Below the pieces are notes generated by a model that saw nothing but the letters and a program-made list of their open reading frames with translations, did no database searches and was not told where the DNA came from. The position numbers and the translations under genes were made by a program. 64,000 bases of DNA from assembly GCF_964355755.1 (NCBI RefSeq), contig NC_092676.1, positions 4,751,888 to 4,815,887 on the forward strand, given 5' to 3'. The DNA is from Antedon mediterranea (lineage: Eukaryota > Animalia > Echinodermata). This document shows positions 1 through 64,000 of this stretch, piece by piece; position 1 is the first letter of the stretch; every line of letters starts with the position of its first letter.

Positions 1-125
1 ACCTCAAAAGTCACGACCTTTGATCTGGTATTATATCCCAACCTAAAACTAATGTTGCTGTTGAGTTTGTTAACAGAAGGGGCAGAAGTTGAGAAATTGA
101 TAAATAAAGTTCATTTCGTTTTCAG

Positions 126-3100
126 AGGATGGTAGTCTATACACCTTTGGTGATGGTAGTAATGGTCAGCTAGGACTTGGACCATCACTACTACAAGTAG
201 ACAAACCTGAGAAGGTGACCAGGCTAGGCAATGCCAAGTGCAAGTTTGTATCGTGTGGAGAAAGTCATACAGCCATTATAACAGGTAAGGACTCCATACC
301 CATTGATCATCCAGTGGTTGAATCCAATCTTCTCCTAACAATAATAAAAACACAACAAAAAGCAAAAGTTGCTCATGTATGTTGAAAGCAATCAGGTGGT
401 TTGCCCTCTCAATACTGTATTATACAACAGCTGCAAAACATTGTTGTAATCTCTTTTTTTTTAATTTACTTGGTGGCTCTACATTTTTGGTCGCCACAAG
501 ACTGAGGGCAACTGATTTTGTGACCTCAGTGAAGACCCCATAGGATTCATCTGCAAAAAAACATATTTCCCATGCAGATCTCGTATAAAGGTAAAAGGAA
601 GAAAGTGACTAAGTCTAGAATACAGGTTGTCATTCACAGTAATAATACAGATAATACTAATGTTCCTTTTTGTAGAAAAGGGTAGTATGCTAACGTTCGG
701 AGATGGACGACACGGTAAACTAGGTCAAGGAGATGAAAGCTATTGCAATTTATTTAAACCAACTAAAGTTGATAGATTTCATGGCTTTGATGTACAAAAT
801 GTAGGTTCATTCTTTGATTTTAACAAATGTTCATTTTGGTTTATTTTATTTTGTCCATGCAAATAAAAGAAATAATGTCACATAATGCTTTGTATTATTT
901 TTTATTGTATTTATATGTTTCATATGGACAGTTTGTCTGAAATAAAGTTGAATTGAATTGAATTGAATGCAACAGTAAATTGTCAAATCATATGCTACAC
1001 ATTGATGTTTATTTATTTATTATTTTGGTTATTAGAAATTCGACACAATAGCAATTGAAACACATTAATAATTTATAGAGAAAAAAGAACAATAGGGAGT
1101 TTTCGCAACCTTACGAATACAATAACGAAAACTGATACGTCACGCACACGTATTTGTTTTTCGTAAGCCAGTAAAAATCTGTTTCGCATGGCAACGAAAT
1201 ATTGAGGGCGCCATCCAAAATATGGCTGCGGTTAATTTGAGCGAAGCACAGGTACGTGTTGCTTGGTGCTTGGCTGTCTAGGCCTAGCGTAACATCAAAG
1301 CGAGTAAGGACTTTAAAAACTGCTATTTATCAAAATTGACCTGGCATTTTAGTAAATTACTTTAGTAAATTACTTTCAATAAAAGTATAATTATATTATA
1401 ATCATGAATCATTCCTGATTCAAATGCAAAATGTGCAAAATAGATCAAAAACTATACTCGTTTTGTAGTTACGAATATGACTGGTGATATTCGTCAACAC
1501 GAATACGCTTTACGAATATGAAATGGGCATCAGCTCAAAAGTTTCACAAATGTGTGACGTATCTGTTTTTTCGTTATCGTATTCGTAAGCTTGCGAAATC
1601 TCTCTAATAATGTGATGTTATGCTAATACACACACTTTAATGAAAATATAAATAATGTAAAAAATCTTCTATCTTCACCCAAGGCTGAAAATGTAGTCAT
1701 TTCTCAGGTACATTCTATAGTCACCACCAGATAGACTTTCTTCATCTTTGCTTCTTTAAATGGATGACTAGTTTTTGAGCAGGAACGCTAGTAGACCAAA
1801 CTCAGTACCATTTTTAATCTACAACCCTTATTTGGAAGATGGTAGTTAATTTTTGAATAATTTTAATAATTAAAATTGTTTGTAAAATAGGTATCTTGTG
1901 GTGGATGTCACATGGTGATTCTTGCAGTGAAGCGAGGTATATCAAATGGTCACATGTCAACAGAATCAGAATCGGAAGAAACGATGGATCCACTCAAACT
2001 ATCAAGTCACCTACGACCTGGTTTAGGAAAGTCACTGGCATCATCAGCTGGTGATGTCACAGATCTCGGAGCTTCGTTAAATTCGTCGTTGAATGGAACA
2101 GCTCGTGGAAGGAGAAGAGATAAAGAGGTTGAAACTCATCTTTTTAAAGTAATCTGTAAATGGAGAATGACAACATTGCGTTATTTACAATAATCAAAAC
2201 AGATCCTCTTGTGTTAACCAACCAACCTAAAATCCATGCATAAGGGCTTTTTTGCTCAGGCACCAGAGATCTTGAACCAACTTCCTCATTCCATCCGTTA
2301 CACTCCATCCCCATTTTCTCTCCTGAAAACTCAACTATTTTAATAGTTATTTTTTTCATGTTGCGCTGTGAGACTCCGATAAAGAGCGCTTTATAAATGT
2401 TCAACATTATTATTAAATCCAATAGCTATTCCACCTTCTTATATGCATGTTTTCTAAACTTAATAATGACTTAATTTAAAGAAATCATTTTTTTTTTCAA
2501 CTTTTTTTGATAGGTTTCTCCTCTTCCTCCATTGGCTCGAACATTACCCCCTTTAGGCTCATCTAAAAAATCTTACCTTCAGTCTCTGAATGATAAAAAC
2601 AGTTCACATAATGCAACTTTAAATTCACTGGACCATGCAAGGATACAAAATATAAAGACAGAAGGTATGAGATTTTCTTTTTGTTCAGTAACTCTAGGAA
2701 TTCATTTTCAGTGACCCATAATGTTGATAGAACATAGTATTTAATGGTTTAAAGATTATATTTCATCATTTATATTTTTGTCAATTCAAATTTCAGCCAA
2801 AAAGAAAGCAAATTTTTACTTTATATTTCAGGCGAAGATGAAGTTGATTTTGCCTCAAAACCGGTTTCATGTAATAGTGAAGATCCTTTAGGAACAGTAA
2901 GTAATTGTTTAACATATACAATTGAATTCTCCAACAGCCTGTCATCATAAATTCAAGACATTTTCATAAGGTTGCCATTGTCCCTATCTTTTCCTACCAT
3001 ATAAGATGCATGCTAGAAAGAAGTCTTTCATAGAAAATCTTTTCCTAAAGGTGTCCATGTTCTGTTATAAAATGATATATTTTAAAGTGGAGCTCCACCC

Positions 3101-6100
3101 AGAAAATTACTATTTTTCATACATTTCAACTATTATTTAAAAATATCATCCCCCAATGAGTACGAGTTTCTTGAAAATCACGCCTTTTTGCGTTTTGGGG
3201 GGATACCTTGTAATTTCCTATTCTTTTACATGCAAAAGGGGGGTATATTTGAATAATCCTAAAAAATTAATTTCTTCACTAAAAAAAAAATTTTAAATGT
3301 AGTTTTATGTAATTTTTCCAGATCTTTCTATTTCTGGTATAGTTATCGCATATACATTGCGCAATTTTGCGTAAATAGACACTTTCCCCCGTTCGGGTCC
3401 AATTGGGTTTTTTAGTTTGCTAGGGAGTATGATCACGTGACATTTTTCACAATCACACTACTCTGCAGCTGGCGATCTGTTATAATTTTATTTTCAGACA
3501 CATTTTTCAAAAAGTGGATCAAGAAAAGATATGAAGCCAATGTTCTCAGCAATGCATAAAGTAAAAAGAAAAGATCAGGTAATTACTAATGAGGATAACA
3601 ACTTATTTGAAGTATTAATGCATGATACACTTTGAAAATAATGATCTGGTAGTGCTCCTCAGACTGGACATAGGCCTAGAACATTCTCTTTCCAAACATC
3701 AAACTGACACACATTCCTTGTTTTTAATATTTCGTTTCTCTATTGGAATATAACTAATTTCACTAGTATTGTTTTCAGGAAAATTACCAAGTTGTTATAA
3801 TAATATTTAGAATTCAAAAGCAGTATTCTTTGTGTTTGTTTATTGCTGTTTCCAATTTGGTAGCGTTAATAGTCAACTGTTACAACACAATGGGAAGTTG
3901 TTAACTTTTATTATTTGACCTTTGCCCTCTATTCTAGGGAGAAGATGAACATGATAGTGCACGGTCAAACAACAAGGTAAGATGATTGAATTTTGTTTTA
4001 TTTTTTTGAAAACGAAATTCAATTTTATGGAACTAAAAGTATAACAAGAATTTTTGTTTGCATCTTTTTTTCCCAGCATGTTAAGGCAGATACCATGAAT
4101 AATATCTGAACATAATTATATAAATTATTAAATTATTAAATTACAGAGGGCGCTATGACATAAGCATGAACATAACTACACATTTTTTTAGTTACATTGT
4201 TTAGATTAGTGAAGGCTTTGAAACGCCATTTTTTCAAAATATAAACAAAATTATCGTGAAATATTTCATCAACTTCTTATGAAACAATAAAAACCAGGAT
4301 TTGGTTAATGGTATAAATGAAGAAAATGATAAATCACAAGAAGAAGAAGAATCTGGAACAAAAGAAAATCAAGAGGATCAAATAAAAGAGGAAGACAGTA
4401 ATAAAGAAACCATTGTTGATGAAAAGATCTCAAATGATATTATAAACGATAAAAATACTTTCAATGATGTTAAGGTAGATTTAACAATAAGTTTTTGGTT
4501 GGAATTCTTCTCCTTTTGTATTATTCCATTTTCCTTCAAAGTGTACTTCACTAGTTGTTTCATCAGGGTGATGGCTCATTTTGTCTGTGCATTCCTATTG
4601 TTCTTAAGGTCAAAGTTCATTAACAAATTAGTATTTTGAAACATGGATTCCTTGTTCTCATCTATATAATTTCCTTTATATTGTCTTCATATTTTGTGTA
4701 TCTTATCGTAGCTCATCATATCTTCTTTTTATTCTCCTGTATAGATAGCACATTTTTTCTCAATTACCTTTGTATCTGATTTTTTTTTGTGCCTTGCCCT
4801 CTTATATTTTTCTGTTCACTACTGTGAGTGAAAAAAAAATAACAAGACATTTCTTCATGAAAACTTTACTGTTTCAAGATGTATAATACTGTATAAACAT
4901 AGTTATAAATTCTTATTTTATCAATAAATAAATTAATATTACATAGTTGTAATTAAGTAATATGATTATAAAATATGTTTGAATTAGGAATTTATTAGTG
5001 AAACAAAAGAAGAAGAACAAAATGTCAAAGGCATTGACAGTAAAGAAGAAAACTTGGGAGATCTTATGAAGGACAGTGAATCGGCAGAAGAGGTAGAACA
5101 GACTTGTGGTGCTCCTTCTCTACTGATTAAGTGATCTGCCACGTTTACCATCTGATCACCTCTTTTAAATCATCCTCTTTGTGTTCTTTCCATCTCTCAC
5201 AATACCTTAACATAACACTACAGGAGAAACTATTGGCATGGGGACAATATTTTTAGTCCATTCATTGCCATGGGTTTTCCAGCCAGATCTGTCCATATTT
5301 CTGGTGGTAGAACAAGTCTCCTCCAATATAGACTGTAGGATTCATTGTACATTAATTGCACATGTGCACTTGGATTGAAAATCGCCATCTACAATGGCTG
5401 CCAATAATGTGATCTAGAAGAGAAACATGTTAATCTACCAAGCACACTGCTGTACGAAATAGCACTAATTCAATGTAGCATGTCAAAACCTAGTCTAGGT
5501 CACTAGACCGAAAAAAGTATAAAAGAAAGTCTAGTCAAAAACACATGGTTTGAAACATGACAACACTGATTCTAAACCACCATGTAGAAATAATGTATCC
5601 ACCATTATTATAATATTCACTTTTTTTTAAAAAACCATATTTAATGAGGGTGATCCATCCAGCTATTGCTGATCATTAGGGACCCTCAGAGGATCACAAG
5701 ACAAACATATACACAAGATGCTCTACATAAACAAAGTCTTATTACATGTCTTTGGGAGTGGAGTAATTTGGTCCTTAGAAAAAATCCTGACATGTGACGG
5801 GACTTGAACCCAGGACCCTTGGAGTGGTAGCCAAACATCATAACCACCAAGCCACAACTCCACTCCACTAATCCACCACTAATGTGGAAATTCACTGATA
5901 CACCAATGACTGTTTACAAACAAATTCAAATATGCACCCATTATCCACTTAAGTTCCTAAAGTCTCACCATGTCACTAATTATATAAGTTTGATGTTAAA
6001 TTCTTTCTGTGTTTTGTTTTTTTTCTGTAACATTCACAAATTACTTCACTGGTGCAATTACTAATCTTACTGTCTGTACCATGTTTTATAGAACGTCATT

Positions 6101-9100
6101 TGTAGTCTTGTAGTCTTTATTTTATGACTTAAATTTGGTATGCTGATGAAATGCGCTCAATTAATGTTATCTTCATAGTCATATTTTACTGACGGATGCG
6201 TGATTGGTGATTGATTGATCTTTCTATATGTAGTACAATTATGTGTGATGTTCTCACTATGATCAATTAAATGGATACTACAATCAATCAATGTTATATT
6301 GACATGTTTATTCCATACATCTAATAAAATCAGTAAAATATTTCTACTAAAAACAATATCAGGAAAATATAAATGAAGATAAGACGTTACCAACAGAAGA
6401 AACAAAATTGAAATCACAAGAGGAGGATGCAGAAAAGGAAAATAAAACAAATAAAGATACAGTTCTTGAAGTGCGTTCAAAAGATCCTGACAGTCAAGCA
6501 AATGAGAAAAAACCTGCTGATGAAACTGTCATTGAAGAACTAAATGTAGAAGAAAAAGAGGTAGATTTAACCTACAGCTGAACAAGCTTCACAATCTGTA
6601 TCTGTATACTAATATTCATCAGTTTGTTTCTTTGTCAAAGTGAAATAGTATCATGGTTGGTTTATCATTGTACGAGTTCCATTCTTATTTCTTAAAATTT
6701 AGCACAACTCTACCATCTCTGTACGGTAAACTAAACTGGTTTGTTTAGTTGTGATCATCATTCAGAAATGATTTTCTTGCAGTAGAATTAAGTTTATCAT
6801 TGTATGAGTGTGATTTGATTCTAATAATAATTGTTGGTTTTGCAACACTGCACTATTTACTCTTACTGTACTAATTTTTTATTTATGGTAATCATCCATT
6901 GGCAGAACTATTTGTCTTCTAACTTCTCCTGGTTTTTGTGTTCTTTACTACTACTTAGTTCTACTACAACTGCAATAGAATTAAGTTTGAATTAATCTGA
7001 TTATAATACTTATTGGTTTTGCAGCACTAAACCTATTTTTCTTTCCTGTACTTGTTCTGGGTTTTATTTATGGTCATCATCTAGTAGTAGTAGTAGTATT
7101 TCTCTTCTAACTTCTTCTGGTTTTGTGTTCATCATTTACCAGTGACTAGTTACTCCATTATGTCATTTTTGTGGCAGTAAATGATTTGCAGTATATTATA
7201 ATTATTTCATCTTTGTATAAATTTGATTACATTCAATGCTAATATTTCAGGGTTTTTTCAACTCTTTCACCATCAACACTATTTCTTTTTCTCTAACTTC
7301 TTCTGGTGTTTTTAGTCGCGTGGAAGCGACTCTATAGTTCACTATGTCGGTCGGTCGGTCTGTCTGTCTGTCGGTCTGTCTGTCGGTCTGTCTGTCGGTC
7401 TGTCGGTCTGTCTGTCTGTCTGTCTGTCGGTCCGGTATCACTATGCGTTTTATCGCTTTCTGACCTTATCTTGATATCAGTTTAATCTAGCTAGGTCAAT
7501 TTTTCACAGTATATTCCTTATGGCCAGGAATCAATGTGGTTATGTTTTCACGGTGCGCAATAAAAAATTACGCGGTCTACGCACGATTTAACGAAATCAC
7601 GTTTGTAATCATATCTTCACAACCATGAATCACAATTAAATAAAATTTGGTACTCATAAATTTCAGGGCATAAATCATCATATGGCAATACAATTACGTG
7701 CGTAGCGCATGTAAACGCATGCGTACGCGCGCTTAACATTTTCAAAATTTATTTTCGATGAAATAAGAGTACATTTCAGGCAATTTTAAGCGTTTACAAA
7801 ATTGCCATGAGTGCGCATATTTTTGCGCGCGCACTGCGCGTTAAATGTTATTGCGCACTCTTTTTTCCCGATTTCTGTTTTCTTGACTTACTTTTCAACT
7901 CGAAATTACGTTATACGAGCACGTCGAAAGTGACAGGCTACGCACGTGTAAATTAAAAAAAAAAAAATGTTTTTAAACATTTCAACATTTTTAAACATCT
8001 TCAGTAATTTCGGTCAGTATAGTTCACTATGTCGGTCGGTCGGTCTCTCTGTCTGTCTGTCTGTCTGTCGGTCTGTCGGTCTGTCTGTCGGTCCGGTATC
8101 ACTATGCATTGTAGCACGCGACTTAATGGCTGTTGGCCTTGTTATTTATGATTTCCGTCTGTAGACTATTTCTCTTCTCTTGTTCATGTATTTCTTTCAG
8201 TCATTTCATCGGTGTAAACCCTGTCTACACTATCAAACTTTATGTGACAGAAAAATGATGATGTCATATTACTACCATATTTGGGCACATCACACTTGTT
8301 TGTCAAACTAGTTTGATAGTGTAGACAGAGCTTTAGAATTGATGAATGAATGGTTTTGCAACTCTCAATAATATTCTATTTCTCTTTCCTCTAACTTTTC
8401 TGTTTTCATTTTCATCTAAATAGTGTGGATTATTCTGACTAAGAGTCAATGTCTCTCATCATTTAGTATCAAGATACTATATACTATACACTAATCATCA
8501 TCTTTTATTATTAATATTTTCATTTTTAATATTTATAGAATTTAATATCTGGAAAAAGTGTTTGCAAACATCTTGTTGTTTTGTTATTAGTTTTAGTTAT
8601 ACAAACTTAATATTATTTAATTTTGATAATTACAAGGTAATTGTGTGCTTTTTATATTCCTCCAGCAAATAGGATAGAGCAATTGATCACTATTGTCTTA
8701 TTATTACTTTTTTTATTTCAATGATTAAAAAGTAGAGATCTAAGGAATGTAAATCTCTAATAATAGATTAATAGGTATCTTTCCATTAAATTGTTTGAAC
8801 AAAAGGCCAGGATTAGCTGGTAGGCATCTGTTACTTGCTACAAATTGATTTCTTTATTCTTACAATAGTCCAAAAGAAAGTCTGCCCTTGATAGTTCATC
8901 GGAGGAAGATGAAAAAGAAACTGAGGTATTATTACTTGGATCCTGCACTTTGCACTTGGAATGCTGTGTCATTATCACTGCTTATTAATCAACTAACTTT
9001 TACTTTTATTATAGCTTTTTCGGACAACCAGATTACAAATCTGCTAATTGCTGGATTTTTAAAACCTATAAAATCTAAACTAATTCCATGAGGCTTCAGA

Positions 9101-11062
9101 TATAAAAGCTAATAAGAGAGAAAAATGTGTCATAATGAAAAGGATTCGGACTGGCATGCGAGAGGCATAAGTTTGAGACATTTCAGTACCATATTGGTAT
9201 AGGGCCGTCTCCTAGTGTGTTGAACAAGCTGCAGCCTTTCTGAATTTCTTCATTTATACTGACGATTAATACTACAATACATTATTTTTTAATTTTCTAA
9301 CCTAGGAACCTTAAATTGGAAATAAACTACAGTGCTGCTACTGGTACTTTAATGCACAAACTCATAATCATGATATACTAACCATATTTAATTGGTGTCA
9401 TTCTTGCACGGCAGATAGCTTATACTTGAGATTACCAGGAAAATAGCATTCATCTATTTGTTTTGTCTTTCTATTTTAAGAATCGCAAACCGGTACCAGC
9501 TCCACGTATTCAAGAAAAACCAAAGAAGATTCCAAGTGAAGAGGAGGAGGAGGATGAAGAGGACGGTGAAGAGGATGATGACAGTGAAGAAGAAGATGAC
9601 AGTGAAGAAGAAGACAGTGATGATGATGAGGAAGAGGAAAAAGGTATATCATATCGGAAATTACAATACCATTTTGTAAGATTTTACTGAAAAATCTCCA
9701 GAAAGAGAAATCGATTTTAAATTTAGTATTTTGATTGTGATACCATAAAACACATTTAACGCATTCCATCCGAACACCCTTTTTATTTGTTCTCTCAAGT
9801 TAATAATTTGGCCTTGCTATCGGTCTAAACAAAAATGTTATCATTTATATTGGTTAATGTTATCACTTGTAATGTATACGACTCAGAAATTATTTTCTTT
9901 TTTTTAGCAGCTAAAGTGAACAAACAACCAGTTAAAATGCAACAAAGTCCAGCGGTAAAACCGCGAACAATTCCACCTATAAAGAGTACTCATGAAAAGT
10001 CAAAGACAAATGGAAATGTACCAAAGCCGGCTCCAAGACCATTAAGGAAACCACAACCAAAAGAAGAGAGCGAGGAGGACGAGAGCGAGGAGGAGGAAGA
10101 TGAAGAAGAAGATGATGATGATGAAGAGGATGATGATGAGGAAAGTGACGAAGATGAAGGCAAAATCACTAAAAATAAACCAGCAGTACAAGCTGATTCA
10201 AAGAAAAATGGAAAACAAACAGGGAAAATGATCAAGAAAGATGAAGAAGAGGATGATGAAGTTGAAGAGGATGATGAAGAAGATGATGATGAAGATGAAG
10301 AGGATGATGAAGAAGATGAGGATGATGATGAGGATGAAGAAGAAGGTAAGATGAATTCAGAACTTTAAATATATTTTTTATACATTTAGAAGTGCTTTTC
10401 TAGTTGTGATTTAATATGATAATTTTCAAATTTTTGCTTATGATTTAATAGATACAAAATCAAAAGGAAAACAAGTCAAGAAAAAAGATACTGAGGAGGA
10501 AAATACAGATCCACCAGCTAAGGTATTTTTTAAATTATAAAGTGACCAATTGAATAAAAACCCTGTATAAAACTGTAGTAGCTTCCAATCCTAATTTCCA
10601 GTGTGCAATCCTCAACAGGACTTAGTTTATAGGCACGATAAATTCTGAAATAGTTTATCCATCCAGTAATTGAAATAATTTATTTTATATGCAAATGACA
10701 ATAAATGGAAGTAATTTTCCACCGAGTAGGCTAATAATTTTTCATGATGAATGACTATTATACTTTTTTTTTAGTCTTGGCAATTCTGGAAAAAGAAAGG
10801 AAAAGAAACAGAAGCGGAGAGTAAAAAGAAAGAAGAAAGTAAAAAAAAACAGGAAGAAGAAGCTAAACAAAAGAAAATTCAAGAAGAAAAGGAGAAAAAG
10901 AAAAAAGAGGCAGAAAAGAGTAAGAAAAAAAATGCAGCCAAAAAAGATGATGACGATGATGAAGAGAATGAGGATGATGTTGAAGAAGAACCGAAGGATG
11001 GAAAGAAAACGAAAGAATCACCTGGAAACCAGCAAAAGTCAAAGGCATGTGTTATATTATAA
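126..11062 (+). CDS. RPGR: RPGR (retinitis pigmentosa GTPase regulator) homolog, 3' part; 5' exons lie upstream of the window
   Basis: GT-AG exons joined in frame: 126-284, 676-800, 1891-2127, 2514-2664, 2832-2896, 3498-3578, 4298-4474, 4988-5092, 6363-6560, 8869-8925, 9481-9643, 9908/9911-10345, 10452-10522, 10775-11062(TAA). RCC1 repeats LYTFGDGSNGQLGLG..VSCGESHT, MLTFGDGRHGKLG and VSCGGCHMV match RPGR. Also ARGRRRDKE..ARTLPPL, an acidic tail and CAAX KSKACVIL (human SKSCTIL, recalled). The three exons between 4298 and 6560 are the least certain. Confidence 0.92.
1094..1605. mobile_element. MITE with ~55-bp imperfect TIRs and a 3-bp AAT TSD
   Basis: AGGGAGTTTTCGCAACCTTACGAATAC..GATACGTCAC at the left end is the reverse complement of GTGACGTATC..GTATTCGTAAGCTTGCGAAATCTCTCT at the right end; aat flanks both sides. 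Confidence 0.75.
5621..5867 (-). mobile_element. tRNA-derived SINE, family A
   Basis: Minus strand has A-box TGGCTTGGTGG, B-box GGTTCAAGTCC and an A-rich tail. Near-identical copy at 59295-59556; diverged copies at 16709-16965 (+) and ~20940-21125 (-). Confidence 0.8.
7310..8143 (+). mobile_element. Helentron-associated non-autonomous element (DINE-1/HINE-like)
   Basis: 5' palindrome AGTCGCGTGGAAGCGACT, subterminal IR AGTCGCGTG...CACGCGACT, (GTCG/GTCT)n microsatellite core present twice, short 3' GC hairpin, T-rich insertion site. Confidence 0.7.
8216..8334. mobile_element. High-copy MITE family B (TIR AAAGCTCTGTCTACACTATCAAACT)
   Basis: ~25-bp TIRs with an internal 21-bp unit CCATATTTGGGCATATCACTA; about 9 copies in the window. 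Confidence 0.8.
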
Positions 11063-11539
11063 TGTATATTATCTTTAGTATAATTTTCAATTAGTATTAG
11101 TAATGTAGAGCTTTAAAGCTACCATATAATATTTAATATTGCAATGACATTCAACAGAAATAACTTACAAGTAGAATTTGTGTGCTAACATTGAGTAAAT
11201 TCACCATAATAAGTCACTAATTGTATCTGTATCTGGAATCAGATTATTCAAATGCTTAATTAACAAAAGAAATCATCCTAACTCTGTTTTCAGTCAATAT
11301 TTTTCCTTAAGTCAATTTTTAAAATTTTGGTAAATAATCAAACCTTGTACCTTGATTCCTATAAAACATTTCTAAAAAATATAATAAATGGGAAAAAAAT
11401 AAATTTTTATTATTAATTGACATTTTATTTAATTTAAAAAATTTTATTTTAATTGTATAAACTATCGTAGTGTACATATAATTCTGACTAAATTTATGTT
11501 TATCAAAGTATATAATAAGGAATTTCTATTTTTATACCT

Positions 11540-11880
11540 CAGTCATTGTCATAGTGTAAACTGTAGGAACGTGAACTTCATTCCATTTTAGTAATTTTCA
11601 AAGTTAAGATTTAAGTCATTCACAGATTGATGCATACCTAGTCATAGTGTAACATTTATGAACGTGAAGTTAATTCCATTTTGGTCAGTTTAAAAGTTAA
11701 GATTTAAGTCATTCACAGATTGATGCATACCTAGTCATAGTGTAACATTTATGAACGTGAAGTTAATTCCATTTTGGTCAGTTTAAAAGTTAGATTTATG
11801 TCATTCACAGGTTGATTCATATTTATTCACAGTGTAAATTGTAGGAACGTGAATTTAATTCAAATTTTGTCATTTTCAAA
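11540..11880. repeat. ~79-bp tandem repeat, ~4 copies, downstream of the RPGR stop
   Basis: Recurring GTCATTCACAGATTGATGCATACCTAGTCATAGTGTAACATTTATGAACGTGAAG. Confidence 0.8.
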
Positions 11881-11947
11881 GAATCAAAAGCAAGATTTAT
11901 AGCCATTTAAAACCTTTAATCATTTGAATATTTTTATAAAGTACTTA

Positions 11948-12108
11948 CTGTCAACACTATCATACATTATGTGACAAAAATAAATGTGATGTGCCCATAT
12001 ATGGACATGATGATGTCGTATCACTAGTATATTTAAGCATATCACTACCATATTTGGGCACATCACATTTTTTTTGTCAAACTAGTTTGATAGTGTAGAC
12101 AGAGCTTT
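11948..12108. mobile_element. MITE family B copy
   Basis: Same TIR and internal sequence as 8216-8334. Confidence 0.8.
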
Positions 12109-12409
12109 ATTACCCTTTACACAATATCTATTAATATGTTGTTATTACACAATTGAAACTATTAGTATTAGATCTGATTAGATTCAGACTGAATTGAATT
12201 GGCCATAACATGCTCTATTGTTTCCTGTTATAAACTTGTTATTGTTTTGAACACCTTGAATATCCGCGTGTGATCATATTGACTGTAACCTTCCATTGTG
12301 TTTATTATTTATTGTAGAAAAAATGTAAGCAATAAAAAATTAATCATTTTTAATTTATAGATAAATTTGTACAGGTATTAAAAGCAAGGAAAATCTGCTG
12401 TAAAAAAAT

Positions 12410-12650
12410 TATTTTGCGACGTTAATTAGTATTATTAATATTATTTTGTGATCATAATATTAGTATTATTAAAATGATGTTGTGATCATAATATTGGTAT
12501 TATTATTTTGTGATCATAATACAATATTAGTAATATTTAATATTATTTTGTGATCATAATATTAGAATTATTAAAATTATTTTTTGATCATAATATTAGT
12601 ATTATTTTGTGATCATTTTATTTTGCGATCATGATATTATTTTATCATAT
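12410..12650. repeat. AT-rich minisatellite (TATTTTGTGATCATAATATTAG-like unit)
   Basis: Seen directly, ~8 degenerate copies. Confidence 0.75.
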
Positions 12651-13522
12651 AGTTTTTTCATATTACTCATGTTGTTTTAATGTGATCTTTTTCAATTGAT
12701 TAAATTTAATTCAACCTTTGTTTTTAGCCGTACAACGGTTTCTTGACACTTACTGATATTTTATATAGTTTTTAAAACTGATAAATGAGTTATACACATA
12801 CAGTACAAAGATTTACTGATATTTAGATCTTCAGGGAAGGTATATATAAAGTACAACACATTTATGTAGGCCTAAATGTTTTTTGATTTCATCCAATACC
12901 AACATAGAGAAAAGATTAAACCAACATTAAACATTATATCAGTACTCCTCGAACCGATCTTCCACCATTTACGCATCTATCAATACGTCAGCCTATTATG
13001 CGTATATTCCGCTACGCTAAATTCACGCGCGTACATATGTTTTGGGGATATCATAGAATTATGTTGCGTATGTCTATCCGTTTTTTGTTGTTGAAATGAA
13101 ACTAATTGCGATTTGTGCTTCACTGTTGTCCGTGTCTTGCAAACATTTTTGCGTCTTGTTTACCCTGATATACGCCACTGATAGGCATCACATGTACAAC
13201 ACATGAGACGCTGTATGGAATTTGCCTATGAAATTACCCACTGTCAATCGTGACTGATTCTGTTTATTTTAAATAATATAATTTTTAATTATGTTAATTA
13301 TGTTATGTTATGATTCAGAACTAAACGTTTCTTCTGTGATGAGGTGTTTTAGTGACCACCCACTAGTAATGTAGGAGGACAGCTATCGGGATAATGTACT
13401 GTAGATGTAAAACACCCAAAAATGTACTTTATGACAAATTCTATTGACGATTTTAATGAATGTCCGGAAGTTTTCAAACAATACTAAATATACAGTAATT
13501 GTTTATTAAATTTAACGAGCCT

Positions 13523-13705
13523 AAAGCGTGGTTTCCACTAGCGACGCAACACAAGGACGTAACGCAACGCAAGTGAATTGACCAATCACAAGCGATGGTT
13601 TATTCGCTTGTGATTGCTAACTGTCTATAACTTCGCTTGTCATTGGTTAAAACGCTTGCTTTCCGTTTACGTCCTTGCGTTACGTTCTAGTGGGAACCAA
13701 GCTTT
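13523..13705. mobile_element. MITE family C (TIR AAGCTTGGTTCCCACTAG-ACGCAACGCAAGGACG)
   Basis: ~45-bp TIRs; the same family is nested at 16129-16452. Confidence 0.8.
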
Positions 13706-14196
13706 ACTGTGTCGGAAGTACGTACATACTTCGACCAGTCTTTTACTACTTTGTAATCTGTGCAGCACGTCTTCTATTTGTACGTGAGCCGGTTGTAGAT
13801 ATCATGTCTAATTAATGCTCAAGTTCTAGGATTTCCCATGGCCTTACCTCAAGGCCTTAAGTCGATGATAGATGATAGTTTTCCTGAATTTGATGACGAA
13901 TGATCTTGACTATCAAGTCCCATCCGAGTGGATTGCGTTTTTTTCTTTTTGGTTAAAAATGACGGGACATGTGATAATCATGAGTCATTAGACTATTAAA
14001 CAAGTACTTATTTTAGTAGTTTTAGGCTACTTGCAAGAAAACTTTAACCAAAAGAATATTATTCGCTTCTAATATACGTAATATCTTCACCACAATCTTT
14101 ATTTTTCGTCCTTATCAGTTGTCTATGCGATATAAGAGTATTATTGTCAGCGTTTCCCAAGCTTTTATGTTTCTTCACGAGCAACCTAGCGGTAAG

Positions 14197-14625
14197 CCTA
14201 CTTATCTTCATCATGAGCAAGATACCGGTTTTTATCTTTATCATGAGCAAGATACCGGTACTTATCTTCATCATGAGCAAGATACCGGTACTTATCTTCA
14301 TGATGAGCAAGATACCTTTACTTATCTTCATGATGAGCAAGATACCGGTACTTATCTTCATCATGAGCAACATACCGGTACTTATCTTCATCTTGAGCAA
14401 GATACTGGTATTTATCTTCATCATGAGCAACATACCAGTACTTATCTTCATCATGAGCAAGATACCGGTACTTATCTTCATCATGAGCAAGATACCGGTA
14501 CTTATCTTCATCATGAGCAACATACCGGTACTTATCTTCATTATGAGCAACATACCGGTACTTATCTTCATCATGAGCAAGATACCGGTATTTAACAACA
14601 TCATGAGCAACACTGGTAACATTCT
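14197..14625. repeat. 30-bp minisatellite, ~14 copies (TACTTATCTTCATCATGAGCAAGATACCGG)
   Basis: Direct tandem array; it explains the three repetitive ORFs at 14059-14659. Confidence 0.95.
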
Positions 14626-15175
14626 TCTGAGCAAAAAACCGTTTAACTATCTTATTTAATGAGCAGCATACAGGACCTTACTTCACCATCAACATAATTT
14701 CCAGTGTATCAACAAAAACGTCATTGTATCATTGTACTTTTCTTCTTCGTCATCATCATCATCATCTACTTCTTGTTCTTCAACAGCATAATCGTAATTG
14801 TGTCGTCAACAATGTATCCAACGTTTCAAAGTTCAAACAATTTCAACTTTCCTTATTAATTACATAATACAGTAGTCATCGCTTGGTACGGACTTTTATT
14901 GTTAAAAATGTTAAGATAAGATGCCAAACCACAGTATAATCTCCCTTAATTCCAGTCGGATGCAATTTGCTTACCCATAGATTTGATTGCTATTTTTGTG
15001 TAGTGCCTTGTTCAATTTTGGCCTACAACAATGATTATTATTAGAGCAAGGGTCATAGGACGCCAACCGTGTCCCTGATCTGCAAGTCCTTATACTATCG
15101 TACGGTAAATAGTGGATTTATTGTTAAATGAAATTCATGTGTTCGATTAGGATATGATATCATCGCTGGTAGAAC

Positions 15176-15260
15176 CTATTTAAGAGCAAACATTGCAGAC
15201 TTTGATTATTATTTCAGTTTTTAACTTCACATTTTATAACCGCACCACCTGAACCACAAG
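15176..15260 (+). promoter_or_regulatory. Putative TATA-like box and non-coding first exon of the Kazal gene
   Basis: CTATTTAA at ~15176 and donor AAG|gtaggc at 15260. The next exon starts at an acceptor at 15825, 8 nt before the ATG, so a 5' UTR exon is needed. Confidence 0.45.
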
Positions 15261-15833
15261 GTAGGCCCTATGTTTCTTCTTATTAGTGTGTTATTCATTT
15301 TTAATAATTTTATACAACTTTTGATATGTTTGAAGAAGATATTAGACCGTGTTACACATTACACATTCGCATTAAAAAAATTATTTTAAATATAAGTTGC
15401 GTTAGATTCTATGTAGGCCTATAATATGTTTTGAGTGAATTGGGAGATGAACATTTTAGCTTCAGGACGTCAGCATATTTCCTATTGTTTTTTATTCTAC
15501 ATACATTTTTATGATGAATGAATACGCTTCGGGAAATATATATTCCTTCGAGTAAAATATCATTCCTTCGTGGATGTCAATCTTATATTTTACCTCTAAG
15601 CAGACAATATCTGTATAATATTGTCATCTTCAATACAGTATTAAAACTATTTTTATTGTTTTTTATTCTGCATAAACGTTTATTGTGAATGAATATTAAA
15701 ACTTAGCCTAAATACTGATTTGTTTTTATTACTATTATATATTTGATAAGGATTACTGGTAATTCATGCTCTGTATTATATCTCATTTCTTCTATCTTAT
15801 TTGTTTTTTAAATTTCTTTTCCAAGATAGCAGC

Positions 15834-17949
15834 ATGAAGTTCGTTGGTCTTGTTTGTCTCCTGTTACTGGCTGTTGCCGTGAAACCATTCTCAGCTGGCC
15901 GAGGCAATAAATATCGAAAATCGAAACACAGCAGTAATCCAGCAATAACTTATTATCCTAGACCAGGCTACCAGGGCTTCAAGTGCTCGGATACTGTGTA
16001 TTATGTTTGTGGAAACGATGGCCAAACATATCGTAATATGTGCGAGTTGATGAAGGCGATGTGTACATCCACTTGTCTAAAATTCGCTTACCATGGAAGG
16101 TGTACAAAAACTGGTAAGTTAACTTTACTAACGGTTGGTTTCCACTAGGACGCAACGCAAGGACATAAGCCGCAAAATAATGCTTGGTTCCCACTACGCA
16201 ACACAAGGACGTAACACAACGTAAGTTAGTTGACCAATCACAAGCGATGAATACAAAAACTGTCGCTTGTCATTGGTCAACACGCTTGCGTTGCGTTTTC
16301 GTCCTTGCGTTACGTCCTAGTGGGAAAACAACCAAGCATGAGTGAATTGACAAATCACAAGCGACAGCGAATAATCCATCTTATTTGATTGGCCAATTTT
16401 CTTGCGTTGCGGCATACGTCATTGCGTTGCGTCCTAGTGGGAAGCAAGCTTAAACCAGAACAGTTTTGCCGATGCTTTTGTACGTTTAGTGATTTCTCGA
16501 CCGTACTTTTGAAAATGCGTTTCTACCCGAACACAAGATGTCTAGTTGTCGTATTCACCAATCACACCTGAATGAGTTATTTCCTTTAAAACACTCAAGT
16601 CAACTTAACTGACTTAAGTCAATAAATATTTGAGATTTGTTGTGGTAATAATCGAGATAGGACTTTTAAATTTAAGATTTGTTTTTTATATTTCAATTTT
16701 TGTTTACAATGGAGTTAAGTTGTGGTTTGGTGGTTATGATGCTTGCTATCAATCCAAGGGTCCTGGGTTCAAATCCTGTCATATGTCAGGATTTTTTCTA
16801 ATGAAAATTTAGAACTCCACTTCTAAAGACTTGTAAAAAGACTTTGCTTATGTAGAGTATCTTGTGTATATGTTTGTCTTGTGAACGGGATTGCCACCTT
16901 TTAGAAGGACAGTGAATGATTTCGCTTATGGTTATCCTTGGCAATTTGCCTAATATAAACAAACAATAATAATATTTATAATGTTATATTGATATTACCA
17001 CAGGTCCTCGTGGATGCGCCAGATGCTCGAGCTATTATTACTGGCATACTTACCACAAAGTATGTGGCACCGACGGAGTTACTTACAATAGCAAATGCGA
17101 GTTGTGTCGTCAGAAGTGTTTGACTGGAAATGGTGAGCTAGATGTGAATTACAAGGGAGAGTGTGAAACAGTACAGACGCCACCAAATGGTAAATAAATA
17201 AAAAATAATATGTTTATATAATCAATTTTTTAATATTAGTAATACATTTTTTACAACAATTAATTATTCTCTTTAATGTCAAGATTAGTATTTGCGTTAT
17301 CGGTTCATTAATTATTGCATTGTTTTTTGTAAGATGTTTGTTGCTTGACAATAGATGTTTTTTTAAGTTTATAAATTGTTTTCAATTCAAAGGTACTGAC
17401 TTGCATTTAATTTGTTAAATTTGCTAAAATGTAGACATTGTTTCTGCAATTTGCCAAAGTTTGTCATGGCCTACAAAGCTGTCTACACCATCAAACTTTA
17501 TGTGAAAGTAAAAATGTAATGTGTCCATACGGACATGATGATGTCATATCACTACCATATTTAAGCATATCACTACCATATTTTGGCATATCACAACCAT
17601 ATTATAGCACATCACATCATTTTTTGTCAAAGTAGTCTAATAGTATAGACAGAGCTTTACAAACTCAAAGAAACAAAAGTGTACTTCTGAAAGTGACACT
17701 TAATTTATTTTGCTGTTTCTTCTAGAAGTTCTAACAACCACTGCTGACCCTACTACTATCAATCCAACGACAGATTCCGTGACGACACCGTGTCGTACTG
17801 AGTGTCCATTGGAGGATGATCCTGTGTGCGGAAGCGATGACGTAACGTATCCAAGTCCGTGTATTCTCTTTGCCGTTAGATGCACGACGGGTAATACGAA
17901 CTTGACGATTGCTAACGAGGGACCGTGCATCACCCGTGGGGATGTCTAA
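15834..17949 (+). CDS. Secreted three-domain Kazal-type serine protease inhibitor-like protein
   Basis: Exons 15834-16113, 17004-17189, 17726-17949 with phase-1 introns, one domain per exon. Signal peptide MKFVGLVCLLLLAVAVKPFSA. Motifs VCGNDGQTYRNMCEL, VCGTDGVTYNSKCEL, VCGSDDVTYPSPCIL; Thr/Pro-rich linker before domain 3. Confidence 0.9.
16129..16452. mobile_element. Two nested MITE family C copies in Kazal intron
   Basis: Outer TIRs at 16129 and 16452; inner copy with its own TIRs at ~16180-16340. Confidence 0.75.
16709..16965 (+). mobile_element. tRNA-derived SINE family A copy
   Basis: TGGTTTGGTGGTTATGATGCTTG...GGGTTCAAATCC, homologous to 5621-5867. Confidence 0.75.
17474..17658. mobile_element. 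MITE family B copy with expanded 21-bp internal repeat
   Basis: TIRs AAAGCTGTCTACACC...TAGACAGAGCTTT. Confidence 0.8.
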
Positions 17950-18976
17950 AGAAACTGCAGTACTACTAACTAAACTACTATTATGCTGGAGAAAAGTGAA
18001 TGACTAAAGAGGTACAAAATAAAACGACATGCGAATCGAGCCTCAATTGTTGCTGTTAAATATTCAAAACTGTTTTTAATATTAAAAATAAAAATGTAAT
18101 TTATAGGTCCATGGTTGAATCAAGGTAATCTAACAACAAGATGATGATTTCTGGAGATCAAAGGTTTATCTGTGACTGCGACGCGATCAGCCTTCCCACG
18201 CCCCTTAACAGGCACCGCGCGCCGCGGCGAATACATAGTACAGTATTCTTGGTATTTGTCGCAGCCAGACATAAGATCAAAGTCTGTTACGAGTTCCTAT
18301 CTTGTCAAGGCCAGCTCAATGTCCTGTTGTTAGATTGCATTGGTCGAATGATGTTTGTAACGCGTTGTTTAGTTAGTACTTAGATTTTCCGTAGTTAAAT
18401 TAGTTTGGTGGATTGTTATCACAATATCTTATTTGTATGTTTGGTGTAGATATAGATAGACTCGGGGAAACCATGTCAATATTTTGGTTAGGCCTATAAC
18501 TTTAAAATGTTTTGAAAATAATAAAGTAAAATGTCATAGGGGGAGAAATGTCGTACACATCATGGTTAGTTCGCCGCGGCGTTTTGTTAAGTGCGACTGC
18601 TGCACCATTAAAGGCACAACGGCATTGTTACGTAATTAAAACGTAAATCTGACGTTGCGAATAAAAGATATTTTATGCATAGACATTCACAACACCTGTG
18701 TATTATGGCTGTTATTTTTGTGCGTTAGCCTCTTAAATCTTTGGCGTGTAGGGCCTAAGATACGTCCAATATATAATATGACAACTGTGGCGAAGCTAGG
18801 ATAAGACCGGCTTCATCGAGTTCTTTTAGGCGTAAAGGTAATTTATTACTATTATAAAATATGAGTAATTATAGATTTATCATATCGCCAAAGATAACCT
18901 AAGGCTTATCAGTCATACGTGTATTGTATTTATTTGGATACCGCTCTAAATCTGGCCGGTCAAGTAAAACCTCAAA

Positions 18977-19059
18977 ATGACCAACAAGGAAGGTGGCTCG
19001 GAGGAAAAGAGGCCCGTGTCATCTTACAGATACCATAAGCCTAGGCTGTCTTTTCAAGC
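18977..19059 (+). CDS. Candidate alternative first coding exon of ADGB (MTNKEGGSEEKRPVSSYRYHKPRLSFQ)
   Basis: aaaATG context, 83 nt, GC|gtaagt donor in phase 2, in frame with ADGB exon 2 at 37484. Confidence 0.3.
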
Positions 19060-20939
19060 GTAAGTTTTATTTTATTTTATACTATCGGCATTGTATGGTC
19101 TAACGTTACCAATAGGTTTAGGCCTATATTATTAGGTAGTTGAAATGAAGATCAAACATGGTGTTTATACCAAAACTAAACTATTGAAACTGCATGAATA
19201 TCCTTAAATATACCGAGTTCAACTGATTCATAATTCAGTTATCGTTCAGACACTGAAGATAAAATAGGACTCAGTCAAAAAGTCTACTAAGTACTATTGT
19301 AAATCTGCTGCAAAGTTGCCAGAAGAGACGGCGAATGGGGAATGCATCGTACTTCGAATAAAACTAAACCTGTCTAGGTATTTTCTATACTGTTAGAGTA
19401 CTGGAAATATAAAAATATAAATTGGATTTATAAACACGTGTAATACAATTTTGAACGTTTTTGTTGTATTCGATCATTCTCTATGTTCTTCTCACGTGAA
19501 GTGGAAAAGGACAACATCGTTTCAAAATATTATCAATAATGCCAATTAAAATGTCAACGATCAAAGTGACAAACATGGTAACGGAAATTAACGTTTTCTC
19601 ACCAGGTGACATATATATTTATAGTCTAATTGATATTAAAAAGACATTGTTTAACAAAACCGTCTGTCCATGATTTCGCCGGAAATTCGATGGCAGGATT
19701 TAGTACAATTAACTATGAGCCGCACCTCAAGAAATCGATTCGGCGAAATTATTGAAATGTATTTAGATTGAGCTTGAGGAAATGATTGAACCGACTAGAA
19801 AATAGGTCTGAACTCAAGTTAATGAATAGTAATAAGGACGTCATTGAACGCGCGCGTCTGAAATACAGACGGTAATGAGTACGGCGCGACTGAAATTCTA
19901 GGCTATCGACTTTGCTACTTGAATTCTCATCATGGTTGAATTGATTGACTAAGGGTTATTTGTATACCATCAACATAGGATATCATTACTGGAAATATTT
20001 TATGTTTAGTCGCCGAGACCATTAGGGCCCGAGTATGCCTGGTTCCAAAGTTTAACATTAATTGGACATTCATGCGTTCAAATAATTGTGTTGCTGAAAA
20101 AAATATTGTCAATTAAGAATAATCTTAACATCGGTCAATGGAATTGTATAAAGATTTGTACAATAAAATGAATTTTAAGATAAACAGATGAGGATATTGC
20201 GTCTCATAGTTAGACGGTAATTATGGAACAGGTGAGACATTTTCCAAAAGGGAGCAAGTTTGTCAAATTAGTCAGGTAAGTAGGCTTATCAGATACATTA
20301 AACTAGCTGTATTTTACGTTAGAAATTTTCCAAAAGGGAGCAAGTTTGTCAAATTAGTTAGGTAAGTAAGCCTATAAGATCCATTAAACTAGCTGTATTT
20401 TACATGCACATAATGAACCAGATGTGTCCATTCAGAACAATATGACGATTTCCATATGAAATATTTTGGGCCGGCCCTACACAATTTCTCTCGTTTTTTG
20501 TTTTTGAACTTCTAGCCTATACCACGTTCGGTCATGATAACAGTACCGCTAAATAAATATCAGTTTTATACTACTACTAGTAGTTATAGGTCCATGGTTA
20601 GAGATAAAGGTCTATGCCTCTTTCTCAACAATGTGGGTATATTAACGATAAACATTGTGTTTGAGAGTGTTGATAAAATGAAAGTTAGATATTCTTATTG
20701 CTTGATTAATTAGGCCTAGTACAGTAATTTTATTTATTTATCACAGCAATACAAATGGCATTTTCTGACGTCGTCGGGGCTTGGCACCCGCCTTTTCGAC
20801 AGTCACTCAGTCTTTGTTTTTCTCTCCAATTTTCTGAGGCATCATCTGGAAGAAAATGTGAATACTATATCTAAAAATAATTGTTTTTATTCATACGAAT
20901 CCAAGCATCAAACTATTAAAAGTATTACTATTTAATAAT

Positions 20940-21125
20940 GTTTTAATAACTTATCGTGCTTATAAATTATGTCTCATTTGAGGATTAGGGAGTGAAGTTG
21001 AAAGAATCTTGAGTTACAACCCTGGCACTAGTTCAGGATTGAATCCCAGCACTAGGTCAGAATTGAATCCCGGACCTTTGGATTGGAAGGCAAGCACGTT
21101 AACCACCGAGCTATAACAGCTTCAC
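20940..21125 (-). mobile_element. Diverged tRNA(Gly-like)-headed SINE
   Basis: Minus strand TAGCTCGGTGGTTAACGTGCTTGCCTTCCAATCCAAAGGTCCGGGATTCAATTC: A-box, TCC loop, B-box; no full cloverleaf. Confidence 0.55.
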
Positions 21126-21231
21126 TACATGTTTCTTCTCTAACTATAATAATTGCAGTCAAATGTTTAATCGTCAATACAATTGGTATAGTAACATACC
21201 CCACTTGACCTTAAACACATGTCAATAATAA

Positions 21232-23977
21232 TAGTCCAGTAAAATATCACCTTCACCATTGCATAACGTTAGTAGTCAACGAGATTCTCACCGTAGGTTC
21301 TAAACATTATGTAAAGATCATTTATTGATGTTGCGTCGCGTAAAAGTTGGGATTTGTAGAGAAAATGAAGTTTTTATACGCAGTTTTTGCTTCCTTTCGT
21401 CGTGGTTTGTTTTCATCGGAAAAAATGACGTCATGGGGCATAAGTGAATGACACGCCATTGTCGACATTTGCGTTCGTATTAAAAAGTGAATTTTAAATG
21501 TACGAATATGGTATTAATTATCTGTATTACATTGTATTATTATGTATCACATATATAACAAGTCATTTTGATAAAAAATAAGTCAAATAAATATGAAAAA
21601 CAAAGGAAAATTGTGATTTTTGCATGTCATCTGAAGTGACCTTCCATACAATGTGATAGCGCCCTCTATAAGTATTGATACACTCTCACTTCAAACTGCA
21701 AGCTTTTTGTTGTTATATTCATTCATTCAGAAATACAATTTAAGGAAGGAATCGAATCAAGGGCACATTATTACTTGGTTTATTATATATTTATGATGTT
21801 TTCCTCAAAAATAATTACTAGTATGTACATTTTGCGAATTGTAGATGTACCGGCGGTATGAAATTAAAAAAAGCTGTTTACGCGATCTGTAGCCTAACGA
21901 TATAATAATAATTATATGTATAAAATAATTGTTACTTTTTTCTGATAAATCAGTATGAATATGTTTACTTAGCGCTGCTTTAAGCACCCTATTAAAAAAG
22001 AAAAGAAACAAATTGATTTAAGCCTATTTTTTGTCACGTTTTCGGTAATTAATTGTCTTCTTCGCTCTCACTATCTGATTCGTCACTGTTCTCATCATCC
22101 GAGTTAAAGGAGTCGTTCTCAGCAATCGCTCGTTCAATTCTGTTGGAAGAATCTCGCTTTCACACCACAAAGGCCCCAGCAAATCGTTATCGCCAACGCA
22201 CCATCCGTTATTGTCTTGGGGTTTCGGCAACTCGTAAAATCGGTGTTAGTGCGAGCCTCCACAGATCCTGACTTGATAGTTCGATCATCGTGCGTTGTAT
22301 ATGTTGATGCAAGCATCTACGCGACGGTGGAAAGTTAGCTAATTTTTAAATCAATGTTTTTTTAACACTGATTATTCCGGGGTTTTTTTTCTTGCATTTC
22401 CTGCGAAAAAAGTCAAATCTAAGTTCATCGGTAGGCCTACGCCTTGCTTTCGAACGGAATCCATATAATAACAGGCACGTGAACTATTCCAGTTCCTGTC
22501 AGAAAACATTAACTCTTCTTCTCCTTTCCAACTTTCTCCTACTTTCTTGAAAACCTCTTCAAATTTTGGATATTTTTCGACAAGTTTAATGGCCTTTAAT
22601 TTTCCTTTTCCCTTGAAAGCGCTGGTCGTGCTGCACTTTGTGAACGCATGCAGCCCTAGAATGGCATTACATCGACTTGGGGTGATTTCAGTGGTGGCTA
22701 AACTGGTGAGATTGGTTATTCGTCGATTCCTGCCACTGCCTGTATCGAATAGGACTTTTGCAATAATGGACGCGTGACGAAACAAAATGTAACAATATAA
22801 AAAAAAAAAACATCGCTGTCTTATATGGATCCCGATCGAAAGCAAGGAGTACCGATGAACTTAGATTTTACTTTCTTCGCAGGAAATGCAAGGAAAAAGA
22901 CGGATAATCAGTGTTAAAAAACATTGATTTAGCTAACTTTCCACCGTCGCGTAGATACTTGCATCAACATATACGACGCACGATCGAACTATCAAGTCAT
23001 GATCTGGAAGCTCGCACTCTAACACCGATTTAAGAGTTGCCGAAACCCTAAGACAATAACGGATGGTGCGTTGGCGATAACGATTTGCTGGGGCCTCTTC
23101 CAACAGAATCGGATGATGAGAACAGTGACGAATCAGATAGTGAGAGCGAAGAAGACGATTAATTACCGAAAACGTGACAAAAAGTAAGCTTAAATCAATT
23201 TGTTTCTTTTTTTTAAATATGGTGCTTAAAGCAGCGCTAAGTAAACATTATTATTCATACTGATTTATCAGAAAAAAGTAACAATTATTTTATACATATA
23301 ATTATTATATCGTTAGGCTACAGACCGCGTAAACAGCTTTTTTTAATTTCATACCGCCGGTACATCTACAATTCGCAAAATGTACATACTAGTAATTATT
23401 TTTGGGGAAAACATCATAAATATATAGTAAACCAAGTAATAATGCCCTTGATTCGATTCCTTCCTTAAATTGTATTTCTGAATGAATGAATTTATATAAC
23501 AACAAAAAGCTTGCAGTTTGAAGTGCGAGTGTATCAATACTTATAGAGGGCGCTATCACATTGTATGGAAGGTCACTTCAGATGACATGCAAAAATCACA
23601 ATTTTCTTTGTTTTTCATATTTATTTGACTTATTTTTTATCAAAATGACTTGTTATATATGCGATACATAATAATACAATGTAATACAGATAATTAATAC
23701 CATATTCGTACATTTAAAATTCACTTTTTAATACGAACGCAAATGTCGACAATGGCGTGTCATTCACTTATGCCCCATGACGTCATTTTTCGATGAAAAC
23801 AAACCACGACGAAAGGAAGCAAAAACTGCGTATAAAAACTTCATTTTCTCCACAAATCCCAACTTTTACGCGACGCAACATCAATAAATGATCTTTACAT
23901 AATGTTTAGAACCTACGGTGAGAATCTCGTTGACTACTAACGTTATGCAATGGTGAAGGTGATATTTTACTGGACTA
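21232..23977 (-). mobile_element. Non-autonomous Academ (AcademX-like) DNA transposon derivative forming a 2.75-kb palindrome
   Basis: Termini TAGTCCAG...CTGGACTA with TAA TSD. Inverted arms ~21232-22433 and ~22850-23977. Minus-strand remnants LGLHAFTKCSTTSAFKGKGKLKA (XPG/H3TH-like) and DLANFPPSRR.LHQHI..YQV..W..PKPQDNNGW..LLGPLW; frameshifted. Confidence 0.75.
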
Positions 23978-24116
23978 TAAACACTACTTTTTATCTTAAA
24001 CAAATATAAAAAATGATAAAAATGGTGTAAATCCACAGTGCAACAACGGTCGATGGGCGGAAATAGATTACCGGTACGTATATAATTCGTTTTTTTTTTA
24101 ACTATTACTAAATAAA

Positions 24117-24307
24117 ATGAAGTCTTCTAATGATATCGCCGAAAAGTCTGGAAAACACAAAATCAAGCGCAATGTAGAGACTCAGAAGAATACCCGAGAA
24201 TCGCAGACGGCAATCAACTTGGTAGCGGATCAACGACAACGAGCTTCGAGTGTAGGATCAGGAATGGGCAACTTGATGCCTGTTCTGACCACAAATATGC
24301 GACTTAG
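24117..24307 (+). CDS. Candidate alternative first coding exon of ADGB (MKSSNDIAEKSGKHKIKRN...MRL)
   Basis: aaaATG, 191 nt open, AG|gtaggt donor in phase 2. Confidence 0.35.
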
Positions 24308-24364
24308 GTAGGTGATAAAATCATGGTGTAATATATTAGGCCTACTCCATGCTAAAATCATGTC

Positions 24365-24915
24365 AATAGGATATGGTGTAGGGGGATTTGTTCGCGACGC
24401 TACCACCCTTTACACATGCCTTCTCCTGTCTCTGACGGTGATCCATTCCAGTACAAACGATCTTTTGAGTGTAGGCTAATCTTGATGTTTTGTTTGTATT
24501 ACGGTCGATGAAAGTGTTCGGGTTTTGGGATTAGGTGCAGGCGACGACAATTACTGAAGAAAACGAGGGTATTGTATAGGGATGTGTAGGAGGATTTGTT
24601 CGCGACGCTACCACCCACACATGCCTTCTCCTGTCTCTCTGACGGTCCATTCCAATACAAACGATGTTTGTTTGTCTTACGGTCGATAAAAGTGTTCGGG
24701 TTTTGGGATTAGGTGCAGGCGACGACAATTACTGAAGAAAACGAGGGTATTGTATAGTGATGTGTATGAGGATTTGTTCGCGACTCTACCACCTGCCTTC
24801 TATAGTCTCCGACTGTCCATTCCATAAAATCTAGACGATCTGTTTTTGTATTGGGTCGATGAAAATGTTTTGAGATTATTTTTAGGAGAACTGGAGAAAA
24901 CGAGGGTACTGTATA
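24365..24915. repeat. ~180-bp tandem repeat, ~3 diverged copies
   Basis: Recurring GGATTTGTTCGCGACGCTACCACC and GGGATTAGGTGCAGGCGACGACAATTACTGAAGAAAACGAGGGTATTG. Confidence 0.8.
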
Positions 24916-25845
24916 TTTTCTTAAAGTCTTAATTGGCACCAGATCCATTTAGAAGTAATTATGCATGTTTTCTACCAATGATATGATGATGTAATTTTAA
25001 ATGTTATTTTTTCTGTTTTGCTGAACTTATTGATTTTGTGACACATACAATGAGTTATCAGTGTACTTTACAATGATCCAGATAAGCAGTGACTTGTATA
25101 TCCTTTTGTTAATTTCCACCTGGACCTGTCCTCATCAATCGACATAATTATTCTGTAATGTAATGAAAATGTATGTTAACTAGTTGTTCTAGTCTCAGAG
25201 AAAATGTAATATTGACCCCCAGAGAAAGGTGCTTTTGTGTGCGTACAGAGTTGCCAGATTAGTTCATCAGGTGCACTCGATCGAATGTTATTCTTGTTTC
25301 AGACATTAACCTCAACACTATTTGTTTTGTCTTTTTCCACCACCTTTCAACCAAAATAAAGACCGAATCAGCTCCTCACCCCAATCTTATAAAATCCGCC
25401 AATTCACCAAGATCATTTGTGTTTTTTATGCCTCTTTCCCCCATTTCAGTCGTCGAGGAATATGGTCTCAACAGTTCCTTCTTACCTTTCATAATAGGCA
25501 AAGACCTTAGCCTATCTCCCCAACTTATAAACCTACCACGTTCACACAGATCTTTTTGTGGTCTTTTTTCTTTCTTTCTTTTTTTCTTTCTGTTTTTCTT
25601 TAATTGTTTGTTTCTTTTTTCCCGTTGTCGAGGAGAAGCGCGCTACGCGATTTAAAAATGTACCTATTTTAAAGTGTCTTTGTATCATGAAACCCAAACA
25701 TCCACAACCGTGTTTCACTGTATCAATATATATAAATTTTAACAAAAGAGACTTTATAACAAAACAGATTTTATAAAAGTATATAGATTCACTGATCCAT
25801 AGATAGAATCCATTATCTTTACTATTCTTTATTATTATCAACTGA

Positions 25846-25870
25846 ATTACTATGGAAACATTTGTAAACA
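25846..25870 (+). promoter_or_regulatory. Composite X-box-like plus forkhead motif
   Basis: ATTACTATGGAAAC (one mismatch to the RFX consensus) followed by GTAAACA, ~500 bp upstream of ATG 26366. Confidence 0.35.
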
Positions 25871-26365
25871 AACTACTTCAGGAACAAAAAAAATTGAGTT
25901 TTTCCAAAGCAGTCCTATAGTTAATTCTCGCGCCAAGTGACGTTGATTATCTTCTGTTTTTCTAGTGTTGGTTGAAGTGAGTATATTATTTTGTTTGTAT
26001 AGGCTCTTTATACGAATGCTTTGGCAAGTTTCGTAGCCTTTATGTTTCACACATTTATAATGTTTCGGACACTATTACAGTATAGTTGCATGTTGTCAGA
26101 CAGGTCAATATTTACAGTAGTATCAATTGTTAGTTCTGAGTATATATCGGTAGTCCGGGTACATTTTCTTTCAAATATCGAAAACAAACGCATGCAAATT
26201 ACAACTAGGCCTATAAGTTATGAGTTCACAGAAGCCAGAGCTAGAGAGCATTGAGTATGAAGAAACCTGCAATTAGAAATCCCATTGGTTCCACCTCATA
26301 TGGTTCCGTTTCTATCTTTTTTGTTTTATACAAAATCGATAAACTATAGGTCTTTTTCTGCAGCC

Positions 26366-26631
26366 ATGGAATCTGAGAAAAATCCTAGAAAACGAGATAA
26401 TCTTCCAAAAAACAAGAGCTTGGCAAATTTTCGTCGAAACACTGAACACAGCCTTGCAACGCGACGGAAAGTTGATCAACGAAGACAGCCGTCGGTAACT
26501 GACCTCAGGAGGCGTAAGCTCAACAAAGATGGAAGAATAAGACCGATAAATGAATTAGATCGTAGGCGGAAATCACCAGTAGATTCAGAAGGAAATTCAC
26601 CAGGTTCTGCCGAAGAAGATGAGGACTGTAG
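26366..26631 (+). CDS. Arg-rich coding exon (MESEKNPRKRDNLPK...EEDEDC), candidate ADGB long N-terminus
   Basis: tttttctgcag acceptor then ccATGG, 266 nt open with coding-like composition, AG|gtaaga donor in phase 2. Splices in frame to 28780 or 37484. Confidence 0.55.
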
Positions 26632-27144
26632 GTAAGAAGATTTGATACATTTGGTGGTAGAAGGTTGATTAATCTAACCTATCCTCGCGTGTCACACGCG
26701 TGTTATATTCGTATGAGACACACTAGCACCAGGTACAATTCAATGGGACTTTAGACAGCAAAACTCTGTGTGACGTGCATGTTGGAAGAAATTTGTACTC
26801 ATAACCAGTCAGCAGACAAGAAACTGCAAATGCTGTGTATGTCGCTAGACATGATACCGTACGAAAATCGGGTGATTGTTTACTAGCCTAAGATGTGAAT
26901 GCGCATGAAGTCAATATTTTTTATTAGTAGAAAACAGGCTTTATTTGAGTAAAGGATGTATAACCATTGAGGTTCATTATCTCGAAGATAAATCTTCAGT
27001 AAAAAAAACTATCTTTTATGGGCGCCATGAGTGATTTGTAAATTGTATTAATTTGGTTTATAAATATGTTTTGTTCGTTTAGGTCTATTATATAAGGACA
27101 TAGCGGTTTCACGCATAACCTGTTTTTTTATAAGTCAAAACAAC

Positions 27145-27158
27145 GTTACTATGGTAAC
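27145..27158. promoter_or_regulatory. RFX X-box
   Basis: GTTACTATGGTAAC fits GTTRCY-AT-RGYAAC. Second X-box GTTACTAATGGAAAC at 27520-27534; TGTTTAC forkhead site at 26877. Confidence 0.55.
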
Positions 27159-28771
27159 GAGAGACGCTTTTGCCTGGAAACCAACCCACACCTCATAATT
27201 TACATTACAATACATGCGGTATATCGTTGAATCTGAAATTTCTCCGGTCTTTATTTTTCTAGGGTAATCAATAGTAGTAGTAACCTATTTGATTTGACGC
27301 ACAGCCGTAAAATTTAAACAAAGATATTCAGTGTCTCATTTATCCGTAGTAATAATAACAATCAGATCACTCGTTTTAGAATCAATCTATAACAATTAGT
27401 GAGCGATTTAGAGTCTTAGACCTAATGTATTCACTATTTCAAGAGTTCACCCAAGGACAACTTGACACTGTAGCTTAATAAAATCAATCCTTTTCGAATA
27501 ATATTCATTTTAATGCATTGTTACTAATGGAAACGGTAATAAATCGACTGGTCCCGAAGGATTTTGTTGCAGCAGCGAAACAGGGAGAGGAATGAATCGG
27601 GTCGATTGTAAAAACCTGTTGAGCTGGTTTAGTCGTTCTTACAGTGTTCTCAAATTTGATTGCGTGTCATGAGTAGTTCTCTATTGTGATCAGTATAGTA
27701 AATCTATATGGTTGCAGAGTAGCGCAAATAGTCAACGTTGTATTTTATTTACTAGTATTTTAACACGTTTACGAAGATGTTCGTGTATGGATTATATTTG
27801 ATTGGCTTATTTGAATACGGGGCAGCGGTACGTGAGGAATACTGTTTGTTTCCATGTTTGTATACCGTGGCCTAACAGGCTACGACATGTTTCTATGGAT
27901 AAGTCAAACACAAACTTCGTTAAAATTGTTTGAGTCGACTTTACATTCTTAAATCAAAGGGTGTATGTACGCTGGGATTAACTGTACAACGAACCTCCAC
28001 CAACCTACTGGACTTACAGATTACCACCCTCAAGAATTCAGTTTTTGAGTAAATCGTTTCAGTTCATCGTACTATTAATTTCTAGGCCTACATCTGCTGT
28101 ATAAATCAACTGGATCTTCAGTCTGTTACATGTGACGACTAACTGATTTAAATTATATCACGATTTTAAATTCAACTTTGGTGAACAATTTAATTAAACC
28201 GTCTCCGGAGATAGATTGCAAATTTGTGACAAGCTTCAGTTGAGCCGCCATCAAATTATTGTTGCTATAATTCACGTTGTTCAGCTCTAACGAACATTTT
28301 GCCTAAGAACTTCGTGATATGCTGCGAATAAAATCATTGACTGTTGCAACAATGCAAGTTATCGATTAAAGAAAACGCATTTTCCATTTGGCTTTAAGGA
28401 TTATTTTTCATATGATTTCTATATTTTGATCTTGAACGTAGAGGCTTTTATTACAGTACTGCTTCGACATTGTTAGATCAACTTTACTTAAAGCATCGAT
28501 TTGATCTGTGGAAGAGGAAGTTGAATATAGAAAAGATATAACGTCGGTGCCATATTAGGAAAGATGACGCGGCCGATTCCCATATTAAGAGAGAGGAGCG
28601 TCACATGTTTCCCCCTATACTCTCTGTTTAATTTTGTTGTGCTTCACTGACGAGGCCTTTTTATATTTTAAATTGTAACATTTTGCTGCTATCATACTAC
28701 AAGGAACTTTAAACTTACGGTAAAGAAGCGTTCCGGGTTACTGTTCTTCATATATTTTGAATATTTTAAAC

Positions 28772-29205
28772 ATGTCTAGATTACGCGAAAGAAGGGGAGC
28801 GATAAAATCTCCCGGGATGAGTGGGTATGAACTCAACTTTAACTACATCCAAAACATTCGCGAAGTAGTCTACCCGACTTTACCAATAACCCTGGATGAG
28901 ATATACGATCGAGCAGCAAAGTACACTGATAAACCAATGGCTAGGCCTTTAATATCCGAAGAAGATGACGATGAGGATGACGATGTAGGCCCATTATTGA
29001 TGCGACAATCGAGACGGGGTAGCGATAGGAGGCAATCGGTTATACCGGGCCAGGATGAAAGACGTGGGTACGGTTTATTACCTGGTCAAGAAAGACGCAG
29101 AGGAACAATTGGTTATGCACCCGATCGTCGAACCTCAATGGCAAATGCTAATTCAGAAGTTCGGCGGAGTTCGGCTTTCCCGAGTTTATCCGGACACTCA
29201 GAAGA
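28772..29205 (+). CDS. Coding exon with RRxS repeats (MSRLRERRGAIKSPG...HSE), candidate ADGB N-terminal exon
   Basis: 434 nt open and GC-rich. Starts at ATG 28772 or at acceptor tctag|A 28780 (phase 2). Ends GA|gtaagt in phase 2. Confidence 0.6.
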
Positions 29206-30114
29206 GTAAGTTTAGTGGCACGAACTATGATATTACAATTTACTTTCAATAGCCTACTATAATACATGTAGACCTATATAACTACAATTATCACATATGA
29301 AAATTAAACAAATAAAACAAACTATTTTTGTCAAATTGAATTGTCTAGGCCTATCCTATAAAAATAGTATTTTTAAATCCACCTTATTTTGTCAATTTGT
29401 AGGCTCCTATACCATATAAAACTGTTTTCATCATAGAATTTATGTTATAATATTCATGGTAGACCTACATATATTAATATACTAAAACAGTTTACAACAT
29501 AATATTATGATATAGGCTAATTTTACATTTAGATTATAACAAATATATATAATTTCGTTTTTTCAGTTGCGTTTTAAAAATCTTCAAAAAATTCAGTTCG
29601 GAAAATAATTCCGGATTGAATGTAATCATCTCCAGCGAATGTGTTATATAGGCCTACACTAATGATTGAATAGTCTGTTATATTCTTTAATACTAAAATA
29701 GTAGGCCTAATAATAATTTGTAGTTAATTTTAAAATTCGCGCGTAAAACACTGAACCAATAATAGGCCTACCGTCATGATTCCATTGGCTAAGTTGACGC
29801 CGTGACTTTTCTGTTGGTAGGCCTATAAACAATTATGCCGTTTTTTGGTAGGCCTATGGGTTTCATTCCTCCTCATATCTAAAAATAAGATTGAAAATCA
29901 AAAAGGGGCCGAAATTTAACAAATTTTAGGAATATACGTACGAAAAAAAAATGTCAATTAATCTACCGCCCTCTGTAGTTCATGAACTTTCAACTCGGTA
30001 CCTAACGACAGCGTTGTAGCCAAGAACGCTATTAATAATTGTTTGTTTTCTTGGTTAAAAAAAACATATTTTTTATACAAATAACAACTTTAAACTCATG
30101 GTGTCAATTGAAAT

Positions 30115-33100
30115 ATGTCATCAAAGCAAGCTAAAGAGAAAAAATCATCAAATCGCGTGAATTCAGCTTCAAATAATAAGGAGTAAGTTTCCTACTAAGT
30201 CTTGATTGATGATGATTGATCTTTCTTTATTTTATACAATCACAGCACGGAATGGCTGGCCAGCCAACCCAGTCTGGCTACTGGATTAAGCCTAGGCTCA
30301 GGCCTAGGCTATACTCTGTAGTAGACCTAGAGAAAAGCTCCTATTTTTATTATTGCGTAGGTTACTTTGCAGTTATATGTCATGATGGGTATGCAAACAC
30401 TTTTCAATTTCATATTATTTGTTAATTTTAACCGGGTTATTAATTTACAAAAATGTAGGCTATTCACCATCTGCATTTCATAATTAATATTATTATTATT
30501 ATTTTAAAATTAAGACGACTTTTACTCTCGCCATCCATAATTAATTGCCTAGGCCAGGTCAAGAGAAATGTTAGTTTGAGGAGGGGGCGTCAATTACAGG
30601 ACAGTGTGCAAAACATCATATTCTGGTAGCCTCTTGTGAGTACGATAATTGTACTGAGTACTTTTGTTATAGTTTATACAGTAGTACTGTAGTAGCCATT
30701 CTTATTGTTTGAAGCCCTAATTGACAAACAAATTAATTCACTGTAAACAGGGAGGTATTTTATACCTCCCACCTGTAAAGTATACTACTACAGTCTCTCT
30801 TAAAACGCTAATCGTCGTTAGACATTGCGCGTCTCACTTGTGTTCGCCACTCAGTACGTTTTTGAGCAAGCATGTTTATAGGTCCGCGTGTGAAAAGTTC
30901 TGTTTCCTTTTTTATGTTTGCCATCCATGTTGTTTTTGGTCTTTCTCTGAGCCTCTCCGAGTGCGATCTTAGCTGGTGTGTTTTCATTTAAACGGTGCAG
31001 GTGAACGTTCTTACTCCACTCAATTTCTCCTGTTCTTTTGTACAAATCTTCATTTTTTATGTTCTCCGGCCACCTTATACCTATTATTCTCTTTAGGAAT
31101 TTTCTTTGAAAGACATCTATTTCGCTTTTTAGTGATGCTGTCATTGTCCACAGTTCACAATTATACAGAAAGATGCTTGTAATGTATACGTTGAAGACTC
31201 TCATTTTCAGGTTTATTGTTATTTTTCTATTTTGGAGAGTATGTGATTTATCTTGCTGAAAGCTGCTAATGCGAGACATTTTCTGTTATTAACTACTACT
31301 ACTACAGTACACCACCATAAAACATAATTATTAATACTGCAGTAAGAATAAGAGAAAAATGACTACTACTGTGTTGAGATTTCAAAGAGTAAACAATAAC
31401 ATAATTGTATCAAAACTTTCTTTCCTAGATTGTTCAAACAATTTGTTATTAAAACGACCTAATTTATAGGTCCATGATTAGACAATCAAATAGGTCATTA
31501 TGAATATTAATATTAACCTTTAGTAGTTTGCAGCTTCTAGTCTACTGTACTATGTGTCAAAGTCTAAATTCCATTTATTCAAGTGTGAATAATTGCTGTT
31601 TTACTGTCTGTATTATCAGGAACATAATATTTCGCCGGTGTTTCCTCAACCAATTGTTAAACAAATTTTGTAGACATATTGCTCAATCACGCGAAAAATA
31701 TTTGTGCTTTTGTTGAACACTATGTCTAAAGAATCAACCCAGAGAGTAAGGTTTTTCTTGTTTGATGAAACAGCGTTACAATCTATATCAGAACTTAGCG
31801 AATCGTCAAATCAAACGGGTCAAAGGCCTAGGAGTCCACGACCACGGAGTCCACGACCACGGAGTCCACTAAGTCCAACAAAGAGGTATGTACTTACTGT
31901 CGTTTTCACAGTACAGTTAGCTTAAGTCTGAGTTACTGTATAATTCTATCTACTGTAGACCACGTCCTAAACCCCAGGAGTTGAATCTATTAAAGTTGCT
32001 TACCCAAAAAATGATCTTTGCTTTGAATTAAGTCAGATTTATTAATGATTGTAAGACTATGATCAACAGCACACAGACTATCCCTTATTCTTTTTGTGTA
32101 CAGTCCTAAAGATCTTTGTAGTACACATTTGAAATGTATGTGCACAGGACCTATGGCTTAACATCTCATCCGAAGGACAAGGTAATAAGATTAAAGCATG
32201 ATTAAAGTACTGTATCTTGCCTTATGGATACAAGGAAGCAACACAAGCGGTTCTCAAACCTATGCCTCTCTTACATGCTAGTCGGACATCCATACCATTC
32301 CGCCATATCTTTTGGGATATTTTAATCATTGGAACTAACAATTACATTGTTATTTAATACTGTATCTTTTTAGACCTTTAGAATAAATAAATATTTTGGC
32401 AATACAATAGTAATGTGTACTCAACAATAAGGAAATATATTTGATTGTAATTTTTTACTAGTTTATTAAACAGAGTATTTTTATTTTACTTTCATTTCTT
32501 GCTTTTGATGCCTTTATTTGACAACAAAATGTGATGTGCCCATAAATGGATATGGTGAGGTCATATCACTACCAATCCTATATTTGGGCATATCACTACT
32601 ATATTTGGCCACATAACACTTTTTTTGTCTAACTAATTAGTCTATTAATAAGAATAACTTTATTTACCGTAGTTGGAATATGTTAAATTTGAGGATTGGA
32701 AGGTTTTTAGAAAATGTGTTACCTTTTTATTTTTTATTTAATAGTAAATTTGAAATTTTTTCCCCTTAAGAATCAGCTTTTACCATCAACCACTGCTTTA
32801 AAAAAAAAAGTACTGTACATTAAAATGTACAAACCATTGACAGACTATAGAGGGCAGTTTTGTTATTATTTGGTATCTAGGGTCCATGATGAATATTCAT
32901 GAGTTATCTAGGTGTGTAGTTATTCCATGGTTCGTTGAACATTGACAATTTGTGAACAGTCTGTGTATGAACAAAGCTCATACAGTCTGTTTACTCTTTG
33001 TTGTTCAATACTAATATGTTACAATTTTGTTTATAGAACATTTCTAAAAAATGTTTAAAGAAATGTATTATTTTATTTCCTACAATTTAATTTATTGTGA

Positions 33101-36100
33101 CATTCTCCAACTCAAAATTGACCTGGGATGACCATGTCCATGCCATTGTTTCCAAAGCTAAAGGTATGTTGGGCTTTGTTTGGAGTGTGGCTGGACATGC
33201 TTCGACCAGTGCATTTTGTCTTTGTACAAAAGTCTTGTTTTGCCTGGTCTGGAGTATGCGCAACCTGCTTGGTTTCCATGGACGAAGTCTTTGTCAGATC
33301 AGCTTGAGGGGGTCCATAGGAGAGCAACTCGTCTTGCTCTCAAACAGCATCGTGGACAGATGTGCTTTGAGAAGAGGTTGAATTTGCTTTCAGTTTCATC
33401 TTTTTCTTTTAGAAGAGATAAATTTCTTATTATATTTTGTTTTAAGGTTCTGGTGGGGTTTCTGGACTGCAGCACAGTTCATAACTGTATTTTAATAAAT
33501 ACTCGTCACAATGATCGCTTGTGCTTCAGACATCAAGCATCAAGGAGACAGGCTTTTTTCCATTCTATAGCAATCAGGTTACCCCGTGTCTGGGACCAGC
33601 TTCCCAGACCGTTGACAGATGCTGCAGGTCCTAGAAAGCCCATCAGCCTTCATTAGAAAAGTTCATATTCATTTTGATTCGCTGTAACTGTATTTTGTCT
33701 TTACCTCTTTTATGTGTAAACTGACTTTGGGGTTGGGTCAACCGGCTCAGCTACAGTGATTAAGTTCACTTAGGTTGACCCACCTGGTCTCCCCAATTTC
33801 AGTTCTTTTTGTTTTGTATATACTTAAATAGACCAAATAAATAATGAAATGAAATGAAATGAATTTAAAAGGGATTAATAATTTAATAATTAATAATTTT
33901 AATGTCCTCCAGTCAAGTCTCTGAATTGGGACTCTCAAACTCAGCCACCTTCTGCTCTATAGGATGTTTGCGAAGTAGTTGTTTTACTTATTTTGACTTT
34001 ATAGTGTCTTGTGCATATGAGAACTTGCTAAGCATCTGACCAATTGGCAAGTCTCCTTTCACAGTAGTTTCAAAACCATATACTCTAGTGGTGGTGAAAT
34101 TAAGTAAATACATTTGATTTTATGGTATTGAAATAGATTGGAAAAATACCATTGATCCATGTAATATAGGTCAGTTATTCCATATTTGGTATGATTATGT
34201 TTGTCATTATCATTAAATCTTTGATTCATTTGATTAAGAACTGTAAAACTGAGATACCCTATCCATCAGACAATTGTGTGACCATTAGCCTCTCTGACGT
34301 TACTACGCTTAATAGAGAAAGTGTAAATATCATTGGATGGTACCGGTACTATTAAACAGATTTTTCCTTTGATTATTCCAAACAACCTCATTCGTCAGGT
34401 TGTATGACCTGTACAACTGTTCATTTCAGTTCTACAAGTCTCAATATTCAGTATAAAGAAAATTTTTCACCCTGATGCTACAGATAACAGTTTTTTTATT
34501 TGTGAAATAGAGCTCTTTTTGATACTGTACCTGTCTATTGTTCTAAGGTATTGCATCCAATTGATTTTTATCTGTTTGTCCTGGATTCCTATTTATTATC
34601 ATTCATGTGTTATTGATTTCTGCTAGACGTTTATTGAATGGATGAATGAAGCGTCTTACTCTTCTTGTTTTCAAGTGTCTACTGTACATTCACTTAACAT
34701 AATTGCTTAGAACTGACAAGCATACTGTATATAAGAACACATGTACTTCGACCACCATTGAACACTATCTTATATGAAGTAATGTGGCATCTGTATTTTT
34801 ACTTGGTGGATATTTATTGAATGGACCAACTGTAACTGTAATTCATCCTTCAAATGTTGGTTTAGTCCTTAAACATTTCCGCAGCAATTTGAAGTCTGTA
34901 TTCTTACCTCAACTTAGACATTTTTGAATGGACTGTTTCTTTAATGTTCATGGCTAGAAGCGACAAGATTCTGAAAACATTTTCGCAGCAATTTGAAGTC
35001 TGTATTCTTACCTCATCTTAGACATTTTTGAATGGACTGTTTCTTTAATGTTCATGGCTAGAAGCGACAAGATTGCGAAAACATTTTCGCAGCAATTTGA
35101 AGTCTGTATTCTTACCTCATCTTAGACATTTTTGAATGGACTGTTTCTTTAATGTTCATGGCTAGAAGCGACAAGATTGCGAAAACATTTTCGCAGCAAT
35201 TTGAAGTCTGTATTCTTACCTCAACTTAGACATTTTTGAATGGACTGTTTCTTTAATGTTCATGGCTAGAAGCGACAAGATTCTGAAAACATTTTCGCAG
35301 CAATTTGAAGTCTGTATTCTTACCTCATCTTAGACATTTTTGAATGGACTATTTCTTTAATGTTCATGGCTAGAAGCGACCAGATTCCTAAAACATTTCC
35401 GCAGCTCAGCAATTTAGAGTCTGTATTCTTTCTTACCTTAAAGTGATAGATATTTATTGAATGACCTGTCAAGACCGGCAGCTTTTTTTTTTGCTTACAA
35501 GTGTCTTCTGTACATACTGTAATTCATGCCTAGAAGCGACATGCACTCATGAACAGGTTTTTGCAATGTGGAAAATGTATATTTAATAAACTTTAGCAGT
35601 CATAATTTATGGACCTTGATTGCAACAGCAACACTTGTATCGTTATATCGCTGTAACAGTTTAGTTGTATAGATGTTCCTAAAGGATTAGTTTGAAAAGA
35701 AAGAAAAGAGTTGCAGATAAAGAAATACCACATTAATAGAAATTGAGTACAGTAGGATCATAGAAGAAAAGTTGGAACATAACAATTCTGTATACAGACT
35801 GAATGGTTGTTTCAGATAACAAGAACTTTTGTGGATACTTCAATTCTGTGAGAATAGAAATCATATCAGTCATGTCTGTTATTCCCTTGAACATTTTCAA
35901 CTTTTTCTGAATGGTACTGCAGATAAAAACTTTGTTTGCTCCACTTCAAGAAGATTGTTTTGTTCCTCTGTAAACTAAATGCAGTAATGTATGGTATAGT
36001 CATCTTATAAAAACAGCTATCTTGAAGAATTTGAAGAGATTTTAAAACTATAAAAATAATGAGAAGATTGTCTCCAAGACCGCCAACAACAGGAAGACAA

Positions 36101-39100
36101 AGCCGTACTGGTTCTGGCAAGACATTGTCATTGAAATCGCTGTGGAGGTAGAGTTTTCTTCAAAGTCTCCAAACATAATTCCCATAGAATTTGTAATAGT
36201 GTACTGTAATAGCATAGAGAAAGAAATAGGTTCTCCAAAGTGATTAATTCACTAGAATTAAGCTCTGTCTACACTATCAAACTAGTTTGACAAATAAGTG
36301 TGGTGTGCCCAAATATGGTAGTGATATACCCAAATATGGCAGTGATGTGCCCAAATATGGTAGTGGTATGACATTATGTCCATATATGGGCACATTACAT
36401 TTTTTGTCACATACCGTAAAGTTTGATTGTGTAGACAAGGCTTTAGTTTCCAGAACCACCTTATAGAATATGTGTGGGGACTGTAACATCATGGATGAAT
36501 TAAGCTCGGTCTACTGTATGCTATCAAACCAATGGACATGATGATGTCATATCACTACCATATTTGGGCAAACTAGTAGACCGAGATTAAGAGACTAATA
36601 GTCTGCATTTGGATTTTTGCAGTTTTTTGTTGAAATTTATATCTGGTTGAATCAATAATTATTAGAAAGATAATAAACTTTGACCCTGAAAAATATACTT
36701 GAAAACATGCACCACAATAGAACAAGGCTGCTGATTGCTGAATGTTTTTAAAAGCATTTCACAAATAAGATGTTGTTTTAGCTCCTTAGCCTGCAATCGG
36801 CTCAATTACTACAATACTAAAGAACCAGTTTTGTAACAATGAAGATTAAATCAGCACTAATTGTATTTTCTCACTCATATTTGCTTTTCTTGTGAAGCAA
36901 GGCCAAATAATAAAATAAATGTTGCTCATGGTGATGTAAATAATGATGAAAAAATTCTGTATTTGCACATTTGTTTGTAAGGTGATTTTGATGAGCTCAT
37001 TCGACATTTAGTGGTGCTAGCAGCTGGTCTGATCATTATTAGTTTCTTCACATATCTGTAGTGATTTTAACACATTTTCCGTACTGTATGTAGTTGCAGT
37101 AAAGTATGCCAATATCTTTCAAAGCAAGCGTTCTCAAAGTAAAGTTGTAAGTTGTTTGTAAACTTGTTAATAGTTTGGTTCTGCTCTTACTTGTACTGTA
37201 GGTGATCATTTTTTTAACAACTTACTTTGACACTTTTTGCTTTGAAACTGACTGGTCTTTTCTTTAGCTGACACTGCATGATTGGCAAGATTGTGATTCT
37301 CTTTCAGTGCTGAGTACATTGATGAGTTCTTCAAGACAACCATCTGCTGTACAATAACAGCAAAAGCCTCTGTTAATAATGAATTATGAAACCATTTTTT
37401 TACATAGTATCTGTACAATTTGTTTTAAAGAAAGCTGCTTTCTTTCAACTATCTAAGTTGTATCTTTTGTTTTCTCACTTCAGAGCTGCGTCAATCGCTG
37501 CTAGCCTTGTGGGAGCTCAGGAAGGGAAGAAGCAGAGGATTGTATTATGGCCTGAATTTAACGATGCTGACATTAACACAGAAAGATGGGTAAGCGAAAC
37601 ACATTTATCTAATACAATACATGTATATGGTAAAATAGTAATTGAAACAGCAGTGTATTGTTCCAGTGCTATGAGGTAGCCACTATAAGTTTTTTTTTAA
37701 ATTTAATTTTTAATGTAGGATGCTGCCCACAAGACAAATCAAAAAGATCAGAAGGGGAAGTCTCCTAGTCTGGTAAGCAAGTTTGAAATTAAAGTTATAT
37801 TATTGAAATTAAATTGAAGTGAGCCCTCAATAGTTATTTACAACTTTTCAAACTATTCATGAATAAAATGATGATACAGAACTGTCAAAGTTTAGAGAAG
37901 AAATACTGTAGTATGAATAGATTTATACGTCACATTTAATTGTCTGTTTGTCCTTTAGCATTTCTTTGATGATCCAGATGGACGTATTGATATGCCTCCA
38001 TCGCTACGAAGTAAGGTAGAATGTTGGAAGCGCCCTCATGAGTTTATAACTGACAAAGCCATTGTGGTATATGATGCAGACAACAACAATGACTTTGATT
38101 TGATGTCTAAAAACGAGCACATTCATGATTGTGAAGTAAGTATAAGAGTAAGAATTGTGGTTTGGTGAGAATCACTGATCTTCTATCTTTTGTTTGAATC
38201 GTAGATAAATCATCTCAATTCCCACCAATGCCGTATATGGTAGCACAATGTATGTTTGTCATGTGAGGAATATAGTCACCTATTATTAAGCCCTTGGCAC
38301 TTGTTGTATTTCATCAGCTAATAATGCTATAAATAGATATTTTGGGAGGTTTTTTTGGAATGAAAAGTTTGTTTGAACAATTTATAATAAGAAATACCTG
38401 GACAGTGAGTGAATCATAAAACAACAGCATAATATTAACTTTAAATTAGTTCCAAATTTTTAATAAAATAGAATATATATATTTCATATAATTATTAATA
38501 TAAGATAATATAAGATAATAAATAATAATAAATATGTCTATATATTATTTTTGTTTATATCTATAACATTAAAAATGCATCACATTATTTATTCAAACTA
38601 CAGTACTGTAGTAAGATAACTAACTAACCTTAAACACATTACTGAATGGAGCACCACAACCAAGGGTACTTAGATACATAATTTATGATTGTATTATTTT
38701 AAAGTCTAACATTGCTTTGGTTTCATCAACATTCAATAGATATGTTAACCATAGTTATTTCGGGATTCCTCCGTGTGTATTTATAGCAGAGAGTATAATA
38801 ATAATAATATTAATAATAATAGTTTAATCTTGGACCTATAAATTAGGTTCATAGTATACTATAATGAACCTTTGGACTCAGTTCAGACATTTACGCAAAC
38901 AATAACAGTGTAGTATGACATGTTTATAAACAATAACAATTAAATTAATTAAACTTTTTCATTACTTCTGTATTAAAAGTAATGGCTTAAGAGATTCTTT
39001 GAACCAATGGGCACAACAATGAGCCTAACCAATGAATCAAAAATGATAATTTGGAAAAACCCAAACAATGTTGTGGAATATTTAAAACTGTGGTTAGTGT

Positions 39101-42100
39101 AAGTTGTTTTTGTATTAAAGTTTACTTTGTATATTAAAATTTTTTCAACTATATTCTGTTTATTAAATGATGTTTCAAACTTATTTTAAATCTAAAAACA
39201 ATTTAATTTAAATTCAATTGATGATTATAGAAAATATTGAGATTAAACACTGAAATATTCATTCCAATATATAGGAAGTAATTTTACAGCCTAAATAATT
39301 GCTGATATAAATTACTATAAACTAGATGGAACGCTCGCTTCGCTCGCGTACCATCTAGGTCGTGCCCACAGATGGTTCTCGAATACACAGTATTTCCAGC
39401 GAGAAAAAAAATGGAGATTTCAAATGTACGTACCGCAGGACTATAATACATTATCGTTTACAGAAACGAATAAATATACACAATGATTTATGTAGTCAAC
39501 CAAAATTAGCACCCTGGGAATTACTTCCAAGAGAGAAACAAAATGAGTCAAATTTTTTTATTTGGACTCATTTAAACAAACTCAATTTGTGTTTTGTATG
39601 TAACATTAAGGGTTGAGGGATGGGGGAAGAAGATAGGTACAAAGAGGAAACATTTTAAAATATATTCTTATCCACTCAGTAACGAAATATTGTTTTTAAT
39701 GTTTTATAGGCCTATAAATAATATACCACTAAATACAGTAAAACATTTACGATTTAATACGGTACTTTGTTAAAACTCTCACTGTCATAGTCGATTGAAA
39801 TAGTAAAGTACATGTAACGATACACCACTACGACGTTTATATATTTTTAAATTATTAATTAATACAAACGTTGAGAAGCAACTGTCAGTAATAACGTTTA
39901 TTTATTTGTTTATTATATGTTTATAATCTAACAGTAGGGCCTACCCACACTCACAGTAATAAAGTTTATTTGTATATATTTTTATATTACATCTAACAGT
40001 ACCAACACTCACAGTAAGAAATTTGCGATTCAAATTGGGATCAAAAGTGGTTAATACCTTAACAGTATTGTACAGCATTGCAATACTATTTATGTTTATT
40101 CTCCAAGGGGGCCCATAAATCTAAATCTATACCTCTATGGTTAAACCAAATAATTTGGAATGTTTATTTGTATATTATATGTTTATAATCTAACAGTAGG
40201 GCTTACCCACACTCACAGTAATAAAGTTTATTTGTATATATTTTTATATTACATCTAACAGTACCAACACTCACAGTAAGAAATTTGCGATTCAAATTGC
40301 GATCAAAAGTGGTTAATACCTTAACAGTATTGTACAGCATTGCAATACTATTTATGTTTATTCTCCAAGGGGGCCCATAAATCTAAATCTATACCTGTAT
40401 GGTTAAACCAAATAATTTGGAATGTTCCATTCATCACAAATCAATACATTTGTAAAAACGTATATTAAATGTATCAAAATAGTATTTTTTAAAGAAAATC
40501 GGCCTGTCTTCAACATTATGATGCTGTACTCGAACTGTTCAACCGGTTTTCAGCTATTAAAAACAATTATCGTAGGAGGAGATAGGAAAATGCGAAGCCT
40601 CCTCGCATTTTTGTGGCGGGTATTTTTCAAGATGGACATCCATTAGACAGTGTATACCACGATCGGAAAACACCCCTATTTGGGGCAAATCGTTGAACCT
40701 AAATTCGTTTTAATCGTCAATAACTAATTATCTAACTTAATTTAATTAGTAAACAGGGTTACATCAGGTGGTTAAAATCAGTACCGAAAGTACGAACCAA
40801 CTTTATATACCATCGAGTAAAAATTCTAGAAGTAAGGCGCGATTTACCGAATTTTGCCCTTACGTAAATTTATATATAGATGATTGTATAACAATACAAT
40901 TGTTAATAACAAAATATAACTTAATTGAAACCATTGCTGTCTTCTGTAGCGATGACGATGATATTGTCGTTTCCCACAATCTCGATTCCCTCTTTCTTTT
41001 TGATTATTGTCTGGTAGCAGTCCATTTTTTCCAACAATGCCATTTTACTTCTCTCACTTTTTACAACCAAAATGTCGCCGTTTATCTGCAACTTTTTTTT
41101 TTCATTTTCGGTCTTCATGAAAGTACCACTAGATAACAAGTTTACTTCGTGTTGCGATACGTTAGTTGGTCGATGGCGATTTATGATAACTGTTTTCGTT
41201 TCTTCATTGGCAATAACGATAGTGTTGCCATTTCCTTTGATAGTAATTTGCTCTTTTTTAGTTTTCATTAGAAAGTTTGACATCTTATTATTGTTTACTA
41301 AAAGATAGTAACTTTATCTTGATGTAATTAGTAGACTTGTTCAAATTTTTATTAGCGTGGTTCATTATATAGCGTCTGGGTGTAAATTCCCAATTTTGTT
41401 TTTATAAATATTACATTAATAATTATTTGTAATGATAATGAAAAATAACTTTAATTAGTTGGAATGTTACAGTTAATATAATGCAAATATAAGGTTCTTT
41501 TGTTCAGTTTGACCAATCAATGATCTGTATTTTGATTTGTTGTGGAGTTTTGGAAAGTTTTAAAATGTCTGATACATGATGACTCATTACCCTCTATGTA
41601 GTTGCCATTAGAACAACCACCATCATTCTCTCTGGTTTTCTCTCCCACTTTCTAACTGATTCTTATTTCATTTTTTTTTATTATTTAGATGTAAACAAAA
41701 CATTTTTTTTCTTTCTACAGTTCAATATTAATAAGGAAACATTTTTTGTTTTCATTTTTCAATTTATTTCAACTTTTTGGATTTTTACCACAACAATTGA
41801 GGTCTGTCTTTCAGTCTGTTTACTGTCCTGAGTTTTTTCAATCAATTTTCAAAATCTTTTATTTTGTTTTAAAAGTTTTAAAAGTATTATGTGTATTAAG
41901 CACTGAAATTGTTACTGCTGTGACTATAAAAGTGCAACAATGTATGAACTGTGTTTCAAAGTGGAAGTTTTATGAGTAGTCATTGTTACAATAAACAAAT
42001 GCAATAAATGTATCATGGTTCTTAAAGAAAGCTTGCGATTATTGCATGAACATGTTAAAGATTAAGTTAAGTATAGTAACTGCAGTAGAATATTTTTTTA

Positions 42101-45100
42101 GAAATGATTCCTAATATCTTTTTTTATAATTCTTTATCAGGTTATACGTTGGATAATCAGTCAAATTAATTGCTTATGGAAATCGACGACAGCAAACTCC
42201 ACTGATGGAGAAACATCTAATATCAGTGTTTCTGGTGGCGAGATGCATACATGGCGACCGTGGGATCATATATTTTCACTGTGTAAAGTTGGAAAAGGAC
42301 CTCATGTTCCTTTGCACAACCCTCATGGCAAATACGTTGTCAGATTGTATTGGATGGTGAGTTTTTACAAAGAATAAACAAATATTGAAATTTCAAATAG
42401 AGAAAATTTCTTTTTGTTTGTCAATGATACACTTGAAAGTTTTCTACATACCTTTTACTATGTCAACTATACTATAACTTTTAAACTATTAGTTTTAACA
42501 GTTATAGTATAGTTTAACTATAACTTAGTCAATGGTTATATTATTTGAAACTAGGCTACTTTGATGAGCAGCAACTGGATCAGTTATTCGGATGTTTTTA
42601 TTGCCATTTACCATGATTATCTGTTAAAAAACTATCACTATTACTATTTGTATGCCTAGTGTGTAAACATTATTGACATAATTTCATAAACATCTTCATG
42701 TCGTACAACTACTCGTAACATTTTTTCTCAACTTTCTATCATCTAAAAGTCGTAGTTAGTCATGCCTCGGGTCACATTCTATGGTCACCGTACAGATAGG
42801 CTACTACATCAGTACTTCTATGAATGGATGACTAGCCGGTGACAATAACGCTAGTTGGTCATACCCAGTACCGTTTTGATTTTAGGATCATTCGGGAAAC
42901 CACCTCACGACAAAAAACCATTTGTTTACTGCTCAATATTGTTCTATTGGTTGCTAATACTTACCTTGTATGTAAAGCTCTGTCTGTATCTGTACAGTAT
43001 CAAACTTTGTGTGACAAAAAGTGATATGCCCAAATATGGTAGCGATATGACATCATCAAGTTGAAATCTTGCCAAAACAATGCAAATTTTGATATGGAAA
43101 TTTTCAAAAAAAGATCAAAGTGAACTCAAAAACAAATTTTGTACAATATTATTTATAAATATAATTATATCATCACGTCCATATATGGGCACATCACATT
43201 TTGTTGTCACATAAAGTTTGATAGTGTAGACAGAGCTAGCTGTAGGTGTGCAAGTTGGAATCTTGCCAAGACAATGCAAATTTGTTATGGAAATTTCCAA
43301 AAAAACATCGAAGTGGACTTTGAAACAAATTCTCAAAAATATTATTTATAAAAATAATTTTATTGTCATAATTTTATTTCAATAAAATATTGATATAAAG
43401 TAAATTTTATTTTAAGGGTTGTTGGAGAAAAGTGACAGTGGATGACACAATTCCGTTTGACAATACCGGTAAAATGCTTCTGCCCGCTAGCACGCTCCAA
43501 CATGAAATATGGCCGATGATTCTTAGCAAGGCTATTATCAAAGTTATTTCTCTTGAGTAAGTACATAAAGTTTAATTTTGAAGAATGTTCGGGAACTTTA
43601 ATTTTGTCAAATTAAATTTTTTAAATTAAAAAGATGTAGCCAAATGCTAAAAGTATTATAATGAAATCTCAATATATAAAAGTGGGGGCAACAAAATGAA
43701 ATTTTACATAGTTGTGGCATAAAATTTTCCAGAAAAAAAAAACAAAGGCACAAAAACTGGAAACTCTAAAACTAAAACCACAGACTTTATATAAAGTTCA
43801 AAATATCTCTTGAAATTGAAATTACATTTAGAAATTCCAAAATTCATTTTGGACAACAACAGTTCACATAACCTTCCTCATCATTGAGCCAGGGAAACAA
43901 CTATATTGAATCAAATGCTGCTATTGCAATGGATAGGAAGAAAAGTAAATACACTCCCTGCACATAAACCAATTCTTTTTAAATAACTAATTATGAGTCA
44001 CATTTTTGATTAACAGATATCATAAATAATAATAAAGCCCATGACTCTGAAACATGTTTGAAACAACTTCAAAGAAATGGAAGCAGAATTTAGATTCTGG
44101 GGAATCCAGTTGTAATGTTTCAGATCATACTGTATGGTCTGTGCTACTCCAGCATCAGTTGAGTTTGATGTTGTTGAAATTGATCAATCCTATGACTCAT
44201 TGTGAGCAATAAAATAATTGTCTTTTATATAAATTGCATATTATACTTTGTACATCTACAAATCTATGTTTCAAGTTTGGACAAGTCTTATTGAACACAA
44301 ATTCAAAGTTACCAGTTAAGTAAACTATAATTCCATTATTCTCCTGTTTGTGAGTCAAACCTCTATACTGGGGGATTGCCCAGAGCCTGAAATTAGATTG
44401 AATTACAATTAGTGATGGAAAAGTACTGATGTTGTATGATGAAATAATAAAAGCCTTTTGTTTGATTGATTTTCAAGAATTTTCTCTTGAATAAACAATA
44501 TTTTATTTTAAAACTGTTAAAGATTTTTTTTTAATATTTAATTTTAAACACTAAATATTAATTATATTAAATCGCAACAATTATGATTTATCTCAATCAT
44601 GCATTCTTTGCTCATAATCATTCCTTAAAATAGACACTTTTACAATACATACAATGCTTTATTAATTTGTACAAAGCATGAAGACATAATAGGTTATAAA
44701 AAATGAAGACAAATTTTGAACAAACCTAAGATTGGCTTTTCTCTTTCTGTTCATTAAAAGCTTTTAGTTAGTAGAAATTAATATTTTTAGAAAAGGTTTT
44801 TATGAGTCGTGTAGGTTTAAACCCTGTGCGATGACACAGATTGTGGTGGAATTGTTAGGTGACAGATAGATATGGACTACTGATTTTTTTTTTGTGTTTT
44901 TCTGCAAAAGGCCTCTACCTCAATATTTTTTATAGTTTATTAAAATTATAAAAAAAAGCATGGCCAACTTCATTTTAATTAGTAAAATATTAAAAAATTG
45001 TACAGAATGTGGATCCTGGTTCGGATCCAAAATTGAATGGCGTTGTCCGTGACCACATATCTGTCTGGTTTTTGGTAAAGATCCGTCTTTGACACAAAAT

Positions 45101-48100
45101 ATAACTTCCTAGGCGGGGTGATAATAATAACATAATATAAATGTAATCATACATGTGACTATGAAGCATGTTTGGATTTTACAGTCAATTTAAAGCTTTG
45201 TTTGGCATTTCTGGAAAACCTGTTTACTTCAGAAACTGATTGCCTGTGCTACTGACGTACTGTAGCATCAGTTCAATTTGTTATTTCTACGCCACATCAG
45301 AAACGCTCAGTCCATTAACTCATTGAAAATCATCAAATATTTTTTCTTTATATTGTAGTAGAACACAGAACACACAAACTATGATTTCTTCAAGTTTGGA
45401 AAAGTCTGAATTATTAAATTGAACAGATTTTCTATTGCCTTTTTCTGAGTCAAACACATTCATTCCTGACTGGGGGAATTGCCCAGAGCCTAAAATTAGA
45501 TTGAATTGAAATTTAGTGATGGGAAAGTACTGATTGTTAATGTTATATGATGAATTATAATAAAAGCATTTTGATTATCAAGAATTTTCTTTTGATGATT
45601 AAACAATATTTTATTTACATTTTGAAGATTTTTAGTAATTTTAGCCATACTTTATTTTATTTACCTCATTCATGCATTCTTTGATAACAATAATTCCTTA
45701 AAATAGACACATTTACAATATATTTGCATTATTAATTTTTACAAACATTAATGGGTTTTAAAAAATTCTTACAAAAGTTCACAAAATTTTGAACAAACCT
45801 AAGATTGGCCCTTTTCTCTTTCTGTTAATTATTAGAATCTTTTAAACATAGTTTTAGAAAAGGTTTTTATGAGCTAGGTAGGTTTAAACCATATGTGATG
45901 ACACATACTGTGATGGAATTGTTTTGATTATTCTCTTGCCTTCATATTACAGTAGTTGACAGAAAAGTTAACAGAAAAAAAAGTGGTAATCCTATGACTC
46001 ATTTCAATTACTTTGTTTTTCATCAACTTCCACTACAGTACATGTGATATCTATGGCTACAGTATTTTCTTGTGTTATCTGTGTTTATGTCTGATGCTTG
46101 TATACATGATAAATATAACATGTTATGTTGTTTAAATAAATTGCCTTTTAATTGTTAAATTATGCCTATACTTGAAGTTTTGTTTTTTTATCTTCTAGTT
46201 ACAATGGAGGCAGCAGTAACTCTGAGCTTGGGGATATGACAGTTTTGCAACTTTTTAGTGGGTGGTTACCTGAAACTATACCGTTACAGTGAGTATTACA
46301 GGATAATTATCTTTGCTTATATTTTATTATATTTTATACCATGAGAATAGATAGAAGAATAGAAATATATATATTAGAAATAGAAATTTCTTTTATCAAA
46401 CCAATATTAAAAAAGACTACTTAGATGGTGTACCTTAAGAATGTTGTTGTTCATGAAAATAAAAAAAAGAATGACATTTCTAACAAGATTGTAGATGTTC
46501 ATCATCATTATTCTTCTGTAGAAACTCTTTGTGTAAAAAAAACAAAACTGTTAAAGATGTATTGTCCTCCCAAAACGTGAAAAATGAAGATTAATTAAAT
46601 CAGACTTTGAATAGGTTATTTTGTAGTTTTAATAAAGTTCTCTTCCATAGAAAAAAAAAGAAAACTAAATGTTTTCACTTATAAAATGACAAAATAAATT
46701 CAAGAAAACCCCCATTGACAGTTTTTTAAGGTACAGTAGGTAATTTCTACCATCACAATTTCTATTTTTCTAATATTGGTTTGATAAACTGAAAATTTAA
46801 TCTCATTTTGTTTTATACTACAAATCAGATGAACATTTACAACTACTGTATGCAACGTTGAAGATGTAAAAAAAGAAATAGTTCTTTAGAAGGAAATGTA
46901 GATGCAGAAGAAATAACCTCCTAAAAATTCTCTATCATTACATATCTGCCATTCACTGGTTAATTCAAATATTATCATGCTTTTTTACTTTTGTATTATC
47001 TGACATTATTCAGTGTATCTTCTAGCAATTTTACATTATTAAATTTGACTTAATTTTTAAAGCACATTTTATTTTTGTTATTGTTATTACATAGTGCAAA
47101 AATAGTAAACATAACCTTTGAACTTGGCCAGACTATTATCTGTCTATAACAATAAAATAATAGAAAAGAAATAATAGAAATTCCCAATCTTTATTTAGAA
47201 TGGGGTTACAAAGAGACTAGGTCACAATTGAATAGCTTTCTTTATTTTGACTAGTAATTGTGAGGATAAAAAAAACACCACCCTTTATTAATTTGTATAG
47301 GCATACAATAATACAGTACAAGATGTGTACAATTATTCTTGTGTTCATTTGTAAACAGACTGAAAATAAAGCTTTTCTAATCATAGAGATATTATATCTC
47401 TATGTTCTAATATAACATGAATTTCATTGCTATATGGTTGTTATTTACTTTAAAAACAACTGCTTACATGAAAAAGTAAAGTTTATAGCATTTTAAAGCT
47501 TTTTTGTCTTTCAAACTAGGAGTAATTGTTCAATGGTCTGTTACTGCGAAAATGACAGTGTTAAGAAAACTTGCATTTTTTAAAACACATACTATAACAA
47601 TTGTATTAAATAATGTCAGAGAAACAAATTATTTTATCCTATAGTTATTGCTATTCTACATCATTGGGATTTAAAATGTGTATCTTTAGAATAAGTTTTT
47701 CTCTTAATTATTTAAAGTGTTCTTTATCACTAGGCATATGTTTACTAAGTATATTAGTCAGAAAAATAAAAGTAACTCTAGGAAGGCAGAAGAAAAGTCT
47801 GAATCTCAAATTGAAGCTGACAAAGAAACTGGTTTTGTAAACAGGCGAGACTTTCTAAACGTTTTTAGATAAAAAATTTTCTGTGTTTTCTTAAAGTTTT
47901 TAGAGTTAGTTACAGTATTTGAGAATTCTGTTTTGCTTACTAACAATGTTCCCAATTTTTTTTTCTAAAATGTTTATTTTGTGTGTTTTCTGATAATATA
48001 TTATTAAATTTAGGAATTTTATAGTATTTTCACTAATACGTCTTGTTTTTAGAAATTGTGATTTTTCTTATTTTAAAACCATTTTAGTTTATAATAAAAT

Positions 48101-51100
48101 GGTTGTCTGTTTGTCGAATGAACTGGATATGAAAAATATATTTTTTATTTTTGTTAAAGTATAATGAAACTCTTTTAATTAAATACAGTAAACTTTCCAA
48201 AAATCTGCCTGGTCCAAAATGTCTTGTTTCTGAAAAACCAGACTAAACTTGATTTGGGACCACTTGACCTATGGACAAATAAAACAATTACAATTTAAGT
48301 ACAGATAATAAATACATTGATATTACAATTTTGCAAAAACAATGCCATTTATTTTTAAAGGAAAAAGGAAAGTCCCTGTCAACAAATATCTTTTAATTTA
48401 ATTAAATTGTCATGTTATGAATATCAATTTGATTTAAAAATACTTTCTATAGAACTTTAGTTAAATTGAATTTATTCCTTGTTTTGGTTGAATACCAATG
48501 CCATGATTGTTATGACCTTGAGTTGAAGTTATATACAAAACGAGAAATTTCTTTAATGTCTATAACATTTTCAATGCATTTACAGATATATTTAATAGAG
48601 TCACTGTAAACGTCTTGCATCATTTTTGTACATATATTTTTAGAAGTAAATGCATTGTTATGATGAATAACATAACAAAGGTGTGGTGGTATTGCAGCAG
48701 CAGAGGGCCTAATAATATATATAATAATACAAACAATGTATAGATAACTAATAAAGATCAAATAAAAGGTATAAATGAATAATAGAGCACCAAATAAGGT
48801 ACAAATAAATAATGAAACACCAAATAAGGTATGAATAAATAAATAATAAAACACCAAATAAGGTATGAATAAATAAATAATAAAACACCAAATAAGGTAC
48901 AAATAAATAATAAAACACCAAATAAGGTACAAATAAATAATAAAACACCAAATACAGGTACAAATAAATAATAAAACACCAAATAAGGTACAAATAAATA
49001 ATAAAACACCAAATACAGGTACAAATAAATAATAAAACGCCAAATACAGGTACAAATAAATAATAAAACACCAAATAAGGTACAAATAAATAATAAAACA
49101 CCAAATAAGGTACAAATAAATAATAAAACACCAAATAAGGTACAAATAAATAATAAAACACCAAATAAGGTACAAATAAATAATAAAACACCAAATACAG
49201 GTACAAATACATAATAAAACGCCATATACAGGTACAAATAAATAATAAAACACCAAATACAGGTACAAATAAATAATAAAACACCAAATACAGGTACAAA
49301 TAAATAATAAAACACCAAATAAGGTACAAATAAATAATAAAACACCAAATAAGGTACAAATAAATAATAAAACACCAAATAAGGTACAAATAAATAATAA
49401 AACACCAAATACAGGTACAAATAAATAATAAAACACCAAATACAGGTACAAATAAATAATAAAACACCAAATAAGGTACAAATAAATAATAAAACACCAA
49501 ATAAGGTACAAATAAATAATAAAACACCAAATAAGGTACAAATAAATAATAAAACACCAAATAAGGTACAAATAAATAATAAAACACCAAATACAGGTAC
49601 AAATAAATAATAAAACACCAAATACAGGTACAAATAAATAATAAAACACCAAATACAGGTACAAATAAATAATAAAACACCAAATACAGGTACAAATAAA
49701 TACTGAGAAAATTCCACATAATAATACAACTGGAAATCAGTCTTGAAGTAATAAGAAGTTTCTAACTAACTTTAATTTAATATATTATGTAAATATATAA
49801 AGTGGAATAACTTTTCAATTAAGCAAAATTAAAGTAGAAAAGAAAAAAACTACAGTAAGTCAGTCTAGCATAATTTGGTACACTCTCTCTACAGGTATGG
49901 ACACTTGGCTCAGGTCTGGAAGTTACTCAAAGAAATCCTGCCAGAGTTTAAGCTACCCGATCCAGAGGTAGAATCTGGCAACCAAGATAATGTAACAACA
50001 ACAAAGAATGGGAAGAAGGATGGTAAAAAGGAGGAAGAAGTTGGAACTAAAAAAGAAGACCGGCCCAAAGAAAGAGATCAAAAATGTAAGATTTTCTGTG
50101 ATTTAGGATCACCCAATTGCATCATCTGGAACCTGTCTAAAAATAGAATAATGATGCACATGTAAGGTGATTCTTGGTAATCAAGGAAACTGTTTAACAA
50201 AGAAAATATTAAAAAGGTTAAAAATCCAAACAAGGAATAATTATATTATGCTTTATTTTCAGAAGACAAGAGAGTAGTGTTTAATTAATTTCTAATCTGC
50301 ATTTTTAAAACAGTGTTTTAATATAGGCCTAAATAGTATTTTAACATTGCCTTTTGCAATTTTATGTATTTTTCTTTGTTGTTTTATTGTCTTAATTATG
50401 CCAATTAGTAAAACAAATTTCCATTTTAAAGTAGACCAATACAATTTTTGGAATCTATTATTATTATCTAAAGTGTCCGCTTTTTGGTGGGTGTTCCCTG
50501 AATAGGATATAGTATTGATACTAGTATTGGTATTTTATGGTTTTCACTCTTGTTTTATATTACAGTGGAAAAAGAAACAAAAGCTGGCAAAGACGACAAG
50601 AAGGATAAGAAAGACAAAGAAAAACGTAAGTTATTTACCCAACTATTCTTGGTGAGTATTTATGGGTGTAACACGGAATTTCCCGAGTCAAAAATAAACA
50701 TTATTCATACTGACCTTGAAAATATTAAAAATAAATGTATAGAAACAGTTTGTAAAGTTGAAAATATAATAATTTAAGTAATTATGATATAAGTAATTAA
50801 TAAGTAAGTTACACACAGTAGAAATATAAAAGAAGGTTGAGATTTAACAGCAACAGAACAATACAAAGAACACAAGATAAGTAACTTTGTTCATTTCTTA
50901 TAAACACAGGCCTACAGTTAGAGAAGGATGGTTCTGTTTTAGGTTGGTTATTGCACTCTACTAAACCCGGTTGTTGTGTGATTATCTAACTTGTTTGTTT
51001 TTTTGCTGTTTTGAAGTGCTTTGTGTGTATATTGTTTATATTTAAAAAAAGTATAAATACACTACATGGTCTTAACATATTCAATTGGGAATTGTTATGC

Positions 51101-54100
51101 GTATGCGTATTGTTTTTTATTCGAATGGTAATGTTTAAAAATTGTTTGTTTAATATGTTCTTAATGTTGGAATTAACTAAATAAGTATAGAATGGAAAAA
51201 TGAATGAAAAAAAAACTTTACACAATGGAAAATTCCAATTTGAATGCACGTTACTGTTTAGGATTCAATATTTCGACATAGATGATTATGTCATCATCAG
51301 AAAGGATGATGATATAATTTATGTTTAAATACTGATCGCTATAGATTATGTCATCTTTAAAAATAATGATGACATAATTTATTGTCAGAAATAATCAAGT
51401 ATTTACTTATTGCAGTATGTATTATTATACTCTTGTAGTTTTTTTTATTGGGCCTTTTTGTTGATAATTATTTACCCTTACTTAGTCACTGTACTTCTCC
51501 TATCCTTTCAACTGATGAATGAATATTGAAAGAAATGCTGAGTGCAATGTAATTTTAGTGAGGTTTAGATTTTTAGAATCTACCAAGATTTGAACCATAA
51601 CTTAATGTTTAAATGGCTGGCACTCTACATTTAGACCATTATATAAAAATTGTTTTGACTTCTACTAGATTAGGACTAAGCAGAAGTGAGGTTTAGATTT
51701 TTGGAATCTAAAAGATTTAAACCAGAATTTGTTTAATTAGATGGCACACTACCTTAAGACCATTATATGAAAATTGTTTTAGTTAATACTGTAGATTAGG
51801 ACCAAGCAGAATAGCATAGTGGATGCGGTTTTGACACTTTTTTGTGTAAAATCTGAATTCAAGTCCAATGTTGGTCACTGATTGTAATTAAACCTTAGCT
51901 TGTACTGTGTAAAATTAATTAAACAGTGACTGGTGCTAGTAGGCCATGTTATCAATCCCTCGTAGCTTTCCAGGTTTCCCTCTATGTTTTCATTCCAACT
52001 CCTTATGAACCAGTTTATTTGTGCTTAGAATAACATTTTAAGAGTATAGATCTATTATTTCTGTGCACTAACCCTCTTGTTTTAATACTATATAATTATG
52101 CTGTGTTGCATGAAAGTAAATTTAGCATTGTGTGGATTTGCGGTTTTATTGTTTTCTTTGTTATTATTATCAACATCATCATTGTCTCCATTGTTATCAA
52201 TCAACATTTCCATTTCAATATTATACATCATCATTATCAGCATCATAATCACATGACCACGATGATCTTAATTGTTTACTTAATTTTCATCTTCATTGTC
52301 ATTATCTTCATCATATAATGTATCATAATTTATCTTATTACTTTCATCATAATTATCATATCAACATTATAATCCTGTATTGTTATATTGTCATCATCAT
52401 TATCAATTATCATCATATCACCATTATAATCGGTATTATCATCATCATTATCAATTATCATCATATCACCATTGTAATCTGTATTATCATCATCATTATC
52501 AATTATCATCATATCACCATTGTAATCTGTATTATCATCATCATTATCAACATTATCACCATATCACCATTATAATCTGTATTATCATCATCATATCACC
52601 ATTATAATCTGTATTATCATCATCATATCATCATATCACCATTATAATCTGTATTGCTATATTGCCATCATTATTATCAATATCATTATCAGTGTTTCAT
52701 TATTTTCTTTTTCATAGCGGTAAGACTCACTGCCTGTTCACACTTTGTTTACTTGTTTCTTTGCAGATAAGGAGCAAGCACCTCCCTCAATACCAGAAAC
52801 TCCTCAGATTGCAGTGTTTGTTAGTTACGTCCATCCACCTAAGGTTCCAATTCGTGTGTCCGCATTAGGTGAAATGGTTAGTAATAAAATGTCATTTATA
52901 TTTTGTATTTAAAAAGTGACCCACTGTAGGCACCTACGACTGATGGATAACCCAAAGGCTAAAAACATAATATCATTTTTCTGTATGAAATATTTCCAAC
53001 AATATATATGTTTCTTAAACTCTGTCTACACTATCAAACTATAGTTTGCCAAAAAAAAAGTGTGATGTGCCTAAATATTGTAGTGATATGACATCATCAT
53101 GTCCATATATGGGCACATCACATTTTGTTGCCACATAAAGTTTGATAGTGTAGACTGAGCTTTATTCACTCTCTTCCAGGCTGATGCTTCAGAAAGGCTC
53201 CGTCAGTCAGGCCTGTCACATGTTTTCCCACATCCTTTACTAGTGAAACGGACAAGAGCATGTCCCCTTATTGCACCTCCACCACCTCCAAAGATACCAG
53301 CTTGGAAGCTCATACGGCCTAGAAAGAAGAAGACCACACCCTCAGATGAACCAGAAGGTACTTTTTTGACACAATTTGTTAAGCACACGACCTTACAATC
53401 ATAACATTTGTTGTGACAACATTTCCTCTTTGGTACTTGTATTATAATATGTATATTATACTTTAGTCTAAAAAAAAATAGTTGTATATACATCTAGTAG
53501 TAATGGCCTGAATTTCTATTGAGGCAGACTTAACTAACTTGATTCTATGACTAACTTATCTGCTCTCGCTCTCAACGTGCCATGTGATCTTGCCAAAAAA
53601 CACACAAAACATTTAATCATATTCTACTTTTTTCAGAAGTAGAAATTAAGAAGCCAGAACAATTTGTTGAAATAACTTCACCTTATGTTAACTACAAGAT
53701 CAGCCCTATACCAATACCCACAGAGACGTAAGTGTAGACTCTTCTGATCGTTAAGACCCATTTTGAACCAGGTCATGTAAGCAAAAGTGAATAGAAATTA
53801 ATGCACTACAAGGTGTTTTACAAGAAGTTCCTCAATTTTGAGGTGCTTAGCTAAATTATTTTTTATTTTAGACACATATGGCCAGGATTACCAATAATAA
53901 ATGAATCACACCCTGATAAAGGGAATATTTTTTGAACCAGTCTTATTGTCTCGAATGATGAACTGGGTTCTTGAAAGTGCACACTGGTTACAACTGTGTA
54001 CATTTTACCTACGGTTTATAGTCCTTTTCCGAGAAGACTTGTTCTACCACCAGAACTAGGAGCGAGTCGGCCTCGAACCCTTGCCGATAATGTTGGCTCT

Positions 54101-57100
54101 TTAGGTACGGTAAAAGGCTCGGCCATTTGACTTGCTCATTAATATTAATATAATATTATAATATGCACATTTTTAATGTATCAGGAAGCGGCCAAAGTCC
54201 TCTTTGGAAAGAGGAGCATCTCGTCTCAGTACAGGGACAATGGGAGGGATACACGAAGATAATGAAGATGTACCAGAGAAAGATGAGAGTGATAAGATGA
54301 AAGAAAAAGAAGAAAAGGACAAAGAAGAAAAGAAGAAAGAGTTAATTACAAGACAGTCAACGCAGCAGTTTGAGAGTGTGCCTGAAATTTGTGTAAGAAT
54401 TTTAAGGTTTCCATAGCTGTCTAGTCACCCTTAAAAATGTATTGTCACCAAAAACATAAAAAATTAAGGTTATATAAATTGGACTTTGAATAAGTTATTT
54501 TGTAGTTTTTAAGTTAATCACTTCCGTAGGAAAAAAAACGAAAAAAAATAATGTTTTCACTTATAAAACGACAAAATAATAATAATTCAACCAAAAACTG
54601 ATTTTGAAATTTGACTATTTTTTGCTTTAAATTAAAGTCTATGTCAGGTAAATATTTTTTTTTCTATCCAATCTTTGGTCAAAGTGGATAACTATTATGT
54701 GACATTAAAATGGCATATTCAACAAAAAAGAGAGAAAGAACAGTTGTTGAACTATTTAACCATACTTCCGCTGCTGGTCTTTTGTCTGAAAAAGGCAATT
54801 CAACAAAAATCTACCCTGGCTAACATGCTTGCCAAATTATTTTCTCATTTTCGCTTGCACTGTAAAAGGTTCTTCGCAATGTAATTCTTAAGTATTTTTT
54901 TTTCAACTCTGTTTTGCAGACTTCCTCACCTCAACCGAGGTCACCATCCCCAAAAGAGCGCAAAAAGTCTGGTTTAAAGAGAGATAAAAGTGCTAAGAAA
55001 GAAGAGGTATGTGTGATAGATTAAGATTAAAGAGATATACAGTAGAACCATATAAGGGGACATCTTTGATACACAACAAAGTTTCCACTCAATATGGATG
55101 TCCCCTCGAATAGTAATATATATATATCAATTTTATTCACATCATACATAAATAAATAGTACAATATATGTAAAAAGGAGCAAGAAGATAGCTTTCGCTA
55201 TTCGAGGTTTGACTATACTGTCACAAAAATAAATTATTCATAATGCATAAATTTTGATCTAACAACAATAACTTAAGAAAGAAACAACAACTATATGAAA
55301 AAATAACGTAAACAAGGGCTAACATTAATATTTTTGTAAAAGTAAACATTTAACTTCATTTATGAATTTAAATCTTGAAGAGGTACATTTTATAACTAAG
55401 GGTAATTATTTTAAAGTTGAGCTCCATTAAAAGAAATTCTATTCTCTGATGTCTGAAGTTTTCACGCTGCTACTCTAGCCTGCTACGTCACACGAGATGA
55501 CTCATTCATTAGATGAAATCAAGCAGCAGTATAGTACTACACTTTGACATTTTTGTTAAAATGGAAACTCGACTATAATTTATAGGTACCACCTGTTGAA
55601 TCAAAAAAACGGCTGGGAAAAGAGTCTAATGACAAATCCCAAAGCATTTCTGGTATTTATGAGTCCCATGATATTACTATAATTCACTAGTGTCAGATAA
55701 TCATTGAATTATTATCAAAACAGTCCATTGAAGTTTTTGTTTGTAATAGGATACTTGAAGTATCTAGGCTTGATAAAGTGACCCCCAGACTTGACCTTAG
55801 CAATAACAATAAGCAAGCAGCGTTTTTTGTAAGAAATATTCTTGTTTATATTCTATTTGTAGGAGAAAGCAAGTCCAGTTAGGAAGAAATCTGCTCCGAA
55901 GTTGAAAACACCATCAGGTGGCGAAAAGGTCACCAAAGGTGAGGAAAACTTATTTTTTATTTAGTCACCCTAGAGGAAAACATTGACCTTTGACACAGAC
56001 TATGAAACGGAAATATAAAATGAATCAAAATGAGGAATAGGCTAAAAAAATTCATTGATATCTTGCCATATCTGGTATATGTGATTGAATTCAGTATTCT
56101 GCAACATTTATTTTATTTGAAAATCAGATGAATTGGAAGCACAATCCATTGCCAATGATGTCACCAGCATAATTGGAGACAAAGTGTCAACACAAGAAGA
56201 GGCAGCAGCCAGTGGTGATCCTGCCAAACAGGAGGAACAACTTCTTGTCACGGATGAAACTCAACCAAAAGATATCTGGATGGACTTTGAAGATTTCTGC
56301 AAATGTTTTAAGTAATTTCTTTTGTCATGTTTTTTTTTTTATTCATACATTGTTTATTTTTATTTATTTTCCCCTTAGTGTGATATTTTTTCCTATAATA
56401 TTTTCTTTTTATTAAAAAAATAATAAAAATATTTTATTGAGTAAAGCAGCACATATTTGTTTGTTTGTTTGTTTGTTTTATCTTTATACTGGGTGACCTC
56501 TTCAGTCAAAGACTGATCTCCCAGAGGGCCCAGTTGGTGATCAGTGGCTGTGATGTACTAATACACCGGGGTAACCCCCTACTCGTCTCGAAAGATGTAC
56601 TAGGTTCTTTAAAGTGCACACGAGCAAGTTGTGTACACTGGACCTACGGTTTATAGTCCTTATCCGAGAAGACTCGTTCTACCACCAGAACCATGGAGTG
56701 AGTGAGCCTCTAACCCTTGCCGATGTAATGGCTACGTGATTACGGTTCCACTGTCTTAACCGCTCGGCCACTCACTCACATACTGTGTACTATGAATTAA
56801 AATGACATAACTAGTCTTAAGTTATTGCAAAACAAACAAAATTTAGTACTTATTTTTATATTACTGCCATATTAAATATTATATTTCTTATAATTTATAA
56901 ATATTATATTTTTACAGGACGTTGTACATATTTCATAAGCCAAACACTTACCCATCCAATCAGAAGTATTCTGACTTGAGGGTAAGTTCATTACAGAATT
57001 ATTTTATTGTGAAAACACTTCATATTTTGATTTTTATTGAAATTTAAAAATGGTGCAAAGGTATAAAATAAAAATTAATAATAATTATTTATTCTTTTGA

Positions 57101-60100
57101 ATTGTCTGATTGAATTAAAACTTTCTCAATTTCTATTGAAGTGTTTTTTTTAACTATTGACTGGCCCATTGGGTTAAGGCAATGTGTATGGCCCTTTATT
57201 TAAGGCAGAGGTAGTGTAAACGAAAGCCATAAAGATTGTCATTGGTTATAACTACATCTTGCGCTTGAGAAATTATTTTTGGGAACTTTTTGTTGGTAAA
57301 CTAACACATCTGACATTTTTTCTTTATTCCCTTCTTTTCTAAGTATTCCAAAGTTTTTCCTACTCTTTTAAAAAAGTGTAGAGTTTTAGGAAAGTTCAGT
57401 CTTATTTATTTACCCAGGTAAGCTGGTTTCATGGACCAATCATCACTCAGTTTCGTGGGTAGGCCACAAACTTGCCCGGGTAGATAACTAAGCCTGAACC
57501 GGCCGAATGTAATGAAATATTTTTAAAACGTAACTTCAATTTTTGTCTCTGCCGACATTCAAGAAGTCCGAGACTATGCCGTGGGTGAAACAGGTTTGTC
57601 ATTGTGGTGTATTTTGCTTTGCTGAGAGTGAATTAATACTGCTTATTACGCTAATTAAAGTATCGAAATATAACTTGTGCATGTTACGGTTGAGTGCTTT
57701 TTCTATAAAGAGATATGAAGCTTGAGAAATACTTAAAATTGAATTTGAGGTGCATACTGTATGTGCAATAGCTCAATGCTTATTTTGTTCTGTTTTTTAA
57801 ATTTTTTTGTTGTGGAAAAACACAATTAGTTTGTTGAAGTCGGTGTATAGTTGCACCTGTAGTGTTCGTGTGCAGAGGAAGAATACCCAATAGCATTGTA
57901 CAAAGCGGTGCATATTTGGGCTAGGTATATTCTGAATATAAAAAAATTGTTAATAAGAACGTATATAGTTTAACCTTTGACCTATGTATGTAGATACAGG
58001 AAGTTATCAATACTTTATGATGGTTATTAATGTCTTATCTAAAGTACTTTATGTATTCCAACTTGAAAAAAAATCTTTCTTATATACATCATTTCTTAAA
58101 ACATCATTGTTTAAATAACCACAATTAAGTTTTAATTGTATGTGTATAAGTATGTTATTTCAGTCTATGTTCCTGTTTTTCGTATTCGTAGCATTTCTGG
58201 TTTTTCTAATGTTGCGTTATTCTCCTCAAACACGTGCCAAAGTGTCCAGTTTTCAAAAACACACATTAGGGACCTTTTTATTGGTACGCGTTTTGGTTAA
58301 TGTTCAGAGACTCAAAGTTCCAGGAGGGTTAACTATATTCATTTTTTTTGGCAATTTTATTTTAAATGTTAATCTTAATTAACACAAATCACTGTAAAGA
58401 TATGTTATAGCTATGTTATTGTTAGTCACTTACTTTTAACTATCCTTGGTATGAAATGTTGCAGTGTATGTGTGCTATATTACCATGTTATGTTCAGAGT
58501 ATTTTCTATGTCAATACTTTTAATTTATCAATGGCATCATTATCAATCTCTTTATCATCAAATCTAATCAATTTATAATTTACTTCATATTCATTAACAG
58601 TCATTATAATCATCAACATCATTATCATTGTCATTATCATTGTCATTATCATTGGCATCATCATTGTCATTATCATTGGCATCATCATTGGCATCATCAT
58701 TGTCATTATCATTGGCATCATCATTGGCATCATCACTGTCATTATCATTGGCATCATCACTGTCATTATCATTATTATTAACATCATCATTGTCATTATC
58801 ATTGTCATAATCATTATTATTGTCATTATCATTGTCATTATCATTGTCATGATCATTGTCATGATCATTATTATTGTCATTATCATTGTCATTATCATTG
58901 GCATCATCATTGGCATCATCATTGTCATTATCATTAATACATTTCATCTGATTTCATAATTATCATATCTATCTACATTCTTTTTCATCAGTGTTTCGAT
59001 TCACCAGCGAGTTCGCAGTTGACTGTCCCACTGTCTGCTGCCCTCAAGAGAAGCGAGAGTGTAGGTCAACTCTTTTTTAGTGCATGCTTGCTTCTAAGTC
59101 CGACTCCAACCCTGTTGCATGAAGAAAAAAACCCATTAATTATGGATAGTTTAGTGCTATAAAACAGAGTTTAATATTTTTCCTTGCTTTTTCACATATT
59201 CGCAAAATTATGCTATTATATATTACCTTACCTTTGTCTTTGCTTATAGTGTTATCAATATCACCCAATTCTATCTATTTACTGCATTGTATAATTTTTT
59301 TTTTTTTTATTTTTTTTTTTTAAACTATATTTAATGAGGGTGATCCATCCAGCTATTGCTGACAATTAGGGACCCTCAGAGGTTCACAAGACAAACATAT
59401 ACACAAGATGCTCATACATAAACAAAGTCTTATTACAAGTCTTTGGGAGTGGAGTAATTTGGCCCTTAGAAAAAAATCCTGACATGTGACGGGACTTGAA
59501 CCAAGGACCCTTGGAGTGGTAGCCAAGCATCATAACCACCAAGCCACAACTCCACTCAATCAGGGATTTGTCTCCAATTACAACTCCCTGGTATAGTGTC
59601 TGTCACAAAGAATGAAAGTCATCCTCTTTTCTAGAGGATAAACTGTCACCTGAGTGTGACAAGTGGTAGATATCGTCTGCCGGCCTCCCGCACTGAACGA
59701 TATCTTCTCTCCTTCCTTCCATAAGCCATTAAACTTTTTAACGATTAAAATTATAAGTGAAATATACTGTAAACAGTTTTGCTTTTTATTGTTTTTATAT
59801 ATAATATATATAACAAATATATTTATTTTATGTAGTTTCAATTGTTCTGTAATTTTTAATGCAAGCAATGGAATTTCCAGAAATGGATGAAAATAAAATT
59901 TGAATCTTGATACTTATTATACTAACACAAGATATTGATTGTTCTCCACTTAGTGTAGACAGAGCTTTACACTTCAAATTGAAATTAGTTTGACAAGAGT
60001 TTGATGTTAGTCACTACCAAATATGGTAGTGATATGCCCAAATATGGTAGTGATATGTGTCATTGTGTCAATACTGTATATGGGCACATCACATTATTTT

Positions 60101-63100
60101 GTCATAAAGTTTGATAGTGTAGACAGAGCTTTAAAATTGTTCATAATAGTCAGATTCTTACGTACTGTAGTTATTTTATATTATGGGATGTAATGTTTTG
60201 CAATCAATAACATTTATTAGTAATTATTATTACTTTATAGTTTAATTCCATATTTTGATATCTGTATTTTTCCATGGGTTTAAAAAGAGTTTGCATGGCT
60301 TGTTTGTTATTTGGAGTTTATTATATAAAGAAAGTTATTATTTGTCTTCGAAAGTGTTCAAATATGTATTCATCAATTATCATGTAAAATGAATTTACTT
60401 CACAGAGTGTACAAGGCAGTACTTCCAAGCGTTCAGCTGCACCAGGAGGCGGACCAAACCCAAGTGCATCCATGACAGCCCAGACACCTGCCAGGATTCC
60501 ATTCAGTCCAGGCCCACAGGGACATCACCATGTAAGTGATATTTGCATTTTGAGTGTGGTAATATGGACTTTAATCGACTATAAATGATCTTAATCTAAA
60601 AGGGGACACTTTCTGAATAGCCATGTCCCCTGAATAGCCATGTCCCCTGAATAGCCATGTCCCCCGAATAGCCATTTAGCGGTGTCCCCTGAACAGCGGT
60701 GTCCCCTGAATAGCGGTGCTCACTGAATAGCGGTGCTCCCTGAATAGCTGTGTCCCCTGAATAGCGGTGCTCCCTGAATAGCGGTGCTCCCTGAATAGCG
60801 GTGTCCCCTGAATAGCGGTGTCCCAAATGGCGGTGTCCCTAATGGCGGTGTCAGTTCTGTATAAACAATCACCACTCCAACACTAAATCTATATTTATTA
60901 TATTAATTCATTAGTCAACCATTGGTGGATTTTTAATAGGGAATTCCATTGACGATATAATGGTAACTTGTAGTTTTTTGTTCATACTTTGTTGTTACAT
61001 AGAGACACAGCTTTTTAAACTTTTGATATCTATACAGTGTACTATACATCATTTTATATATTTGCTATATTAATATTTTATTCAATTTGTATTGTATTGT
61101 GTAATATGTGGCATTGTTAAAATCACTGTTTTACTTATTACTATATATTTTTAATGTAATACAAAAATAATGAAATATTTTTAACTGGATTTGCTAGAAA
61201 AATAATTTTTCTTTGCATTAGCTAGAATCTTTTTTGGGGATTATTTGTGTATTTTTATATTATAATTTAATAGTGGTCTTTCAAAATTTCAAATTTTTAT
61301 ATTCATATTTAATTTTATGCTTATGAATTAGTATCATTTTTATTCCCACAGGCTGCAGAGGACCGGTCCCAGCACTACCTATGTATCCTTTAATATAATA
61401 TAATTAATATCATTTTAATAATAATTTAAAGATATATTGTCCCCCTGAAAAAATAATTCTTAAATAATTTTTTGTTGAATATGCCAATTTAATGTCACAT
61501 AATAGTTATTCACTTTCACCCAAAATTAGATTGAAAAAAAAATTTTTATTATTTACTCGAAAATCTGTAATTTAAAGCAAAGAATAGTTAAATTTTTGGT
61601 TGAAAAATTAACAATTTATTTTGTCATTTTGTAAGTGCAAAAATTTGTTTCCTTTTTTTTTTCTATGAAAGTGATTATTAAACATAACCTATTCAAAGTC
61701 TGATTTAATTAATCTTCATTTTTCATGCTTTTTCAGTTGATTTTTAATTTTGATATTTAAATTGATTGAACCTTGACCTTTTGTTACCAGTTGTGGATAA
61801 TCTTGTGTCAACTGAGATCATTGTTAGTTATTCATCATTCTCTCGCTGGCTTGAGCCACCTCTTGACCCTCCAAAAACATCCCACAGCACCACGAAAGAG
61901 AGAGACCGAGAAAAGGCAAAAGAAACTGAATCTACCGTTGGTGGTGCTAGTAGCGTAGTTGATGGTGGGAATAACAAAGAAACCTTTGTATCAGCGACGC
62001 CTGGACTGCTCGTTGCTGAGCCGTATTCTTGGAAGAGTCTTGTCGTTGGCCAGCCTACACTAAGAATTCGCACTACGTCTACCAAAGCAGCTTGTCTGAC
62101 CCTACCACCAGGGTAAGTACTAAAAAGATGAAAATAAAAATGTTATGCAATTTTCCAACTATTTTACAAGTTTTTACGTGGATATTTCTCTTTTTTGGTT
62201 TAATACAGACGTCATGTTCTTCGTTTTATGATGAGCGCCCCTCTCGGATATCACGTTCATCTCTGCTCTACAACGCCTTTCGTGTTTGGTGATGAGGAAA
62301 CTGTAATGTCAAACTTGACAAATGTAAGTAAAAATTTATCAAGAAGTCAAGTACATCAACTCTGGCACATATACTAGAATGAGAAAAAAATTACTTTACT
62401 GAGTTGCTCTTATTTTGCGGTCTGCAAAGCAGGAGTTCAAAGATGTCTGTTGAATAGCCTTTAAAGTTGGTTCGCAGGAAATATGCCTCCCTGTGTTGGA
62501 GTTGCGACTTTCTCCTTTACCTTCACACAATATTTTCCTAACCATTTGGATGCGTATGAAATAAAATATATATATTCTTCTATATCATTAAAATATTGTG
62601 AATTATAGGAGAGTTGCCGATTTGTTGACCACGCTCTGCAAGTGACCAAGTGTGTAGGGAATGCTATTCAACAGTTTGATAATGAAACAGGGTTCAAAGA
62701 TGCAATGGCTGTTCTATCAGATAAACACAACCCTCAGAAAGGTGATGTTACAGCATCTATTCATAACCATGAGGTAACTTTTTATTTTGGGTTTCTTTTA
62801 AATTTTCATTTATCATTTTAAATTTAGAAAGAGAGTAATACTTTCATTGTCATTTTCAAAAGTAGATGTTATCTAAAGAAACTGTACTGACTTTTTAAAA
62901 CAAAATATTTCTCATGTTTATTTGGTATATACAATACTATTTACTATACATTTTTTAGTCTCATCTTAATTTTATTATTTGAATGTTGTATTTCTGTTTG
63001 TGTGATATTGTCACATTATAAAGTATTCCATGCATAATTTCTACCTCAAGGCCTAGGCCACCGCCACCCTGGAGCTGCAAGCCTTGAATTAGTGTTGGTA

Positions 63101-63838
63101 TGTGGTAACTAAATTTCAAATCTTCACACTTTGCTGTCACCCTCTAGTGAATGCATTGTATTGTCTCTATTATGAACTATTCATTCTTTGTTCTTAGGTT
63201 TTCAAAGACGCCTTCTACTTCATGCTAAGAAACGCTCTTCAAGATGGTTTCACAGCTGAGATGGTGTTTGCTTGGAAGGCATTCAACTTCGATGTCATCA
63301 CTCAGAACATTGCAGGTGCAAACACAGGAAGTAGACCAGGTGGGTTTAATTTACATAATTTATTCATGAATCTATTTTAAGAAATGTATTATTTGTTTAT
63401 TTAGATTTGTTTAAATAGGTAGAATTTTACACTAATTTAATATTGTAAGTTTTTTTGTGTATAAGTCTTATTTTTGTTATAAATATAACTTAAGTACTGT
63501 ATACTTATTACGTTGTTATTAATTATTTGTATATGTCTTAATTATTTTTGGCTTATTGATTATTAGCCGTGTATATTTTGTGTATTATAAACCTTCAAAC
63601 AATATATTATTAAGCTTATTTAGATAAATTTATATATAGTGTTGCAGACTTAATTTAAACACTTGCACCTTAGTTCGCACAGTTCATGACTAAATTAATT
63701 GTGGTTCAGCATGAGAAATGTCTATGGTTCGAATCTATTTGCACTCATACTCGTAAATCACAAACATCTGTATTATTCAGTGTATATTTCTTACAGCAAC
63801 CGGGGCTTCTAGAAAGTCCGGCAAAGCAGTACGCAAAC
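30115..63838 (+). CDS. ADGB: Androglobin (calpain-like domain plus circularly permuted globin); 3' end beyond the window
   Basis: In-frame exons: 30115-30182, 37484-37589, 37719-37772, 37959-38135, 42141-42356, 43417-43556, 46199-46288, 49895-50085, 50566-50625, 52767-52876, 53180-53357, 53637-53727, 54185-54392, 54920-55006, 55863-55938, 56128-56311, 56918-56981, (58992-59060), 60406-60531, 61352-61382, 61791-62112, 62209-62323, 62609-62773, 63198-63339, 63797-63838. Hallmarks: MSSKQAKEKK, LWPEFNDADINTERW, HFFDDPDGRI, GKYVVRLYWMGCWRKVTVDD, EIWPMILSKAIIK, GWLPE, VWKLLKEILPEFKL, DIWMDFEDFC, ESCRFVDH. Confidence 0.95.
30790..31280 (-). mobile_element. RTE-clade LINE, 3' RT fragment
   Basis: KMRVFNVYITSIFLYNCELWTMT...VFQRKFLKRIIGIRWPENIKNEDLY is typical of the RTE ORF C-terminus; 5'-truncated. 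Confidence 0.8.
31722..31885 (+). CDS. Candidate alternative first coding exon of ADGB (MSKESTQRVRFFLFDE...PRSPRPRSPRPRSPLSPTK)
   Basis: actATG, 164 nt, AG|gtatgt phase-2 donor that does not coincide with a stop; lies inside canonical intron 1. Confidence 0.55.
32520..32640. mobile_element. Degenerate MITE family B copy
   Basis: ATGTGATGTGCCCATA...TATCACTAC core. Confidence 0.6.
33097..33862 (+). mobile_element. CR1/L2-type LINE 3' end
   Basis: LTWDDHVHAIVSKAKGMLGFV, frameshift, LYKSLVLPGLEYAQPAWFPW..LEGVHRRATRL; 3' UTR ends in (AAATG)n. Confidence 0.8.
34870..35540. repeat. 104-bp tandem repeat, 5 near-perfect copies plus a degenerate one
   Basis: GCAGCAATTTGAAGTCTG at 34881, 34985, 35089, 35193, 35297. 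Confidence 0.95.
36059..36147 (+). CDS. Candidate alternative first coding exon of ADGB (MRRLSPRPPTTGRQSRTGSGKTLSLKSLW)
   Basis: ataATG, 89-nt GC-rich island, AG|gtagag donor in phase 2. Confidence 0.3.
36260..36590. mobile_element. Two MITE family B copies (36260-36444 full, ~36500-36590 partial)
   Basis: TIR AAGCTCTGTCTACACTATCAAACT and 21-bp internal units. Confidence 0.8.
39322..40880 (-). mobile_element. Non-autonomous Helitron
   Basis: Minus strand starts TCTATATA and ends CTAG, inserted between A and T with no TSD. Terminal hairpin CTAGATGG-TACGCGAGCGAAGCGAGCGTT-CCATCTAG. Internal 262-bp tandem duplication at ~39900-40425. Confidence 0.75.
40921..41283 (-). CDS. Intronless 120-aa orphan ORF nested antisense in ADGB intron 4
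   Basis: aagATG start, TATATAA ~80 nt upstream, internal protein repeats KKEQITIKGNGNTIVIA and KKEGIEIVGNDNIIVIA. Confidence 0.45.
   Translation of the reverse strand: MSNFLMKTKKEQITIKGNGNTIVIANEETKTVIINRHRPTNVSQHEVNLLSSGTFMKTENEKKKLQINGDILVVKSERSKMALLEKMDCYQTIIKKKEGIEIVGNDNIIVIATEDSNGFN
42974..43238. mobile_element. MITE family B copy interrupted by a ~110-bp insert
   Basis: TIRs at both ends; insert ~43058-43168 resembles the flank at 43253-43360. Confidence 0.7.
44110..45925. repeat. Diverged local duplication of ~700-750 bp (44110-44870 and 45230-45925)
   Basis: Shared blocks TGCCCAGAGCCT.AAATTAGATTGAATT, TTTTGAACAAACCTAAGATTGGC, AGAAAAGGTTTTTATGAG. Confidence 0.8.
48778..49702. repeat. 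30/31-bp minisatellite, ~30 copies (AAACACCAAATA(C)AGGTACAAATAAATAAT)
   Basis: Tandem array with a one-base length polymorphism; it explains the three long minus-strand ORFs. Confidence 0.97.
52150..52690. repeat. (ATC/ATT)n-derived low-complexity repeat with a ~48-bp higher-order unit
   Basis: Seen directly. Confidence 0.85.
53016..53164. mobile_element. MITE family B copy
   Basis: Full TIRs; ends ~15 nt before the acceptor of ADGB exon 53180. Confidence 0.8.
56456..56775 (-). mobile_element. SINE family D (tRNA-like head, (AAAC)n tail)
   Basis: Minus-strand head TGGCCGAGCGGTTAAG. Core GGACCTACGGTTTATAGTCCTTATCCGAGAAGAC is shared with ~53935-54130 and ~32085-32305. Confidence 0.7.
58600..58935. 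repeat. Compound trinucleotide microsatellite (ATC/ATT/GTC/GGC)
   Basis: Seen directly; source of the repetitive ORFs at 58506-58947. Confidence 0.95.
59295..59556 (-). mobile_element. tRNA-derived SINE family A copy
   Basis: Near-identical to 5621-5867, with a long T tract on the + strand. Confidence 0.85.
59950..60133. mobile_element. MITE family B copy, rearranged
   Basis: Two TAGTGTAGACAGAGCTTTA ends plus internal 21-bp units. Confidence 0.7.
60600..60852. repeat. GC-rich ~18-19-bp minisatellite (GTGTCCCCTGAATAGCG)
   Basis: About 13 tandem copies. Confidence 0.9.
61383..61790 (+). other. U12-type (minor spliceosome) GT-AG intron in ADGB
   Basis: Donor GTATCCTTT; branch site AACCTTGAC with the A 14 nt before the 3' end. 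The junction restores HYL-F-VDNL. Confidence 0.88.
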
Positions 63839-64000
63839 GTAAGTGTAGTAGTGCTGCAGTGTCCCTTTCGCATCGTGTTGCTTTATCTATGCATTCTAGT
63901 CTTTCATTACAAAAATAAACGTCTTTAATTCCTTAACCTCTGCTTTATCATGTGTGCCAAAACCGATAGCTTTCATTTTTGTGTTTTTTCTAACATTTTA

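Follow-up and report, generated by a model that had tools for sequence, protein, structure and literature searches.

Candidate alternative first coding exons upstream of a constant androglobin body in Antedon mediterranea

The androglobin (ADGB) gene of Antedon mediterranea very probably has an array of alternative starts: judged from their sequence, a set of unrelated phase-2 segments 5' of exon 2 are likely to be mutually exclusive first coding exons, each with its own promoter, that would give the protein different N-terminal tails. We analyzed a 64,000-nucleotide stretch of contig NC_092676.1 (the window), in which the constant body of the gene begins at a common exon 2 (37484..37589, plus strand) whose acceptor at 37484 takes phase 2, as the preliminary description had noted. 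Together with exons 3–23 as annotated (37719..62773, plus strand), this makes 22 body exons that span 37484–62773 and hold an open frame of 953 codons, and the gene extends beyond the window. The late exons match Pfam Androglobin_II (E 1e-19) and Globin (E 9e-05), while 13 of 14 matches to the body are full-length homologs, the best at 61–66% identity and the named ones all androglobin. The predicted protein thus combines the calpain-like N-terminal region, ADGB-specific domains, and permuted globin that define an androglobin. A search of solved structures returned only FAP42 and calpains and no ADGB chain, and a direct protein search with exon 4 scored none of five candidates, though homologs are present in the same collection. 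According to the available text of the sources, ADGB is a C1b/C1f subunit in Tetrahymena (PMC8175508), is regulated by FOXJ1/RFX2 (PMC7949040), and is almost always single-copy, with its role in flagellar motility reported as unknown (PMC13331133).

Seven candidate first exons of 68 to 434 nt, all on the plus strand, had been proposed upstream of exon 2, and inspection of each confirmed that all seven begin with ATG, are free of stops, and end at a GT in phase 2. To rank them without regard to phase, we scored every ATG..GT segment of at least 60 nt in 18000–37483 with a donor matrix and a codon model for which the 22 body exons served as training set; a generic donor matrix missed the true first exon, and the window-trained matrix was used instead. 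The six highest scores (7.2–18.6) belonged to the segments starting at 26366, 28772, 31722, 18977, 30115, and 24117, all of which are in phase 2. Minus-strand controls reached 8.1 at best, which places 24117 (7.2) inside the control range. Local dinucleotide shuffles (300 + 300) yielded 0.3–0.5 segments scoring at least 7, a cut-off chosen after inspection of the data, and never more than two in phase 2. In a test free of any cut-off, the top six were all in phase 2 in only 1 of 600 shuffles. It had also been cautioned that an open frame ending in xxG-TAA or xxG-TAG automatically mimics a phase-2 donor. The frames do stop within one codon past the donor in six of the seven segments, but this mimicry proved to be a small effect, as a donor this good precedes only 10 of the 1229 stop triplets in the region.

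The individual segments differ widely in how often shuffling produces an equal phase-2 segment. The 26366..26631 segment (88 codons, basic, with two RRxS sites; score 18.6) was equaled in 1/800 shuffles, as was 28772..29205 (144 codons). The counts were 23/800 for 31722..31885 (54 codons with SP/RP repeats; score 11.3), 29/800 for 18977..19059 (27 codons, donor GTAAGT; score 10.9), and 43/800 for 30115..30182 (22 codons). For 24117..24307 (63 codons), the count rose to 139/800, and for 36059..36147 (29 codons), which has a poor donor (GTAGAG, score -3.5) and a total score of about 0, it was 705/800. Therefore, 36059 does not rise above the chance level, and 24117 taken alone is a weak candidate. 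The earlier warning was that the short candidates might be chance; 26366, 31722, and 18977 exceed chance, and 31722 was correctly singled out as free of stop-codon bias, since its frame continues 13 codons beyond the donor. An inverted-repeat element ends 139 nt before the start of the 24117 segment. Overall, we infer that the seven include five or six real exons, with 30115 and 28772 nearly certain, 26366, 31722, and 18977 probable, 24117 possible, and 36059 doubtful.

Two of the segments have clear homologs. Among 34 annotated N-termini and further representatives, 30115 matches the canonical ADGB N-termini of Owenia, P. flava, and Clavelina at z 8–10, identifying it as the canonical first coding exon. 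It had been claimed that no other segment resembles a known ADGB start, which is incorrect, as 28772 also resembles annotated ADGB N-termini (z about 14–25), with S. purpuratus isoform X28 at z 24.7, A. japonicus X13 at z 17.4, and P. flava X9 at z 13.8. This type of N-terminus occurs in S. purpuratus X27, X28, and X30, in A. japonicus X13, and in 10 of the 15 listed P. flava isoforms, such that in a sea urchin, a sea cucumber, and an acorn worm it is fused directly to exon-2 sequence. It was not found in the 86 of 148 new representatives that carry the exon-2 motif, and a direct protein search with 28772 scored none of 763 candidates, though homologs are present in the same collection. The 28772 tail contains the motif YP.LP..LDEIYDR, an acidic run, and five RRxS/T sites (shuffle p 0.0005), and all four tails of the class have clusters of [RK][RK]x[ST] sites (5, 4, 4, and 3; shuffle p 0.0005–0.035). 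A single-sequence model of this tail is mostly coil at low confidence (mean pLDDT 55). For the remaining five segments, comparison with the annotated N-termini (238 pairs) or representatives (511 pairs) gave z of at most 4.2, which is not significant after multiple testing; the highest value, among the 238 pairs, is a weak, end-anchored likeness between 36059 and a P. flava N-terminus. No Pfam family exceeded its cut-off for any of the seven.

Alternative N-termini of ADGB are quite widespread among other animals, and RefSeq predicted isoforms of P. flava, Styela clava, S. purpuratus, A. japonicus, and corals already include them, homologs of 28772 among them. In annotated isoforms or contigs from 9 of 12 taxon groups, at least two unrelated kinds of N-terminus meet at the residue where exon 2 starts; it should be noted that the isoforms of other species are mostly computational RefSeq models. 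We counted seven kinds in Styela (18 sequences), five in P. flava (among 15 listed of 34 members), three each in Oculina and Stylophora, and two each in Logan coral contigs, P. damicornis, Clavelina, Apostichopus, and Ciona, while a single kind was seen in Glandiceps (6/6), Owenia (4/4), and S. purpuratus (3/3 seen). One Ciona N-terminus, hydrophobic and ending in YR, resembles intron read-through. The five to seven N-termini of P. flava and Styela are mostly species-specific. Other classes are shared: one non-canonical class is common to Stylophora, Oculina, and a Logan contig, another to Stylophora and Pocillopora, and a third to Styela, Clavelina, and Ciona. The annotated isoforms each begin with a single class of N-terminus, and every one of the 31 listed junction residues has a possible codon with A in the third position, a condition that joining this exon 2 in phase 2 imposes. 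In coral genomic fragments, the residues leading up to this convergence point differ and are intron-like, indicating that an acceptor lies there too. In our literature search, no paper described or interpreted alternative first exons or N-termini of ADGB.

Direct transcript evidence in A. mediterranea consists of one spliced contig, which does not name its upstream exon. This contig (record 3 of run X1, a run not on record as RNA whose contig proved to be spliced) joins exon 2 to exon 4 and has 30 unplaced letters upstream. Judging from edge extension by the aligner, the last letter of its upstream exon is not G, as would be the case for 30115, 28772, or 18977. The contig is unbroken from these 30 letters through exon 2, as would fit one dominant upstream exon; we did not count this observation, because contigs drop rare forms. 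A second contig (record 2, depth 2.7) covers 35976–36177, including the whole of 36059–36147, and runs 30 letters past its donor, a length one letter short of the bridging rule and equally compatible with splicing and its absence. CpG depletion begins immediately after 30115, suggesting that the four exons upstream of it lie outside the long-term methylated gene body; these four are probably minor or cell-restricted. Within the CpG-depleted intron, 31722 has a local CpG o/e of 0.89. A perfect palindrome at 27145..27158 (no strand assigned), an RFX X-box-like site, is the sole strict match in the window, has near matches at 27169 and 27520, and is a likely ciliary promoter or enhancer. In our X-box scan, such sites occurred near 28772 only, and blastn detected no motif shared among the 400 nt upstream of the exons; both are weak tests.

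The preliminary description had likened the locus to UGT1 and the clustered protocadherins. The underlying design, variable first exons joined to a constant body, is upheld by two distinct annotated ADGB N-termini, one homologous to 28772 and the other to 30115, and by the shared convergence point in other animals, but the specific likeness is not. UGT1, GCNT2, and the clustered protocadherins do place tandem variable first exons of one reading phase before constant exons, and, according to the available text, their variable exons are similar duplicates of near-equal length that code for folded domains and have a promoter motif in common (PMC1885805). In contrast, the ADGB segments vary more than sixfold in length, match no Pfam family above cut-off, with the one modeled tail mostly coil at low confidence, and have no conserved promoter motif in the weak tests described above. 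Their mutual likeness is negligible (highest z 2.8 across 21 protein pairs; DNA matches short, up to 40 nt). As the segments are not paralogous, the arrangement is plectin-like rather than UGT1- or protocadherin-like. PLEC has about a dozen first exons spliced into a common exon 2, and its short N-termini set expression and location (PMC8468861, available text); likewise, several candidate coding first exons of the same phase precede a common ADGB exon 2, where unrelated N-termini of 22–144 residues would meet. Plectin differs in being a vertebrate cytolinker whose isoform functions were shown in knockouts, whereas ADGB is axonemal, its tails are mostly basic and Ser/Arg-rich, and its proposed design extends from corals to deuterostome invertebrates. 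Mammalian ADGB has the same calpain-like region, Androglobin_II, and permuted globin, and 30115 corresponds to the canonical N-terminus, but two studies, in their available text, deal with a single promoter and a single first exon (PMC7949040, PMC11119863).

Several other explanations would account for parts of these data. It is improbable that only 30115 and 28772 are real and that the other five are chance or untranslated segments; the five do lack homologs, and 24117 and 36059 fall within the chance range, but 26366, 31722, and 18977 each exceed chance, all in phase 2, of which shuffling yields two at most, and relatives have similarly numerous, mostly species-specific N-termini. We consider it very improbable that each segment is a small gene of its own or the first exon of another gene lying before or within ADGB. 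The prompt stops after six donors and the position of four segments outside the CpG-depleted body would fit such genes, but few stop triplets mimic donors of this quality, in three species a 28772 homolog is fused to ADGB, and, in agreement with the earlier account, 18100–37400 contains no convincing downstream exon that would belong to a separate gene (best score 8.3, apart from 26364 itself, against 9.9–44.6 for the body exons, which were themselves the training set). The 26364 site is an acceptor (score 3.8) just before the 26366 ATG and suggests a non-coding exon in front of 26366. It also favors an equally improbable arrangement, in which the segments would be cassette exons strung together in a single longer 5' region and not alternative starts that exclude one another. 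Against chaining, none of the other six ATGs has an acceptor scoring at least 2 within 250 nt upstream, the 26364 acceptor needs phase 1 whereas the other segments supply phase 2, and annotated isoforms carry a single N-terminus class each.

A more serious possibility, although still a rather unlikely one, is that the array is real but mostly reflects tolerated turnover of testis promoters, such that the tails are near-neutral and the promoters alone matter. Open testis chromatin favors new promoters, and most of the tails are of low complexity and cannot be aligned between species. The 28772 motif, however, has been conserved between echinoderms and a hemichordate, every tail of its class has a kinase-site cluster, and coral and tunicate N-terminus classes are kept across genera. 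Promoter turnover can hold for the species-specific exons, and alternative first exons with functional tails for the conserved ones. Under this preferred reading, a constant axonemal protein would be given different basic, probably disordered N-terminal tails. The 30115 exon would be the main, broadly used start, and RFX/FOXJ1-type control may direct use of the other first exons to certain ciliated cells or sperm stages, with the tails adjusting how ADGB is targeted or regulated in the C1b projection of the central pair. With its tail, 28772 would contribute a conserved helix and a cluster of PKA-type sites, which would fit a cAMP-regulated, likely sperm, form; in Ciona, sperm are enriched in PKA relative to gill cilia (PMC4427456, available text). 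A further and quite tentative proposal is that the array has been kept since the cnidarian-bilaterian ancestor, with each ciliated cell type or sperm stage picking a promoter and thereby the tail carried on the central-pair projection, and that the 28772 tail of ambulacrarians acts as a PKA-switched module of sperm type.

One practical consequence is that sets of "longest isoforms" used in ADGB phylogenies mix non-homologous N-termini. The named exons also offer testable parts, both as exon-specific probes for single-cell data and as a conserved tail with kinase-type sites. An array of first exons would let one ADGB gene give different cilia or sperm tails a differently tipped protein and, if it is conserved, would show how a single gene can act in different ways in sperm, larval, and epithelial cilia. 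Should the ancient-array reading prove true, ADGB would have diversified its protein without gene duplication.

The seven segments proposed as alternative first exons of the androglobin gene (ADGB), each named here by its start, lie at 18977-19059, 24117-24307, 26366-26631, 28772-29205, 30115-30182, 31722-31885, and 36059-36147. As the preliminary description had it, all seven begin with ATG, lack an internal stop, and end at a GT donor in phase 2. A stop follows within one codon of the donor in six of the seven frames, while the 31722 frame stays open for 13 codons further. The DNA is AT-rich (32.5% GC). The exon 2 acceptor consists of a pyrimidine tract and CAG, with the exon itself starting at 37484, and the downstream gene body, located by eye and script, comprises 22 stop-free exons of 953 codons. 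Judged by its sequence, this gene is ADGB: late body exons match Pfam Androglobin_II and Globin, and a protein search with one of them returned ADGB proteins, the best from echinoderms and hemichordates (61-66% identity).

We scored all ATG-to-GT segments of at least 60 nt in 18000-37483 with a donor matrix and a codon model, both trained on the 22 body exons and both ignoring phase. The six top-scoring segments were six of the proposed seven, all in phase 2 (18.6, 16.8, 11.3, 10.9, 10.0, and 7.2), followed by a runner-up at 4.7; control regions (the minus strand of the same region and of 38200-64000, and the plus strand of 11200-18000) reached 8.1 at best. Two sets of 300 local dinucleotide shuffles gave means of 0.52 and 0.30 segments scoring at least 7, evenly spread over the phases, with at most two in phase 2 in any of the 600, and in only one of these did phase 2 account for all of the top six. 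Individually, the level of each segment was reached in 1 (26366), 1 (28772), 23 (31722), 29 (18977), 43 (30115), 139 (24117), and 705 (36059) of 800 shuffles. The earlier caution that a frame ending in xxG-TAA can mimic a phase-2 donor was fair, but the effect is small, as a donor scoring at least 4.4 precedes just 10 of 1229 stop triplets. A scan of the interval revealed nothing convincing as an internal exon of a different gene, in agreement with the initial impression. Two additional short phase-2 ATG..GTAAGT segments, 20223-20275 (9.2; within an 86-bp tandem duplication) and 37106-37146 (7.5), may be chance occurrences, since one phase-0 segment scores 9.3.

Sequencing run X1 is spliced RNA, and one of its contigs (record 3; 375 nt, depth 14.8) contains, in order, 30 unplaced letters, exon 2, an exon-3-sized gap, and exon 4. 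The aligner overran exon edges where letters matched (37590, 37958, and 38137) but begins exactly at 37484; therefore, the upstream exon lacks a final G. Segments 30115, 28772, or 18977 would fit, whereas the other four would not.

Annotated ADGB isoforms from 12 taxon groups, obtained by cluster look-ups, were each cut at the exon-2 start, and short fragments missing that start were left out of the counts. In nine of the 12 groups, unrelated N-termini converge upon the exon-2 start residue: five kinds among 15 of 34 P. flava members, seven among 18 Styela clava sequences, three among six in Oculina and among three in Stylophora, two among four Logan coral contigs and among six Clavelina sequences, and two among two each in Apostichopus, P. 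damicornis, and Ciona. A single kind appears among the sequences of Glandiceps (6), Owenia (4), and S. purpuratus (3). Discounting one Ciona N-terminus that resembles intron read-through gives a cautious figure of eight of 12. The XP isoforms are computational models, presumably resting on RNA-seq, while the Logan proteins likely derive from transcripts, because their 5.7-7.4 kb contigs are too short for the unspliced gene. Each of the 31 junction residues can be specified by a codon whose third base is A, which a phase-2 join to exon 2 demands. P. flava P0003 and P0025 also differ in the body, both right after exon 2 (two 60-residue bodies follow the junction) and elsewhere; thus, internal alternative splicing adds diversity.

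The 30115 peptide matches the canonical ADGB N-terminus (z 8-10). Contrary to what had been supposed, it is not alone in resembling a known start, since the 28772 peptide matches annotated N-termini of S. purpuratus (X28, z 24.7), A. japonicus (X13, z 17.4), and P. flava (X9, z 13.8), with a core of YP.LP..LDEIYDR plus an acidic run. Both classes occur together in P. flava, as they do here, and further non-canonical classes are shared among corals and among tunicates. No significant match was found for 18977, 24117, 26366, 31722, or 36059, although for 36059 an end-anchored resemblance to one P. flava form is suggestive (z 4.2, 238 pairs). A coral ADGB fragment gave 262 matches among 1.84 billion representatives, and 86 of the 148 new ones listed carry the exon-2 motif. 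The canonical class recurs among the new representatives listed; the 28772 class is absent from those 86, in a library that holds one protein per cluster and cannot show isoforms.

In both 17501-21200 and 24000-30100, CpG o/e is 1.05-1.07; the value is 0.62 after the 30115 exon, 0.89 around 31722, and 0.2-0.4 in 31901-37480. Across 30200-37480 it drops sharply (~1.1 to 0.2-0.6) directly after exon 30115, likely a gene-body methylation edge. CpG depletion marks gene-body methylation in many invertebrates, and if it does so here, 30115 would be the principal start in long-term use. Just one strict X-box match occurs in the 64 kb, at 27145, and it stands, like two near matches (27169 and 27520), 1.2-1.6 kb upstream of 28772; FOXJ1 and RFX2 control mammalian ADGB, according to passages of PMC7949040. 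Within the array, a CpG-rich foldback-like element (21231-23978; inverted arms of ~1.2 kb, 90% over 1248 nt and 99% in parts) ends 139 nt before ATG 24117, its centre holding a broken transposase-like frame (minus strand, 22860-22375) for which no Pfam match was found. A short, very high-copy MITE-like repeat, built of 21-bp subunits and having inverted ends, lies at 36255-36576, with copies at about 8255, 11970, 17500, 32512, 43000, 53015, and 60017; in each of the four runs mapped, its read depth is in the hundreds of thousands. Tandem arrays occupy 14199-14610 and 48766-49702 (30-bp units), 34871-35405 (104-bp unit), and 39901-40426 (262-bp unit). Directly upstream of the array, a small gene with three Kazal-like exons (15836-17949; Pfam scan of the last exon only) likely encodes a secreted Kazal-domain protein, and the gene at 104-11059, which we take to be RPGR-like, has RCC1 repeats, long acidic exons, and a CAAX-like C-terminal end, and would be a second ciliary gene adjoining ADGB.

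The array of candidate first exons is real, and the comparisons strongly support a constant ADGB body bearing mutually exclusive N-termini. The variable-first-exon design itself is known from other genes, and the array would work like the plectin first-exon set, as far as passages of PMC8468861 describe it. The UGT1 and protocadherin comparison drawn previously does not hold, because the ADGB segments are non-paralogous, spread sixfold in length, match no domain family, and yielded no common promoter motif; the variable exons of such clusters are paralogous (PMC1885805). ADGB isoforms with alternative N-termini are already in RefSeq, unremarked. No description of alternative ADGB first exons was found in the mostly open-access literature searched, nor in passages of PMC13331133, PMC7949040, PMC13696810, PMC11119863, PMC9249397, and PMC13023373, the first mentioning two unspecified Hydra transcript variants.

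Promoter choice by cell type would pick the N-terminus, and the tails would act through charge and phosphorylation. All seven segment peptides have positive net charge (+1 to +8), and in each of the four species the 28772-class tail carries three to five [RK][RK]x[ST] sites (shuffle p 0.0005-0.035), compared with 6-8 per 1600-1800 residues of ADGB body. A low-confidence single-sequence model of 28772 places a helix at residues 41-51, within the conserved motif, followed by coil. Because Tetrahymena has ADGB as a distal C1b subunit (passages of PMC8175508) and PKA is richer in Ciona sperm than in gill cilia (passages of PMC4427456), our best guess, at least as apt to be wrong as right, is that the 28772 form may be a sperm-type, PKA-regulated ADGB.
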